Positions 1-64,000 of a stretch of DNA of 64,000 nucleotides are shown here, in pieces. A program made the position numbers and the translations under genes. Source of the stretch: a virus. The DNA is taken from IMG/VR virus record IMGVR_UViG_3300025668_000798, positions 16,364 through 80,363 of that record. One strand, 5' to 3'. Numbering within the stretch: position 1 is the first letter of the stretch; each line of letters begins with the position of its first letter. The notes below the pieces were generated by a model. The model was not told the DNA's origin. It did not search any database and saw nothing but the letters and a program-made list of their open reading frames with translations.

Positions 1-909
1 AGCACGATCAATAAAATCCCAAACCTGTTCTACTCTTGGATCAGGATGCCACCATTTATACATACGGCCGGCTGTCCAACAACACGGCATCATTAGTCCT
101 TCAGCAGTAATAAAGATATTACCTTCTGCTGCAACTTTACATTTAATTTTACAAGTATCATAGTAATCGGCCATGCTGCCGTATTCTTTTGTTAATTGCT
201 TTTCTTTTAATAATGCAAGATTTACATTTTCTATTTTTTTAGGCTTTGCTAAGTTTTGCGTATCTTCGCCTTTGCGATTTTTTGCTTGGTGTGTTTCTTT
301 ACCTGTGAGTTTTGCAGTACTAAAGAATCTTCCGGTTTTTTTCTTAATAAATTTTTCGCAGCCCCATTTGTTAGCAAGTGCTTCTGCTTCGTCTACTTGA
401 TGTTCGTTATGCTGGAATATAATATAATCCCAACGAGCTCTGCCGCCGGCATTTATAAATGCTCGCATATTACGTTCTACATTATCCCAGACAACATTCT
501 GCCTGTATAAATGATTAGTGTCACTAAGACCATCCACGCTAAAAATAACAGCACCCATTCTACCAAAGACTTGGGCAAGTTCACTCCACCACGCTTCATC
601 TTTTGCTCCTGCGTTTGTATTCATTGAGAGCCACATATTAGGATTGTGTTCTCTAAAGTAACGAAAAACTTCTAATGTGTCTTTAGCAACAATAGGATCG
701 CCTAAGTTACCGCACATGAACATTGTTTTTAACTGTGCAATAAATTCGGGTTTAAAGATACGTTTGCAATCTTCTAAACTTAATTCTGCATTTGTAATAT
801 GAGGATTGTCTGCTCCGCCATTCATGTTTCTATCACACATAGGACATGCTGCTTGACATTTTTGTGTAATCTCTAAATGAACTGTTCTAACATCACTATA
901 ACTATACAT
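1..909 (-). CDS. Radical SAM protein with SPASM/twitch-like C-terminus (3' end runs off the window; absent from the ORF track)
   Basis: Manual translation from ATG at 909 gives MYSYSDVRTVHLEITQKCQAACPMCDRN (CxxxCxxC), then MFMCGNLGDP, MNTNAG, FSVDG and GLMMPCCW. No stop seen before position 1. Confidence 0.88.
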   Translation of the reverse strand, partial: MYSYSDVRTVHLEITQKCQAACPMCDRNMNGGADNPHITNAELSLEDCKRIFKPEFIAQLKTMFMCGNLGDPIVAKDTLEVFRYFREHNPNMWLSMNTNAGAKDEAWWSELAQVFGRMGAVIFSVDGLSDTNHLYRQNVVWDNVERNMRAFINAGGRARWDYIIFQHNEHQVDEAEALANKWGCEKFIKKKTGRFFSTAKLTGKETHQAKNRKGEDTQNLAKPKKIENVNLALLKEKQLTKEYGSMADYYDTCKIKCKVAAEGNIFITAEGLMMPCCWTAGRMYKWWHPDPRVEQVWDFIDRA

Positions 910-911
910 TC

Positions 912-1262
912 CTAGTCCCAATACATTTTATTATTCTTTTGATAGAAGTATTCTTTTTCTAATTGTAACATATCATTATAGGTAAATCTATGATGAAATG
1001 TACCGTATCCTATACTTATACTAAAACGCACATACGGATCTAACTTACGCTCAGGTCTAGGTCCGTGTTTTTTATATTCAATAACTGCATAACCGCCTTC
1101 AAATTCAAACTCTATGCCAGTTTGCCAATTATCAATTATTTTTTCAAAGTCAGATATTGTAAATCTATAACCATTTACTAAAGTTTCATTTATCTTTACA
1201 CTAACATCTACTCGATTTTGATCTTTGAATAGATAAATTTTTAAAGGTTGTGTAAATTTCAT
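912..1262 (-). CDS. Hypothetical protein
   Basis: 116-aa ORF with an ATGA overlap with the upstream gene. No recognised motif. Confidence 0.7.
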   Translation of the reverse strand: MKFTQPLKIYLFKDQNRVDVSVKINETLVNGYRFTISDFEKIIDNWQTGIEFEFEGGYAVIEYKKHGPRPERKLDPYVRFSISIGYGTFHHRFTYNDMLQLEKEYFYQKNNKMYWD

Positions 1263-1483
1263 TCTATCACCAACTTTACCTTTTTGCCTGGGCCAGTTTG
1301 ACTTGGCAAATCACCGTATTCCTCAATATACCATTTGATTACAGCTTTATACCATTGTTGACTATTATGGTGTGCTTGTTTATTAAATTGCCAAATATTA
1401 TTATTTGTAGCCTGCATTGTACTCAGAGCTCTTGCACTTTCTTTTTGTAACTGTCTTAAACTTAATATTTCTAAATCTATCAT
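1259..1483 (-). CDS. Hypothetical protein
   Basis: 74-aa ORF with 4-nt overlaps at both ends, consistent with translational coupling. Confidence 0.7.
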   Translation of the reverse strand: MIDLEILSLRQLQKESARALSTMQATNNNIWQFNKQAHHNSQQWYKAVIKWYIEEYGDLPSQTGPGKKVKLVIE

Positions 1484-2367
1484 GGACGTCCTATAACCAT
1501 AAATCTTTTATATCCATATAATTCTTGTTCACCAGCGTATTCAAGTCGCTCCATTGGAAACTTTTTACACATATGATCTATACTATGTACGCAATTTACA
1601 TGTTCTTCAACATCAAACAAGTTATTACTTTGAATAACAAACAATGGATCGCTTTCCATTGGTCTATGCACAAATTTTTGATACCACGTACTAGGCATGT
1701 GTTCGGCACTTGTATTAAACACTAAACTTGGTTGTGTTTTTTCAAATATTTCTTTGTCAGTTGTATAATTTTTAACATTATAAGTACACCCTGTTCTGCT
1801 GATCCATTCCATGTTTTTATCTAAATCGCTGCTACTTGCCATTGGTAGTTTCATTTCAACAGATTTTACTTTATAACCTTCAATACGCTGTGCATTAAAA
1901 ATCTTATCACTAATGTAACATGCTTCAGAATCAACATCAAACACTCTCATTTTATTATATTCTATAACTTGCTCAAGGAACAAACGTATCTGTCCGTACC
2001 ATCCTCCGAGTACATACACAGTATCAAATTCTTTTTGTATTTTTGCAAGTTCTTCCATTGCCCATATTTTACTATTTACTTGCCCTCTACTAAATGCATC
2101 TTGTAGGAAAATAGGATTATAATTATTTCTATAATACTTGTCAAATATATCAAAAATATCGTTAGTTGTTTGTTTCTTTAAAAAATGCAAAAATTCTGCA
2201 ATGTTAAGATCCAATGACAAATTTATCATATTGTCCTTTGAATACATCATTGATAAGAAAAAATCAACAAGCATTTTTGATTCTTTATCGTTGACAAAAT
2301 CAAAATATTCTTGTAGGCCATGCAACCAACTTATATTATCTACTGCAATTTCATTATTTACATTCAT
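1480..2367 (-). CDS. Class I SAM-dependent methyltransferase-like protein
   Basis: VYVLGGWYG resembles motif I, followed by an acidic strand end (RVFDVD) and FNTSAEHM. Start placed at ATG 2367 after a GAGGAG RBS. Confidence 0.6.
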   Translation of the reverse strand: MNVNNEIAVDNISWLHGLQEYFDFVNDKESKMLVDFFLSMMYSKDNMINLSLDLNIAEFLHFLKKQTTNDIFDIFDKYYRNNYNPIFLQDAFSRGQVNSKIWAMEELAKIQKEFDTVYVLGGWYGQIRLFLEQVIEYNKMRVFDVDSEACYISDKIFNAQRIEGYKVKSVEMKLPMASSSDLDKNMEWISRTGCTYNVKNYTTDKEIFEKTQPSLVFNTSAEHMPSTWYQKFVHRPMESDPLFVIQSNNLFDVEEHVNCVHSIDHMCKKFPMERLEYAGEQELYGYKRFMVIGRP

Positions 2368-3385
2368 TACCAAATCTCTCCTCTAACCAATCAAAGTCAT
2401 TAATCTTTTTTAATTCTTCACTGTTGTGTTTACTACGAGCACCAAATACTGCTCCTGACTTTGCACCTTGGAATGCATAATCAGCAAAGTCTCCTGTACC
2501 TTTTGTACACCAAGTAACAAGACGTTGTTGTGTTTCGTTATCTTTTTGTCTGTCTATTACACGACTACTTAGCTTTGCACATTCTCTAAATGCACTTTTC
2601 CATGTATTAAAAGGATCAGTGTTAAATCCAGTAATGTTGCTTACTTGCATCATTGCTACAAATTTGTTACTGATACTTGTGGTCATATCAGGCTTACTTG
2701 TGTCCATATTAATTGTTTCTTCTCTTGGAAACAACTTTACTCCGCCGTATCCATATTCAAGACCGTTTACCGGGTTAATACTGCGCCAAACGTGTACTGC
2801 TTTACTATTCCACCATTCAGGTACATAGTCAAAATTAAAGTTATCAACTATTTCAGCATCACCGTCAACTATCCAGACTCTGTCAGATGTACAAAGTTTT
2901 GCAGCTTCAATGTGTGCCTGGTGTATTCCTTTTACTCCATGTACCCGTTTAGCTCGTGGAAATCTTTCCAACAAATTTTGATAATTTTCATCTGCGTTTG
3001 GCTCTTGATAGCTGATGAAAACTATATCACTTGTTTCACTTATTGGTGTGCTTGCAGAAATATCTGTAAACTTTTTGTTAATATAAAATCTAGCAGCAAG
3101 CTCTCCTGGCCCGTGATGGCTTCCTTTTGGCATAAGTGCAACACCGTCGTAATTTTTACCATTTAAAAATACGTGTGTATACTCTATATCAGCCGGCTTA
3201 GATGTGTATGTAAAATCCCAATCATTATTGAGTTCTACTTCCGGATATACAATCCATAACATCTTTGTATTCGATTGTGCCTTTGCTGAAACAACGGATT
3301 CTGCCGTTTTAGCAATTATAAATTTTTGTTTTAACTTTAGGTACTGAGGGTGATCATTTGATCCAATAAAATATATATCATACAT
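2354..3385 (-). CDS. GT-A fold glycosyltransferase-like protein with a degenerate N-terminal domain duplication
   Basis: DIVFISYQEPNADENY...KRVHGVKGIHQAH...WIVDGD (DxD), YGYGGVKL and WKSAFRE. Paralog of 10880..11800. Confidence 0.7.
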   Translation of the reverse strand: MYDIYFIGSNDHPQYLKLKQKFIIAKTAESVVSAKAQSNTKMLWIVYPEVELNNDWDFTYTSKPADIEYTHVFLNGKNYDGVALMPKGSHHGPGELAARFYINKKFTDISASTPISETSDIVFISYQEPNADENYQNLLERFPRAKRVHGVKGIHQAHIEAAKLCTSDRVWIVDGDAEIVDNFNFDYVPEWWNSKAVHVWRSINPVNGLEYGYGGVKLFPREETINMDTSKPDMTTSISNKFVAMMQVSNITGFNTDPFNTWKSAFRECAKLSSRVIDRQKDNETQQRLVTWCTKGTGDFADYAFQGAKSGAVFGARSKHNSEELKKINDFDWLEERFGNECK

Positions 3386-3391
3386 AAACTA

Positions 3392-3420
3392 ATTATTACA
3401 CAGATCCGTGTTCCTGTCAA
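3392..3420 (-). promoter_or_regulatory. Sigma70-like promoter (TTGACA-17-AATAAT)
   Basis: The minus strand reads TTGACA ggaacacggatctgtgt AATAAT tagttt ATG(3385). Confidence 0.55.
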
Positions 3421-3463
3421 CTATTTAATGATAAATATTTTTTACATAAGGATATATGAATCA

Positions 3464-3604
3464 ATGGCCGTGCATAAAATAGATTATAAGTTTCCTAAAG
3501 ATACGCTCTTACATGAGTACGAAACACTATTTGAAACAAAGACCGAAATACAAGATCAAGTAGCAACTTTTGATAAAGTTAAGGAAATTATATGTCAGAA
3601 ATAA
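3464..3604 (+). CDS. 46-aa mini-ORF, possibly an internally deleted gene remnant
   Basis: MAVHKIDYKFPKDTLLHEYETLFETKTEIQDQVATFDKVKEIICQK*. It follows TAAATA (3432-3437) and its end overlaps the next gene's start. Confidence 0.45.
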   Translation: MAVHKIDYKFPKDTLLHEYETLFETKTEIQDQVATFDKVKEIICQK

Positions 3605-5214
3605 TCATATTTAATGATTGTAACGGACCATTAGGATTTGGAAGATACGCAGGACCATATAGATTAGCAACAGACTTGAGAGACAACGGGTTTACTGTTC
3701 AAGTTGTTGAATTTTATGGTGACATGGAAGTTGAAGAAGTCGAACAGGTAATAGAATCATGTGTTACAGACGAAACTCTTTGGGTAGGGTTTGCAACAAC
3801 GTTGTACGGTAAGCATCTTTCTTTCAAAGAACAACTAAAAGTATGGCTTACTCCTCCTATGGGCGCACTTTCGCAACTAGGTGAAATTTGGCATACGCTC
3901 TGGCCTCATACAGAAGAACAGACGCAAGGGTTTTTTAAAAAAATTAAAGAAACAAATCCCAAAACTAAAATTGTTGTTGGCGGCTATAAAGCATTATTAG
4001 AAAGTACTGAGAATGTAGACTATTGGATATTAGGACAAGGTGATGCATCTTCCGTTGCATTATCAAAGCACTTAAAATTTGGCGACAAACTTAAAGTTAT
4101 CGAAATGGAAAACAGCAACGTAATTACAGATAAGATGTATGACTTTGCAGGATTTAATGATAGTAAAATTGTATGGCACGAATCAGATCATATTTTTCCA
4201 AATGAAGAATTACCAATTGAAACTGCTAGGGGATGTATTTTTAAATGTGCGTTCTGTGCTTTTAATCTAAATGGAAAGAAGTTTGGAGATTATACTAAAA
4301 ACGGTGATACATTAAGAGACGAACTTATGTATAACTATGAACATTTCGGCACGACCGGTTATATGGTTAGTGACGATACAATGAACGACAGTTTAACAAA
4401 AATAAAATATTTGCACGAAGTAATTACCAGTTTACCTTTCAAAATTAATATTAGCGGATTCTTACGTTTAGATGTTATTGCTGCCCAGCGTGAAATGATT
4501 CCTCTTTTGCACGAAATGGGACTAGTCACTGCCAACTTTGGTATTGAAACATTTAATCAGGAAGCTGGAAAAGTTATAGGCAAGGGTGCAGATCCTCAAA
4601 TGTTAAAAGAGTTTCTCTATGAATTAAAAGACGCATGGAAGGACGATGTTTACACAGGGGCCAATTTTATTATTGGATTACCAAAAGAAAGTAAAGAAAG
4701 TGTTTTAGATACAATGGAGTGGCTACATAGGCCCGATGTACCGTTACATGTTATTGCATATAATAGATTATATATTAAACAATTTAATAGAGGGATAAAC
4801 CCATTACACATAAGCGATTATGATATGTTTAAATATGGATTTAAAAAATCAGTAGACGGGTGGCAATATAACGCTACTAGTAAAATTGAAGACGACTCTC
4901 AAAAATACGACATCCAGCATAACGAAAACGACATGAATTGGTTTGAATGGACATCTCCATATATGACAGCACAAGAAGCAGACCAACTTGTAGAACAATT
5001 CTATTATGATCCACGAAATGCACACAAGAAATTTACACTTGCTGGATTTGTACAGTATAATAGAATTAAAAATTTAGGGTATAACAAAGAAGAAACATAT
5101 AGAGCACAAACAAATGACCCTAAATTTATAGTAGATGCTATAAACCAACGCAGAGCTATGAAAGAACAATATCTACAAAAACTTCTGATAAATAAGTGTA
5201 GGAGACAAACATGA
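3592..5214 (+). CDS. Cobalamin-binding-domain radical SAM enzyme (class B methyltransferase-like)
   Basis: N-terminal Rossmann-like domain (GPYRLATDLRDNGFTVQVV, TKIVVGG, ILGQGD), then IETARGCIFKCAFC, SDDT, FGIET and NFIIGLP. Confidence 0.85.
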   Translation: MSEIIIFNDCNGPLGFGRYAGPYRLATDLRDNGFTVQVVEFYGDMEVEEVEQVIESCVTDETLWVGFATTLYGKHLSFKEQLKVWLTPPMGALSQLGEIWHTLWPHTEEQTQGFFKKIKETNPKTKIVVGGYKALLESTENVDYWILGQGDASSVALSKHLKFGDKLKVIEMENSNVITDKMYDFAGFNDSKIVWHESDHIFPNEELPIETARGCIFKCAFCAFNLNGKKFGDYTKNGDTLRDELMYNYEHFGTTGYMVSDDTMNDSLTKIKYLHEVITSLPFKINISGFLRLDVIAAQREMIPLLHEMGLVTANFGIETFNQEAGKVIGKGADPQMLKEFLYELKDAWKDDVYTGANFIIGLPKESKESVLDTMEWLHRPDVPLHVIAYNRLYIKQFNRGINPLHISDYDMFKYGFKKSVDGWQYNATSKIEDDSQKYDIQHNENDMNWFEWTSPYMTAQEADQLVEQFYYDPRNAHKKFTLAGFVQYNRIKNLGYNKEETYRAQTNDPKFIVDAINQRRAMKEQYLQKLLINKCRRQT

Positions 5215-6488
5215 GTATAATACCTGGTGACACAGTAAGATTAACAATTACAGGCAGCGATAGCTCTGTTCTAGTAGATAGCTGGAGTAGTTCAATTAGA
5301 GGTCCTGTAGTAGGCAGTGACAATTCAACATTAGTCGATACTGCAAACAACGTACTATTAGGAAAACTTGACGGAGTATTGGCTGGGAATGTTACAGCTA
5401 GTAACGGCTCTGTTGTTTTAAATCCAGGTAGCACAGGTGCTGATGCTGTGTTTATAGGAGATGTAACTGGCGACTTAGTTGGAGAAGTATTTGGAGATGT
5501 CACAGGTAATTTACAAGGTGACGTAATCGACGATCAAGAAAATGTTATATTGGATGCTACTAATCGTACACTAACAATAGATACTGTTACTGTACAAAAC
5601 ATTGTTTTACAAAATGATCTCACTGTTGCTGACTTGACTTCGGCTACAGCAACTATCGGACAATTATACGGTACTCTGTTAGGCGATGTCTCTGGTCAAC
5701 ATTATGGAGAAGTGTTTGGCGATGTAACAGGTGACTTGACTGGTGATGTTACAGGTAATTTAATTGGTAATGTCGAAGGTGATGTTTTTGGAAACACAAC
5801 CGGTGAGCACTTTGGCAATGTTGTTGGCGATGTTTTAGGCGACACTAGTGGCACACACACTGGCAATGTTGAAGGCAATGTTGTTGGCGATTTAGAAGGC
5901 ATGGTTAGAAATGAAGACCATATAGGATTATCTATTTCAGACAATGGTATAATATCTATTGGCGGCAGTCCAAACATTACCACAATATCAACTGGGCCAG
6001 AACTTGCTGATACTACATTAGTTAATAACTTTAGAGAAAAGAACGATTTTATAGTTGTTCCTCATTCAACAAATTTAGCAGGACAACGTGCGCATTTTCA
6101 TAGAGTAAGCAACGGAGAAAAAGCAAGTATAGCACCTGGCGAAATATTAGACTTTAAAGCAATATTAGCTCATAACGGAACTGATTATGCACAAGCAGGA
6201 GCATGGGGTTATATTGCAGACCCAGAGTCAACAATATCAAACACAGGCAGTATTAGAACACTATTTGGTGTAAGTGTAGCCGACGGAACAAATCCACCGG
6301 ATATAATAGGACCAAAAAGATTAAGTGTAAATCATCAAGGTACAGTTGGCGGATATGCATTTAAAGCACACCCCATTAACAGTACACAACGTAATGATTT
6401 AGACGCCGAAGCAGGTATGATTATTTTCAACAATAGTACAAATAAATTCCAAGGATATAATGGCAGTATGTGGGTTGACATAAGCTAA
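5211..6488 (+). CDS. Putative virion fibre/appendage protein with G-[DN]-[VL]-x tetrapeptide repeats
   Basis: Long runs such as GDVTGDLTGDVTGNLIGNVEGDVFG, and a C-terminal GMIIFNNSTNKFQGYNGSMW motif typical of phage fibres. TAAATA at 5189-5194 and a GGAG RBS lie upstream. Confidence 0.65.
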   Translation: MSIIPGDTVRLTITGSDSSVLVDSWSSSIRGPVVGSDNSTLVDTANNVLLGKLDGVLAGNVTASNGSVVLNPGSTGADAVFIGDVTGDLVGEVFGDVTGNLQGDVIDDQENVILDATNRTLTIDTVTVQNIVLQNDLTVADLTSATATIGQLYGTLLGDVSGQHYGEVFGDVTGDLTGDVTGNLIGNVEGDVFGNTTGEHFGNVVGDVLGDTSGTHTGNVEGNVVGDLEGMVRNEDHIGLSISDNGIISIGGSPNITTISTGPELADTTLVNNFREKNDFIVVPHSTNLAGQRAHFHRVSNGEKASIAPGEILDFKAILAHNGTDYAQAGAWGYIADPESTISNTGSIRTLFGVSVADGTNPPDIIGPKRLSVNHQGTVGGYAFKAHPINSTQRNDLDAEAGMIIFNNSTNKFQGYNGSMWVDIS

Positions 6489-6503
6489 CCTTTATGCTAT
6501 TAT
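6475..6503 (+). promoter_or_regulatory. Sigma70-like promoter (TTGACA-17-TATTAT, extended -10 TG)
   Basis: TTGACA at 6475-6480 and TATTAT at 6498-6503, 6 nt before ATG 6510. Confidence 0.6.
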
Positions 6504-6509
6504 AATAGC

Positions 6510-7169
6510 ATGAGTAAATTATATTTTGGAGTGTGTCCATACGGAACAGTATGCGATGTTTTTATTAATACATTAGCAGGTTGGAGTGATGAATGGGTAC
6601 AACCATGCACACCCGATATAACCAATACAGGACATCTAATACACAACAATCATGAACAATATGTTTTAGATTTAACCAACAATAATCCAATGCAATTTAG
6701 AAATATCGATTGGACAGATCGCCTGTCTGATATTGAAGCAGTTCTTAGTAATGCCGGAGATAAAAAAGTATGGATTGGTAATTTTTCAAGCAAACAAGCA
6801 AGACTAATTAAAAAACATTTTGGCAGTGATGCGACTACTGTAGGAATTACATATACTCCTAACACACGTGATCTAGTATTAGAAAATGTAATTACATATT
6901 ATTCTGGGTTATCTACTGAAACAGATAAAGAAAAATACAATGTAGGATACAATGTAAGATATCAGATGAATAAAGACAAATGGGAAAAAATGGTTCCATA
7001 CTCTTTTCAACTAGATACTGATTTTTCAATCGATCTTATAGATTTTCTAAAGCCAGATAATTACATTGATGCAGTTGAACAGATCGACGGGCTGCGAAAT
7101 GAAAAACAATTAGAATATTATTTTACATGGTTGTTTAGAACCAAGGAGAGATTAAATGAAAATAAGTAA
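6510..7169 (+). CDS. Hypothetical protein (possibly degenerate sulfotransferase-like fold)
   Basis: 219-aa ORF. The N-terminal strand-loop-helix LYFGVCPYGTVCDVFINTL is only weakly reminiscent of that fold. Confidence 0.6.
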   Translation: MSKLYFGVCPYGTVCDVFINTLAGWSDEWVQPCTPDITNTGHLIHNNHEQYVLDLTNNNPMQFRNIDWTDRLSDIEAVLSNAGDKKVWIGNFSSKQARLIKKHFGSDATTVGITYTPNTRDLVLENVITYYSGLSTETDKEKYNVGYNVRYQMNKDKWEKMVPYSFQLDTDFSIDLIDFLKPDNYIDAVEQIDGLRNEKQLEYYFTWLFRTKERLNENK

Positions 7170-8244
7170 AATACCCGGATGTGGAAGTTTTGGCGTTTTT
7201 ATCGATGATGTCAACTTTAATAATATGACTGACGAACAATGGACAGATATTGGTAAGATACATCTTAAAGAAATGGTTACAATAATACGTGGAGCAAAAT
7301 TAGATAAAGACACGTATTATAAATGGATGAGAAAATGGGGTAAAGACCGCATGACATTTTGGGGATTGCTTTTCCAAAAGTATCCTTGGTGGAACGGTAA
7401 ACTAGACAGCATTATGACACACCCAGATGTTAGCGAAGACGATAAAAATAGTATTTGGGGATTTTTCCGTGTAAGAGAAGGTGTTGGTCAAGAACAAGGC
7501 AATATTATCCGTGTTAGTGGCAAGAAAGACGAATACGGAAATCCATTAGGAATGTTTGCAGAAGGCGAGCTACTATGGCATAGTAATGAAAGTGGTAATA
7601 TAGCATTTGCCCCTGGTGTAGCACTGCTCGGAATGGAAGGCACAACTAAAAGTGCTACCGGATTCTTGACAACAGTTGATTACTACCAAGATGTAAGCGA
7701 AAGTTTTCGCAGCGAATTAGACGAAATGATATTACTGCATAACTTTACGCCAGGAAAAATTAATCCAGGTTTAAATAGTAATCAAGATAATTTAATGTAT
7801 AAAAATATGGCACCTGATCCTAATGCAGAGATTCCTATGGTAATACGCAGCCCGGGCGGACATAAAGGTTTGCATTATAGTTTCAATACAGTTACAGGCA
7901 TCAAAGGCATGTCTGACGCAGAAGCTCTCAAAGTACTAGAAAAAATTAAATCAGAACTAGAAGTTGACAAATACATTTACGATCACTGGTACCAAGAAGA
8001 TGGCGATTTGTGTTTGTTTGATAATAGTATTACACAACACAGACGTTTAGGTAGCACTGATAATAGACTATGCTTAAGATATCAATACGATTATACAAAT
8101 TTGCAAGACGAACCGTGGATGCCCTATTTGCAACAACCTTATATTAATAGCTATATTGATCGTATTAGCTTTGTAGTAAATGCAATGCAAAACAAAGAAT
8201 TTAAATTACCAAAAAAGGAAACTTATGAAGCACTGGCATCTTGA
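7156..8244 (+). CDS. TauD/TfdA-family 2OG-Fe(II) dioxygenase (HxN variant)
   Basis: GSFGVFIDDV, LLWHSNES, SATGFLTTVDYY, HWYQEDGDLCLFDNSITQHRR and RLCLR. Confidence 0.85.
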   Translation: MKISKIPGCGSFGVFIDDVNFNNMTDEQWTDIGKIHLKEMVTIIRGAKLDKDTYYKWMRKWGKDRMTFWGLLFQKYPWWNGKLDSIMTHPDVSEDDKNSIWGFFRVREGVGQEQGNIIRVSGKKDEYGNPLGMFAEGELLWHSNESGNIAFAPGVALLGMEGTTKSATGFLTTVDYYQDVSESFRSELDEMILLHNFTPGKINPGLNSNQDNLMYKNMAPDPNAEIPMVIRSPGGHKGLHYSFNTVTGIKGMSDAEALKVLEKIKSELEVDKYIYDHWYQEDGDLCLFDNSITQHRRLGSTDNRLCLRYQYDYTNLQDEPWMPYLQQPYINSYIDRISFVVNAMQNKEFKLPKKETYEALAS

Positions 8245-8836
8245 AACATATGACGGAACACAAGATTTAACAGAATTTTTTATTGAAGCAGAACGTAGAC
8301 GCTTTTACAACAACAGCAATGCAGATATGTTGCTAAAGTCTCTTGAAAACGAAATAGATGCAAATTTATTTTTGTTGTATAATGCCGAAAGAATTATTGG
8401 TTGTGTAGTTAGTCATAAATTACAAGGACTTGAAATTTTAGGAAGTCCTGCTTATAGGATTGGTGCTAGAATTTGTGTACTAAGTCATTTGGTACAAGGA
8501 CACCGTTTACACAATACTATGAGAAATTTAAGAAATGCACCACGTCCGCACGATCATCCTAGCGCACAATTTCTTATACCAGCGTGTATAGAACATTGCG
8601 GCAGAGATGCTAATATGTATATAAGCACACACCCTAGTCCTATTGCAAAACAAAGAGCAGTTCATACACGCTGGGCTCCAGAATGGCGTAAACAGGGCTT
8701 TTTAGAAGATCCTATTGAATTAGAGTACAGAGGTACAATACAAAGTTTTTGGAAATTTAAAGTAGATAATTATTACAAAGAAATGCAAGACGAACGTTGG
8801 CCTGAGGCTGAAGAAATACTACCGGTTCTTACTTAA
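8225..8836 (+). CDS. GNAT-like acyltransferase
   Basis: LFLLYNAERIIGCVVSH...YRIGARICVL strand pattern and a late KQGF motif. Start moved to the in-frame ATG at 8225. Confidence 0.5.
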   Translation: MKHWHLETYDGTQDLTEFFIEAERRRFYNNSNADMLLKSLENEIDANLFLLYNAERIIGCVVSHKLQGLEILGSPAYRIGARICVLSHLVQGHRLHNTMRNLRNAPRPHDHPSAQFLIPACIEHCGRDANMYISTHPSPIAKQRAVHTRWAPEWRKQGFLEDPIELEYRGTIQSFWKFKVDNYYKEMQDERWPEAEEILPVLT

Positions 8837-9517
8837 CATTTCATCTGCTTGCTTCTTGCGTTTTTCATACTGGTTTTCTTCAAACAAGTCTTCCCAATTA
8901 TCGGGTAGTTCAAAATCAACACCAAGATAATAGTCTTCAAATTTTTGATAACTTTGATTTAATACATTTACATACTCTTGATCGGTATAACTACCGTCCC
9001 AAGGTGCGCCTAATGCTAGAGTAAATTTTGTATCTCCTGATGTGTTGTGCATCTCGTGAGGCCATTTACCGCTCATTACAAATGGCTTATCTATTGCAGT
9101 TGGCGTTACACTGGTATCTTTTCCTATAAAGTCCAAGTCATCTACATTACCTTGCATAACATATCTAAACTTGTGCTGCGATGTGTTAAACATTTCAGGA
9201 CTACAATCAATATGTAATGGATTCTTATAATCATTAGGTGTAGTAATAATCATTATTCTACTACGTTGTTTTGTAATTTTGAATAGTACGTCTTCGCACC
9301 ATTGTTTTAGTTTAGGCATTTCAAATGCCCAAGGCATCCATTGAAATTTATCTTTATCCGTTGGATTATACATAACTGGCACATGCCAACAATTTCTATA
9401 TTCGTCTTGATATATTTTGCTAAAATCTAAACTGTTTAAATAATCCATATGATCTAATGGAGGATTTTCAATATCTAGAGGCAAGTATAGTAAGTCGTCA
9501 AATAATTGTTTATCCAT
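8819..9517 (-). CDS. 2OG-Fe(II) oxygenase (AspH/cupin-like)
   Basis: SRIMIITT...PLHIDC (HxD)...KWPHEMHN...KFTLALG. Start placed at ATG 9517, overlapping the upstream stop. Confidence 0.7.
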   Translation of the reverse strand: MDKQLFDDLLYLPLDIENPPLDHMDYLNSLDFSKIYQDEYRNCWHVPVMYNPTDKDKFQWMPWAFEMPKLKQWCEDVLFKITKQRSRIMIITTPNDYKNPLHIDCSPEMFNTSQHKFRYVMQGNVDDLDFIGKDTSVTPTAIDKPFVMSGKWPHEMHNTSGDTKFTLALGAPWDGSYTDQEYVNVLNQSYQKFEDYYLGVDFELPDNWEDLFEENQYEKRKKQADEMLSKNR

Positions 9518-10883
9518 TTGTATCTTTACACAAATCAAAAAAGTCACTCATTTCAGGAAATGCTTCTTTGAAGTTTGTATTCCTTCTTTTATCATGTTCG
9601 TTAAAGAAACGCCAGAAGTCAATTCGTCCTTGCATAACCTTGGCTGGATCATAGTTAGTACTATCCATATAATCTACTACCCGTCTAAAGCGTTCATATT
9701 CCATTGTAGTAAATGCATCTTTACGTTCGTCATCTAAGTTGTCTTTAATAAACTGTAAATGACTGTGCATATACTCCATGTATTCTTGTGGTAAAATATT
9801 TATATCGTACTGCAACGGCTCTTTCAAATAAGGTGTATCAAAACTCAGTCTATTCCATCTGTATGTTTCAACATCGTTGTATTTACGGCGCCATTCGAGT
9901 ATTTTTTCAAGTAGTGTTTGAAATGTTGTTACACTGAAAATATTAAACGTAATCATAATAGTCACAGGAGCATCAGTATTACGCATAAAATAATCTAGAT
10001 TACGCTCAAATACATTAATGTCTAATCCATTACGTATATACTCAGCACGTTCTCCCCAAGTGTCAATACTTGTAAACAATTTAAATCTGCGTATCTTATT
10101 TTGACTAAGCAAACTATTTACTGCATCAGTAAACTTTTCCAGCTGCTTCGGCTTGCCTCCTAAGTTACTATTTACATTGAGCTCAAGGTTTGGCTTAGGA
10201 TCGTTTTCTAATAAATCAAATAGTTTGTATGTGCTTTTTTGTATTGTTGGTTCGCCGCCTGTTATCCTTAAAATAGTTAATTCATTACTTAAATCTGGCC
10301 ACCATTTCCAAAATGCATCTAAATAAGGATTGTTATCTTCTTCATATATTTTAAACCAATCAATATCACAACGATGATTTTTAACCATATTGTATGGACC
10401 ATGTTGTTTAATTTCGTTGTAGTATCTACTGCTGGCTTTTGGATGGCAATAACCGCACTTGAAGTTACATTCGTTACCAAAGGATACTTCTAAATATTCT
10501 GGGTTAACATTAAACTCTGCGCCGCCTTGTTTAACAGCATTTAATCTTTTTTCGTTATAGATACTACTGCTACGAGTTTTACGATCACTAATATAATCTT
10601 CGCCCATATTTTCAATATTCCAGCAATATTGACACCCGCTTGGTTTTTCTCCACGCAGCATAGAATTACGTTCTTCAATTTTTTGTGCTGTATTATGAAT
10701 TGCACTAGGATTTGTTAAAATAGCTTGTGTATCTATTTTATGAGGAGCAGGATGATAACAACTATGTGTCTCACCTGTTTGGAAATATATGTTTGCATGA
10801 TACCATTTAGCAAAACAAAATGTAGGAGATATTTGTTCGTCTGTATATTTTGTTATACGGACTGCTTCATCTCTTTCGCTCAT
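9510..10883 (-). CDS. Radical SAM protein with an N-terminal twitch/SPASM-like Fe-S domain
   Basis: FCFAKW...HSCYH...GCQYCW, then GNECNFKCGYC, ITGGEP, VNSNL and TSID. Confidence 0.9.
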   Translation of the reverse strand: MSERDEAVRITKYTDEQISPTFCFAKWYHANIYFQTGETHSCYHPAPHKIDTQAILTNPSAIHNTAQKIEERNSMLRGEKPSGCQYCWNIENMGEDYISDRKTRSSSIYNEKRLNAVKQGGAEFNVNPEYLEVSFGNECNFKCGYCHPKASSRYYNEIKQHGPYNMVKNHRCDIDWFKIYEEDNNPYLDAFWKWWPDLSNELTILRITGGEPTIQKSTYKLFDLLENDPKPNLELNVNSNLGGKPKQLEKFTDAVNSLLSQNKIRRFKLFTSIDTWGERAEYIRNGLDINVFERNLDYFMRNTDAPVTIMITFNIFSVTTFQTLLEKILEWRRKYNDVETYRWNRLSFDTPYLKEPLQYDINILPQEYMEYMHSHLQFIKDNLDDERKDAFTTMEYERFRRVVDYMDSTNYDPAKVMQGRIDFWRFFNEHDKRRNTNFKEAFPEMSDFFDLCKDTNG

Positions 10884-11800
10884 TTTAGTTCCTTGTCAAT
10901 AAACTTAGGATTTCTTACTGGATTTTGATAAACTGTTTTAAAAAATGTGCTTTGCCCTGCTCTAAGAGGTTCTTGGTCTATTGGTGCTTGTAGCTCGCTT
11001 ATTAATTCGTCGCCCAAACGTTCAGTTTCTTGTTCAAGTGTTTCTTCGGTTACTTCTAACGATTCCCAATACTGGTTGAGCCATTCAAAGTCACGTACAT
11101 TAACAAAGTCCCAATCTGTACACATTGTTTTGTATAAGCCTTCTCTAGCACCATATACTGCCCAACGTCCGTTTTCGGCATCAGCACCTACCATTAACCA
11201 AATCCATAGTCTATGTAAATTTTTCCAATGGTTACGCTTGAAATCTTCTATATCGGGTCTAATGCCTTGATCGAGTGCCATTTTAACACCTTCACGAAAA
11301 CCAGCACGCCACGCTTGATGAGGTGTAGCATTGTTGTAAATATCGCTAAATGTTCCGTTCATTTGTATGTATTGTAAGTCCCAACAAAAGTCTACTTGTG
11401 CATGTGGATTGTCAGGATCAGCATTTTCATGTGTACGCATACTAAGTACTTTTTCTTTAGGCCAACATTTGATACCGCCATTGCCGTACGTCAAACCATT
11501 TATTTGATTTAACGCTGTCCAACTAATAACTTTGTCGGTTAAGTCGTAGTCACTCAAATCTGCTTCTTGACTTAAAAAAGTTTCACGTATTCTGTTATCA
11601 CCGTCAATAGTAATAAATCGATCTGTGTCACTCATATTAGCAGCAGCTTTGTGTGCTGCATCACTTCCTTCAACTCCATGCACCCGTTTAGCCCATGGAA
11701 CTTTTGTTAGCAAATCAGCATAATTCTGTTCTGCATTAGGTTCATCATATGACAAGTAAATTATGTCATGGTCTACTACTCTAAAAATATTATCAGTCAT
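10880..11800 (-). CDS. GT-A fold glycosyltransferase-like protein
   Basis: DIIYLSYDEPNAEQNY...KRVHGVEG...FITIDGD, YGNGGIK and AWRAGFREGVK. Paralog of 2354..3385. Confidence 0.7.
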   Translation of the reverse strand: MTDNIFRVVDHDIIYLSYDEPNAEQNYADLLTKVPWAKRVHGVEGSDAAHKAAANMSDTDRFITIDGDNRIRETFLSQEADLSDYDLTDKVISWTALNQINGLTYGNGGIKCWPKEKVLSMRTHENADPDNPHAQVDFCWDLQYIQMNGTFSDIYNNATPHQAWRAGFREGVKMALDQGIRPDIEDFKRNHWKNLHRLWIWLMVGADAENGRWAVYGAREGLYKTMCTDWDFVNVRDFEWLNQYWESLEVTEETLEQETERLGDELISELQAPIDQEPLRAGQSTFFKTVYQNPVRNPKFIDKELK

Positions 11801-12353
11801 TTATTACCTCGTGTGCGTAAGATCCAAACTTTTTTACAGTATAAACGCTAATTGGCTCTTTGTCAAACTCAAAGTTGTCTTGGAAATCAATAGTGAAAGT
11901 ATCTTCTTTAAAATTTAGCATACAATACAAATAATAAGGATTATTTTTCTTTGTGACACTAAAATTAGATATCATGTGATCCAAACTAACATTTTTTTCT
12001 TCAATTGTTTTAATTAGCTGTTCACTAAGTTTAATTTGCCATTTTTTCTGTACGTTATCTTGAACAATTGTTAGATCAGGTTCGTTGTCATTTTCAATTT
12101 TGTATAAAAAACTATCACTCGACCGTGCTTCAGTCCAGTAAGTACTATGTTTTAATACATAGTCTTTTGCAACTAAATCATATTCTACAGTATATTCATT
12201 TGAAGGAATTATTCCTTTTAATAAGTCTTGTACTTCAAATGAATCTACAGTAATGTATTGATCACTACTAGGTGTATTTTTAATTGATAATATACGCCCA
12301 TTATCGGCAAACTCAATATATTTTTTCGTATTGCTTCTAACTACTATTGGCAT
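11793..12353 (-). CDS. Hypothetical protein
   Basis: 186-aa ORF inside the glycosyltransferase operon. Confidence 0.7.
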   Translation of the reverse strand: MPIVVRSNTKKYIEFADNGRILSIKNTPSSDQYITVDSFEVQDLLKGIIPSNEYTVEYDLVAKDYVLKHSTYWTEARSSDSFLYKIENDNEPDLTIVQDNVQKKWQIKLSEQLIKTIEEKNVSLDHMISNFSVTKKNNPYYLYCMLNFKEDTFTIDFQDNFEFDKEPISVYTVKKFGSYAHEVIND

Positions 12354-12354
12354 C

Positions 12355-13194
12355 TTATATTCCTAAATATTTTTCATATGTGCTAATTATATTATTGTTA
12401 GCAAAATCTTTTTCTGTATAATGAAACACGCCGCTTTGTTTGTAATTTCCTACATATAGATCTAAATTATCATCAAGATAACTACTTACTCTAGTTTGCC
12501 ATTTTTGTTCATCATATTTTTCCCAATGTTGTAATTTTGATTTCATGTGTACAAATGTAGGAAATTCTGTCTTACTTGTAATACTATGCTCGCAATTTAA
12601 TATTTTTGCTGCTATTGCTGCACTTAGATCCATGCTACATGTTTTCTGATATGTTTTGCCACCAGCATGATTTTTATAAAACAATTGCCAGTTATTTGTA
12701 ATCATCTCTAGCCAAGTATAAAATTCTTTTGCTAATGGACGTTCCTTAAAATAATGTATACCACTATATAAATTTGGTAAATTAAATTGTGTAAATGCTT
12801 TCCTATAATAATCACTAGTTACAGTTTCTCCTCTATACGTTAACACGTTGCTGGTATAATATAAATCATAATTGTTTAAAAAGGCAAACCATTTACTTAA
12901 ATCTTGCAATACCAACATATCTGTATCCATTACTAATGTGTCAGCATAAGGAGTAGCATGATAAATTTTCCAACGATTACTAATTTTCCAGTCTTCGTCC
13001 TTGGCATGATCTTTCCAAGGTATTTCTACAATATGATCAAATAACTGTTTATATTTTTCTGGTACAGCATCATTGGTAATTAAAGAAACATTACTGTCTG
13101 GATTTGTAGCATGTATACTCATTGCACACAAACATGCTTGTTTTACATAGTCATCGTTGCTGTTTTGAGCAAGCAAAGTAAAATTTTTATCCAT
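12355..13194 (-). CDS. GT8-like (GT-A) glycosyltransferase
   Basis: YVKQACLCAMSI...VSLITND, YHATPYADTLVMDTDMLV (DxD) and FVHMK. Confidence 0.75.
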   Translation of the reverse strand: MDKNFTLLAQNSNDDYVKQACLCAMSIHATNPDSNVSLITNDAVPEKYKQLFDHIVEIPWKDHAKDEDWKISNRWKIYHATPYADTLVMDTDMLVLQDLSKWFAFLNNYDLYYTSNVLTYRGETVTSDYYRKAFTQFNLPNLYSGIHYFKERPLAKEFYTWLEMITNNWQLFYKNHAGGKTYQKTCSMDLSAAIAAKILNCEHSITSKTEFPTFVHMKSKLQHWEKYDEQKWQTRVSSYLDDNLDLYVGNYKQSGVFHYTEKDFANNNIISTYEKYLGI

Positions 13195-14011
13195 TAATAA
13201 TTCTCTCTAAACTTATTTTATTCATAATATGAACATTTTGCTTGTTTGTTTTTAACCCCGTATACTGTCCTATATGTGATTGTTTTTCTATAAGAAATAA
13301 CATTGTATCATTGTCTATATTATCAACAATGTCTCTATCTGTAATAAAGTATTTCTTACCTGGAAGCGAAGCTATTTTTAGTTCATCTGTAAAACCATTC
13401 AATGTGTGAGCAGCAATACTAAAAGCAAAATCGTTTCTATACAAAGGAGATATTATTTGATATAGACTTTTATAGTGTGTATAATTTTCTCTAACATGTT
13501 TTACTAAGTCAAAGAAACATTGTGCTTGCTTGCACTTTTTAAAGTAAACAACTGTGGCCCAATAAAATTTTATACTTGTATCAGTTACCCTATCAAATTC
13601 TGTTAACTTTCTCCAATGACACAAATCTACAGCATTGCTATACATCATTAGATTTTGATTAGATCCAAAGCAGTTGTTTAAACTATCGTTGGCAAGTATA
13701 AAATCAGTGTCCATTACAATAGTTTCGTCAAACGGTGATAAATCATATGCATTATATCTATCAGCATTATTAAAATTTGACATCGAAGAAGCCATATTAC
13801 CATCGCGAAACTTTCGACTATTTTCAGATACACTTGGTTCTAATTTAATAACATGCTCAAAAAAATCAATACGTGAATCATCTGTCATATCAGTAGCAAT
13901 TGCAACCGGAACATCTAAATACTTTTTAATACGTTCTGCACAATATATAGCTTGTTTAATATAATCTAATGCTTTGTTTTTTTTGGCAAAAAGTAAAACG
14001 CCTTTGCTCAT
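13187..14011 (-). CDS. GT8-like (GT-A) glycosyltransferase
   Basis: YIKQAIYCAERI...VAIATD, YDLSPFDETIVMDTDFIL (DxD), RNDFAFSIA and VHIMNK. Tandem paralog of 12355..13194. Confidence 0.75.
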   Translation of the reverse strand: MSKGVLLFAKKNKALDYIKQAIYCAERIKKYLDVPVAIATDMTDDSRIDFFEHVIKLEPSVSENSRKFRDGNMASSMSNFNNADRYNAYDLSPFDETIVMDTDFILANDSLNNCFGSNQNLMMYSNAVDLCHWRKLTEFDRVTDTSIKFYWATVVYFKKCKQAQCFFDLVKHVRENYTHYKSLYQIISPLYRNDFAFSIAAHTLNGFTDELKIASLPGKKYFITDRDIVDNIDNDTMLFLIEKQSHIGQYTGLKTNKQNVHIMNKISLERIING

Positions 14012-14355
14012 AAATCTAGTATACCTTCAACACTTCTTTTGCTTTTTATTTTGTTGTATTCAACAAAGTATTCATTAGATGCTGTAAAATATGTATTTAA
14101 AATATTTTGATAGAAATCTTCTAAATTTGCAATCTCAACAGGAATATCATTATCGTCGCTGATAATCACAGACTGCTGATCACTATCAATTAAACTTTTG
14201 ATAAAATTAATCAACTCTCGCGATACTGTAAAGGTTGCGCCGTTAAAATAGTACACAAGATTTTCGTAATACTTTTCTTTTAAAATGCGTGTTTGATTGT
14301 TTAATGTAACCATATAGTTACTAATATCTAATGCTTTTTCAAGCCGCTCGTCCAT
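14008..14355 (-). CDS. Hypothetical protein (first gene of the glycosyltransferase operon)
   Basis: 115-aa ORF with a GGAGG RBS and an upstream promoter. Confidence 0.75.
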   Translation of the reverse strand: MDERLEKALDISNYMVTLNNQTRILKEKYYENLVYYFNGATFTVSRELINFIKSLIDSDQQSVIISDDNDIPVEIANLEDFYQNILNTYFTASNEYFVEYNKIKSKRSVEGILDL

Positions 14356-14378
14356 AAAAAACCTCCATATATACTGCT

Positions 14379-14407
14379 AGTATATATTATTGTTAGATAA
14401 TTGTCAA
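14379..14407 (-). promoter_or_regulatory. Sigma70-like promoter (TTGACA-17-TATACT)
   Basis: The minus strand reads TTGACA attatctaacaataata TATACT, upstream of 14355. Confidence 0.75.
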
Positions 14408-14418
14408 CCGATATATGA

Positions 14419-15477
14419 TTAAGTTACACTAGGACCGTTTGACGAAAAGCCAGGTCTGATTGCGTTACCGCCTAATGTAAAATCAGTGTCCGTAGTACCG
14501 TCATTTAATGTAATAGTACTATCAGGATAATATTGAGTCCATGTAATTTGTACGTTAGCAGTAACAGGTTCATCTACTGGAGTACTTTCAGGACCATCGG
14601 CAGGATCACCTGTGCCTGCATCGTTATCGTTTAATCTTACTTGTAAAGTTACACGATTAAAACTATCAATAACTGCTAATCTTATTTCAATTTGGTTATC
14701 ATTGTAAATGCTTCCTGCACCAATTTTTGTGTACTTGGTAGTTAGAGCTATATCGTCAGTAATATTAGGAGTGGCTGTAATCGAGCCTGTTCCACTGTTA
14801 CTTAAACTCTCTACTACCCATTCCCATCCGGTGCCTGCAGAATCAGGACGAACATATAATCTTACTGTACCCATATTTGATGCCATTGTTTGCCAGTTTA
14901 AGTTTTTTTCATAACTAGCTTGTCCTACACTACCAATAGCATCAATATCAATATTTACACGTAGTTCGCCGCCGAGGGTGAAATATTCCTCCATATCCGA
15001 TTGAGTAGACCATGTGAAAACGTTACTACCTGTTATAAAGTTCCACTGTGCAGTTACCTCGTCTATGTCTGTTACAACTGTGCCAAAGTCTCCACCAAAC
15101 TCCGTTGTACGTCTATCAAACGATGCACATGCATTTGCAAGATCATATAATCCTTTAACATCCCCAGCATCACCCCAATCTGCCCATTCAATTACTTGAC
15201 CAGTTTGTAAACCAGGATATGTAGTTCCGCTTGATATTGTTTTTATAGCTCCGGTTTGATGATAGTGTATAAGCTGACCTACACTGAATAATCTTTCGAC
15301 ATCTGCTGACAATACACTATCGCTAGTAGCAATATTATTGCCTCCTGTTACACTATTAGGAATGTCATTAGCACCAGTTCCGGATGCAAACCCATATTGA
15401 CCTGGTCCAAAATTGTTCAATAATATTGATCTAATGTTATTAAAATCTGCTGCACTAATCGAACTGCCTACGGCCAT
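14419..15477 (-). CDS. Virion structural (tail fibre/baseplate-associated) protein
   Basis: Paralog of 16477..17373, sharing F..GG.I/L, W.TM.SN.G.V, GSIY..N..EI and GTDP..GP..DE.V. Start placed at ATG 15477 after GGTGGAG. Confidence 0.65.
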   Translation of the reverse strand: MAVGSSISAADFNNIRSILLNNFGPGQYGFASGTGANDIPNSVTGGNNIATSDSVLSADVERLFSVGQLIHYHQTGAIKTISSGTTYPGLQTGQVIEWADWGDAGDVKGLYDLANACASFDRRTTEFGGDFGTVVTDIDEVTAQWNFITGSNVFTWSTQSDMEEYFTLGGELRVNIDIDAIGSVGQASYEKNLNWQTMASNMGTVRLYVRPDSAGTGWEWVVESLSNSGTGSITATPNITDDIALTTKYTKIGAGSIYNDNQIEIRLAVIDSFNRVTLQVRLNDNDAGTGDPADGPESTPVDEPVTANVQITWTQYYPDSTITLNDGTTDTDFTLGGNAIRPGFSSNGPSVT

Positions 15478-15543
15478 AATTGTCTCCACCTACTTTTTTA
15501 TAGTATAACTTATTTATCTGTGTTTTGTCAAGTGGTTAAATAC

Positions 15544-16506
15544 ATGATGCAACGCTTTGAATATCAAAAGTCACGTGATTTTGTTTACATAGATTGGGAT
15601 ATGAGTAGTAGATGCAACTATGCTTGTGCATACTGTGAACCTGCTGCACATGATGGTAAATTTGACTTTCCTACCATAGATAACGCAAAACTACTAGTAG
15701 ATAAAATTACTAAAACATATACAGATAAGTTTGCTGTATATAATTTATTTGGTGGCGAGCCAACTATATGGAGACAAATACCAAACTTTTTTGAATATGT
15801 AAAAAAAGCAAATATAAAAAATAAAGTACAATTGCTTACAAACGGCAACAAAACAAAAAAATGGTGGCTACGTAATAAAAATAATATTGATAGTGTAGTT
15901 GTTAGTGTTCATGTAGCACAAGTAGATATAGTTGAATTAGTAGAAAAATTTAATGCGTGTGCAGGTTACTTTGATATACATTTTCAAATATGCATGGACA
16001 TAGAAAATTTTGATTTAGCAGTTGAACAATACGATTATTGTTTTGCAAATTTACACAAATACATTAGATTAGATTATAAACCTCTACGTATTAGTTTGGA
16101 CCAAGCTGAATCTATGCCTTACACTAAAACACAAATAGAAACTATGAAATCCTTTGTAAAATTAGATGGAGTAAAAAAAGATAATTACGGCGTAACAATG
16201 GTTGACGAAAATAAAAATCCTGTTAACTTACAAAAATTATTATTAGAAAAAAAGAATAAATTTAAAAACTGGGCGTGTTGGATTGGCATAGACACACTTA
16301 ATATCACTAGAGAAGGCAATGTTACAATCGGTAGCCAGTGCTTTCCTAATTTTGTATTAGGTAGTATACACAATTTAGATTTTGATATTCCGTATCTACC
16401 TATAAAATGTCAATATGAATATTGTAGTTGTTTAACAGACTTAACAACTAAAAAAATAAAAAATTATAATGGTAAATTATTCGAAGACAGTAATATTGTT
16501 GTATGA
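15544..16506 (+). CDS. Radical SAM protein with a C-terminal twitch domain
   Basis: SSRCNYACAYC, FGGEPT, LTNG and WACWIG...C...CQYEYCSC. Start is ATG 15544 or 15547. Confidence 0.88.
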   Translation: MMQRFEYQKSRDFVYIDWDMSSRCNYACAYCEPAAHDGKFDFPTIDNAKLLVDKITKTYTDKFAVYNLFGGEPTIWRQIPNFFEYVKKANIKNKVQLLTNGNKTKKWWLRNKNNIDSVVVSVHVAQVDIVELVEKFNACAGYFDIHFQICMDIENFDLAVEQYDYCFANLHKYIRLDYKPLRISLDQAESMPYTKTQIETMKSFVKLDGVKKDNYGVTMVDENKNPVNLQKLLLEKKNKFKNWACWIGIDTLNITREGNVTIGSQCFPNFVLGSIHNLDFDIPYLPIKCQYEYCSCLTDLTTKKIKNYNGKLFEDSNIVV

Positions 16507-17373
16507 AGGTGTTGGTATTTCAACATAACTGCCAGTTGGCCTATTTTGTCTAACATAGCTGGTTATATTACCGTTTACTACTTCGTCAATTGGTCCAGCG
16601 CCGTCAGGATCTGTACCAACAGATTCGTCAGCTAATACTATTTTAAAATAAATTACATTTGCATCTTTACGAGCAAAGATTTCTAAATCATTATTAGTAT
16701 AAATTCCACTACCTAACTTCTCATATATTTTTACATAAGTATTTGTTAGGTCATAAATTCCAGTATTACTTTGAGCTGAGCCAGAACCAGTAACTTGTGT
16801 ACCAGTGTAATCTATTGTCACGTTGCCAATATTTGATAACATAGTTTCCCAGCCTTGAGATTTATCATCTGCGCCAACTGAGGTCATTGTAAATGACATT
16901 TCTATATTGCCGCCTGCGTTAAAAAATGCGTTTAAATTATTTTGCTCTGCAAATGTAACGGAAAATTCATGAGTAATTGATTGCGGTGTACCAGTACCGC
17001 CCCAAGTACTTGTTCTAGAACTATCTATACCTGCAGGTTCACCTGTAATTTGAGATGAATCTACATCAAATCTATTAGCAAAAAGCAAAGGATAAAGTGT
17101 TTCGTATGCAACATATAGAGCTTCGGTAATTTCATTTTGATCAGTTACATTACTAATAGTAGCTGGCAAAGTGCCATTTTGATGTGCATATACAGCTACA
17201 TAATCATTGTATAGTTTATTCATATCTTCTGCATAAACTATTCTAGTCTTAGGTAATCTTTGACTTTCAACTGTTTGGTTATATCCAGAATCTCCCGAAG
17301 GTATTCCTAAAATATTTTCAATAGCTTCAAATAAAACATTGTATCTATATGCTGAAATTATCTGGTTAACCAT
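16477..17373 (-). CDS. Virion structural (tail fibre/baseplate-associated) protein
   Basis: Ser/Thr/Gly-rich, predicted beta protein. Paralog of 14419..15477. TAAGTA lies upstream at 17395-17400. Confidence 0.65.
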   Translation of the reverse strand: MVNQIISAYRYNVLFEAIENILGIPSGDSGYNQTVESQRLPKTRIVYAEDMNKLYNDYVAVYAHQNGTLPATISNVTDQNEITEALYVAYETLYPLLFANRFDVDSSQITGEPAGIDSSRTSTWGGTGTPQSITHEFSVTFAEQNNLNAFFNAGGNIEMSFTMTSVGADDKSQGWETMLSNIGNVTIDYTGTQVTGSGSAQSNTGIYDLTNTYVKIYEKLGSGIYTNNDLEIFARKDANVIYFKIVLADESVGTDPDGAGPIDEVVNGNITSYVRQNRPTGSYVEIPTPSYNNITVFE

Positions 17374-17397
17374 GCTCTTTTCCTTTGTATATAATAC

Positions 17398-18909
17398 TTA
17401 TGTTTTTAAAACACATTCGACTAATTTTTCTTCTTCGGCTTCGTTGCTTTCTAGAGCTACTCCAATAAATGCAGTTGTTTGTACTGTTGTGCATACTCCG
17501 TCTTCCCAAGCATATACACCTTGACCTTTTTTTACTGCACCTTTAACACGTACAGGCAAACGACCTTTTAAACCAATGTATTGTCCTTCGGCTTCACTGT
17601 TCATCATGTACGCTGGATCTGTTGATACTACACCAATAGCTATACTGCTAGACTTAGCAGGACCTACTTCATGATCTGTATCGCTGCATACTGCAACTGC
17701 GGTACCTGGTGCTAGTTCTTCGCTTGTTGTATATTTTTCTGCTAAGTCAGCATATCTAGCTCTACTTGCAACTCCGACAAATTCTACAGCATAAACTTTT
17801 TGGTCTGCGTCTCGTGCTACTACTGTATCTGCTGAACTTGCTGTTGTTGCGCTTACATAACTAGATCCTAATTTTACAGTATCGGCTTTATCTGCAATAC
17901 CCTTAAAATTGTTAGCCCATACAGCGTTCCATTTATTGGTTTCAATTCCTAATGTATAGGAATCTGTTGCGCCAGGTAATATACCTTTTCTTTCGTTATT
18001 GTTTATAACCTTTGCTATCACTGTTGCAGAAACATCTGTGTTTAATTTTGCACCAAGTCTAACTTCTTCGCCAACAGTATTTTCAATATAGCCTACATTG
18101 CCGTCGACAACTCTAACTGCTAAGTCATTACTATCCCCGACTCTCAATCCTACATCGTCAAAAGTTACTAGGCTTGTAAAGTCTGTTTCGTTTACTGTAA
18201 TATAATCAGCAGCAGGAATACCGCCTAAACGTAAAGTATCGCTTGTTGTTGCCCATATTACAGGCTCGTTTGCATTACCAGCATTAGTAGTAATACCATT
18301 TGTATCAGTATTGATTAGTGTGATACCTTTTTTAATTTTTTGGAAATTAGAACTATTTACACCAACAGGAACATTTGAATCTTGTGTAGATTTTAGAGTA
18401 AATTCTTCGTCGCTAATTATAAATTGTACATTATCGTTTACTAATGCTACAATTACAGGTTTAGTAACGCTTCCGGTATCAACAACTTCTATACTTCTCA
18501 TTTGAGTTTGTCCGCTACCTGCGGCTTGTGGCCCTACTAAGACAAAGTCATCTTGTGACGTTCTTGCATAAACTTGATTGGTTTCATTGTTAAACCAAAA
18601 GTCTCCTACTGTTAGCCCTGATGGTGCGCTACTACTTACTTCAGCACCTCCGGTATTTTTCCATTGATTGCCTGTGTAAAATTTCAACTTGTTTAATGAT
18701 GCATCAAACCAAATTTGTCCACTTATTGCCTTTGTTGGTGCTACTGTTCCAGAAAAGTTTTCTAACAAAAACAAATAGTTTTCGTTTTGTATTTCTCCGT
18801 AACCACTATAGTTCTTACCAACAAATTTAATATCTGTGGTATTATCAACTGTACCGTCTTCAACTGATAGCAGTTGTGTACCGTTAAATTTATTAATTAT
18901 ATATGCCAT
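17398..18909 (-). CDS. Tail fibre protein with a C-terminal intramolecular-chaperone/peptidase G2-like domain
   Basis: Shared N-terminal domain (GKNYSGYGE..NEN...LLENF...GQIWFD..LKFY). C-terminus YADLAEKY...IGVVST.PAYMMN...GLKGRLPVRVKG. Confidence 0.7.
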   Translation of the reverse strand: MAYIINKFNGTQLLSVEDGTVDNTTDIKFVGKNYSGYGEIQNENYLFLLENFSGTVAPTKAISGQIWFDASLNKLKFYTGNQWKNTGGAEVSSSAPSGLTVGDFWFNNETNQVYARTSQDDFVLVGPQAAGSGQTQMRSIEVVDTGSVTKPVIVALVNDNVQFIISDEEFTLKSTQDSNVPVGVNSSNFQKIKKGITLINTDTNGITTNAGNANEPVIWATTSDTLRLGGIPAADYITVNETDFTSLVTFDDVGLRVGDSNDLAVRVVDGNVGYIENTVGEEVRLGAKLNTDVSATVIAKVINNNERKGILPGATDSYTLGIETNKWNAVWANNFKGIADKADTVKLGSSYVSATTASSADTVVARDADQKVYAVEFVGVASRARYADLAEKYTTSEELAPGTAVAVCSDTDHEVGPAKSSSIAIGVVSTDPAYMMNSEAEGQYIGLKGRLPVRVKGAVKKGQGVYAWEDGVCTTVQTTAFIGVALESNEAEEEKLVECVLKT

Positions 18910-18942
18910 TGACGATTTCCTTACTCTACACTATATTTATGC

Positions 18943-20775
18943 TTATACTGCCGAACTTACCGTGCTGCTATATGTCCAAGCATTGCTGGCGTTCACACTA
19001 TAAGTCATTATTGTTCTAGTATAAGTTGTTGTTACTGTTGTTGATACACTTGCTATACTAAAGTCACTTACTACCGATTGGTTCTGTACACCGTTACTAT
19101 CAACGCTAACAAACGTTTTACTAACTGCACTATTTACATCAATCGGGTCTGTACTTGAACTACTTGCTACACAATAAACCTTTGCTACTGTGCCTACTTC
19201 TGCTTGTGCTGCTGGTGACAATTCATCTAAAACTGTTCCTACATTTGCTTGTAACGTTACACCCGTTCCCATTCCATCTGTAACAAGACTAAAAAATAGT
19301 GGTTGTGCATTAAGAGCAGTATCTACATATCCCTTTGTAGCAGCGTCCGTTGATGTTGTTGGTGCAGATAGATTTGCTATTTTTTGCTGGGTTACTAATT
19401 GAATTGTACCTGCGCTTTCAATTTGTAAACCTTGTATCCTACTTTTTATTCTGTTACCATCTATGTCGATGTTATCTACTGTAAGAAATCCTAACGTACC
19501 GATATTTGTAAGTCCCGGTGCACTTACAACTGTACTAGATAAGGCATTTGCACTTAAAATATTATTACCATCAATCTTATATGCATAATTAGCAGGAATA
19601 TCAATATTACTCGAACTTGTCCAACTATCAGTTGCAAGTTCCCAAGTCCAGTATTTGTCATCGCCCGATGCTCTAATTGCAATACCAGCACCATCTACAT
19701 CTGCTTCCTCTAACAACGTACTGTCGCTTGTAATAGCTAATTCTATTAACTTATCTTCTACACGTAAATTAGCAACATCTAAGTTTGTTGTATCGCCTTC
19801 GACTCTTAAATTTCCTGTTATTCTTGCATCGCCAGTTACATCTAAATTATATTCTGGATCTGTTTTAAATATACCAACACGTTGATTTATTGTATCAATA
19901 TGAATAGCATCTACTACATCAGGAGCTAAGTCACCGTTGGTATCAACCTTGACTTGTATTTTTATATCAGTGTCTTCGGTTTCTGCCTTGATCAAAATAT
20001 CAGAACCTGTGGCTATTCTAACTAAAGGACTTTGTCCTATAACAATGCCGTTGTTGTTATAAAAGTTAATTTCTGCACTAGTCGTATCTTGCCCTTGACC
20101 AGATTGTGTTGTTAAGAAGTCATTTTGTGTATATTCTACACCAAGACTATCAGTTAGTTTTAAACTGTTTGCTGCTGTTCCGTAGAATTGAAAATTAAAT
20201 AAACTGCTTATGTTTGTTCCAATTTTTATATCAGTAAACCCTGTCTTTGGAATAGCAGGAGTAAATGCTGTTTTACTATGTATTAATACTAGACTTCCAT
20301 TAATAAATTCTTCTGTAATGGTTTGATTTGTGCCTGTTGTATCTCTTATAGTTTCTATGAACTGACCTGATTTTAATTGACTTGTATTATAAGTTGGCCC
20401 TACAAGTTGTATGCCGCTATCGGTAGCAAAATACATTTGTTGATTAGCAGAGTCAATCCAAATATCGCCTTCAACTAATCCTGCTGGTTGTGTAGGTGTA
20501 TAGGTACTGTTATCTGTACTCCTAAATGTTGTGCCGTTATAAACTTTTAATCTGTTTTCTCCAGTATCAAACCATAACTGCCCTTTTACAGGTTTACTAG
20601 GAGGTGCTGTATTAGCAAATGTTTCTAAAAGTTTGATAAAATTTTCATTTAAATATTCACCGAAGCCTTTATAATTCCTACCAATAAAAGTTAAATTTGT
20701 ACTATTTTCATCTATCTTGCCGTCTATTATTTCAGTAAGCAAAGTTCCATCTGTTTTGTTTAATTGATACGCCAT
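18943..20775 (-). CDS. Tail fibre / baseplate wedge fibre protein
   Basis: Same N-terminal domain (GRNYKGFGE..NENF.KLLETFA...GQLWFD), plus RVGIFKTDPEYNLDVTG, LRVEDKLIEL and DAATKGYVD fibre motifs. Confidence 0.7.
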   Translation of the reverse strand: MAYQLNKTDGTLLTEIIDGKIDENSTNLTFIGRNYKGFGEYLNENFIKLLETFANTAPPSKPVKGQLWFDTGENRLKVYNGTTFRSTDNSTYTPTQPAGLVEGDIWIDSANQQMYFATDSGIQLVGPTYNTSQLKSGQFIETIRDTTGTNQTITEEFINGSLVLIHSKTAFTPAIPKTGFTDIKIGTNISSLFNFQFYGTAANSLKLTDSLGVEYTQNDFLTTQSGQGQDTTSAEINFYNNNGIVIGQSPLVRIATGSDILIKAETEDTDIKIQVKVDTNGDLAPDVVDAIHIDTINQRVGIFKTDPEYNLDVTGDARITGNLRVEGDTTNLDVANLRVEDKLIELAITSDSTLLEEADVDGAGIAIRASGDDKYWTWELATDSWTSSSNIDIPANYAYKIDGNNILSANALSSTVVSAPGLTNIGTLGFLTVDNIDIDGNRIKSRIQGLQIESAGTIQLVTQQKIANLSAPTTSTDAATKGYVDTALNAQPLFFSLVTDGMGTGVTLQANVGTVLDELSPAAQAEVGTVAKVYCVASSSSTDPIDVNSAVSKTFVSVDSNGVQNQSVVSDFSIASVSTTVTTTYTRTIMTYSVNASNAWTYSSTVSSAV

Positions 20776-22775
20776 TATACTAGCACTCCATGATAAATTA
20801 TGTAATTAATTGCAACATATGGCGGAGTAATGTCTACAGAACTAGCCAATGTTGGATTATCAACGCCGCCAGTTTTTGTTATACCGCTTGCAGCAGTACT
20901 AGATATTTCTTGGTTGTAAACATCAACGTCTGTTTCTGCACTATTATCTACTTTACTAAGTGCATAATAAGTATCTCCACTGTCACTAGTTAATGTGTGT
21001 TTGTGGTCTGGTATGTTGTTAACATCTAGCGTAATGTTTTCTTCGCCGCCCACGCCGCCTAATTGTCCTATTGCAGGATCACTAATTAATCTATTAGGTC
21101 CAGAAAGTCCGTTGCTTATACCTGTTGGAAATCTTCCTCTAAGATCAGGAATTACGAAGAATGTAGCAGGATTGCTAGATGTGCCCCAATACCATGTATT
21201 GTTATCAGCAGCATCGTAGCCTATTGCAGTTGCTAGTAAAAAGTAATTTAACAAACTTTTTTCACTACCGTCACAAATAAACCAGCCTGTCGGTGCTGTT
21301 AATCCTGCATATGGAACCATTGTTCCTACAGGAATAATTGGAATATTTGCAATTAAATTATTTTGTGTAATTTTCCTAAGACCAGTTCCGGGTCTGTTTA
21401 TTAATATTTCATCAGCGCTCTCTGGCGTAGTTACAGCAGTTTTATCTGCAACAAAAGGTTGATTTATTTGTGTGTTAAATACTTTAGTTAAACCGCCTGT
21501 TTGTCCGTCAAATACTATTGTATTTGTACTACTAACTTCACCTGTCATACTAAATGACGTTGCACTAGTAAGTTTACCTGTACTTCCTGCACTACCCGTA
21601 ACATTACCATTTACATCACCATCTAATGCACCTGTAAATTTGTTTGCAAAAATGTTATTAAACTTATTTGCGTTAGTACCAATATTAGTTATACCAGCTT
21701 CGTCTGGAAAAACGTTGTCAGTAGTAAGCGAACCGCTCAATGACAAAGAACCAGCTATTGTTAAATTATCATTTAGGGTGGCAGCACCTGATACTGTTAA
21801 CGTTCCTGCTGATACAATATTTCCTGTATTTTTAATATTTCCTGTAACGTCTAATGCTTCATTAGGATCAGCAGTTGAAATACCAACATTACCATTATTT
21901 TTTATACGTATAGGAGTTATTTGTGTACCTTCGTTGTTTGTTCGTAAATCAAAAAATCCATTACTTTGAGCTTGGCTTATTATTGCAGTTGTGCCTTCAA
22001 CTTCTAAAGCGATTGTACGTGTGTTACCAATTTCTAATCCATCGTTTGTACGCACTGTAAACGGAAACGAAGTTATTGTAGCTTCGTCATTCCTTGTAAA
22101 TTTATTACCATCAACAGGATTTCCATTTACAAGTAACTGTTCAGCCTTGTCAGCAATGCCTTTAAATCTTCCAACTGTACCTGTAATGTTTGTAGAAACA
22201 TTTATGCCAGGATATAATATACCAAATCCTGGTATTAATATTTTTGGAGTAAACTGAGCACCTACAATTATACTAACTGCAACATTATCTACATAATTGA
22301 TAATTGCTTGCCTATCTGTATTGTCGGTATCTGTAATTACAACTGCTTTTGCACCAGTGTTTATACCGCCAGCAATTTCTGGCCCAACTAAGATCCATCC
22401 GCTTCCGCTATAAATGTATAATTGTTGTGTACCTGTATTAACCCATATGTCGCCTAATACACTATTTGATATATCAGGCTCTGTTGTGCCTTTTTTAAGA
22501 CCGCCTGCACTAACCCAATTGGTGCCATCATATACTTTTAACACATCATTTTGCGATGTATTATCATACCATAATTGTCCTTCGACAGGATTATTTGGAG
22601 GATTGTTATCTGCAAAATTTTCTAGTAAATGTAGAAAATTTGTTAATACTGCTTCGCCAAAGTTTGTGGTATTTCTACCAGGCAGTCGTAAACTTGTATC
22701 TTGGTTTATATCGTTATCGATTACTTCGATACTTCCTTTGTTAACAGAATCAGTAAAGTTAATTTGGTATGCCAT
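20775..22775 (-). CDS. Short tail fibre-like protein with a tail collar domain (gp12/gp10-like)
   Basis: Same N-terminal domain. Collar motif IPVGTMVPYAG..APTGWFICDG...IPDLRGRFP, then NIPDHKH and ITPPYVAINYII. Confidence 0.8.
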   Translation of the reverse strand: MAYQINFTDSVNKGSIEVIDNDINQDTSLRLPGRNTTNFGEAVLTNFLHLLENFADNNPPNNPVEGQLWYDNTSQNDVLKVYDGTNWVSAGGLKKGTTEPDISNSVLGDIWVNTGTQQLYIYSGSGWILVGPEIAGGINTGAKAVVITDTDNTDRQAIINYVDNVAVSIIVGAQFTPKILIPGFGILYPGINVSTNITGTVGRFKGIADKAEQLLVNGNPVDGNKFTRNDEATITSFPFTVRTNDGLEIGNTRTIALEVEGTTAIISQAQSNGFFDLRTNNEGTQITPIRIKNNGNVGISTADPNEALDVTGNIKNTGNIVSAGTLTVSGAATLNDNLTIAGSLSLSGSLTTDNVFPDEAGITNIGTNANKFNNIFANKFTGALDGDVNGNVTGSAGSTGKLTSATSFSMTGEVSSTNTIVFDGQTGGLTKVFNTQINQPFVADKTAVTTPESADEILINRPGTGLRKITQNNLIANIPIIPVGTMVPYAGLTAPTGWFICDGSEKSLLNYFLLATAIGYDAADNNTWYWGTSSNPATFFVIPDLRGRFPTGISNGLSGPNRLISDPAIGQLGGVGGEENITLDVNNIPDHKHTLTSDSGDTYYALSKVDNSAETDVDVYNQEISSTAASGITKTGGVDNPTLASSVDITPPYVAINYIIYHGVLV

Positions 22776-23380
22776 TACGAATTACCTCCGCTTAGACTTT
22801 GTATTCTTACAGTATAATCAATTTGTATTAATCTATTCAAAGACTTTTGCACAGGATGGAAAATAACATGGGTAAGCAATCGTCCATTTCCATCTGCGGC
22901 ATAACTACGTAAACCTAATTCGTCAAAAACAAATTGATTTTCTGAATCACCACTAGTATCAAATGCATCTTGTCCGTTTGGTTCACTATAATCAAGTAAA
23001 CAATTTACAAACAGATCTGTGTAATTCTGTCCACTTACATGACGAATTTCCATTTTATTTCTTGTAGGATCAGTGTTGTTAACACTTCTATCATCTACAA
23101 CTTTGCTGTATGTTTGATTATACAAACTTGCAGTTGTTCCTGTACTATTTGGTGTTAAATATGTAATAACACCTGTAGGATCTACACTTGTGCCACCATT
23201 ACCAAAGCTCATTTCATAAACAAAGCCAGTGCCTTGATTACCTAAACTTTCTGCTAGTGCAATACTCATATTTTCGTAATGTATTGCATTTCTTTTGTTA
23301 ATTAAAACTTCTCCATTCGTAGGGTCATGTATTTTTATATGCCCTTGAATATTAAGTTTATTTGAGTCGTTGTATTGCAT
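22775..23380 (-). CDS. Baseplate-associated structural protein
   Basis: GHIKI.D...KRNAIH, MSFGNGG and FDELGL...LLTHVIFHPVQKS..R.IQIDYTVRI. Lies between the giant wedge gene and the fibre genes. Confidence 0.6.
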   Translation of the reverse strand: MQYNDSNKLNIQGHIKIHDPTNGEVLINKRNAIHYENMSIALAESLGNQGTGFVYEMSFGNGGTSVDPTGVITYLTPNSTGTTASLYNQTYSKVVDDRSVNNTDPTRNKMEIRHVSGQNYTDLFVNCLLDYSEPNGQDAFDTSGDSENQFVFDELGLRSYAADGNGRLLTHVIFHPVQKSLNRLIQIDYTVRIQSLSGGNS

Positions 23381-23405
23381 TTGCTTACCTTTACTTATAC
23401 TGTAT

Positions 23406-26400
23406 TTATTTGCTTAACTTAATTGTTCCTGCTCTTACAAATCTAGCAATTTTAGCATCGCTAATTGATAGATCGTCTGTCCAAAGTTTACCCTCTTTAC
23501 GCTGAACTACAATTCTTACACCAGTTGGAGCATCGTCTCTTAATGTTATTGTATTGTCGTCTGGGTTTATAGTAAACTCTGGTAATTCTATTTCGTCTGC
23601 TTCTGGACTATCTTGATCAATAGTTTTATTGAACACTTTGAAATCTTGTGTAGCTGGTTTTCTAAGTTTTTTGCCGCCTACTACAACTTCAATTTCGTTG
23701 TATGATGTAATATCAAAGTCCATAGTATATATGTTTGTACTACCGTCTGATACAAATATTTGTGTCAAGTCTTTGTCTGCGTAAGGAATAGTTTCTCTTT
23801 CACCTTGTTCCATTAAAATAGTACCAGCAGGGTATTGAGATTTTACACCTGTTCCTAATGTACCTCTGCGTATTTGTCTCAACAAATTGCCTTCAAGCAC
23901 ATAATACTCGATGCGTTCTCCTTCTATAAACACAACACCAGGTTTACCTGTTGTTCTGTTAGGAATAGGAAGGTTTGTTGTATCTTCAACTGATATAAAT
24001 TGATCATAAAAGTTTAGAGGCTGACTTAATTTTACAACAGATTTTTCATTTAATCTTTTGTAATGTACACGGTTTAACATATCTTTAAATATTCTGAAAC
24101 CATATTTTGTTGTTGTTAGTGTTGCTGCAAATTGTATGATTTCAATAATTTCATTATCATTTGGTTTTTTAAACAAATTAACAATAGAATTATCACTTAC
24201 TAATTCATAATCTATACTTGGTCTTAATAATTTATTATTTTGTATTACCCAAACATAATTTACACCAGCAGCAGGTTGATTTAGTTTTATTCTACCATTG
24301 GTTAATGAAATTGCTGTAGGGTATTCTGGACTACTTGAACTTATTACAGGAGAATATAGTACTTCAAAACTCAACCTATCAAAGTTGTTAACGTCATGCT
24401 CACTAAAGGTTATAATTTCAACCTTTTCGTTTACAGCTGGAACTGTTTTAAATGTTAAATTTTCACTTTCAACAAAACGTACATTATCTATTCTTATTGC
24501 TGCCGGATATGCTTCGTCTTTAACACCTGTTAGTTGTAAAGGCACATCGTTTTCTGATGCTTTGACTTTTAATTCTTTAAAGTATCCATTTAATGTTAGT
24601 GTAACACCTGTATCTGTTTCAACTGAAGATTTTACAGTTGCAAATATTTGAGTACTGTCTTCCATTACAAAAGATATTAAATCACCTTCGTCGTGCAGTA
24701 ACCCTTGCTTAGTACTGTCTTCCATATCAGTTAGATCAACTACAGTATCAATGAAATAGTATTCACCGTTACCTAAAACATATATTTCTAAAACATCACC
24801 TACTTTGCCTAACAAAGGATTTAAAAATTCAATTCTACTGTTTATTGCATCCCATCTATAATCAACAGCATCAATAATAATTTTATTGTTTAATAAAACT
24901 AATACATCGTCATTTGAAATTTTTGTAGGTTGTCCAAACTGCCAAGTTTGTATACCATAAACTCTGTCATTTGTTAAAACATGTCTTATGTTATAACCTG
25001 CATTTAAAAATTTATCACCTTGCTTGACTAACATTTTATGAGTAAATGGTTTTTCAGTAAATGGCGTATTATTATTAAATTTGTACACGTAATTTACACC
25101 ATCGCCGATAAACGATTTGTCAACTGTAATTTCACTAAACGATTTAGTGTCATTATTATATAAACTAAATCCAATAACTTCGCCAACTCTAGGTGGTATA
25201 CCAAATCTTATAGCAGCACATTTTTCGTTTTTATATGTAGCATCAGTTTCAAAAATTTCATAAGCAAAACTAGGCTGTTGCACTACACCATTAATAGTTA
25301 CAAAACTACTAATTGGGTTAGTATATTTTACACCTGTTACAAAAATACTAGTAGCACCGTCGCCAATAAATGTATCACTTTCTAAAATATCAGTACCGTT
25401 ATTACCAATAACTAATATATGTAAATCCATATCATCTTGTATAGTGCTGTCATCTTCAAAAATTAACAAATTATTTTCATAATCTATTGTATAGCTTTCG
25501 TCATCAACCTTTTGTCCATTTATATTTACAATAACAGCTTGTTGACTTTGAGGAAGCATATCTATTGAATATGATAATATAGAACTTTTTGTTTTATAAA
25601 TGTAACTTGTTTTGATTCCTTGACCGTCTGCAGGTTTATGTTTAACTTGTATATCTAATGTATCTACAATTTGTCCAGGAACAACTTCTTCAGGACCTGC
25701 ACTTGTAGTCTGTGTAACAAATCCATCGCCATCGACAGTAATTTCTCCACTCTCTAAACCTTTTGCAGTATTATCGTATCCGCCGCCACTCAGTTCTGTG
25801 TCAAGCACATTATCAGCTGGCTCAAAACTACCATCGCTAGTTTCTTTTCTTACAATAAAAATATCGCCTGCTGCTGTAGGAACAGTATCATCTATAGGAA
25901 TTGTATCTTGAATCCCATCACCATATATTGTGTTCATTAACGCATTTTTGTTGATTATTACACTGCTGCCATCAAAATTAGGATCGTCAATACGTACATT
26001 ATTTTTATATATGTTGTAAGAAACACCGTCTTCTAATGGCTTACTTAATGTGAATACCAATGTACTACCATCAAGAACAAATATTTCATCTTCGCTTTCG
26101 CTAAAGATATCCCAAGGAATAATACCAAAGCCACCAACGTCGAACCCTTGATCAGTTGAAAAATCAACACTTTCAATGTTAACACCTTCGTAATCAAGTC
26201 CGGTCATTAACTGTCCTAAATTAATAGTTCCATCTTCGTTTTTAGTAATACCTGGCATGCCTTCTTTTGGATTATAAAAAGCATTTATTCTGTCTGCTGC
26301 GGAAAGCATTGCAGGATCTTTGTAATATGTAATTTCAATAGTTGCATTATTAGCAGGAGCAGTTTCAAATAAAAGGTTGCCTAAATTTCTGCTATAAGTT

Positions 26401-29400
26401 TTTGTAGTATCTTCAACATTACTTAAAGTATAATTAGTGTATAGAACATTGTTGCCATCTACAGTTACGTTTACTCTTGATTTACGTAAATCTAGTGGCC
26501 ATTTAGTGTTGAAAGATTTTTTTGCACCTGTTCCAGTAAATGTTTCTACAGTTTTTAAATCTGTAAACACAAAATTTCCCGACACTCTATCAAACTTCAT
26601 TGTCATATGAGTTGATCGTACAGGACTATCGCCTAATATTGCTATTACTACTGGTAATTTGTAATCATCAGCAAAACTTCCATTTATAGTTATAGTAGGT
26701 TGTGAAGTATATACTGCTTCGTTATATGCAATATCAATTGATGTTAACTTATCTCCTGTTCTATAACCTTTGCCTGTTAGTGTAGGACCATTGCCTCCAG
26801 ATACAGTAACAACAGGTTGATTTAATAACCCATATCCAGCGTCATGTATTACCAATTCTTTGATTTTAAATTTATAATTATCTAACCAATTCTTTTGAGG
26901 ATATGTGTTTACAAACTCTCTATTGCCTACAACATTTGAATTGTAAAACTTTATTGTTTCTGTAACAATTTTATTTTGTATATCGTCATATCGAGGAGGC
27001 AAATCAAAGTCAGTTGTTAGTGTTTGAGAATTTTCTAAATTCTCATATGCACTAATGTACTCTCTGATTTTACTACTGTAAGGCTTGACTTCATTTATAA
27101 ACTCTTTGTAACTATCTAAATTATCTGATTTAAAATTAGTTCGCTGATCAAACATACCGATATTATGCTTTGCTGTTAGGAAACTTGTTTTGAAAATCCA
27201 ATCAACTGTCTGCTGCTCATACAGCGCATATCTTATAGCAGTAAATAATATATCATTAAATTTTATACTTAAATCGTCAATAAAAACTTTATCTTTAAGT
27301 GTTTGTAAAATAATACGTCTTTCATTTACTGGCTCAGTGTCGTAAACTAAATTATCAAATCCTACCTTATCGAATCCAAAATTAGTGTTTTGATATAATT
27401 TAGAACTAAATTGGATAGTGCCGTTTTGTCTACCGACTGTTTTATAATTTACAGTATAATCTACTTCTGTCTGCACATCAATTTTTTGTAGTAACAACCA
27501 GCCGCCTGTGCCAATGTCTTTTATTTTTACAACATCGCCTATAATATCATTAAGCCCATCTAATTGATAACTTCCATCAATTAAATAATTTATAGAAGTA
27601 TTTTCATCATAGCCAGTTGCATACCAATCGGCATAATTCCAAAAGTTTGCAACATTCCATTTTTGATATTGTACTCTATTATAATTTAATGAATAATCAT
27701 ATTCGTATAAAGCCCACTTACCATTTATTGTTGAATCATTAGTGACAAGGAAAGTAAATGGACGTACTGAAACATTTATACTCGAATAGTTCTTGCCTGT
27801 ATTAATAATTGTTGCACCGATGACTCTTCCAAGATTGTCTATTGTTGTTTGAATTTCAGCTTCTGTGCCATTGCCTGTGATAATAACTTTTGGTGCAGAT
27901 TTATATCCATACCCTTGTTCGTCTATAGACACACTTACTAATTTACCATCTAGTAATGTAGGAGTTATAACTGCTAATTTTGCATTAGCAACACCTATAT
28001 TTGCAATTTCGTCAAGTGTAGCAACTTCAACATCAAAAATACCTTCTAATAATCTAGGCTTGATATCATTCTTATCTAGGTCTTTGAGATCTTTAAAATC
28101 TGTAATTATTTGTTGACGCAAAATATAGTTGATACGTTCTATGGTTTGTTTTAGTGCTTCTAAGCTATTTCTAAATAATCCTTGTCTTGGACGATTTTCA
28201 ATACCGTACTTTTTACTTTCTCCTAATTCTAAATCAGGAACAGGTCTTAAGTTTTTATCATATCCAACTAAACTATCAATCCATTTTTCAATAAATGTGT
28301 CTGGAGGATTACTTCCTGCAAGTCCTTCGCTTAACAATTTATATTCAGTATGAATATTTCTATCGTTGATTTCACCTTTATATACATCAATATGTAATGC
28401 AATATCTTTGTCCTTAACAAAAGGTTGTACATTATGCAAAGCAAATTTATCAGTACTCAATGCACTCATAAACACATACCCAGCACTTTGAGGATCTGTA
28501 ATCAGTTGTTCTGCATCATATGAACTTATTTTTTTATTTGTGTTTGATAGTAATCTATTGTTTTGTACCCAGAAATAATATTTGGTGTTAAATGTTTCTG
28601 TTACTGCATTATATTTTCTACCTACACTATATTTAAAATCTCCATATTTACTAAAACCGCTTATACCTAATTCGATTCCTTCGTTTGTATCTGCTAATTC
28701 ATCATATTCGCTAGGTATATAATCACTTTCTACCCATTCATAAACTTGGGTATCACTATCAGGTAATAATTTATTCCAAAAACTAGTTTGTGTTTCTGCA
28801 TTACCTTGAAAAGGATTATACCATTTTGTTGATTCTGTGTTCCACCAGTATGTTCCTACATATTCATTTGCCCAAAAATCTTGGTTATTTGATGTTGTAG
28901 TGTCAACACTATAAGAAGCAGGATCAAATGCTAATTTTAAATCAATTGCTTCATCAGCTACTCCTGCAATTTTTCCTTGTATAGGATCTATTACATCTAA
29001 GAAAGTAACAATATCATTTGTATTTTTGTCAAACAAGAAAGCACGTTTAATTTTACTAATATCAGGCGTATCAATTTGCTCAGATAATTTTGTCCAACTA
29101 TAATTTTGCTTGTCTCTTTTAATATCTAATACTACACCATAATCAGCTGTGTATTCTAATCTTGGATAGCTAATATAAATGTGATTTGCATTTGTAAGTA
29201 ACACTGGAGTACTACTATTTTTTGTATCATAATTCCAATCCAATTCTTCAGCATACAAATAATTGTTGTTGAAATTTTGGAAAATATACACTGTTCCTGC
29301 ATTTGGAAATTTATTAAAAAACTTAGTTGTGTTACTATCAAACGATGTATCATTGTTGCGAACAATTGTTTGGTCAAACAATGTTGGTACAAATCTACTA

Positions 29401-32400
29401 CCATTTGCACTTGCAATTATAAGATTTTCTTCGCTAAAGTTTAAACTAATTCCAAATAATTCACCTGGTTCGCCTGTAGGAGGATATAATGTTTGATTTA
29501 AACCATACTCGTTGCCTGTATATCTGTATACAAAGACCGCTCCGTTATTTGTTCCTGTGTCATCATTTCTAATAGCATTAATAGCAATTGCATTACCATT
29601 TGCACTTACAGCAACTTCACTTCCAAACTCTTGTGCTAAATTTGCTGTTTCAATTGTTTCATAGTATGCATATCTATTATTAACTCTTCTGTACACACTT
29701 ACTACATTTGTGTTAAGTGTATCTTCGCCATTTACAACTAAGACCTCTCCGTTAACACTTACATCAAAACTAGTTGCAATTTTTTGTCCACCAGCAACAC
29801 CTAAATTGTCGCTTTCGTCGTTGAGTAGTTCGTTTTGTGGAGGTATATAACCTTTGTGGTCAACATACTGATCTAGTAATTCCCAATTAGTTTCGCTAAA
29901 TGACTGTGCTGGAAGATCTTTGTTAGCACGCCATAAATGACGATTGCCGTCTGCTCCGCCTGTTGTATTATACCATACAATTTCGCCTTGAATGTAATTT
30001 TCAGTTGGATTGAATGTTCCTCTGTAATTATCATCTCTACTATATTTCCAACTTCCATCAGTTGTGTCATTATCAAAAAAGTAGATTCTTCCTTCGGCTT
30101 CATTACTTGCAATGTAGAGTCTTAACACACCGTCAATATCTTTTCTACATTTTACTATTCTACCAAAATTGTCATCTGATACCGGCTCTGGGCTTAGAAT
30201 AGTGGTTACTAATTCGTATTCATTTCCAACATCTTCTTTTTTATACACACAAACAGCACCTAGTATACTGCCAGTTAAACTTCCATCAGGATCAACATCA
30301 ATTAAATTTGCACGTTCCCAATCTTGGCTCATTTTATTAATAGTGCTTACATCGCTACCATCAACATCAACTTTTGCTCTCCACAATGTTCCTCTGTCGT
30401 TTACTATTTCACCTGCGCTATAACTTGTACCAGGTAATATATTACCTTTATAACGTGTACGCAAGTTTGCAGCATTAGGAGCGCCTACGAATAAAAAATC
30501 ACCGCTTGGAGATAATGCAACGCTGGCTCCGAATTGGCTGTTGGTTCCAACTACACTAGTGTCGGCTTGATAGTTTTCAGGAGAACTAAAGTCGCCGCCG
30601 TCTCCGATACGAGTATATACTATTACTCTGCCGTTTGTATTTGGATCGCCTACTGCTAATTTTGTGTTTGTTTGATTTACTGCTAACGAATCACCAAAAT
30701 TAGTTACAAGTCCAGTTTGTGGATTGACTACTATGTCTTCAACATCATACACAGGTTTATTTTCTAACACAGCCCATTTGTTGTTGCCTATGTCATCTAT
30801 CCATGCTTTGTTACCAACTTGCACATCTGTGTTTCTTAAAATTGTATTGTAGTCATCAAGATTTGTAAATCTACGTGGTGCTACTTGAATTACAATCCCA
30901 GCACTACTGTCAGATAAATCTATATCTTCTGTAATATTTTCTTCAGTATAAAATTCTAATTCTTTATAACCTGTATAAATTACTTGTCTAAATCCATCTA
31001 ACTCATCGTTAATATTTGTCAATCCAATAATATCACCACTTTTTAGGTTGTGGTTGCTATCTAAACTGACTTTAAATCCAGTTAATGTTTTTGTAATGCG
31101 TTCAACTTGATAATTTGTTTTCTTAAATTCGTATACATTCCAAGACAGCTTATCATTCGTTACCCAAACGTACTGCCCTTGTTTGACTAAATTAATATCA
31201 AATCCTAAAAGTTGATCTACTCCACTTGTAATAAAATCGATTTGTGCAGGAGCAACATACCCAGCTGTTTTTGTAACTTCTTCATATTCAGCAAATGGAA
31301 ATAATTTGTTATTATAATTTGCAGGTTTAATGTTTATATCAGATCTTGGAACTTGATATATAAAATCAGATCTAGTTTTGTCTACACTAGATACAAGTTC
31401 AAAAGGCTGAGGAGTAAGTTTATATTTTGATTCATCTATAGTAATTTCAAATTCTTCAAAACTATCTGTGGCGCCGTATTGACCTGCTCTAATAGCCCAT
31501 TCTTCAAAAAATTCAATACTGTCTTTACCAGACGAACTAAGTTTATCAAACAATTTTGTAAGGACATTTTTAGTTCCTTTATCTTGTATCATTCCTTGAT
31601 AAAATTTATATTGACTTATTTCATCATTTATTATATTTTTAAGGTATTCACGCTTTTGATAACCAATAAGATGCTGTGCTAGTCTTTGTTGTTCAGTATC
31701 GAAATTATCTGTGTCTAAATCATAAAAATCAGCAAATTGAGAAGCTCTGTAATCAAAGTTTGGAATTAATTGATTCTTTGGAGTCTCTGTTAATACTGTC
31801 CAATTTGTTTGATCAAAAAATTCTCCACTAGTATGGCTTAGTGTTGCTGTGTAGTATTTGTCTTTGTAAGCAATTACATCGCCGATAATGTAATCAGAAA
31901 AACTCTTCCATTTAGTTGCTTTAGGTTCGTCAAATACAAACCCTGGAATGTTAAGTGTACCTGACCAATCAGCTGTCCTGTATCCTATTACTTTTAATCT
32001 TTCTTGTCTATACCCACTTGTTTCATTATAAATGGTATCTGCAAAAACAGTATCATTATCAATAACAATACAATGTTCTTTTTGAACTAGGAACAATCTA
32101 ACAAAATATACACCAGTGCCTTCGTCATTACTTGCTAGGCTAAATGTGTTATCTGTTTCACGCACTAAATTTACAAAATCCGTTTTGAACAATTTTCCAT
32201 CTTGATCTAAAATTTCATAATTGAATATGCTATCATATAAATTGTCTGGTAAGTAAAAATCACGTTTGAATACAATTTTGTTTGCACTAGGCGATAAACT
32301 AATTACACTTTGATCTCCCCAGTTTTGCGTAGTCCAAAACAAGAACTCTTTTGCAGCTAATCTAAAGTTTTCAACTATACCATATTTTGCATTATTATAA

Positions 32401-35400
32401 TCAAATCTAAATCCAAGATCTTGTAGTGCTTTATCGTACCCTAACAAAAAGTCTATTACATCTTGATATCTAGGTAAAACAGTTCCGTATTGCAAATAAG
32501 AAACAGAGGCAGAGAATCTTTTACTAAACCTACCTGCTCGTCCGCCGACTGTAGGCAACTCTGCAAGTTCTGAAAATTTAGCACTCTCAAACTCGTCAAC
32601 ACTAGTATGTGTTTCGTTTACTCTGTAAAACTTTTGCGAATATCTTACAATGCCACCTGCCACGTATAATTTTTCAGCTGCCCATTCTGCAAACTCTTCA
32701 CTTATTCCGCCTACAGTTATAAACGGATCGTTTGCACTTTCTATTACTTTATTGTATGTAAATTTAGGATTATTTCTATCGTATCCGTTTATTTTATATC
32801 CTGTAGAAACCTTTTCAATTACAACGCCGCTGTATGTAACAACATCAATTGGAGAACTAGTCTTTAGGAACAAATTATAATTTTCTTGCGGAGTAAAGAT
32901 ATCTCCTGAACTATTAGGTGTTTTACTATCTAAAACTAAATTTACTTTTTCTTTATCACTAAATCCTGCCAATCTAAAACTTAAATTATAACGTAAATTT
33001 GCAATATTATTTTTATAATCATCAAAAGACATATTGTTGTATTTGATATAATCTTTTACATAATTTAACAATCCTGCACTAGGATTTACAAAATCTATTT
33101 CTTTTGCTGATATAGCATTCTTATGATTGTATATTAAGTTACCAGATAAACTTCTAGAAATTTTTGAATAGTCGTATGCATAACCAAATACTTTTGCAGG
33201 TTTTAAAAGCAATAATGCATTCAATAAGCTAAACGGATATTCACTACTTCTACGCCAGGCAGTTTCAGCAGGTCCTTGATCGCCGAATTCAAATGTGTAT
33301 CCTTCTTGGCTTGAAAAACTAAAGTCTTTTGAAAATCCAGTTTCAAACGGACTTCTAATTCTTCCATTTTCGTCAGTTGGTATTTGGCTAGTTAAATTTG
33401 GTCTTGCAAATCTAATATCTTTTCTTATTAATTTGCCTGGCTCTCTAATGATTCCAGCTTCTAAATCTTTCCATAATGGTATATTATTGCTAGTATAAGG
33501 AGCAGGACCGTAAACAGTTTCCCACCAGCTAGGCTGAATCGAAAATCCTAACATTTTCCATGGTGTTAAATTTGGTGTATCGGTGTCGTAGGCATTATTG
33601 TAAACTGCACGCCAGAATCCTTCTAATTGCTTACCACTAATATCACTTGTATTTCTATAATTATAACTGAAACTGTCACTTATGTCAATATTTTTATTTT
33701 CATTAAAATCATAAACTTGTGCAACATTAGTCCAATTAATAAAATCAGCTATCATTATATTTTCAATATCATTACGAGCTAATCCTGTAGATCTAAATCT
33801 ACCAGGAATGTAATCAAATATATCAAATAATTCAGCATTATATCTAGTTTTTACATTGTTAAAAATACGTTTTTCTAATTCAATTAAGAGGTCGTCGCGG
33901 AAGTCGTTAAATGCTACTGTTCTGCTTCCGTCATGTCCTTGGATAACTTTAGTAGGTGTACTAAATGTATTATCGAGTATAATTTGCGGTTCGTATAAAG
34001 GATACAATCCTAACTTACTTGGCGTTGGAGGAACAAAACAACCATCTGTTGTTTCAAATTCATGTATATGAATTATATCATCATTTTCAACACCTGGAAT
34101 ATTTACAAATCCTTCATCGGTAAACATATAATCTTTTATATATGTTAGCTGGACATTATTGTTATAAACTAAAACTGCTTTATGATTTAATTTGTTTAGA
34201 TTAAATGCTGTAGTCAAAGGAAAATAAGGGTTTCCGGAATCTAATACAGTATACTCAATAATGTTTTTTGCACCAAACGGAACAACATCACTATCATAGT
34301 ATGCATCTAATCTAGTTTTACTTGTAGCAAATTGCGCTAATAAATAATCAACATGTTTTTCTACAGTGTTGTTATAGCCGTCATATGTTGCAAGTCTTAA
34401 AAATTCTCTTTTAAATTTACTGTATTCTTGTAATGCAAGTTTTATAGAGTTTACTATATTATGTTCTTTAGAAGTGAAATGATATAAAGGCAAACCTATA
34501 GGGCCTGCATGTGTTACAAATCTATCTCCGTATATTTCAATATTACCCTTATCACGCAGATTTCCTACACCAGGATGTATGCCTTCAAAATTTTCTATAT
34601 TTTCTACAATAGTTTGCACATGATCGTTTACTTCGCCTATTGTGAATTCTTTTACATCAAGGTTATTTGGATTACGTTCTAGATTGTATGCAGTTTCATA
34701 ATATGCATTATCGTTTTTATCAGCACTAGTATAACACTTAATAATTATTCTATCATCAGGTTCAATTGGAGTTGTTAGTGTTACTAGTACGTTTTCAGTA
34801 AGTGTTGCACCTAAGGTATAATCTATACCTTCTTTTAAAAACTTTCTATTTGTAAATATTTTTAATTTTAAGTCTGAGAGTGTGTTACTTTTTGTAAAAC
34901 AATCTATTTCAAAATTATTTGTTTGATTTGCTCCTTGCACATCAATGATTACAGCCTGCCTACTTTTTGTATAATGCTTTTTCCAAGCATTTTCGTATAA
35001 GGTTTCTTTATCATAACTATCGGTAATTTTCACAAAACCTTGACTAGCAAGTAAATCTATATTTTCCTCGTCTTGAATGTAGCTATCTTTTTGAGCTAAC
35101 AAATCAAACTCAAATACAATATCGCCTACGTTATCTATATTTTTATATGTTACAGGAAATCCTAATTCACTATCAAGTGCTCCTGTGCCTTCTTTGTAAG
35201 CAAAAATCTTATTGCCTGTAAACGTAGTGCTTTCGTAATACGTTGTATTACTATAACTTGTTTCTGTTTTATCAAATATATCAAATACAGGTGTTTGATT
35301 TACTGAAGTTTTTTCTTGTGCTTTTTTCCATTTAGTACCATCAAAGAAATATTGTTTACCTGCATTTACTTTGCCGTCTTTTATTAAAACAATATCATTT

Positions 35401-36992
35401 TCAGATGCTGTGCTATCAGTTGCTTCTATTAAACTAATTTGTGTTTTGTTTTGAAATTTTATAAAATTCACTACATAAATTTTATTATTCACTACAGTGT
35501 CTGAATCATTAGTAAACAAAATACGCATTCCGTCTACTAAATTTACATTGTCAATATTGTAACCTTCTTGTCCTTCGATAATAGAAAATATATCATTTGT
35601 CCAGTCATCTATTAGATCAATCGGATCTTTACATACAGTACCGTTATGATACATTTTGATGCCTGGCTTAAATTCAATAATTGGACGTTTTCCTCTACTG
35701 TTTGCAGGCAACGTATATTCTTGATTATTAATTTTTGCACTTTGTTCGATTACACTTATATGGAACCATCTGTTGTATCTTGCCCAAGGGTTTTTGTCTA
35801 CACTAGAACGATTACTTACAATATAATCTTTTACAGCAGGATAACCAAGTGCTGTACTCCAAGGCAATCTATCAAACCCATATACATCAAACGCTACATC
35901 TTCGTCGCCTAAAAGCAAATCTGCTGTGCTTAAATCATCAACAGAAATTAAAACAATTTCTTTGCCTACGCCGTCAACATAAAACACACCATCTTGATAT
36001 TTTTCAGGAATTACTGTTCCGGTAAATTGCACTTTCATGCCATTAGATAAATTCCACCCATCAGCAGTTGTGTAACTTACTTTGCCTAAAATTTCTTTAT
36101 CTATATCAATAAAACTATTTTCTTCAATAGTCGATATTCTTATAAGTCCGCTTGTATTAATATCTTCTTTACTAATATAAAAAAGTTCATCTGGAGCATT
36201 TTCAGGCACTGTAAACTCAATTACACCTTTGCTTACATAACCATCTGCATCTGCATCTGTCGTTACAATACCGTCTGTATATAATGTGCTTTCGTTTGTT
36301 ACACTATCTTCAAATGTAAGTCCAGGTAAAAATTCTCTACTTATTGCAAAAGCAAAAGGATTTCCTTCTGCATTTATTTCAAATCTATATGTCTGCCCTC
36401 TATACAAGTTAAGCAAAGGATTTCTAGTAAGTTTATCTGGTGTAAATAAATATGCAAAATTGTCTGTTTCTTCAACTACGTTGATTTTGTATGTGCTTTC
36501 GACATCACGCGAATTGCCAGGAACAGTTACAACTTGAGGACCGTTAGGTAACCAGTAATATTCACGAAAATTTGTAAATTTGTCAAAATCAATATGAGGG
36601 TTCCAAGAATATATTTCTTGTTCATTTAGTTTACTGTGATTGCTTGTGTTGCTATAAAAACTTTTTATTTGCCCTATATAGTCAATATAATCCTTATGAA
36701 AAGTAATATTGCCTAAATCGTCTCTGATGTTTACACTAGGATCTAATTGATAATTTGATCTTAGAGAATTTATTTCAGTAAGATATGTACTATTGTTTGC
36801 ATTTGCTTTTGCATTTTTTCTTCCAACAAATGCATTTATTTTTTCAACTGCACCCGAAGAAAATAATTGATCAATTGTAGAACTTGTAAGTTTTTCATTA
36901 GTACTTGTTCTAAAATAACGAGGTAAGAACCTACTACTTTTTTTACTGTTATCACCAACTGGAAATTCTGGTTGCTGGTCTTCGTATGCCAT
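23406..36992 (-). CDS. Giant (4528 aa) baseplate wedge/adhesin-like structural protein in the gp7 position
   Basis: Uninterrupted ORF directly after gp6. Contains FG-GAP-like repeats, CBM5/12-like modules, GYGY..AP.V.I.G repeats, F.GDG.T..F repeats and a C-terminal IEGERIEY...RRGTLGT. Confidence 0.75.
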   Translation of the reverse strand: MAYEDQQPEFPVGDNSKKSSRFLPRYFRTSTNEKLTSSTIDQLFSSGAVEKINAFVGRKNAKANANNSTYLTEINSLRSNYQLDPSVNIRDDLGNITFHKDYIDYIGQIKSFYSNTSNHSKLNEQEIYSWNPHIDFDKFTNFREYYWLPNGPQVVTVPGNSRDVESTYKINVVEETDNFAYLFTPDKLTRNPLLNLYRGQTYRFEINAEGNPFAFAISREFLPGLTFEDSVTNESTLYTDGIVTTDADADGYVSKGVIEFTVPENAPDELFYISKEDINTSGLIRISTIEENSFIDIDKEILGKVSYTTADGWNLSNGMKVQFTGTVIPEKYQDGVFYVDGVGKEIVLISVDDLSTADLLLGDEDVAFDVYGFDRLPWSTALGYPAVKDYIVSNRSSVDKNPWARYNRWFHISVIEQSAKINNQEYTLPANSRGKRPIIEFKPGIKMYHNGTVCKDPIDLIDDWTNDIFSIIEGQEGYNIDNVNLVDGMRILFTNDSDTVVNNKIYVVNFIKFQNKTQISLIEATDSTASENDIVLIKDGKVNAGKQYFFDGTKWKKAQEKTSVNQTPVFDIFDKTETSYSNTTYYESTTFTGNKIFAYKEGTGALDSELGFPVTYKNIDNVGDIVFEFDLLAQKDSYIQDEENIDLLASQGFVKITDSYDKETLYENAWKKHYTKSRQAVIIDVQGANQTNNFEIDCFTKSNTLSDLKLKIFTNRKFLKEGIDYTLGATLTENVLVTLTTPIEPDDRIIIKCYTSADKNDNAYYETAYNLERNPNNLDVKEFTIGEVNDHVQTIVENIENFEGIHPGVGNLRDKGNIEIYGDRFVTHAGPIGLPLYHFTSKEHNIVNSIKLALQEYSKFKREFLRLATYDGYNNTVEKHVDYLLAQFATSKTRLDAYYDSDVVPFGAKNIIEYTVLDSGNPYFPLTTAFNLNKLNHKAVLVYNNNVQLTYIKDYMFTDEGFVNIPGVENDDIIHIHEFETTDGCFVPPTPSKLGLYPLYEPQIILDNTFSTPTKVIQGHDGSRTVAFNDFRDDLLIELEKRIFNNVKTRYNAELFDIFDYIPGRFRSTGLARNDIENIMIADFINWTNVAQVYDFNENKNIDISDSFSYNYRNTSDISGKQLEGFWRAVYNNAYDTDTPNLTPWKMLGFSIQPSWWETVYGPAPYTSNNIPLWKDLEAGIIREPGKLIRKDIRFARPNLTSQIPTDENGRIRSPFETGFSKDFSFSSQEGYTFEFGDQGPAETAWRRSSEYPFSLLNALLLLKPAKVFGYAYDYSKISRSLSGNLIYNHKNAISAKEIDFVNPSAGLLNYVKDYIKYNNMSFDDYKNNIANLRYNLSFRLAGFSDKEKVNLVLDSKTPNSSGDIFTPQENYNLFLKTSSPIDVVTYSGVVIEKVSTGYKINGYDRNNPKFTYNKVIESANDPFITVGGISEEFAEWAAEKLYVAGGIVRYSQKFYRVNETHTSVDEFESAKFSELAELPTVGGRAGRFSKRFSASVSYLQYGTVLPRYQDVIDFLLGYDKALQDLGFRFDYNNAKYGIVENFRLAAKEFLFWTTQNWGDQSVISLSPSANKIVFKRDFYLPDNLYDSIFNYEILDQDGKLFKTDFVNLVRETDNTFSLASNDEGTGVYFVRLFLVQKEHCIVIDNDTVFADTIYNETSGYRQERLKVIGYRTADWSGTLNIPGFVFDEPKATKWKSFSDYIIGDVIAYKDKYYTATLSHTSGEFFDQTNWTVLTETPKNQLIPNFDYRASQFADFYDLDTDNFDTEQQRLAQHLIGYQKREYLKNIINDEISQYKFYQGMIQDKGTKNVLTKLFDKLSSSGKDSIEFFEEWAIRAGQYGATDSFEEFEITIDESKYKLTPQPFELVSSVDKTRSDFIYQVPRSDINIKPANYNNKLFPFAEYEEVTKTAGYVAPAQIDFITSGVDQLLGFDINLVKQGQYVWVTNDKLSWNVYEFKKTNYQVERITKTLTGFKVSLDSNHNLKSGDIIGLTNINDELDGFRQVIYTGYKELEFYTEENITEDIDLSDSSAGIVIQVAPRRFTNLDDYNTILRNTDVQVGNKAWIDDIGNNKWAVLENKPVYDVEDIVVNPQTGLVTNFGDSLAVNQTNTKLAVGDPNTNGRVIVYTRIGDGGDFSSPENYQADTSVVGTNSQFGASVALSPSGDFLFVGAPNAANLRTRYKGNILPGTSYSAGEIVNDRGTLWRAKVDVDGSDVSTINKMSQDWERANLIDVDPDGSLTGSILGAVCVYKKEDVGNEYELVTTILSPEPVSDDNFGRIVKCRKDIDGVLRLYIASNEAEGRIYFFDNDTTDGSWKYSRDDNYRGTFNPTENYIQGEIVWYNTTGGADGNRHLWRANKDLPAQSFSETNWELLDQYVDHKGYIPPQNELLNDESDNLGVAGGQKIATSFDVSVNGEVLVVNGEDTLNTNVVSVYRRVNNRYAYYETIETANLAQEFGSEVAVSANGNAIAINAIRNDDTGTNNGAVFVYRYTGNEYGLNQTLYPPTGEPGELFGISLNFSEENLIIASANGSRFVPTLFDQTIVRNNDTSFDSNTTKFFNKFPNAGTVYIFQNFNNNYLYAEELDWNYDTKNSSTPVLLTNANHIYISYPRLEYTADYGVVLDIKRDKQNYSWTKLSEQIDTPDISKIKRAFLFDKNTNDIVTFLDVIDPIQGKIAGVADEAIDLKLAFDPASYSVDTTTSNNQDFWANEYVGTYWWNTESTKWYNPFQGNAETQTSFWNKLLPDSDTQVYEWVESDYIPSEYDELADTNEGIELGISGFSKYGDFKYSVGRKYNAVTETFNTKYYFWVQNNRLLSNTNKKISSYDAEQLITDPQSAGYVFMSALSTDKFALHNVQPFVKDKDIALHIDVYKGEINDRNIHTEYKLLSEGLAGSNPPDTFIEKWIDSLVGYDKNLRPVPDLELGESKKYGIENRPRQGLFRNSLEALKQTIERINYILRQQIITDFKDLKDLDKNDIKPRLLEGIFDVEVATLDEIANIGVANAKLAVITPTLLDGKLVSVSIDEQGYGYKSAPKVIITGNGTEAEIQTTIDNLGRVIGATIINTGKNYSSINVSVRPFTFLVTNDSTINGKWALYEYDYSLNYNRVQYQKWNVANFWNYADWYATGYDENTSINYLIDGSYQLDGLNDIIGDVVKIKDIGTGGWLLLQKIDVQTEVDYTVNYKTVGRQNGTIQFSSKLYQNTNFGFDKVGFDNLVYDTEPVNERRIILQTLKDKVFIDDLSIKFNDILFTAIRYALYEQQTVDWIFKTSFLTAKHNIGMFDQRTNFKSDNLDSYKEFINEVKPYSSKIREYISAYENLENSQTLTTDFDLPPRYDDIQNKIVTETIKFYNSNVVGNREFVNTYPQKNWLDNYKFKIKELVIHDAGYGLLNQPVVTVSGGNGPTLTGKGYRTGDKLTSIDIAYNEAVYTSQPTITINGSFADDYKLPVVIAILGDSPVRSTHMTMKFDRVSGNFVFTDLKTVETFTGTGAKKSFNTKWPLDLRKSRVNVTVDGNNVLYTNYTLSNVEDTTKTYSRNLGNLLFETAPANNATIEITYYKDPAMLSAADRINAFYNPKEGMPGITKNEDGTINLGQLMTGLDYEGVNIESVDFSTDQGFDVGGFGIIPWDIFSESEDEIFVLDGSTLVFTLSKPLEDGVSYNIYKNNVRIDDPNFDGSSVIINKNALMNTIYGDGIQDTIPIDDTVPTAAGDIFIVRKETSDGSFEPADNVLDTELSGGGYDNTAKGLESGEITVDGDGFVTQTTSAGPEEVVPGQIVDTLDIQVKHKPADGQGIKTSYIYKTKSSILSYSIDMLPQSQQAVIVNINGQKVDDESYTIDYENNLLIFEDDSTIQDDMDLHILVIGNNGTDILESDTFIGDGATSIFVTGVKYTNPISSFVTINGVVQQPSFAYEIFETDATYKNEKCAAIRFGIPPRVGEVIGFSLYNNDTKSFSEITVDKSFIGDGVNYVYKFNNNTPFTEKPFTHKMLVKQGDKFLNAGYNIRHVLTNDRVYGIQTWQFGQPTKISNDDVLVLLNNKIIIDAVDYRWDAINSRIEFLNPLLGKVGDVLEIYVLGNGEYYFIDTVVDLTDMEDSTKQGLLHDEGDLISFVMEDSTQIFATVKSSVETDTGVTLTLNGYFKELKVKASENDVPLQLTGVKDEAYPAAIRIDNVRFVESENLTFKTVPAVNEKVEIITFSEHDVNNFDRLSFEVLYSPVISSSSPEYPTAISLTNGRIKLNQPAAGVNYVWVIQNNKLLRPSIDYELVSDNSIVNLFKKPNDNEIIEIIQFAATLTTTKYGFRIFKDMLNRVHYKRLNEKSVVKLSQPLNFYDQFISVEDTTNLPIPNRTTGKPGVVFIEGERIEYYVLEGNLLRQIRRGTLGTGVKSQYPAGTILMEQGERETIPYADKDLTQIFVSDGSTNIYTMDFDITSYNEIEVVVGGKKLRKPATQDFKVFNKTIDQDSPEADEIELPEFTINPDDNTITLRDDAPTGVRIVVQRKEGKLWTDDLSISDAKIARFVRAGTIKLSK
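24651..24725. repeat. 15-nt direct repeat (AGTACTGTCTTCCAT) with copies 60 nt apart, encoding MEDST twice
   Basis: Identical copies at 24651-24665 and 24711-24725. Confidence 0.85.
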
Positions 36993-37010
36993 ACTGTCTT
37001 ATTCCTCTAG

Positions 37011-40000
37011 TTATTCACTTAATGTACTACTTTGAATGTTAACATTTTCAGTATTTGTTGCTGTAACTACTTGTCCGGTAGCTTTTAATCTTGTTGCTGT
37101 AATAGCATCGATAATTTCAATGTCGTTTACTGTTGCTGCGCTAACAAATATTTCATTGCTTTCCGCTTTAATTTCATAAAGACTACCAAAACTTTGATTT
37201 TCTTGAACCGGCACTAATACGATGCTGGCAATATCTGGACTTAATTTAGAAACAATATAAGTAGAAAGTTCACTAAAATAAAACGTTTCTCCAAAGTCCC
37301 AATTTTCTAAACTAAAAAATGTGTTAATAGCAGTAATAACTCTAGCTTTTACATCATTGTCATTTAATACTTGTTCGTTATTTTTAACAATCTTAATTTT
37401 TGCTTGTAAATCAACAGCAGCTTTGTTACCAAATAATGCTTTGTATTTTACCGGATGATATATTACTTCATCGCTTATGCTTTTACGTTTGTTGATTTCT
37501 TGTCCATATTGTATAAACAATTCATCACTACTCGGCGGCAGAGGTTTATCAACAATTTCATTGGTTAACCATTTTCTATATTCTGTGTCATAAGATCTAG
37601 TTAATAAAAAAGTATCAATCATGTTAGATACACTTGGATCAAGTCTACGATTTTCGTTTGCAGCATGATAATATCTAAATTTTATATTATCTCTACCAAT
37701 AAATGCACGATATTCATCTGTAATAACTAATCTATTACCAGTAAGTTTTTTAAATAAATCTACTGCTCTAAAATAAAATACTGTACCTTCGGTGTACTGG
37801 CTTAATGCGCCAATGTTTTGTTCTACTTCAAAAGTATCTACAATACCTTCTACTGAATTATCAACAGCATAAAACGCCTCTGCATCACCTTCTAACATTT
37901 TTTTCTCATATACATAAGTGTTGTTATCAACTGCTACAAATTGAGTAAAAATATCAGGGTCATCAACTATTCCATCATCGTCGGTATCATAAAAGTCTAT
38001 TTCAACTTTTGTGCTATCAACATAATTGTCTATGTTTATATAATCACTAACAATTTGCCAATCAATATCTGTTGTAAAATAATCTAAAGATAATGGCTTA
38101 TTATTAATATTCAAAAGTTGTATTTTATCTTTAACTATTTTCTGCGTTCTACTATCGTAAATTTTATCTACTTTATCAAAGTAAAATCTTATTTCATCTA
38201 AACTACTGAAAACATAACGCAATCCTCTGTATGTTACAGTATAATAAACACCATTGGTTTCAAATAATATCAACCAGCTGCCGTCTAAGTTTCTACCACT
38301 TATGTCTCCAGTACTACTTAAACTGAATTCTCTACTTGATGTTAAATCTTTGTCTAAAATTACATCCCATTGACTTTTGTTAAAATCATAACGTAAACCA
38401 AAACGTTTAAATGCAAACATCTGTTCTACAAACAGGTTTATAGTATCATCTGTAAACACTTTATTAAGTACAGGAATTATTTCAACAAGTTTACTATTTG
38501 TTGGAATATTATCATTTAAAATAACAGGTCCTAAATTAGTATTTGGATCGTTTACTGTTCCGTTTTCAAATACACTAATAACCTTTACCCATTTATAAAG
38601 TATTGCACCTTTAGTAGTTGGATTTCCTAGTACAAGTTTATTGTTATTTGTACTATCAAAATAATATCCAGTTGGTGCTTCAAATTTTAAGTAAGAGCCT
38701 GGCTTGACATATGTTAACAATCCGCTTGTAAAACTACCTAGTGTTGCTACGATTGTATCACTATCTATAAATCTACCACTACATCTGTTTAGATCAAACG
38801 TTTCTTTGTTCCATGCTAATTCAAAATTACTAATAGTTTGATTGCGAGGATATTGATCTAAATAATAATTACGCATTTTGCTATCTTTAATTAAATCAAT
38901 TATTGTGTTTCTTGCAAAAAATTCTATATCTGTTTGATTTACAAATTCAAAGTTAATTTTTTCTTGCATATATTCGCGGTAAATGATTCCATCATTGCCG
39001 TAAAGATTTGTGTTACTGTATTTTCCAGTACTATCTCTTAAATCAAAATATCTACTTACGCCACTGCTAGTTCTGTTAACACTTTTAGTTTTAACAATTT
39101 CTTGGCTAACACTTAGCGGACCTACATTGTAGTCTTCGCCTGTAATAAGTCTATCTTGTGTGTAATAATTACTCGGTGCATTTTGTTTAATGCTTTCGTT
39201 TGTTTCACTTGTAGATGCATTAGTAACAGCATTTTGTAATTCTAGTACAAGTGATATTTTTTCTGCTTTTCCTGCTTTGCTTATGTAAGGTACAACTACG
39301 TTAATACCTGTAAATTCTGCAGGAACAATACGCACAGAACTATTAGCACTTTGTCTATAATAAATTCTAAACTGACCTTTTGGAATGTTGCCAAAAATTC
39401 CATCACTGAATACTAAACTTACTGTATCATTTACTTTTGTTAAAACTGTATAAATGTCTTTAACATTTTTTTCTAAACTGTTATATACAATGTTGTTGCC
39501 TTCAACTGCATCAACTTTATTCCATAAATCTGATTCATTTCCGTCTGCATTAAGTTTGTATAACCAGACATCGTCATTGTTGATATTTGCAGTGTTTACA
39601 TCTACCGTTTCGTGTGGTGCTGCTACTTCTAAATTAAATTGATTATTAAGTAATTTACCCTGTCTAAAGTGTAAAAAATATCCACTGTTTGAACTACCTG
39701 GTCCTCGACCATTGTCTCTATATAAAAATGCTAAATTATTTCCAGGTAATGGTGCTTCTTCATATATTGAATCATTATCAAAGTTAGTGCTAACAACTTC
39801 AAACGATTCTTTTTTGTTATCTATTGCTTTTGAAAATTCATATACTGGCACAGTGTTACTTGTGCTGTTAAATCTATACAACTGTGTTGTAACTCCATTA
39901 ACCGAACCTGCTTTTAAAGGTTTGCCAATACCATTTTGCACTGGTAATGCAGCATTTAAAATTCTTGTATATTGCTCACGCCAGTTTGTGTTTGTAGTAT

Positions 40001-40436
40001 CATTCCACAATATACTTTGATTTGCTAAATTAAGATTATTACTGTCAACAATAGATTCAGTAGTACTCAAACTTACAAGTTTGAGTAGTCCGTTTGCAGG
40101 TTTGTTTCTTTTTGGATTATAACTTAATAATCTAGCATGTCTTAACACACTTTCTCTACGCTCAGCAAGTTCTAAAAAGTTATCTCTGGCATTTAGATCA
40201 ACACGATAACTGATGTTTTGACCTAAAAATGCAATCAAGTCAATAAGTGCAATATATTCACTGCTTTCAATATAATCGTTAAAATCTTCTGGATAGTTTT
40301 CACGAAGATAATTGATCATTGTTCTGCGAAGATTGTCAAAATCATAACTCTTAAAGTCAGCATTGCGGAAGGTTTGATATATACGCTTCCAGTCTTCGGC
40401 TTTTAGCAGTTTGTTTTGTCTATCAGTTATAGCCAT
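37011..40436 (-). CDS. gp6: Baseplate wedge subunit gp6-like
   Basis: YDFDNLRRTMINYL...DFNDYIESSE...LIDLIAF...FLELAERRESVLRHARLLSYNPKR, FSDGIFG.IP and E.NESIKQNAP..Y.TQDRLIT.EDY. Confidence 0.85.
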   Translation of the reverse strand: MAITDRQNKLLKAEDWKRIYQTFRNADFKSYDFDNLRRTMINYLRENYPEDFNDYIESSEYIALIDLIAFLGQNISYRVDLNARDNFLELAERRESVLRHARLLSYNPKRNKPANGLLKLVSLSTTESIVDSNNLNLANQSILWNDTTNTNWREQYTRILNAALPVQNGIGKPLKAGSVNGVTTQLYRFNSTSNTVPVYEFSKAIDNKKESFEVVSTNFDNDSIYEEAPLPGNNLAFLYRDNGRGPGSSNSGYFLHFRQGKLLNNQFNLEVAAPHETVDVNTANINNDDVWLYKLNADGNESDLWNKVDAVEGNNIVYNSLEKNVKDIYTVLTKVNDTVSLVFSDGIFGNIPKGQFRIYYRQSANSSVRIVPAEFTGINVVVPYISKAGKAEKISLVLELQNAVTNASTSETNESIKQNAPSNYYTQDRLITGEDYNVGPLSVSQEIVKTKSVNRTSSGVSRYFDLRDSTGKYSNTNLYGNDGIIYREYMQEKINFEFVNQTDIEFFARNTIIDLIKDSKMRNYYLDQYPRNQTISNFELAWNKETFDLNRCSGRFIDSDTIVATLGSFTSGLLTYVKPGSYLKFEAPTGYYFDSTNNNKLVLGNPTTKGAILYKWVKVISVFENGTVNDPNTNLGPVILNDNIPTNSKLVEIIPVLNKVFTDDTINLFVEQMFAFKRFGLRYDFNKSQWDVILDKDLTSSREFSLSSTGDISGRNLDGSWLILFETNGVYYTVTYRGLRYVFSSLDEIRFYFDKVDKIYDSRTQKIVKDKIQLLNINNKPLSLDYFTTDIDWQIVSDYINIDNYVDSTKVEIDFYDTDDDGIVDDPDIFTQFVAVDNNTYVYEKKMLEGDAEAFYAVDNSVEGIVDTFEVEQNIGALSQYTEGTVFYFRAVDLFKKLTGNRLVITDEYRAFIGRDNIKFRYYHAANENRRLDPSVSNMIDTFLLTRSYDTEYRKWLTNEIVDKPLPPSSDELFIQYGQEINKRKSISDEVIYHPVKYKALFGNKAAVDLQAKIKIVKNNEQVLNDNDVKARVITAINTFFSLENWDFGETFYFSELSTYIVSKLSPDIASIVLVPVQENQSFGSLYEIKAESNEIFVSAATVNDIEIIDAITATRLKATGQVVTATNTENVNIQSSTLSE

Positions 40437-40488
40437 AGAGATATTCCTTTAATACAGTAATATTTATCGCTTTGAATAAACTACGCAG

Positions 40489-40917
40489 TTAAATTAAACC
40501 AGCATTTTGGTCGAAGCGCATTTGTAATTTTTCGCTGATACTATAAGGCAAATATGTAAGTTGAACTTCAATTTGTAGACCGTGTTCATAGCTATCTATT
40601 GCAACTTTATCTACACTTACTCTTGGATCGTAATTTACTATATCTGTAACATTTTTTTCTACTGCTAATTTTAAATCGTCGGTAAGAGGTTCAAATAATA
40701 TATCCCAAATAATTGTACCAAAGGTAGGATTTTCTAATTTTTCGCCCTGTCTTATATGAAAATGATTTAGAATGTCTTGTTTAATTAATTCTAAATCATA
40801 TAATTTAAATTTTTTAGGACGGCCAACAGTGCTAACACCTTTATAGGATTTACTTTTCACAGGTGATTGAACAGTGTTTATACCAACAGTAGTATTTTTG
40901 TATATCTTTTGTACCAT
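40489..40917 (-). CDS. gp25: Baseplate wedge subunit gp25-like
   Basis: D.ELIKQDILNHFHIRQGEKLENPTFGTIIWDILFEP...YDPRV. Confidence 0.9.
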   Translation of the reverse strand: MVQKIYKNTTVGINTVQSPVKSKSYKGVSTVGRPKKFKLYDLELIKQDILNHFHIRQGEKLENPTFGTIIWDILFEPLTDDLKLAVEKNVTDIVNYDPRVSVDKVAIDSYEHGLQIEVQLTYLPYSISEKLQMRFDQNAGLI

Positions 40918-40953
40918 AACGTATTTACCTTAAAAAATTAACCTATAATATTG

Positions 40954-42453
40954 TTACCGAGGACCTGTAACAGGAGTTCCGTATCTATCTCTTACAACAT
41001 TTTGAGATGTGTTATTTCCTATTGTGCCATTGGATCTTAAATTTCTATCAGCAGCATTGCTAAATCCGTTTGCTGCACTTGTTAAGTTAAGCAAATTTCC
41101 TGTATTTGTGATATTATTTGCTGTTGCTATATTGACTAAATTTCTAGCTGATGTACCCATATCAATTGATAATTGTCCCATTGGCGAATCAAATTGCAAA
41201 CCTGCTAATACAGCATTTCTATCATCAATACTTAAACTGATACTTCCGCCGCTTAACCTAGTTGCAAATGCACCAGCAACTATAGCTTTAACTTCAGGTG
41301 GCGAATTTAAAATTGCATCGCCTATATCACCTACAAATGCACCTACTCCGTTTCCAAACGCAGACAAGGAAGGTCCGATGCCCGGAATGCTATTCAACGA
41401 ATCACCTAATCCGCTTGCAAAATCTCCTACAACGCCAGTTATTGAACTACCTATCTTGTCCATTGCATCGCCTAATCCATTGGCGCCAATTGCTTTAAAT
41501 AAATCTCCCGAAAGGCTTGATAACAATGCTGCTCCGCCAATGCTGCCTAACAGTCCTGCTAACAATCCTCCTAAGCCTGCTGCGCCGCCGCCACCTTTTA
41601 AAAATGTATCAATAGCTATTTCAACTTTACTTTCAGTTGGATTAGTTACTTGAGTTGGATTTTCTTTTTGATATCTATCAATGGCTCCAGTACCGTTGCC
41701 GCCAACTGTGTGCGGGCCTCCGCCACCGAATCCAAAATAACTTCCACCAAGACTTAAATTAAATCCGCCGCTGCCTATACTAAAGTTTAATCCACCTACA
41801 CTACCGCCTATTCCAAATCCACCTGGACCAAAGCCTGCTGTTATACCACCAGCACTAAAACTGCCACTTGTAATACCTTGTGGACCAAATTGGAAGTTTG
41901 CAGGTCCAGCACTAAATCCACCGCTTAATCCGCCTTCAGTTAAACTTAAACTTAGAGGTCCAGCGGTTATGTTACCGCCTGAAATGTTACCTGCGCCGTC
42001 AAAACCTAAACTTAATGGTCCAGCAGTTATACCTTGTATCTTTCCGTCTTGAAATCCAATACCTGCATTACCTACACGAAACCCGCCAAGCTGACCGTCT
42101 TGTATTATTACACCAGCATTTCCGTTATCAAAGCCAAAACTTGTATTATCTTGTGTTACCCTAGCAAACAAACCGCCCGCGTTTATATTAACTCTTACAT
42201 CATTGCCAATAGTGTTAGCAATAGAATTACTAGCTTGCCTGCTAAAACTTTGAGGACTACGATAGTCTGTATTTTGTCCTCCAACATTTATTCCTAGAGA
42301 TTGCAACGCATTACTAACTGGATTTTGAGGTAATCCAATCGGTGTAGTGCTTACAGCACCGTTGTTTACTCCATATACTTGCGGAGTACTTCTTACTGGA
42401 TTTCCCCTGCTATCTCTAACAGGATTTCCGTTTCCATCTGTTACAATACTCAT
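40954..42453 (-). CDS. Glycine-rich hypothetical protein between the spike and gp25
   Basis: 499 aa with (I/F)(T/S)AGP beta-type repeats, Gly/Ala/Leu hydrophobic helices and D..G.PV motifs at both termini. Confidence 0.7.
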   Translation of the reverse strand: MSIVTDGNGNPVRDSRGNPVRSTPQVYGVNNGAVSTTPIGLPQNPVSNALQSLGINVGGQNTDYRSPQSFSRQASNSIANTIGNDVRVNINAGGLFARVTQDNTSFGFDNGNAGVIIQDGQLGGFRVGNAGIGFQDGKIQGITAGPLSLGFDGAGNISGGNITAGPLSLSLTEGGLSGGFSAGPANFQFGPQGITSGSFSAGGITAGFGPGGFGIGGSVGGLNFSIGSGGFNLSLGGSYFGFGGGGPHTVGGNGTGAIDRYQKENPTQVTNPTESKVEIAIDTFLKGGGGAAGLGGLLAGLLGSIGGAALLSSLSGDLFKAIGANGLGDAMDKIGSSITGVVGDFASGLGDSLNSIPGIGPSLSAFGNGVGAFVGDIGDAILNSPPEVKAIVAGAFATRLSGGSISLSIDDRNAVLAGLQFDSPMGQLSIDMGTSARNLVNIATANNITNTGNLLNLTSAANGFSNAADRNLRSNGTIGNNTSQNVVRDRYGTPVTGPR

Positions 42454-42465
42454 GTTGCCCCCTTT

Positions 42466-44361
42466 TTATCGATCACGTTGTGGTATCTCAGGATATTTTA
42501 TGCCCTCGCCGCTATCCCATACATCACTAATTAATGATCTGTCTTTTGCTAGTCTTGATTCGTCTTCAACTGGAATATGAATATCTTGACTATCTGGCTT
42601 TGCTTCTGTTTTATCAGGAGTAACTGCTGCCGGATCCCAATTTTCATGCCCACTCCACGGTTCGTGCTGTGGTACTCTTGCAGGAAATAATGCTGCTAAC
42701 GCAACTTCTTCGATTATTTTCGATTCTTCCGAAACAGTTGCTTCGGTTGCTTCAGTAGCTGCTGTTGCTTTGGCTGCTGTAGGTCCGTTCATGTGAATCG
42801 GGTTAGCAGTTTCGTAATGACCTTTACTGTTTATATTGCTATTACCACTACTGGTTATGTTTGTATTGCCTGTTGTAAGTGTTTCAAAGTTGCCGCCACT
42901 GGTGATTTTTGTAGTTTCTCCTACAAGTATTTCCATATTAGTACCAACTTTTAATTTCATACTACCGCTTCCAGCAATACCTTCAATGCCTTCTAGTGCA
43001 TTTATAAACAAAGATTTATCTGCTGTGATATGTGTGTTTTCAAATGAATGACTAAACAGATTCTTTTCAGTTAAAACGTGCATATCTTGAAGCGCAGTAA
43101 CATATGTTTGCAAATAACTGTTGAATAAGTTTCTTTCTCCTGCTGTAACATAATTGTCTTGTACAGCGTACAGTTCAATATTTTTTGCAGCACTAGTTTT
43201 GTATGTTTCGCCTACACGATTTTCTATATTCTTACCAACAGTATGATATTGATTTTCTACAGCATTAGTGTTTATATTTCTACCTGCTTCTAGATTAATA
43301 TCTCTATCTGCAACAAAATTTATATCCTGTTCACTGTGAACACTAATACTATCTTGTGCATATATGTCAATCTTGCCATTGCTAGTAAGTTCAATCCAAC
43401 TAGTTCCTCTACCGTTACCAATATAAATTAAATCTTCACTATTATGCAGCAAAATTTGATGACCTGTACGTGTTCTAAAACGTATCATTTCGTTATGAGG
43501 AATTGCTTTGTCACCACCAGATGATGTTTCTTGATCTATATACTCATAAGGAGTATCTTGAGCAGATCCTTTACGCAGTCTTTTATCATCACCGTCATCA
43601 ATAACAAAACTTTGTCCACCTAATCTACTTTTTGGTACAATAGCTTTGTTATTCTTAGTTCCTCGTTGTGCTCTTGGTCCTGCTTTATCACTTGGTCCAG
43701 GACTACTGATACCATATACACTACTAGGTATTTCTCTTCTTGCACTAGTGCTTGTTATTCCTCTAATGTCGTCTTCGGCTAATCCACTTTCTTTTAATTT
43801 TTCAATAAATTTTAAATTTAATGCTTTTTTATTTTTTGTAGGATCTTTTTGCTTGTCGCCATCAGTCCTTTTATTATATTCTGCGGTTGGTAATTTTTTA
43901 CCTTTAACACCTTCGGGCGGTTTTCCTTTATAAAATTCAGTAGCTGGTTGACCACCAGGTACCATAAAATTCATAAATCTGTCTTGAACACATGCAAACC
44001 AATATCCTCTATTAATATCACCATCTACAAATCCGCATAACACTCTTGTTCCTACATCCGGCGGCACTGCCCAAAATCCATAGCTTTGCTGTGTATCAGA
44101 ATATGCATCACCAGGCGTTAAATGTTCTGCAGGAGTAGTGCCATAAAACACTGGTGCATAATCTACATCAACAGTTTCGCCTTCATCCTCTAATTCGTTT
44201 CCTGATGTATCAAAATTAATTAATGTTACTTTTAGTGCGCCCATGTAATGAGGATCCATATGACTAACAATACGTCCTATTTTAAAGCCATATTTTTTTG
44301 CAGCTTCTGAATCCTCCTGAGTTCTAGTCACTTGATTATTTTTTGTATTATCTTGTGTCAT
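42466..44361 (-). CDS. gp5: Baseplate central spike, gp5/VgrG-like, with no visible lysozyme domain
   Basis: N-terminal OB fold (DPHYMGALKV...SYGFWAVPPDVGTRVLCGF..GD...GYW), IRFRTRTGHQI and beta-helix repeats (GKIDIYAQDSISVHSEQDINFVADRDINLEAG). Confidence 0.8.
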   Translation of the reverse strand: MTQDNTKNNQVTRTQEDSEAAKKYGFKIGRIVSHMDPHYMGALKVTLINFDTSGNELEDEGETVDVDYAPVFYGTTPAEHLTPGDAYSDTQQSYGFWAVPPDVGTRVLCGFVDGDINRGYWFACVQDRFMNFMVPGGQPATEFYKGKPPEGVKGKKLPTAEYNKRTDGDKQKDPTKNKKALNLKFIEKLKESGLAEDDIRGITSTSARREIPSSVYGISSPGPSDKAGPRAQRGTKNNKAIVPKSRLGGQSFVIDDGDDKRLRKGSAQDTPYEYIDQETSSGGDKAIPHNEMIRFRTRTGHQILLHNSEDLIYIGNGRGTSWIELTSNGKIDIYAQDSISVHSEQDINFVADRDINLEAGRNINTNAVENQYHTVGKNIENRVGETYKTSAAKNIELYAVQDNYVTAGERNLFNSYLQTYVTALQDMHVLTEKNLFSHSFENTHITADKSLFINALEGIEGIAGSGSMKLKVGTNMEILVGETTKITSGGNFETLTTGNTNITSSGNSNINSKGHYETANPIHMNGPTAAKATAATEATEATVSEESKIIEEVALAALFPARVPQHEPWSGHENWDPAAVTPDKTEAKPDSQDIHIPVEDESRLAKDRSLISDVWDSGEGIKYPEIPQRDR

Positions 44362-44370
44362 TACGTTTCC

Positions 44371-46485
44371 TTAAAACGGGCTGTACGGCCCAGACTGACC
44401 TGATTGTAGTATTGGTTGAGAATCTTCACTCGGTACTTCGTCTTGATTTCGAAGCCTTAATAAATTTAATCTCTGTGTAAATTTACCGCTATTAATTGTA
44501 TTTGTAATAGTCAATACTCTATATAATCCACTAAATGCGTTTACTGCTATACTTTGATCTTCTGGAAAATACATTGTATTATTTTCATTATAATCTATAG
44601 GTGTTCTAAAATTAACAATTACACTAGTTTCACTTCTTTGATAATCTAAGCTACCATCGCTATTGAGAAACAGAGCTGCTTCAGTACTATTATAATTTCC
44701 CATGCCGCTATCTGCCATAAAATACGGATCACCAAATATATCTATATCTAACTCTAATAAATCTACATCACTATTAATAATTAAATTATGAAATTGCTGT
44801 GCAGCAGAAATTTTACTGTTACTAATGCCATTGCCGCCGGCAGAACTAGTATTAGAAGTTAACACATTTCCAGTTTTTGCTAAACCTCCTGGATTTTGTG
44901 CATTGGAACTGCCTCCTATTTGCACATATTCAACTGCGCCTTGCCTTGTATTATCCTGTGTATTGCCAGTTGCATGATCTCCAGTAATATTGCCAAGATC
45001 TGTTTTTAAACCAACAAAAAACGCTGCATTAAGTCTTATATCAAAATTTATAATATCGCTATTAGCACCAGTGTAGATGTAATTGTATTCTTTTGCTACA
45101 GCATTAGCCATAGGACTGTATCCAGGGCCTCCTGTAGTAGGCATTTGTATGGTACTCATATGAACTTTATAAGGAACTACTTCATATATGTAAGTTCTTG
45201 CTAATCTTCCGCTGTGTCTTTGCTGAGTTTTATTTGAATCTAGTAATACTTTACTTTGTACTCTAAACCAATCTACATAACCATTAGAGTCAGGAGAAAC
45301 TTCAGTTAAACCTTGCCCCCATTTACTGCTTAATATAACATCTTCTATAATTTTTGTAACTTTTGTATTTTGTCCATAGTTGTAAACACGTAATTCGTCA
45401 TTAAGTGTAATATTACTCCTATCAAATACATCATTTTTATATTTTGATCCTTCGGTAGGCATCGGACTTTTACCTGCTTCTGAAAATCCATCGATAATTT
45501 TAGCTGCACCAAAGTCATTGAGTCCTATTGACTCTGCTACACCAAACTGCGTACCTTGTGTTGCAACAAAGTTATCAACATAATTTTTTATACTAGGATC
45601 GATTGTATTTTGCCCTACTCCGCTATCCAGTATACCTGTTTGAAAACCTGATATTACTGCGCCAGGCACTCCTGGGTTGTCTACATCAATAAATTGCGCT
45701 GCTCCTATTTGAGTAGCTTGTAATGTTCCTAAATTATTAGTAGACGAAACACTTGTTGGAAATATAATTGCAATACTATCAGCTTCTACTTCTTTACCTT
45801 CAGCAGTTTGACGTTGTAAGTTTGCATTTAGTACTGTAGATAAACTAAAAGGCCCATCTTGTAAGACTTCTGCTACTGTTCTTCCGGTAATTTGTATATC
45901 GCTATTTGTTCTTTCAATTTGATCAAAAAATGCAGTTTCGTTCCAAGGAATAGCTTCTATATTATATGTACTACCGCTTGAGTTTACATTAAATTGCAAA
46001 TCTGTTAGTTGGATAGGATAGTGTCTTGTTAGGTTGTCAGTAACTACCACAGGATTTCCGTTGTCATCATATCCTATAAATTCAATTGTTAACAAATAAG
46101 GAGTATCTAAATAATTTACGTATTCATTTCCATAGGCTTCTTTAGCTGCAATTGCCAAAGTTTGTAAGAAAAGTCCCATACTATATGGTTCTACTACTTC
46201 AAAATTTACTGAAGTAGCGTTTGAACTTCTTGTTGTACTATTATTAGTAACTAAACTTTCAATGTTTACATTATCAATAAAATATTCTAATTTGATACCT
46301 AATCTATCTTCATAATAGGTTGTTGTTTTGTTTGTGGCTCCGCCGCCTGAACGTAATAATACATTGCTAGGCTCTCTTATTTTATAAGTCGAGTTAGGTG
46401 AATTTACTTCGTTTGCAGTTAAAACTGATAACGTAAAAATTGTGTTAAATGTACTAAATGCATGAAGCGGATTAATTAAAGCCAT
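44371..46485 (-). CDS. Baseplate hub protein, gp27/gpD-like
   Basis: Lies between gp53 and gp5. C-terminal LDIDIFGDP...FSGLYRVLTITNTINSGKFTQRLNLLR is typical of hub proteins. Confidence 0.7.
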   Translation of the reverse strand: MALINPLHAFSTFNTIFTLSVLTANEVNSPNSTYKIREPSNVLLRSGGGATNKTTTYYEDRLGIKLEYFIDNVNIESLVTNNSTTRSSNATSVNFEVVEPYSMGLFLQTLAIAAKEAYGNEYVNYLDTPYLLTIEFIGYDDNGNPVVVTDNLTRHYPIQLTDLQFNVNSSGSTYNIEAIPWNETAFFDQIERTNSDIQITGRTVAEVLQDGPFSLSTVLNANLQRQTAEGKEVEADSIAIIFPTSVSSTNNLGTLQATQIGAAQFIDVDNPGVPGAVISGFQTGILDSGVGQNTIDPSIKNYVDNFVATQGTQFGVAESIGLNDFGAAKIIDGFSEAGKSPMPTEGSKYKNDVFDRSNITLNDELRVYNYGQNTKVTKIIEDVILSSKWGQGLTEVSPDSNGYVDWFRVQSKVLLDSNKTQQRHSGRLARTYIYEVVPYKVHMSTIQMPTTGGPGYSPMANAVAKEYNYIYTGANSDIINFDIRLNAAFFVGLKTDLGNITGDHATGNTQDNTRQGAVEYVQIGGSSNAQNPGGLAKTGNVLTSNTSSAGGNGISNSKISAAQQFHNLIINSDVDLLELDIDIFGDPYFMADSGMGNYNSTEAALFLNSDGSLDYQRSETSVIVNFRTPIDYNENNTMYFPEDQSIAVNAFSGLYRVLTITNTINSGKFTQRLNLLRLRNQDEVPSEDSQPILQSGQSGPYSPF

Positions 46486-46787
46486 TAGATTCCTAATACC
46501 CTTTTAATGTTTGAACTCTTAGGAAGATAGATTTGTGTGCCTGCTTTAAAATCGTTAACTGGATCTTCAATTGTATCCATATTACGTTGAGTAAATACCC
46601 ACCATAACTTACTCGTTCCGTAAATATCGTAAGCTAACAAATCTGGTCTGTTTTCATATTGTGCTTCAATTGTGTAAACAATATCATCATCTTGTGCAGG
46701 AACCGGTCTTATAGAAAAATATCCTAAAGACCCGTCTTGTGCATATGGAGTTGTTTTATAAGGACTGGAACTACTATAATCTGGCAT
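46485..46787 (-). CDS. gp53: Baseplate wedge gp53-like LysM-fold protein
   Basis: YENRPDLLAYDIYGTSKLWWVF..RN...DP..DFKAGTQIYLP. Confidence 0.85.
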   Translation of the reverse strand: MPDYSSSSPYKTTPYAQDGSLGYFSIRPVPAQDDDIVYTIEAQYENRPDLLAYDIYGTSKLWWVFTQRNMDTIEDPVNDFKAGTQIYLPKSSNIKRVLGI

Positions 46788-47596
46788 TATAAATATCCTT
46801 GTTCAATTAAATTACCATTAACAAAATCGTCTAAACTAAAGTTGTTAACTTTATTTCTGCTGTATGCTACTTTAAATACACATGTAATAGTGCTAAGTGT
46901 AGGCACCATACCGTTATTACTTAAACCAAAACCATCAATGTCTGCTCCTGTAGCAAATTCAGATCTAATGTAATCAACATCTGCAGGCAAGTCAACTGTA
47001 AAAGAAGTTAATAATACAGGAATGTTTTTCATTACATAATCACCATACCCGTTTAATCTCATAAGAGGAGGAGGTGATCCTTTATTACTAGTTTGACCAT
47101 ACGCCATTTTGCTTACACTTCGTAAAAAGTGTACTGCTGCAATCCAATACTTGCCATCTTCAGAATTTTGCACAGGAAATTGTCCTGCAATTTGAATATC
47201 TTCAACTCTACTGTTCTCATACTGAGGAAAAGCATAATTATTATGAGTAGGACCAAACTCAGAATAGTTTGCACTATGGCTAAGTAACACTGTAGGAACG
47301 GTAGGCCATACCAAGGAGTTATTTGTATTTTTTAATGGAGCTAAAACAGGGCTACTACTAAATGCACCAGTAGTGGGGACACTTACACGCACTCTCCAAT
47401 CATCGGTATAATCATTTGTGTAGCTAAAACTTGCTTGTGCAGCATTAGCTTGCGCAGGTTCAGCACCTGGCAATATGTTTCTACTCCTAAATCCAGACAT
47501 TAGGTCATTTACATTACCTAAAAAGTCTGCTATAGGTGTGTTGTTGTTAGGTTGGTTGCCAGCAAAGGTTGACGGCGAACTTACTCTATTACTCAT
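46787..47596 (-). CDS. Baseplate tail-tube initiator/cap-like protein (gp48/gp54/gpU class)
   Basis: LVWPTVPTV...ANY...HNNY, FLRSVSKM.YG..G.PPP..RLNGYG.YVMKNIPVLLTSFTVDLP.DVDY. Lies before gp53. Confidence 0.65.
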   Translation of the reverse strand: MSNRVSSPSTFAGNQPNNNTPIADFLGNVNDLMSGFRSRNILPGAEPAQANAAQASFSYTNDYTDDWRVRVSVPTTGAFSSSPVLAPLKNTNNSLVWPTVPTVLLSHSANYSEFGPTHNNYAFPQYENSRVEDIQIAGQFPVQNSEDGKYWIAAVHFLRSVSKMAYGQTSNKGSPPPLMRLNGYGDYVMKNIPVLLTSFTVDLPADVDYIRSEFATGADIDGFGLSNNGMVPTLSTITCVFKVAYSRNKVNNFSLDDFVNGNLIEQGYL

Positions 47597-47620
47597 GGTA
47601 GTCTCCTATATAGTATTTAG

Positions 47621-47649
47621 TTGACAAAATTAAGTGCGTGTATTATAAT
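47621..47649 (+). promoter_or_regulatory. Perfect consensus sigma70 promoter for the late-sigma gene
   Basis: TTGACA (47621-47626), a 17-nt spacer and TATAAT (47644-47649). Confidence 0.9.
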
Positions 47650-47671
47650 GTAATTAAATTAAGGAAATTAA

Positions 47672-48496
47672 ATGGCAAAAAGAGTAAACTACTTAAACAA
47701 CAAAGACATGTTAGCTGAAATACATCGTTCAAAAGCAACATTTTGCAGTTATGTATCGCCCGAATATGCAACATACGATATCATACTGCCTAGCCTTGAC
47801 AAGGTGAACATACGAACGGTAGCAGAAGCAAAAAGAAACAAAGCAAAAATACAAAGTCAACGTGCTTATGAACAGCAAAAAGCTATTAATAAAAAAACTA
47901 AAATGGCAGAATGCGAAGTTGACTACAGAACAATTAAAAAACAAGATTTAGTATTTAGAATCATGATGTTTGATCACATCCCCGAAGAACCTGGACGTAA
48001 AAAGAATCCAAAAACCGTTGCAGATACCAAAACTAAACTAAATTTTCCTCCTTTTCAGCATTACAAATATGATGAAAACGACGAGTTAGTATGTATTGGT
48101 AAAAGTCATTGGGTAGGTGGAATGGAAAACGGACATTTTGATAAGACACATGGGCAAGCAACCAATAAACTTGCAATGATGTGGTTAAAATTAGTTGATC
48201 GTTATGCTACAAGAGGCAATGTACGTGGATATACCTACAACGACGAGATGAAAGGACAAGCAATCCTGCAATTATCACAAATAGGCTTACAATTTGACGA
48301 ATCAAAGTCAAACAACCCCTTTGCATACTACACTGCGGCAGTAACTAACAGTTTTGTACGTGTTATCAACCTAGAAAAACGCAATCAAAACATTAGAGAC
48401 GACATTCTTGAAATGAACGACATGAATCCATCGCATACAAGACTACATAGCGGCGAATGGGAAGCAGCATTAAAGCGTGAAAAGAAATCAGGTTGA
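47672..48496 (+). CDS. gp55: Late transcription sigma factor gp55-like
   Basis: NYLNNKD.L.EI and YTYNDEM....I......LQFDESKSNNPFAYYT....NSFVRVI..EKR. Confidence 0.88.
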   Translation: MAKRVNYLNNKDMLAEIHRSKATFCSYVSPEYATYDIILPSLDKVNIRTVAEAKRNKAKIQSQRAYEQQKAINKKTKMAECEVDYRTIKKQDLVFRIMMFDHIPEEPGRKKNPKTVADTKTKLNFPPFQHYKYDENDELVCIGKSHWVGGMENGHFDKTHGQATNKLAMMWLKLVDRYATRGNVRGYTYNDEMKGQAILQLSQIGLQFDESKSNNPFAYYTAAVTNSFVRVINLEKRNQNIRDDILEMNDMNPSHTRLHSGEWEAALKREKKSG

Positions 48497-48521
48497 CCTA
48501 TAGAGTATTTTGTTATACAAT
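48493..48521 (+). promoter_or_regulatory. Sigma70-like promoter (TTGACC-17-TACAAT)
   Basis: TTGACC at 48493-48498 and TACAAT at 48516-48521, upstream of gp47. Confidence 0.65.
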
Positions 48522-48546
48522 AGCTTGAAACAACCGGAGAAATTAT

Positions 48547-49560
48547 TTGTTTAAGAAAGCGGCAGTGTTTACTGACATACACTTAGGTATGAAAGGCAAC
48601 TCTCGAGTCCATAACCAAGACTGCGAAGACTACATAGATTGGTATATTGAACAAGCCAAGGCACATAATTGCGAAACTGGCTTGTTCTGTGGCGACTGGC
48701 ACCATAATAGGAACAGTCTTAACCTTACAACTATGGATACAACCATTAGGCTGCTAGAAAAACTAGGTGCTGCCTTTGAAAACTTCTATATGTTTGCTGG
48801 TAACCACGACTTGTATTACAAAGACAAACGTGATGTCAGCTCTACGGAGTTTGCAAGACACATTCCGGGTATAACTGTCATAGAAGATATGCAAGTTATC
48901 GAAGATGTAGCATTGGTTCCGTGGCTTGTAGGCGACGAATGGAAGAAGATTGAGAAGTTAAAGGCAAAATACTTGTTTGGTCACTTCGAACTTCCATCGT
49001 TTTACATGAATGCTATGGTACAAATGCCAGACCATGGTGAATTAAGAAGCGAACACTTCAAGAATCAAGAGTATGTGTTCTCAGGCCACTTCCACAAGCG
49101 TCAGAAGCAGGGTAAGATCCACTATATTGGTAATGCTTTCCCGCATAACTATGCAGATGCTTGGGACGATGAACGTGGTATGATGATATTAGACCGTGAG
49201 AACAATGTAGAACCGTTGTACATCGACTGGTCAGAGTGTCCTAAGTACCGTACAGTTAAGTTATCCAAGCTAATTGACGAAAAAGATACGTTTATTAAAA
49301 GTAAAATGTACTTGCGTGTTAACCTAGACATTGATATTAGCTACGAGGAAGCTAGTTTCATTAAAGAAACGTTTATGGAACAGTATAATTGTAGAGAAAT
49401 CACTCTTATACCTCAAAAACACCTAGAAGAAATTACTACAGACTTAGACATTGAGCAATTTGAAAGCGTTGACCAGATTGTTAGCAACGAAATACTAGCA
49501 ATCGATAGTGATAACTTCAATAAGTCGGTGCTATTGGAAATATATAACGGATTAGAATAA
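48547..49560 (+). CDS. gp47: Recombination endonuclease subunit gp47 (Mre11/SbcD-like)
   Basis: Metallophosphoesterase motifs TDIHLG, CGDWHH, GNHD, GHFE and SGHFH. TTG start after GGAG. Confidence 0.93.
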   Translation: MFKKAAVFTDIHLGMKGNSRVHNQDCEDYIDWYIEQAKAHNCETGLFCGDWHHNRNSLNLTTMDTTIRLLEKLGAAFENFYMFAGNHDLYYKDKRDVSSTEFARHIPGITVIEDMQVIEDVALVPWLVGDEWKKIEKLKAKYLFGHFELPSFYMNAMVQMPDHGELRSEHFKNQEYVFSGHFHKRQKQGKIHYIGNAFPHNYADAWDDERGMMILDRENNVEPLYIDWSECPKYRTVKLSKLIDEKDTFIKSKMYLRVNLDIDISYEEASFIKETFMEQYNCREITLIPQKHLEEITTDLDIEQFESVDQIVSNEILAIDSDNFNKSVLLEIYNGLE

Positions 49561-49564
49561 CATT

Positions 49565-51340
49565 ATGATAAAGATCAAAGATCTCACAGTAAAGAACTTC
49601 ATGAGTGTGGGCAATGTTACCCAAGCAGTTGACTTTAACGAAGAACAACTAACACTAGTGCTAGGTGAGAACCTAGATCAGGGTGGCGACGACACTGGAT
49701 CACGCAACGGTACTGGTAAGACAACCATTATCAATGGATTAAGCTATGCATTATACGGCACAGCGTTAACAAATATCAAACGCAACAACCTTATTAATAA
49801 AACCAATAGCAAAGGCATGTTGGTTACTCTTAATTTTGAAAAAGGTGCTAACAAATATCGCATCGAGCGTGGCAGATCACCAAATATATTTAAGTTTTAT
49901 ATAAACGACCACGAACAAAAAGAAGAAGTTGACGAATCTCAAGGCGATAGTCGTAAAACACAAGAAAGTTTACAAGAACTACTCGGTATGAGTCACGATA
50001 TGTTCAAACATATCCTTGCTTTAAACACATATACCGAACCTTTCCTTAGTATGAGAGCAAACGACCAACGTGGCATCATTGAACAGCTACTTGGTATTAC
50101 TATCCTTACTGAAAAAGCAGGTTTACTTAAAGAAAAAGTAAAACAAACCAAGGATGCTATTACAGAAGAAACAATAAAAATTAATGCTATCGAAAGTGCA
50201 AACAAAAAAATTGAACAAAGTATTGAAACACTTGCTGGAAGACAACGTGCATGGCAATCAAAGAGTAAAACTGATGCTGCAAAGTTAGATGCAGCTATTA
50301 TTGAGTTAGAAAAACTTGACATTGACACAGAACTTGATGCACATGAAAAACTAACTAACTGGACTGAGTTGAATAATCGTATTACAAGCCTTAACAAAGA
50401 AAAAGCAACACTTGAAAGCGCACTAATGAGAGCAACCAAGAGTGTCGATAAGGCAGAAAAAGACATCACAGATTTAGATGATGCAACATGTTATACTTGT
50501 GGACAAGCTCTACACGAAGATAAAAAAGCAGAAATTGAATCAAGAAAGCAAAAAGAATTAAGTGATGCTGTTACATATCAGTCTGAAGTTGCAAATAAAT
50601 TAGAATCTACAATGGCACTTCTAAACGATATTGGAGACATTAACGGACGTCCTAATACATTTTATGAGAATGCAAAGGAAGCATATGAGCATAGAAACAA
50701 TGTAGATAATCTACGTGCAGCATTGATAAGTAAACAGCAAGAAGAAGATCCGTATCAAGCACAAATTGACGATATGACTAACACAGCGTTACAAGAAATA
50801 GATTGGCAACCTGTAAATGAGTTAACTAGTTTAAAAGATCATCAAGAGTTTCTTCTTAAACTATTAACAAACAAAGATAGTTTTATACGCAAAAAGATTA
50901 TAGATCAAAACTTAGCGTATCTAAACAATAGGCTCACACATTATCTAGATAGATTAGGCTTACCACATCAAGTTAAATTCCAAAACGATCTAACTGTTGA
51001 AATTACTCAATTAGGTCAAGACTTAGACTTTGATAACTTGAGCAGAGGCGAACGTAATAGGTTAATATTAGGAATGAGTTTTGCATTTAGAGACGTTTGG
51101 GAGTCATTGTACCAAGGTATCAATTTAATGTTTATTGACGAACTTATTGACAGTGGAATGGACACTGCTGGTGTTGAAAGTGCGTTACATGTTTTAAAGA
51201 AAATGGGTCGTGAACGCAACAAAAATGTTTTTCTTATTTCACACAAAGACGAGTTAGTAGGAAGAGTGAATCATGTACTAAAAGTAATCAAAGAGAACGG
51301 ATTTACATCATACGAAAACGATGTTGAAATTATAGAATGA
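49565..51340 (+). CDS. gp46: Recombination ATPase gp46 (Rad50/SbcC-like)
   Basis: KNFMSVG, Walker A NGTGKT, coiled coil with a CYTC zinc hook, signature LSRGE, Walker B FIDE and ISH. Confidence 0.95.
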   Translation: MIKIKDLTVKNFMSVGNVTQAVDFNEEQLTLVLGENLDQGGDDTGSRNGTGKTTIINGLSYALYGTALTNIKRNNLINKTNSKGMLVTLNFEKGANKYRIERGRSPNIFKFYINDHEQKEEVDESQGDSRKTQESLQELLGMSHDMFKHILALNTYTEPFLSMRANDQRGIIEQLLGITILTEKAGLLKEKVKQTKDAITEETIKINAIESANKKIEQSIETLAGRQRAWQSKSKTDAAKLDAAIIELEKLDIDTELDAHEKLTNWTELNNRITSLNKEKATLESALMRATKSVDKAEKDITDLDDATCYTCGQALHEDKKAEIESRKQKELSDAVTYQSEVANKLESTMALLNDIGDINGRPNTFYENAKEAYEHRNNVDNLRAALISKQQEEDPYQAQIDDMTNTALQEIDWQPVNELTSLKDHQEFLLKLLTNKDSFIRKKIIDQNLAYLNNRLTHYLDRLGLPHQVKFQNDLTVEITQLGQDLDFDNLSRGERNRLILGMSFAFRDVWESLYQGINLMFIDELIDSGMDTAGVESALHVLKKMGRERNKNVFLISHKDELVGRVNHVLKVIKENGFTSYENDVEIIE

Positions 51341-51558
51341 CAGATACACAAGACAAATTAGCACAAACATATCTAAAATATTTTGAGGCAAACGAAAAAT
51401 TTGAACGCAGGCCAAGCGAACGTACCAAGCGTTCTGCAAGAAGAGAACTTAGGCATTTAATAAACTTAGCAAAGCAAAGGCAAGAAGAAATAAAAAATAC
51501 TTACAACGAAGTGTTAGAAGACATTAGGCAAAATCAGAAATGGCAAAAGAAAAAATAA
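51337..51558 (+). CDS. Small basic helical protein, possibly Hc1/histone H1-like DNA-binding
   Basis: YFEANEKFERRPSERTKRSARRELRHLINLAKQR resembles the KF..GNK.A..RARK.L pattern. Confidence 0.5.
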   Translation: MTDTQDKLAQTYLKYFEANEKFERRPSERTKRSARRELRHLINLAKQRQEEIKNTYNEVLEDIRQNQKWQKKK

Positions 51559-51575
51559 TCAATGGTACATAATGT

Positions 51576-52001
51576 ATGCATTGGAAATACAAAGGAAAAA
51601 AAGTTGAATCGATACCAGATGAATACGAAGGCTTTGTATATCTAATAACAAACATTAAGACAAAACAAAAATACGTAGGCAAAAAGTTAGCAAAATTTAA
51701 AACAACTAAGCCACCATTAAAAGGCAGAAAAAACAAACGTCGAGGCTACAAAGAAAGCGATTGGCGTGAATACTGGGGAAGTTCAGACAGACTGAACGAA
51801 GATGTAAAAAACTTAGGCGAAAAAAATTTTACTCGTGAAATACTTTACTTCTGCAAAAGCAGAGCAGAAATGAGTTACATTGAAGCACGAGAACAATTTG
51901 ATAGGCGAGTATTAGAAACAGACGAATACTACAACGGTATCATCAATGTTAGAGTTGGTGGATCAAACAAACTACGCCAGGCACTACTAGAACACAAATA
52001 G
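51576..52001 (+). CDS. GIY-YIG endonuclease, T4 EndoII/DenA-like stand-alone type
   Basis: GFVYLITN...KYVGKK, SDWREYWGSS, FTREIL, SYIEAREQ and YYNG. Confidence 0.8.
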   Translation: MHWKYKGKKVESIPDEYEGFVYLITNIKTKQKYVGKKLAKFKTTKPPLKGRKNKRRGYKESDWREYWGSSDRLNEDVKNLGEKNFTREILYFCKSRAEMSYIEAREQFDRRVLETDEYYNGIINVRVGGSNKLRQALLEHK

Positions 52002-52029
52002 GCTATATATTGAGCTCTAAATAAAATCC

Positions 52030-52325
52030 AAGATCCAGCCGAGGTAATGCTCGTCGCCGGTGGTGTGGAATGCTCACGTGAAGGAACATACGATAGGTTT
52101 TAAAGGATAGTGGCTCTGAGAAAAAGCAACCACGTGGTAAGTATTTTCGCTTGTTAGGGAATTACTACCTTCCGTTGATATGACAAAGCTAGAGTAGGGG
52201 GATACAGGTCAACCGCCTCCGACAATGTAAATTGAATCTCTTTTAACAAGATGGCTGAAGCGACTCGAATAATGCGCTTACCATGTTTGCCCGGCAACGG
52301 GCAAATTATGACTTCACAATCTGAA
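52030..52325 (+). ncRNA. Candidate ~300-nt structured ncRNA of unknown class
   Basis: ORF-free and about 45% GC (132/290 by hand count). Contains two GNRA-capped hairpins and several long-range pairings, with TAAATA immediately upstream (52018-52023). Boundaries are approximate. Confidence 0.6.
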
Positions 52326-52336
52326 TAATACTAAAA

Positions 52337-52429
52337 GCATATGCATAGCATATGCCTTATTAATATTGTTATCAAGAACTTATAGTTCGTGTTGAGTGTA
52401 ACGAAAACACAGTTGAACTTTGTTCAACT
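52337..52429. repeat. Array of four adjacent inverted repeats
   Basis: GCATATGC-ata-GCATATGC, GAACT-tat-AGTTC, GTGTT-n12-AACAC and AGTTGAAC-ttt-GTTCAACT. Confidence 0.85.
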
Positions 52430-52470
52430 TATAATAACTAAATACATTATAATACTTGGAACAGTTCTAA

Positions 52471-53715
52471 ATGAAATTAAGTGATGTAACAAATAAAAGC
52501 AATTATATCTTAAAGGAATCACCTAGCGTTAGTATTCCTACAACTATAAGACAGATGGCTAATGGCTATATGTTTATAGCAGGCAATGATGTATTTAGAT
52601 TTACTGTAGGCCAAGGTGGTATTACTACTATGCGAGAAGCACAGAGAATGGCCACTGAATTAAAAGATAAATGGAGTCTTAGAGGACAACGTCCTGGTTT
52701 ACGAACTCAATTTGCAGATAATAAAGTAAATCCACGAATGCTTCCTGGTAATGCTAAACAGAGAGTTAGGCAAATAGGTGCAATCAACAGAGCATCCTTT
52801 CCAAAAACAACTGCCTTAATGAATAGCGGCTTTGGTAAAGTCTTTATGCGTTTGTTAAGAGCGTTCCTTGTAGAAGAACAAATTAGAAATAGTATACTTA
52901 TAACCATGGCAAATATCGAAGGTGAATTTGCTGCTGGTGAAATTACCGAAGCTGAATATGTAGATAAAATACAAGTTGCTTGGGGCATGTATGCTGTACA
53001 ACTTACAGCAATTATGTTGGCTACACTAAGAGCCGGTAAAAGCGGTGCAGCAATTATTAGAGGCATACGAACTATTGTAAGAAGCGGCCAACTTGCAGTA
53101 GGAGCAAGTGGCATTGGTACTGTTCCGGCAATATTAAGTGCTATTGCAACAGAAGCTGGATTTCAACTTGCAATATATTTAATTAGTAACCCTGCTGTAC
53201 AAAAAGCATTAGTTGATTGGATAGTTGCTTGGGGTCAAGAATCCTTGTTTGGTTCAATGCTTCAAGGTGTCGTTGAAGGAGCAGGAACTCTTCTAAACGG
53301 TGCAGCGTCAGCACTGAATAATCTTACCGGAGGGTTAGTTGGCAGCGACGATTTTTTTGCAGCCAGCGGCGCCGCAGAAGCAAGTGGTTTTACAGATCCT
53401 GGTGCAAGAGATATACCAGGTATAAACGGACAAGCATATGCTACATCGCAGTGGGCTAGACTTGTCTTCCAAGACATGATATTTCCTCCTGGAAGCAGTC
53501 TTGAAAGCAAACGAGTTCCTTATTATAACAGACGTCAGCGAGAAATGATGATGGCAGAAGACTTTGGATCACTTACTACTGCACCTGTCGCTGGCGGCAG
53601 AGGCGATGGTAATGCAGAAGTTGAAAGACGTAGACAAGACGGCAATCGAGCACCTAGCACAACAAGTGAACCTGGAATGCCAGTAAATCCAGATGCTACA
53701 CCTGGACCGCAATAA
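52471..53715 (+). CDS. Hypothetical late protein (possible internal head/ejection protein with hydrophobic helices)
   Basis: TAAATA at 52439-52444, N-terminus MKLSDV...ILKE and Ala/Gly-rich hydrophobic segments. Confidence 0.65.
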   Translation: MKLSDVTNKSNYILKESPSVSIPTTIRQMANGYMFIAGNDVFRFTVGQGGITTMREAQRMATELKDKWSLRGQRPGLRTQFADNKVNPRMLPGNAKQRVRQIGAINRASFPKTTALMNSGFGKVFMRLLRAFLVEEQIRNSILITMANIEGEFAAGEITEAEYVDKIQVAWGMYAVQLTAIMLATLRAGKSGAAIIRGIRTIVRSGQLAVGASGIGTVPAILSAIATEAGFQLAIYLISNPAVQKALVDWIVAWGQESLFGSMLQGVVEGAGTLLNGAASALNNLTGGLVGSDDFFAASGAAEASGFTDPGARDIPGINGQAYATSQWARLVFQDMIFPPGSSLESKRVPYYNRRQREMMMAEDFGSLTTAPVAGGRGDGNAEVERRRQDGNRAPSTTSEPGMPVNPDATPGPQ

Positions 53716-53895
53716 TTAAATCCATGCCATTTTAGTATTTTTACTAGTTTCAATATTATCTTTTATAATATTGTTGAAAATCTCCAAGTCGCCTACATCA
53801 GTATCACTAATTAGATCGTGAATATTTGCACTACCTCGCATATACCATCCAACACGATACCAATTGTCTTTGATTTGTTTTATTTCATTTTCCAT
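53716..53895 (-). CDS. gp51-like baseplate hub assembly ORF, possibly expressed as a -1 frameshift extension of gp26
   Basis: EIKQIKDNWYRVGWYMRG...IIKDNIET. The frame is open upstream through the gp26 stop, and ATG 53895 has no clear RBS. Confidence 0.6.
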   Translation of the reverse strand: MENEIKQIKDNWYRVGWYMRGSANIHDLISDTDVGDLEIFNNIIKDNIETSKNTKMAWI

Positions 53896-53936
53896 TTCAT
53901 CGGCTAGCAGATATACTTCTTCGTCAGATAGTCCTA

Positions 53937-54776
53937 CTAGCCTTTCCCGAAAAAATCCGATGTGTCCAGTGTAACTTTCATATCTTCGTCGTGGCTGCAA
54001 GTAATACATTGTACTTTGTGCAAAGGAGGAGACCAATTTTTAAAATTGTTTTCAATAGCGGCTTTTACTTTTGCAATATACTTGGTATCGTTATTATTAA
54101 AAAAGTCAACTACTTCTTGTCTAGATTGTTCAATTTCACCGTCGACTTCGATTCCAACTATTGCATTGTATATTGAATCTAATTGTGCTTGAGCAAGTTG
54201 TACATACAATGGATCCATTGCTTTTGCTTTTGCATCTTCGTCAAATTCTTTATTTGTAATAATTTGATTTAATGATCTTCTTACACCTAATAACTTTTTT
54301 TGTCCGTTTGTAAATTCTCTATAACTTAACGGCCGCAAATGAAAAATAAAATTATCAATTTCAACTTTGTCGTTGAATTTCTTTGTGAGATATGATTCTA
54401 AATATTTTGACAAGGGTATTTCATACTGATTTTCAGATCCACATTCTCCGCAAACTTTTTGCACATTCATAGTATTACCGTAACTTGCAATACGCATTGC
54501 TACCATTACTGTGTCAATATCAATTGTTGGTATGCTCCAAGGATCGGTAATTGTAGGTATACAACTTTTTACTACTGCTACTGTAGCATCGCCATTGATT
54601 AAAGCATCTGGAGTTTTAAACATGATTTCATCGTTGGGTGTCATGCTAAACACCGGAATATCATTGTGTTGATTATCGTATAGAGCACCATTTGGATAAA
54701 ACGTTCCACCACTTGGTAAATCAATTTGTAACTTTGGTTGCCGTCTATATTTTTTTAAAATGCTTTGATTGTTCAT
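53937..54776 (-). CDS. gp26: Baseplate hub assembly chaperone gp26-like
   Basis: IDLPSGG, PVFSMTPNDEIMFKTPDAL, DIDTVMVAMRIASYG, two CxxC motifs and a C-terminal DFF. Confidence 0.8.
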   Translation of the reverse strand: MNNQSILKKYRRQPKLQIDLPSGGTFYPNGALYDNQHNDIPVFSMTPNDEIMFKTPDALINGDATVAVVKSCIPTITDPWSIPTIDIDTVMVAMRIASYGNTMNVQKVCGECGSENQYEIPLSKYLESYLTKKFNDKVEIDNFIFHLRPLSYREFTNGQKKLLGVRRSLNQIITNKEFDEDAKAKAMDPLYVQLAQAQLDSIYNAIVGIEVDGEIEQSRQEVVDFFNNNDTKYIAKVKAAIENNFKNWSPPLHKVQCITCSHDEDMKVTLDTSDFFGKG

Positions 54777-54844
54777 ATTAGTTGTCCTGTCAGGTAAATA
54801 TACTATATGATATTTATTTTATCATTAACTTGGAGTATTTTAAA

Positions 54845-57001
54845 TTGGCTGATACCAGTAACGTCTTGAGTATGTTTACAAATGAAATAAAAGGTGCGGC
54901 ATCTGCCGGTCTAGGTTTAGCCGGTAATTTGTTAAGCGGATCTCAAAATTTAAGTGCATATTCAGACGCCTTACAATCAAACACAAAGATTTTGGGTACA
55001 GCCGGAAAAGCTATAGCCGGTCTTGTACAATTTGCAGAAGGTAGTTTAAAAGAATATCAGCAACTTACTAACATTGGTGCTACTTTTGGTGCAAGCATAG
55101 TTGATATTAAACAAAGTGCAGCTGAAATGGGCATGGAAGTAAAAGACATGACAGAGTTTTTTATGAAAAACCAAAATGCGTTAAGGGTGCTTGGAGGAAC
55201 AACGGAAGATGCTACACAAAGTTTTATTCAAATGAGTAAAGACTTTTTAGATAGCGACTTTGGTACAAATTTACGTATGTTAGGATATGATGTAAAAGAT
55301 ATAAACGAATCTCTTGCTACTTTTGCTGACTTACAATCTGTTGAAGGTATGCGTAGGATGCGTACTGACGGAACTCTTAATCAAAATGCAATGGAATTTG
55401 CAACTACTTTAGACGAATTAAGCAAACTAACAGGCAAGCAACGAGATCAAATTGCAGAGGAAATGAGACAAAGACGTAGAAACGGTCAAGTGCAAGCACT
55501 ACTATCTACTCTTGAAGAAGAACAAGCAATGGCATTGCAAGAAGGATTGCAAACTGCTGGCGAGTTAGGACCTGGATTTGAAACACTAATACAAGATTTA
55601 GTAGCCTTTGGTGCTCCAGTTAGTGATGCAAGTAAAGACATTGCAAAAGCATTACCTAGTGTAATCGATGAATACGAAGCATATGCAGCCGCAATACGCA
55701 ACGGTGCTAGTGCCGAAGAAGCACAAGCATTACTAGATGATGCAATTGGCGCAAGTGTTGAAGGAATGGAGTCTCCTGATTTTGCTAATTTAGCTCTATT
55801 AGGTAACTTTAGTGATGTTGGCGCTAATGCAGCTGACATGTTAGAAAGTAGTTTTGATTTACGTAGAGGTATTACATCAGCAGCAGAAGGCGCAGAAGAT
55901 TTATCTGCTGTAATAGGTAGTTTAAGAGATACTATTGCTGATCAACAGCAGAGTCAAATGGGTGCTGGCGGTATTATTAGACAAACTGTTGACATGCAAG
56001 AAGCATTACGTGAAACTATAATGTATGTTCAGCAAACTGCGCTACCTGCGTTAGTAGGTGCAGCTGAAAGTGCATTAGTTAAAGTTACAGAAGCAATGGG
56101 CGATGATGCTGCATTGCGTAGACAAGTTGAAGAAGCTATTAGTGGTGTGTTAAATCCAGCAGCAGACGCACTTGATCGGATGTCAGAAGCATTTCCTATG
56201 AACACAGCCCAGGCAAACATAGATGCAGAAGAAGTTGTGCTAGGCGACGGTACTGCTGCTGATTTAGCTGATCAACTTGAAATGGATGTTACTAGTGCGT
56301 TAAACGAAAATGATATTTCTACAAACGAAACTGTTACAACAGCAATTGGGGAAGCAAGAACCGAACTTTCAGATGCACAAGCTGAATTGGCTAGATTGCA
56401 CGAACAACAAGCACAATTAACTAGCGAAGGCTTTACTGGGCTAGAAGGCCCTATGCAACAGACACAAGAATTAATTACACAAGCCGAAGCTAGAGTTGCA
56501 TTAGCGGAAGCAAACTTAGCAAATGAAATACAAACGACTGTTGCTGATGCACAACGATATACTTTAGGAGCAATTGAACGTTTTCAACAAGCACAAGCAA
56601 GTGGTCGACGCTATGCTGGAGGCTTTGATAACGGCGGTATGATTTCAGATGATGAATTTGGAATCGTAGGAGAACGTGGTCCAGAGATAGTAAGCGGCAG
56701 AGCCAATGTCACAGGACGAATGAAAACTTTTGATGTAATGAATAAAATATCAGAAAGAATGAAAGCTGTAGCTAATGCACAGGAAAATCAAGTAAATTCG
56801 GTTGACAAAACGTCACAGATAAGTAATAATAATAATGAACTCAATGCCATGATTAAGAACTTAAACGATTCAATTAATAATCTGAATGCAGGTATACATA
56901 ACGTTGCAAGCATCAATCAACAACAATTAGACACAGGGATTAAAAATCTACGTGCAACTAAAGGCTTGCAAGGCAATGTACTGAAAGGGGTCGCTCGATG
57001 A
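54845..57001 (+). CDS. Tape-measure-like protein (gp29 analogue)
   Basis: Long Ala/Leu/Glu helical protein with C-terminal GGFDNGG...GIVGERGPEIV. TTG start at 54845 after GGAG. Adjacent to gp26. Confidence 0.7.
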   Translation: MADTSNVLSMFTNEIKGAASAGLGLAGNLLSGSQNLSAYSDALQSNTKILGTAGKAIAGLVQFAEGSLKEYQQLTNIGATFGASIVDIKQSAAEMGMEVKDMTEFFMKNQNALRVLGGTTEDATQSFIQMSKDFLDSDFGTNLRMLGYDVKDINESLATFADLQSVEGMRRMRTDGTLNQNAMEFATTLDELSKLTGKQRDQIAEEMRQRRRNGQVQALLSTLEEEQAMALQEGLQTAGELGPGFETLIQDLVAFGAPVSDASKDIAKALPSVIDEYEAYAAAIRNGASAEEAQALLDDAIGASVEGMESPDFANLALLGNFSDVGANAADMLESSFDLRRGITSAAEGAEDLSAVIGSLRDTIADQQQSQMGAGGIIRQTVDMQEALRETIMYVQQTALPALVGAAESALVKVTEAMGDDAALRRQVEEAISGVLNPAADALDRMSEAFPMNTAQANIDAEEVVLGDGTAADLADQLEMDVTSALNENDISTNETVTTAIGEARTELSDAQAELARLHEQQAQLTSEGFTGLEGPMQQTQELITQAEARVALAEANLANEIQTTVADAQRYTLGAIERFQQAQASGRRYAGGFDNGGMISDDEFGIVGERGPEIVSGRANVTGRMKTFDVMNKISERMKAVANAQENQVNSVDKTSQISNNNNELNAMIKNLNDSINNLNAGIHNVASINQQQLDTGIKNLRATKGLQGNVLKGVAR

Positions 57002-58752
57002 GTTGGAAAAAACATTTTAAACCAGTCCCAACTGGAAATAACCCAGGTGGAAGTTATAGTCCTTTCAGCTTCAAACAAGGCCAAGGCACAGGTATGGGAC
57101 CAGCAGCGGCAAACTATAGTTCACATTTACCAGATGTGTATGTAGGTTCTCCTAATCGTATTGAACGTTATAATCAATATAACACAATGGATAGTGATAG
57201 TGAAGTAAATGCTGCACTTGATATCCTTGCAGAATTTTGTACACAAAAAACAAATGATAATGATACACACTTTAGTTTAGACTTTAATAAAAAAGCAACA
57301 AACATAGAAATTCAAATATTAGGACAATATTTGAAACAATGGTGTAAGTTAAATAAATTTGAAACACGTATGTTTCGTATTATGCGTAATGTTTTTAAAT
57401 ACGGAGACGGATTTTTTATTAGAGATCCTGAAACACAAAAATGGTTTCATGTAGATCCAAGTCAAGTTACAAAAATTATTGTCAACGAAAGCGATGGCAA
57501 ACGTCCAGAACAATATGCAATAAAGAATTTAAATTTTAGTTTTGATAATTTAGAAGCTACTCCTTTAAACACACAAAACAGTTACGGTCCTGGCGGTACT
57601 AACGGTTATCAGCAAGTTAAACAACAAGGCATGACTGGTAATAATACACCTGCAGGTGGAACAAGTAGATTTGAACAAGGCGAAAAAGAAACTTTTGTAG
57701 ATGCTAATCATGTTGTTCACTTGTCAATGAGTGAAGGCTTGGATCAAAACTTTCCTTTTGGTAACAGTTTATTAGAAAGTATTTTCAAAGTTTACAAACA
57801 AAAAGAATTACTTGAAGATGCAATTATTATCTATCGAGTACAACGTGCTCCTGAAAGAAGAGTATTCTACGTTGATGTGGGCAACATGCCATCACACCTT
57901 GCTATGCAATTTGTAGAACGTGTTAAAACGGAAATACATCAAAGAAGAATCCCATCCAAGACTGGCGGAGGACAAAATGTCATAGACAGTAGTTATAATC
58001 CGCTGTCAATCAACGAAGACTACTTCTTTCCACAAACTGCTGAAGGACGTGGCTCTAAGGTTGAAACACTGCCAGGCGGTACTAACCTAGGAGAAATTGA
58101 TGATCTCAGATATTTTACTAATAAGCTCGTACGCGGCTTACGAATTCCTTCCAGCTATCTACCTACAGGGGCTGATGACGGAGCAAGTCAGTACAACGAC
58201 GGTAGAGTAGGCACTGCATACATTCAAGAGTTACGCTTTAATAAGTATTGCGAACGACTGCAAAGCATGGTTGAGGAAATATTCAATCAAGAATTCAAAT
58301 TATATCTAACTAGTAAAGGTGCAAATGTTGACTTTGCAATGTTTGATGTAAAACTAAATCCACCACAAAACTTTGCAAGTTATCGTCAAGCAGAACTTGA
58401 TAATAATAGAATTGGCACATTCTCACAAATGAGTGCTATACCTTATATTTCTAACAGATTTGCTATGTCACGTTTCTTAGGAATGAGCGAAGAAGAAATT
58501 GCAGAGAATGAACGTTTATGGCGTGAAGAAAACGATGAAAATCTACAACCAACTGATGCAGAAGGCAGTGCAGAAATGCGTTCAGCTGGTGTAACTGGTG
58601 GAGACTTAGGTGGAGACTTAGGTGGATTAGAAACAGGATTAGATGACGACTTAGGCGGCATTGATGGCGGTGAAGATACTCCTCCAGAAACTACAACAGC
58701 TGACGACTTAGGAGGTGCCGATTTAGGCGAGCCTACAGATCAAACAGTTTAA
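56998..58752 (+). CDS. gp20: Portal vertex protein gp20
   Basis: EDAIIIYRVQRAPERRVFYVDVGNMP, EDYFFP..EGRGSKVETLPGG.NLGEIDD and ELRFNKY.ERLQ. Confidence 0.96.
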   Translation: MSWKKHFKPVPTGNNPGGSYSPFSFKQGQGTGMGPAAANYSSHLPDVYVGSPNRIERYNQYNTMDSDSEVNAALDILAEFCTQKTNDNDTHFSLDFNKKATNIEIQILGQYLKQWCKLNKFETRMFRIMRNVFKYGDGFFIRDPETQKWFHVDPSQVTKIIVNESDGKRPEQYAIKNLNFSFDNLEATPLNTQNSYGPGGTNGYQQVKQQGMTGNNTPAGGTSRFEQGEKETFVDANHVVHLSMSEGLDQNFPFGNSLLESIFKVYKQKELLEDAIIIYRVQRAPERRVFYVDVGNMPSHLAMQFVERVKTEIHQRRIPSKTGGGQNVIDSSYNPLSINEDYFFPQTAEGRGSKVETLPGGTNLGEIDDLRYFTNKLVRGLRIPSSYLPTGADDGASQYNDGRVGTAYIQELRFNKYCERLQSMVEEIFNQEFKLYLTSKGANVDFAMFDVKLNPPQNFASYRQAELDNNRIGTFSQMSAIPYISNRFAMSRFLGMSEEEIAENERLWREENDENLQPTDAEGSAEMRSAGVTGGDLGGDLGGLETGLDDDLGGIDGGEDTPPETTTADDLGGADLGEPTDQTV

Positions 58753-58769
58753 TAAAGGTAAATAGTATT

Positions 58770-59015
58770 ATGATATTAAGAGAATTGTTTTATTTTGATG
58801 ACGAAACTTTAGAACCTACTGAAAATGATAGGTACGATGCTTCTGATGATAAAAGCATTATGCAAATGTCTGATACTAGAAAAGCAAAACTTACACTCAA
58901 AAACATCAATAAAGTGCGTAAAGCAAGTGACATGAAACGTTCAGAAGAAGTCGAAGAGTTAAATTTTGTTAAACAAATGTATGGAATAGCAGCACAAGCA
59001 CAAGCTGGAATTTAA
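58770..59015 (+). CDS. Small head-morphogenesis-region protein
   Basis: 81 aa (MILRELF...DTRK.KLTL..INKVRK...QMYG) with TAAATA 5 nt upstream. Confidence 0.7.
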   Translation: MILRELFYFDDETLEPTENDRYDASDDKSIMQMSDTRKAKLTLKNINKVRKASDMKRSEEVEELNFVKQMYGIAAQAQAGI

Positions 59016-59623
59016 TGTCTGATATAGCCTTTGTGCTTGGAAATGGCACAAGTCGAAAACAAATTTCAATACCTACACTAAAAGAACATGGCACTATCTA
59101 TGCCTGTAATGCAGTTTATAGAGAATGTGCAGTAGATCATTTAATTGCAGTTGATACTAAAATGGTTATGGAAATTGCAAGCCACGGTTATTATAAAGAA
59201 CACAAAGTATACACTAATCCTAACAAATATTCACAAACAGTTGAAGGTTTAAATTTACTAAATCCTAATAAAGGATGGAGTAGTGGTCCTACTGCCTTAT
59301 GGTTGGCTAGTACACACAAATATAAAACAATTTACATTTTAGGCTTTGATTACTTAGGTATTGGTAGCGATAATGATAAAGTAAATAACCTGTTTGCAGA
59401 TACAAAAAATTATAAAAGAAGTGACGAACGTGCTACATATTATGGTAATTGGGTACGTCAAACTACTATGACTATAAACACTAATCCTAGGACTAAATAC
59501 ATCCGAGTAACAGAAAATAATAGAGGGTTTGTACCAGATCAATTAAAAGATTTGCAGAACCTATATCATCAATCAATACCTGAATTTGTTCAAAAATTCA
59601 GTTTAAAAGTATTACCTGTGTAA
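59015..59623 (+). CDS. Maf/DUF115-like (sialyltransferase-related) Rossmann-fold protein
   Basis: AFVLGNGTSR, YACNAVY, DHLIAVD and SSGPTALWLA...IYILGFD. Confidence 0.6.
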   Translation: MSDIAFVLGNGTSRKQISIPTLKEHGTIYACNAVYRECAVDHLIAVDTKMVMEIASHGYYKEHKVYTNPNKYSQTVEGLNLLNPNKGWSSGPTALWLASTHKYKTIYILGFDYLGIGSDNDKVNNLFADTKNYKRSDERATYYGNWVRQTTMTINTNPRTKYIRVTENNRGFVPDQLKDLQNLYHQSIPEFVQKFSLKVLPV

Positions 59624-59642
59624 AAACACGCTGTTTTTACAC
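59618..59642. terminator. 11-bp perfect inverted repeat (terminator or operator)
   Basis: GTGTAAAAACA-cgc-TGTTTTTACAC spans the stop at 59623, just upstream of two TAAATA boxes. Confidence 0.5.
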
Positions 59643-59660
59643 CATTTTAAGCGTATATTT

Positions 59661-59677
59661 TAAATAAAGTGTAAATA
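59661..59677 (+). promoter_or_regulatory. Tandem late-promoter boxes (TAAATA) for the head operon
   Basis: TAAATA at 59661-59666 and 59672-59677, then an AAGGAG RBS before 59714. Resembles the T4 late promoter TATAAATA. Confidence 0.65.
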
Positions 59678-59713
59678 TAATAGACAGCCTTGTAACAATT
59701 AAAGGAGAAAAAC

Positions 59714-60673
59714 ATGACTGAACGCAACAAGTTTGAAGAGATGCTTGAGCGCCTAGTAAACGAAGACCGTACTGGTGCAGAAGAACTTTTCCATGAAATC
59801 GTGGTAGAAAAATCACGTGACATTTACGAAACACTACTATCTGAAGATGAAGTTGAAGTTGAAGAAACAACTGATGAAGAAGTAGATGAAGCAACTGACG
59901 AAGATCTAGATGAATCAGATGATGAAGACCTAGACGAAGCAACTGATGAAGAATTAGACGAAGCTGACGAAGAAGTAGAAGAAAGCTTCTTTGATGAGCC
60001 ACAAGTTGAAGGCGATCCAGCTGACGACATGGCAGCAGCAATTGAAATGCCTGGAATGGACGACGAAGCCGGCGATATGGACATGGAACCAGATATGGGC
60101 ATGGACGACGAAGACGAAGGTGATGTAGAAGATCGTTTAACTGACATCGAAGATATGCTTGACGAATTAAAAGCAGAATTTGATCAAATGATGGGCGACG
60201 AAGCACCAGCTGATGATGATGACATGGGCGACGAAATGCCAATGGATATGGATTCAGAAGAAGGTGACGACGACGAAGCTGAAGAAGAAGCGTATGCTTT
60301 TGAAGCAGACGAAGAAGTAGAAGAAGCAACTGATGAAGAAGTTGACGAATCTGCTAAGTCAGCAGGCGAAATCATGCGTGAGTACACAGACAAAGTAACA
60401 GCGTCAATGGGTGATGCAGGTACAGATGGTACAAAATCAGCAGTAGCAAAACCAAACAATATGGGCGGAACAAGTGCTAATATTGCAAAAGGTTCAGCTG
60501 ATGAAACAGGCAGCAAAGCAGCAGCACCAAAAACTGACGATCACGGTAACGTGAACAAACCAGGTGGTAAAGCTTCAAAGTCAATGACAGCAGCAAAAAA
60601 ACCAGCAATGGCAGGCAGCGACGATAAAGCAGCCGGCTCAATGCTAAATGGTGCTCCAAAAAGAGCAAAGTAA
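59714..60673 (+). CDS. Highly acidic prohead core-like protein
   Basis: D/E-rich with EATDEE(L/V)D repeats and a basic, flexible C-terminus. Lies just upstream of the protease. Confidence 0.7.
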   Translation: MTERNKFEEMLERLVNEDRTGAEELFHEIVVEKSRDIYETLLSEDEVEVEETTDEEVDEATDEDLDESDDEDLDEATDEELDEADEEVEESFFDEPQVEGDPADDMAAAIEMPGMDDEAGDMDMEPDMGMDDEDEGDVEDRLTDIEDMLDELKAEFDQMMGDEAPADDDDMGDEMPMDMDSEEGDDDEAEEEAYAFEADEEVEEATDEEVDESAKSAGEIMREYTDKVTASMGDAGTDGTKSAVAKPNNMGGTSANIAKGSADETGSKAAAPKTDDHGNVNKPGGKASKSMTAAKKPAMAGSDDKAAGSMLNGAPKRAK

Positions 60674-60687
60674 TTAAGGACTGATTG

Positions 60688-61311
60688 ATGAATTTAATTC
60701 AAGAACATCTGAGTTTCGACCAAGCTAAAATTGTTGTTGAGTCTGCTAATGAAGGCAAAGATCTTTTTATGAAAGGTATTTGTATTCAAGGCGGAGTACG
60801 CAACGCAAATCAGCGTGTTTATCCCGTTAACGAGATTGGCAGGGCTGTCACCACACTCAACGAACAAATAAGTGGTGGCTATTCAGTGTTGGGAGAAGTA
60901 GATCATCCAGAAGGACTTAACATTAACTTGGACCGTGTAAGCCATATGATCTCAGAAATGTGGATGGATGGACCAAACGGTTATGGCAAGTTAAAAATCT
61001 TGCCGACTCCAATGGGACAATTAGTAAAAACAATGCTTGAAAGCGGCGTTAAGCTAGGTGTTTCGTCTCGTGGGTCAGGCAATGTAAAAGAAGATGGATC
61101 AGGAGAAGTAACTGATTTTGAAATAATCACCGTGGACGTAGTGGCTCAGCCCAGCGCCCCCGGTGCTTATCCTACACCAATTTATGAGCATCTTATGAAC
61201 ACCCAGGGTGGTTTAAAGGCGTTCCATACAGCTAGGGAAGTACAAGGCGACAAAAAGGCACAAAAATATATTAAAGAGAGTCTATTAAACATAATAGACA
61301 AACTCCAGTGA
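60688..61311 (+). CDS. gp21: Prohead protease gp21
   Basis: RNANQRVYP, LGEVDHP, LGVSSRGSG and DVVAQPSAPGAY. Confidence 0.95.
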   Translation: MNLIQEHLSFDQAKIVVESANEGKDLFMKGICIQGGVRNANQRVYPVNEIGRAVTTLNEQISGGYSVLGEVDHPEGLNINLDRVSHMISEMWMDGPNGYGKLKILPTPMGQLVKTMLESGVKLGVSSRGSGNVKEDGSGEVTDFEIITVDVVAQPSAPGAYPTPIYEHLMNTQGGLKAFHTAREVQGDKKAQKYIKESLLNIIDKLQ

Positions 61312-61325
61312 CCAAGGAGAAACAA

Positions 61326-62426
61326 ATGAATGATGCACTGAAATCACTCTTTGAAAACACTGCTATTTCAGAAGAAGTTCGTACAGAACTTGAAGAGGCA
61401 TGGAACGCTAAGGTGAAAGAAAATCGCCTTGCTGTTACTGCTGAACTACGTGAAGAGTTTGCAGGCAAATATGAGCATGACAAACAAACTATGGTTGAAG
61501 CAATTGATTCGTTAGTAACTGAAAAACTAGCTGAAGAAATTGCAGAATTCCAAGACGATCGTAGACAGCTTGCAGAAGCAAAAGCTAAATTTGCTGTTGC
61601 ACAACGTGAAAACGCAAACCTACTAAAGGATTTTGTGTTAGAATCGTTGAAAAAAGAAGTAACAGAATTACACTCAGATCAAAAAGCAATGGCTGACAAG
61701 TTTGTTGCAATGGAAGAGTTTGTAGTAGAGTCACTTGCTAAAGAACTTGCAGAGTTTTATGAAGATAAAAAGGACCTAGCCGAAACTAAAGTACGTTTAG
61801 TACGTGAAGGTAAAAGTCAACTTGAAAAAGTTAAGTCTAACTTTATCAAGAAAAGTGCAGCATTAGTATCGGAAACAGTAGGTAAAGGATTGAAACAAGA
61901 AATTACCGCACTTAAAGAAGATATTGATAGCGCACGTAAAAATGACTTTGGTCGCAAAATATTCGAAGCATTTAGCAACGAATATACACATAGCTTACTA
62001 AATGAAAAGTCTGAAACAGCAAAACTATTAAAAGTAGTTAGCACTAAAGACAAGCAAATTAGAGAAGCTCGTGAAGCTGCGGCAAAGGCAATAAGACTTG
62101 CAGAAGCGCAAGACACAAAGATTAAACAAATCAATGAGTCAGTCGCTCGCAAAGACACAATTAATGAACTGACTGCTCCTCTAAACAAGGATCAAAAGGA
62201 AATTATGACAGACTTACTGGAATCTGTACAAACGAAGAAACTTCGTGAATCGTTTGACAAGTATCTATCGGCAGTTATTGACGGTAAAAGTCCAGCAAAG
62301 AAGAAGGCAGTATTGGCAGAGGCAAAAGAAATAACAGGCAACCGTGAGCAATCACAACCAAATGACATACAAGCAAGCGCAGAAGATAGTAACGTAATTG
62401 CTATTAAGCGTTTAGCTGGATTATAA
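61326..62426 (+). CDS. gp22: Prohead core scaffold protein gp22-like
   Basis: Coiled-coil protein between the protease and capsid genes, containing GRKIFEAF. ATG 61326 follows AGGAGA. Confidence 0.8.
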   Translation: MNDALKSLFENTAISEEVRTELEEAWNAKVKENRLAVTAELREEFAGKYEHDKQTMVEAIDSLVTEKLAEEIAEFQDDRRQLAEAKAKFAVAQRENANLLKDFVLESLKKEVTELHSDQKAMADKFVAMEEFVVESLAKELAEFYEDKKDLAETKVRLVREGKSQLEKVKSNFIKKSAALVSETVGKGLKQEITALKEDIDSARKNDFGRKIFEAFSNEYTHSLLNEKSETAKLLKVVSTKDKQIREAREAAAKAIRLAEAQDTKIKQINESVARKDTINELTAPLNKDQKEIMTDLLESVQTKKLRESFDKYLSAVIDGKSPAKKKAVLAEAKEITGNREQSQPNDIQASAEDSNVIAIKRLAGL

Positions 62427-62439
62427 TAAGGAGAAACCA

Positions 62440-63612
62440 ATGTCAGAACTATTAGAAAGTCGCTGGCACGATACAAAAAGCGCACTTCTTGAAGGCCTAG
62501 CAGGCACAAAGAAAGCAGTAATGGCTTCCACACTAGAAAATACTCGTAGGTATTTAATGGAGACTGCAACTGCTGGTGCTACATCTGCCGGTAACATCGC
62601 AACACTAAATCGTGTGATTCTTCCAGTAATCAGACGTGTTATGCCAACAGTCATCGCTAACGAGATTGTGGGTGTACAACCAATGACTGGTCCAGTGGGT
62701 CAAATCCACACATTAAGAGTACGTTACTCAGACACAGCTGATGACGCAACAGCAGGTGAAGAAGCATTAAGCCCATTCAAACTAGCTATTGGTTATTCAG
62801 GTGATGAAGCTGGTTCCGATGCTGGTAAAGCTAACGCTACAGCAGCAATGGAAGGTAGTGCCGGTAACAAACTAAGCATCCAGATCCTAAAACAAACTGT
62901 TGAAGCGAAAACTCGTAAGTTGAGTGCTCGTTGGACGTTTGAAGCGGCTCAGGACGCTCAGTCACAGCATGGTATCGATGTTGAAGCAGAAATTATGGCT
63001 GCTCTAGCACAAGAAATTACTGCTGAAATTGACCAAGAGATCATTGCATCTCTATACAGCCTAGCAGGTTCAGCTGAATCAGACGTACAGTTTGATCAAA
63101 ACAGCGTATCTGGTACAGCTACATTTGTTGGTGACGAACATGCTGCTCTAGCAGTTATGATTAACCGTGCATCTAACAAAATTGCACAGCGCACACGCCG
63201 TGGTGCAGGTAACTGGGCAGTTGTGTCACCACACACACTAACAGTCCTACAGTCTGCAACAACTTCAGCGTTTGCACGTACTACAGAAGGCACATTCGAA
63301 GCACCAACTAACACTAAAATGGTTGGTACATTAAACAACGCAATGAAAGTATATGTAAACACATATGCATCAGACGCTCAAGATGTACTAATTGGTTATA
63401 AAGGTTCTTCTGAATCAGACGCAGCAGCGTTCTATTGCCCATATATCCCACTAATGTCAAGTGGTGTTGTACTAGATCCAACATCATTTGAGCCAGTAGT
63501 GAGCTTCATGACACGTTACGGTTATGTTGAGCTAAACAACACAGCATCGTCTTTAGGCAATGCTGCTGATTACCTAGCTCGTGTAAGCGTTGCAAACGTA
63601 TCATTCAGCTAA
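62440..63612 (+). CDS. gp23: Major capsid protein gp23-like
   Basis: IVGVQPMTGPVGQI..LR, VEAKTRKLSARWTFEAAQD....HG.D.EAE, FYCPYIPL and FMTRYG. Confidence 0.97.
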   Translation: MSELLESRWHDTKSALLEGLAGTKKAVMASTLENTRRYLMETATAGATSAGNIATLNRVILPVIRRVMPTVIANEIVGVQPMTGPVGQIHTLRVRYSDTADDATAGEEALSPFKLAIGYSGDEAGSDAGKANATAAMEGSAGNKLSIQILKQTVEAKTRKLSARWTFEAAQDAQSQHGIDVEAEIMAALAQEITAEIDQEIIASLYSLAGSAESDVQFDQNSVSGTATFVGDEHAALAVMINRASNKIAQRTRRGAGNWAVVSPHTLTVLQSATTSAFARTTEGTFEAPTNTKMVGTLNNAMKVYVNTYASDAQDVLIGYKGSSESDAAAFYCPYIPLMSSGVVLDPTSFEPVVSFMTRYGYVELNNTASSLGNAADYLARVSVANVSFS

Positions 63613-63631
63613 GGCTAATATAAAAGTTAAT

Positions 63632-63660
63632 AAAATAGGCCCTACGGGGCCTATTTTTAT
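63632..63660 (+). terminator. Rho-independent terminator
   Basis: AAAATAGGCCC-TACG-GGGCCTATTTTT after the capsid stop, with a cUACGg loop. Confidence 0.9.
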
Positions 63661-63686
63661 GATAAGTACATTGTATTGGAGTGATT

Positions 63687-63887
63687 ATGGAACACACAGG
63701 AACAGTTATAAAAAGCAGCAAAAGAAAAAAATACGGCACTATTCTGCCTGATCAATGGAAATCATTAAGACAAGATGTTTACTACGAAACTGTAAATTAT
63801 GAATTTTCAGATGGAGACAAAGTTGTGTATACGTACCTAGAAAAAAAAGGTAGAAGATATGCCGAAAGTGTTGAAAAAATAGGTTGA
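63687..63887 (+). CDS. Degenerate cold-shock-domain (OB-fold) protein
   Basis: HTGTVIKS..RKKYGTILPD...DVYY...FSDGDKVVY....KGRRYAESV aligns with the CspA pattern TGTVKWF..KGFGFI.PD..DVFVH..EGQKV.F..G..A.NV. Confidence 0.6.
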   Translation: MEHTGTVIKSSKRKKYGTILPDQWKSLRQDVYYETVNYEFSDGDKVVYTYLEKKGRRYAESVEKIG

Positions 63888-63916
63888 CTTCTCCTACAGA
63901 TATGTTATATTAAGTA
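63884..63916 (+). promoter_or_regulatory. Sigma70-like promoter (TTGACT-16-TATATT, extended TG) overlapped by a TAAGTA late box
   Basis: TTGACT at 63884-63889, TATATT at 63906-63911 and TAAGTA at 63911-63916. Confidence 0.55.
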
Positions 63917-64000
63917 CATAAGCTAAACGACGGTTTAGATTAGATAGTGCAAGGAACGGTGTTGCGTAGTGACACAACTTGGCTAGTAGCTGTAGTGGCA

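What the first reader, a model, noticed from the sequence alone, without database searches (positions are those of the whole stretch)
52018..52330. Candidate large, multi-pseudoknotted ncRNA directly behind a GIY-YIG nuclease gene
Seen: this is the only long ORF-free gap in a tightly packed window. It is about 45% GC over 52031-52320, whereas the other spacers are very AT-rich, and it starts just after a TAAATA late-promoter box. Local hairpins are UUUGCCCG-GCAA-CGGGCAAA (52286-52305) and CAAU-GUAA-AUUG (52223-52234), both with GNRA loops, plus GUGG/CCAC (52110/52130), GGUA..GUAUUUUC/GGAAUUAC..UACC (52136-52169) and GGGGG/CCUCC (52197/52216). Long-range complements are GUGAAG..CAUA (52078-52090) with UAUG.CUUCAC (52307-52317), CUUGUUA (52150-56, a hairpin loop) with UAACAAG (52244-50), GUUGA (52174-78) with loop UCAAC (52209-13), CAGCC (52036-40) with GGCUG (52253-57), and GUCGC (52053-57) with GCGAC (52260-64). 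Several of these cross, which implies pseudoknots. GAAUAAU occurs twice (52267 and 52323), flanking the last domain. Established: GNRA loops and pseudoknots mark large functional RNAs, and some nucleases (IscB, TnpB) use an adjacent RNA. Inference: this is an unclassified phage RNA. It could be a ribozyme, a scaffold, a replication primer or, more speculatively, a partner or guide for the 141-aa GIY-YIG protein.
Basis: partly seen in the sequence, partly recalled or inferred. Interest (0 to 1): 0.85.

Follow-up and report, generated by a model that had tools for sequence, protein, structure and literature searches.

The report
Twin-box structured RNA in giant phage
The gene-free stretch behind a small nuclease gene of this uncultured giant marine T4-like phage encodes a real, knotted RNA of about 350 bases that carries the same 7-letter word twice; what the RNA does is unknown, and the nuclease looks like a neighbour, not a partner.

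Summary
The observation largely holds. Window 52002-52470 is the longest ORF-free gap. About 52002-52362 (+ strand) encodes a conserved structured RNA that ends in an intrinsic terminator.

- **Structure:** on 27 distinct window-type homologues, 97.9% of cells pair. 22 pairs change on both sides, against 9.8±1.4 in shuffles and 2-6 in slid controls. One pseudoknot (52150-56 with 52244-50) has compensatory support.
two are refuted and one is inconclusive. The TAAATA "late promoter" is not conserved.
- **Twin boxes:** the two GAAUAAU words (52267-73, 52323-29) are identical to each other in 176 of 185 viral loci, in at least 16 sequence versions. No complementary partner was found in the RNA or its flanks.
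- **Distribution:** more than 250 uncultured aquatic phage contigs carry the RNA, and none of 50,697 GenBank phage records does.
- **Nuclease link:** the RNA follows the GIY-YIG gene in 52 of 52 unbiased loci. Elsewhere it follows an unrelated PD-(D/E)XK nuclease, lies head-to-head with GIY-YIG behind its own sigma-70-like promoter, or has no nuclease nearby. A guide or partner role is unlikely.
- **Rfam:** the window has no match. A sister subtype begins with the orphan motif Polynucleobacter-1 (RF01718).

Function is unknown. My best guess is a trans-acting scaffold that presents two identical pairing boxes. This scan has noted the same family before on other genomes.

The parts
51576..52001 (+). 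Neighbouring gene: 141-aa single-domain GIY-YIG nuclease (SegE-type catalytic domain only)
   Evidence: Pfam PF19835, E=1.3e-32, covering residues 3-123. PHROG 447. Its stop codon lies 10 nt before helix P1 of the RNA.
52002..52362 (+). Twin-box structured RNA. The 5' end is approximate; the 3' end is the terminator plus its U-rich tail.
   Evidence: No ORF in any frame. Conserved in 27 distinct window-type sequences. Covariation statistics. G-U/A-U/G-C alternation fits the + strand only.
52011..52076 (+). 5' module: P1 (52011-15 with 52072-76) encloses P2 (52027-30 with 52066-69) and P2a/b (52035-43 with 50-60)
   Evidence: P1 has 3 of 5 pairs with changes on both sides (UA/CG/GC, AU/GC, GC/AU). 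P2 and P2a have one such pair each.
52110..52133 (+). P3 hairpin GUGG/CCAC with a conserved loop CUCUGAGAAAAAGCAA
   Evidence: Two of 4 pairs are compensatory (GC/UA 17:10; UA/GC/CG 15:10:2).
52136..52169 (+). P4 hairpin. Its loop (52150-56) forms pseudoknot PK1.
   Evidence: 11 pairs, 4 with changes on both sides, 98.7% paired.
52244..52250 (+). 3' strand of pseudoknot PK1 (UAACAAG), pairing with the P4 loop CUUGUUA at 52150-56
   Evidence: 99.5% paired. UA changes to AU in L227 and to GC in L242 at the same pair.
52174..52213 (+). Candidate second pseudoknot: GUUGA (52174-78) with the P6 loop UCAAC (52209-13)
   Evidence: Invariant in 27 of 27 sequences. In subtype L078 the pair reads GUUGU/AUAAC, which is one compensatory and one wobble change. 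Support is weak.
52191..52241 (+). P5 (52191-94 with 52238-41) encloses P6 (52197-201 with 52216-20) and the variable hairpin P7 (52223-34), where relatives carry insertions of up to about 45 nt
   Evidence: P5 has 2 of 4 pairs compensatory, P6 is invariant, and P7 has 4 of 4 compensatory. A covariance model built from the other subtype aligns its full length to 52191-52332 (17.7 bits, E=0.058).
52267..52273 (+). Box 1 (GAAUAAU), inside a loop closed by AUGG (52251-54) with CCAU (52281-84)
   Evidence: Read directly. Co-variation with box 2.
52286..52305 (+). Hairpin PB: 8 bp with a GCAA tetraloop
   Evidence: 99.5% paired, with one compensatory CG to UA change. In the other subtype it is a 10-bp stem with many A-U/G-U and U-G/C-G alternations.
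52323..52329 (+). Box 2 (GAAUAAU), single-stranded, 7 nt before the terminator
   Evidence: Read directly. Identical to box 1 in 176 of 185 loci.
52337..52355 (+). Intrinsic terminator hairpin followed by CUUAUUAAUAUU
   Evidence: Terminator scan. The stem sequence differs between lineages but always pairs.
52389..52429 (+). Two further conserved hairpins after the RNA: H2 (52389-93 with 52406-10, 12-nt loop GAGUGUAACGAA) and H3 (52411-18 with 52422-29). It is unclear whether they belong to the RNA.
   Evidence: The H2 stem covaries (GUGUU/AACAC, AGUUU/AAACU, AUUGAC/GUCAAU) around a conserved loop GAGCGNNAGCGA in both subtypes. A TATAAATA-like late promoter follows in several relatives.

Best explanation
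This is a stand-alone non-coding RNA gene of the 'twin-box' family carried by uncultured aquatic T4-like giant phages.

Shown:
- A + strand transcript of about 350 nt folds into a multi-helix, pseudoknotted scaffold.
- Its 5' module is exchangeable between lineages and its 3' module is very conserved.
- It ends at an intrinsic terminator.
- It displays two single-stranded 7-nt boxes that are kept identical to each other while their sequence drifts between phages.
- The RNA does not depend on the GIY-YIG gene.

Inferred: the scaffold acts in trans and uses both boxes to base-pair with one kind of nucleic-acid partner, either two sites or two molecules. That partner lies outside the DNA held here, elsewhere in the giant genome or in the host. 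This would explain why both boxes must change together.

Inferred: the nuclease genes beside the RNA are neighbours. They may be homing-type genes drawn to a conserved RNA gene, or occupants of a shared hot spot.
For: - **Structure:** 97.9% of cells pair. 22 pairs change on both sides, against 9.8±1.4 in shuffles and 2-6 in slid controls.
- **Strand:** G-U alternates with A-U and G-C on the + strand only, and a terminator follows.
- **Conserved 3' module:** 58 of 173 columns are invariant across 77 distinct sequences, while the upstream protein falls to 52% identity.
- **Boxes:** identical in 176 of 185 loci with 12 box types, plus 4 more types in metagenomes. Close relatives show the same A/G change in both boxes and no third change. 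Box 1 lies in a loop and box 2 in the 3' tail just before the terminator, both single-stranded in the supported fold.
- **Independence from its neighbours:** in L315 the RNA lies antiparallel to every neighbouring gene, behind its own TTGACT-17-TATATA promoter. L117 and L142 belong to a different phage type.
Against: - No partner sequence was found, so trans pairing is inference only.
- Metatranscriptome contigs cover the GIY-YIG gene but not the RNA. Depth is only 3-4x, so this neither supports nor refutes transcription.
- The window has no recognisable promoter in front of the RNA, so here it may be only the 3' end of the nuclease mRNA.
- A 250-nt pseudoknotted scaffold is far more than a base-pairing sRNA needs.
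- The fold energy is not better than shuffles.
- The tight adjacency to nuclease genes of two families could reflect function rather than neighbourhood.
Confidence: 0.45

Rival explanations
1. The RNA is a cofactor, guide or regulator of the small nuclease encoded directly upstream (GIY-YIG here, PD-(D/E)XK elsewhere). The boxes would specify the DNA or RNA sites on which the enzyme acts.
For: - In 52 of 52 loci found through the GIY-YIG protein alone, the RNA follows the gene.
- Nearly all loci found through RNA motifs alone have GIY-YIG directly upstream.
- Where GIY-YIG is missing, an unrelated nuclease (PF24608, E=1e-25 to 1e-30) sits in the same place on the same strand.
- In L323 the nuclease-RNA pair is inverted as a unit relative to gp46.
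- The GIY-YIG protein has no DNA-binding domain.
Against: - Two unrelated folds would have to use the same RNA.
- In L315 and L319 the RNA and GIY-YIG are head-to-head.
- L117 and L142 have no nuclease next to the RNA.
- Melnitz, whose GIY-YIG protein is 68% identical, has no RNA behind the gene.
- gp46 and the 73-aa gene are equally syntenic in 157 of 159 loci, so adjacency may be inherited gene order.
- 7-nt boxes are too short to guide, and no complementary target is enriched.
Confidence: 0.12
2. The RNA is a cis-acting 3' untranslated element of the early/middle gp47-gp46-nuclease operon. It would protect the mRNA 3' end or control termination and read-through at the boundary with the late structural genes.
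For: - No sigma-70-type promoter lies in front of the RNA in the window.
- The fold begins 10 nt after the stop codon.
- It ends in a terminator, which is followed by two more conserved hairpins and then late-promoter-like TATAAATA boxes in relatives.
Against: - In L315 and L319 the RNA is antiparallel to all neighbouring genes and has its own promoter.
- In L117 and L142 it sits in a different phage type upstream of terminase genes.
- Its size, pseudoknots and near-invariant 3' module exceed any known 3' stabiliser.
- This model does not explain why the two boxes stay identical.
Confidence: 0.12
3. The RNA is catalytic or serves as a template. Either it is cut (by itself or by an RNA-guided activity) at the same position in both boxes, releasing the roughly 56-nt hairpin segment, or a polymerase copies the segment and jumps between the identical boxes, as in template jumping on DRT2 or telomerase RNAs.
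For: - Identity of two direct repeats with no complementary partner is what equivalent cleavage sites, or donor and acceptor sites for a strand jump, would require.
- Each box lies in a roughly 29-nt imperfect repeat followed by a stable hairpin.
- The strongly conserved core with pseudoknots and a GNRA loop is ribozyme-like.
Against: - No known self-cleaving class matches.
- No reverse transcriptase was seen in the window's ORFs near the RNA or in the 8 metagenome loci whose ORFs were listed. Most of the other loci were not surveyed for one.
- Box spacing of 53-68 nt shows no 3-periodicity, so a repeated coding product is excluded.
- No shortened one-box form was noticed among the loci collected. 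This was not checked systematically.
Confidence: 0.1
4. The locus works at the DNA level, for example as a replication origin or recombination hot spot whose transcript primes synthesis through an R-loop. The boxes would be iteron-like protein sites.
For: - It lies in a short + strand gene block between minus-strand structural genes, next to recombination genes gp46/47 and baseplate genes.
- T4 oriE, oriF and oriG lie near such strand switches, and oriE has direct repeats (PMC3016281).
- Nuclease and resolvase-like genes cluster here.
Against: - Covariation keeps G-U pairs on one strand, which points to RNA folding and not to duplex DNA.
- Protein-bound iterons would not need to change in concert so often.
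- T4 R-loop origins need no elaborate RNA fold.
Confidence: 0.07

Closest known systems
Polynucleobacter-1 RNA motif (Rfam RF01718; Weinberg et al. 2010, PMC2864571)
   Same: An orphan structured RNA from freshwater and estuarine sequences. In sister locus L078 the full 141-nt model matches (71.8 bits, gathering 37) directly after the GIY-YIG stop codon. It is followed there by the same P4/P6-like region, a GCAA hairpin, twin boxes (AGAUAAU twice) and a terminator, as in the window.
   Different: The window's 5' module does not match the model even at E<=10, and neither does the commonest subtype. The Rfam model covers only the first third of one subtype and omits the conserved 3' module and the boxes. 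The paper lists the motif as probably cis-regulatory.
Large 'ornate' orphan RNAs often carried by phages and prophages: GOLLD (RF01998), ROOL (RF03087), OLE, raiA
   Same: Large size, pseudoknots, GNRA loops, carriage by phages and unknown function. A conserved half joined to a lineage-variable half is, from my own knowledge, also described for GOLLD.
   Different: No Rfam match to any of them. This RNA is smaller, about 350 nt. None of those families is known to carry two co-evolving identical boxes.
Guide RNAs of transposon nucleases (IscB omega-RNA/HEARO, TnpB reRNA)
   Same: A structured RNA of a few hundred nt encoded next to a small nuclease gene.
   Different: There is no IscB or TnpB-type protein and no transposon ends. 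There is no 15-20-nt variable guide at an RNA end. The RNA keeps its place next to two unrelated nucleases, or next to none.
Free-standing homing endonuclease genes beside conserved genes in T4-type phages (Seg and Mob genes, for example SegB in the tRNA cluster)
   Same: A small GIY-YIG gene is wedged next to a highly conserved RNA gene. It is replaced by another nuclease family in some genomes, and the RNA part nearest the nuclease is mosaic.
   Different: The GIY-YIG gene is fixed in this clade (157 of 159 loci) rather than sporadic, and it lacks the DNA-binding domain of Seg proteins. No cleavage site is known.

Membership tests
Rfam Polynucleobacter-1 (RF01718) | Covariance-model score at or above the gathering score of 37 bits | tested here: not met
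   The window has no hit at gathering or at E<=10 over 51400-52600. Sister subtype L078 scores 71.8 bits.
Rfam Polynucleobacter-1 (RF01718) | Homology of the window RNA with a bona fide member outside the modelled part | tested here: inconclusive
   By eye, L078 shares the GCAA hairpin, box context, P6-like hairpin and terminator. The model R1, built from the other subtype, did not find L078 at E<=1.
Twin-box phage RNA (unpublished; named in this scan) | Two identical 7-nt boxes, preceded by CUC and UCU, flanking a stable hairpin with a GNRA-type loop | tested here: met
   Boxes at 52267-73 and 52323-29 flank hairpin 52286-305. The same layout occurs in all subtypes.
Twin-box phage RNA (unpublished; named in this scan) | Conserved 3' module alignable to that of the commonest subtype | tested here: met
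   Model R1 aligns its full length to 52191-52332 (17.7 bits, E=0.058). It does the same at the matching place in 8 of 8 window-type loci. Each score is weak on its own.
Twin-box phage RNA (unpublished; named in this scan) | Intrinsic terminator directly after box 2 | tested here: met
OMEGA-type guide RNA (IscB/TnpB) | Adjacent IscB or TnpB nuclease, and a long variable guide segment | tested here: not met
   The neighbour is a GIY-YIG catalytic domain only. The only variable elements are 7 nt. HEARO does not match.
tmRNA (including two-piece forms known from related marine myophages, PMC9004378) | tRNA-like domain plus tag reading frame, detected by ARAGORN or Rfam | tested here: not met
   ARAGORN finds nothing in the window. 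There is no Rfam tmRNA hit. In Melnitz the tmRNA gene lies elsewhere.
Group I intron with a GIY-YIG homing gene | Intron core match, and a host gene split into two exons | tested here: not met
   No Rfam hit. The flanking ORFs are complete, and a terminator follows the RNA.
Type III antitoxin RNA (ToxI-like) | Tandem near-identical repeats of about 35-45 nt next to a ToxN-type toxin gene | tested here: not met
   Only 7 nt are identical between the two units, and the rest of each unit is about 70% alike. No ToxN-type gene was seen; the PADLOC defence library was not searched.
T4-type late promoter driving the RNA | Conserved TATAAATA at a fixed distance upstream | tested here: not met
   52016-52025 reads TCTAAATAAA and varies among relatives (TCTGAAAAAA, TCTAATTAAA). 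It lies inside the fold, between P1 and P2.

The most novel reading that the evidence does not exclude
The twin boxes are programmable recognition sites of an RNA that works in DNA transactions together with interchangeable small nucleases or resolvases. For example, the RNA might bridge two DNA molecules at the same 7-bp sequence, or serve as donor and acceptor sites for a copying enzyme that jumps between them. That would be a new kind of RNA-directed recombination or synthesis module in giant phages.
Probability: 0.08. Interest if true: 0.9.

Novelty: new variant of a known kind. Interest (0 to 1): 0.62.

Why it matters
This is a large RNA that is more conserved than the proteins around it. 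It is present in hundreds of uncultured aquatic giant-phage contigs and in no cultured phage record searched.

It carries an unusual evolutionary signature: two direct repeats that change in concert with no complementary partner in sight. That signature gives a concrete handle for experiments, such as changing one box, both boxes, or looking for what binds them.

The work also shows that an orphan Rfam motif, Polynucleobacter-1, is only the first third of one subtype of a much larger family.

If the boxes turn out to be programmable recognition elements, the family could be a new RNA-directed system. If not, it still adds a well-defined member to the short list of large phage RNAs of unknown function.

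Tried and rejected
- **Rfam:** no family reached the gathering score in the window, and none had E<=10 across the region.
- **tRNA and tmRNA:** ARAGORN found nothing.
- **Coding:** all six frames are closed. Short ORFs that start or end in the boxes are not conserved, because linker lengths vary out of frame.
- **Fold energy:** z = +0.40 on the + strand and -0.47 on the - strand, which is uninformative.
- **GenBank phages:** blastn found no match for the window RNA or for the commonest subtype.
- **A partner for the boxes:**
  - No 7-bp complement, with G-U allowed, at a conserved place inside the RNA.
  - No column that covaries in a complementary way.
  - No enrichment of the box or its complement in the flanks or in the window (15 matches against 20 expected).
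  - No conserved complementary site within 3.5 kb upstream or 2.5 kb downstream.
- **Repeat unit as a concatenated reading frame:** box spacing shows no 3-periodicity.
- **Expression:** contigs of four metatranscriptome runs cover the GIY-YIG gene at 3-4x with exact matches, reaching 52041, but not the RNA. These are contigs at low depth, so this is no evidence either way.
- **Solved structures:** a PDB sequence search with the GIY-YIG protein gave nothing useful.
- **Small zinc-ribbon-like protein:** it lies between GIY-YIG and the RNA in 7 loci, has no family, and is absent from the window.
- **Kin search:** not possible for a virus record.
- **Fremin et al. 2023 catalogue (PMC10690425):** I could not check whether this RNA is among its candidates, because no supplement is held.
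- **Bacterial genomic islands:** I could not test for occurrences there. The only three hits in prokaryote assemblies look like phage contigs binned into MAGs.

Full report
**What is in the window.** The window is part of an 80-kb IMG/VR viral record that is about 22% complete. It has T4-type genes: gp47 and gp46 at 48547-51340, and a baseplate hub gene after the locus. The best cultured relatives of gp46 are jumbo phages at about 50% identity. The stretch 52002-52470 is the longest gap without an ORF and is closed in all six frames. Its GC content is 0.43-0.44, against 0.27-0.29 just downstream. It follows a 141-aa protein that consists only of a SegE-type GIY-YIG catalytic domain.

**The gap is conserved widely.**
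- Searching viral contigs with the GIY-YIG protein gave more than 598 matches. All 52 of the retained loci with at least 900 nt downstream carry a homologous non-coding element.
A window-type motif returned 46 more, and a hairpin motif returned 96 metagenome contigs.
- None of 50,697 GenBank phage records matches.
- Three hits in prokaryote assemblies are MAG contigs with the same phage gene order.

**Structure.**
- I aligned 27 distinct window-type sequences (A1) and specified 68 pairs in 11 helices. 97.9% of cells pair. 22 pairs change on both sides, against 9.8±1.4 in shuffles and 2-6 when the partners are slid.
- Supported helices are P1, P2, P2a, P3, P4, P5, the variable hairpin P7, hairpin PB and the terminator. 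P6 never varies.
- The pseudoknot between the P4 loop (52150-56) and 52244-50 has two independent compensatory changes.
In subtype L078 it reads GUUGU/AUAAC.
- GUCGC/GCGAC and CAGCC/GGCUG fail. GUGAAG/CUUCAC has six uncompensated mismatches.
- The single-sequence energy is unremarkable.

**Strand and ends.** Many pairs alternate between A-U, G-U and G-C in a way that works only on the + strand. A terminator whose stem differs between lineages follows box 2. The window has no sigma-70-like promoter in front of the RNA. The TAAATA box is not conserved. In L315, however, the RNA lies antiparallel to all its neighbours behind TTGACT-17-TATATA. It can therefore be a gene of its own.

**Modularity.**
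- The 3' module is nearly invariant: 58 of 173 columns across 77 distinct sequences. The upstream protein meanwhile drops to 52% identity.
- The 5' half comes in at least three architectures.
- A covariance model of the commonest subtype's 3' module finds the window at 52191-52332, and finds all eight window-type loci tested at the matching place. Each score is weak.
- Many contigs end inside the 5' half. This fits an assembly graph that branches where a conserved segment meets a mosaic one.

**Twin boxes.**
- GAAUAAU at 52267-73 and 52323-29 are two copies of one word. Across loci the two copies are identical in 176 of 185 cases with 12 word types. Metagenomes add four more types.
- The pattern is NNN-U-R-A-N.
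- RNAs that are 91-96% identical differ by the same A/G change in both copies and by nothing else nearby.
- Each box sits in a roughly 29-nt imperfect repeat and is followed by a linker and a stable hairpin.
- I found no complementary partner in the RNA, the flanks or the window.
- Box spacing of 53-68 nt has no codon periodicity.

**Relation to the nuclease.**
- In this clade gp46, the 73-aa gene, GIY-YIG and the RNA are syntenic in 157 of 159 loci. Adjacency alone is therefore weak evidence of partnership.
- In 11 metagenome loci that have enough upstream sequence, no GIY-YIG gene lies upstream on the RNA's strand. In six of the eight examined, a PD-(D/E)XK endonuclease takes its place on the same strand (PF24608, confirmed by Pfam for three). 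The other two are L315 and L319.
- In L323 the nuclease-RNA pair is inverted relative to gp46.
- In L315 and L319, GIY-YIG and the RNA are head-to-head.
- L117 and L142 are another phage type, with the RNA two genes upstream of terminase and no nuclease beside it.
- Melnitz, the isolate with the closest GIY-YIG homologue, has only a late promoter behind the gene.
- I read the nucleases as neighbours. They may be homing-type genes attracted to a conserved RNA gene, but this is not shown.

**Known families.** Nothing in Rfam matches the window. Following a lead from earlier notes of this scan, I scanned relatives. The first 141 nt of the L078 element are Polynucleobacter-1 (71.8 bits). That motif is an orphan listed for Burkholderiales and fresh water or estuary samples. 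The commonest subtype does not match it. The catalogued motif is therefore one of several exchangeable 5' modules.

**Mechanism.** Two direct repeats that stay identical without a cis partner point to one of two things: a shared trans partner, or equivalent sites for cutting or strand jumping. I favour a trans-acting scaffold with two pairing boxes (0.45). The alternatives are a nuclease partner (0.12), a cis-acting 3' element (0.12), a ribozyme or template (0.10), and an origin-type DNA element (0.07).

**Expression.** Contigs of four metatranscriptome runs were uninformative.

**Verdict.** This is a real RNA of unknown function, and its family is only partly catalogued. This scan has already noted the same family on many other genomes. 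My analysis reached the same description independently before I read those notes.

Noticed in passing
window 52389-52429; the same place in most related loci: After the terminator come two more conserved hairpins. The first has a covarying 5-6-bp stem around a conserved 12-nt loop (GAGCGNNAGCGA; GAGUGUAACGAA in the window). In several relatives a TATAAATA-like late promoter follows. This may be a separate regulatory element for the downstream late gene.
   Followed up: partly
window 51450-51907 (+ strand): TAGGCR occurs five times within 460 nt, inside the 73-aa gene and the GIY-YIG gene. Across the window it occurs 59 times against 40±6 expected, mostly on the coding strand. AGGCA-type words also fill the non-coding spacers between GIY-YIG and the RNA in loci such as L098, L121, L130 and L158.
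   Followed up: partly
L098:1885-2067, L134:3242-3523, L204:2417-2644, L142:13734-13961, also L044, L121, L171: A small protein of 60-93 aa with a motif GPHxGKxxCxxC...W(L/I)PK lies directly upstream of the RNA in 7 loci, including one with no nuclease. It has no Pfam or PHROG family, and no homologue is in the window.
   Followed up: partly
loci L009, L024, L032, L037, L040, L042, L048-L050, L053, L061, L064, L074: Many viral contigs end 75-190 nt after the GIY-YIG stop codon, inside the variable 5' half of the RNA. These are probably assembly breaks where mosaic sequence meets conserved sequence.
   Followed up: no
window 23406-36992 (- strand): A single ORF of 4528 aa lies among the structural genes.
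   Followed up: no
L315:3399-3983 (+), L319:4926-5510 (+): A 194-aa protein with no Pfam or PHROG family sits between the gp46 cluster and the RNA in the head-to-head arrangement.
   Followed up: no
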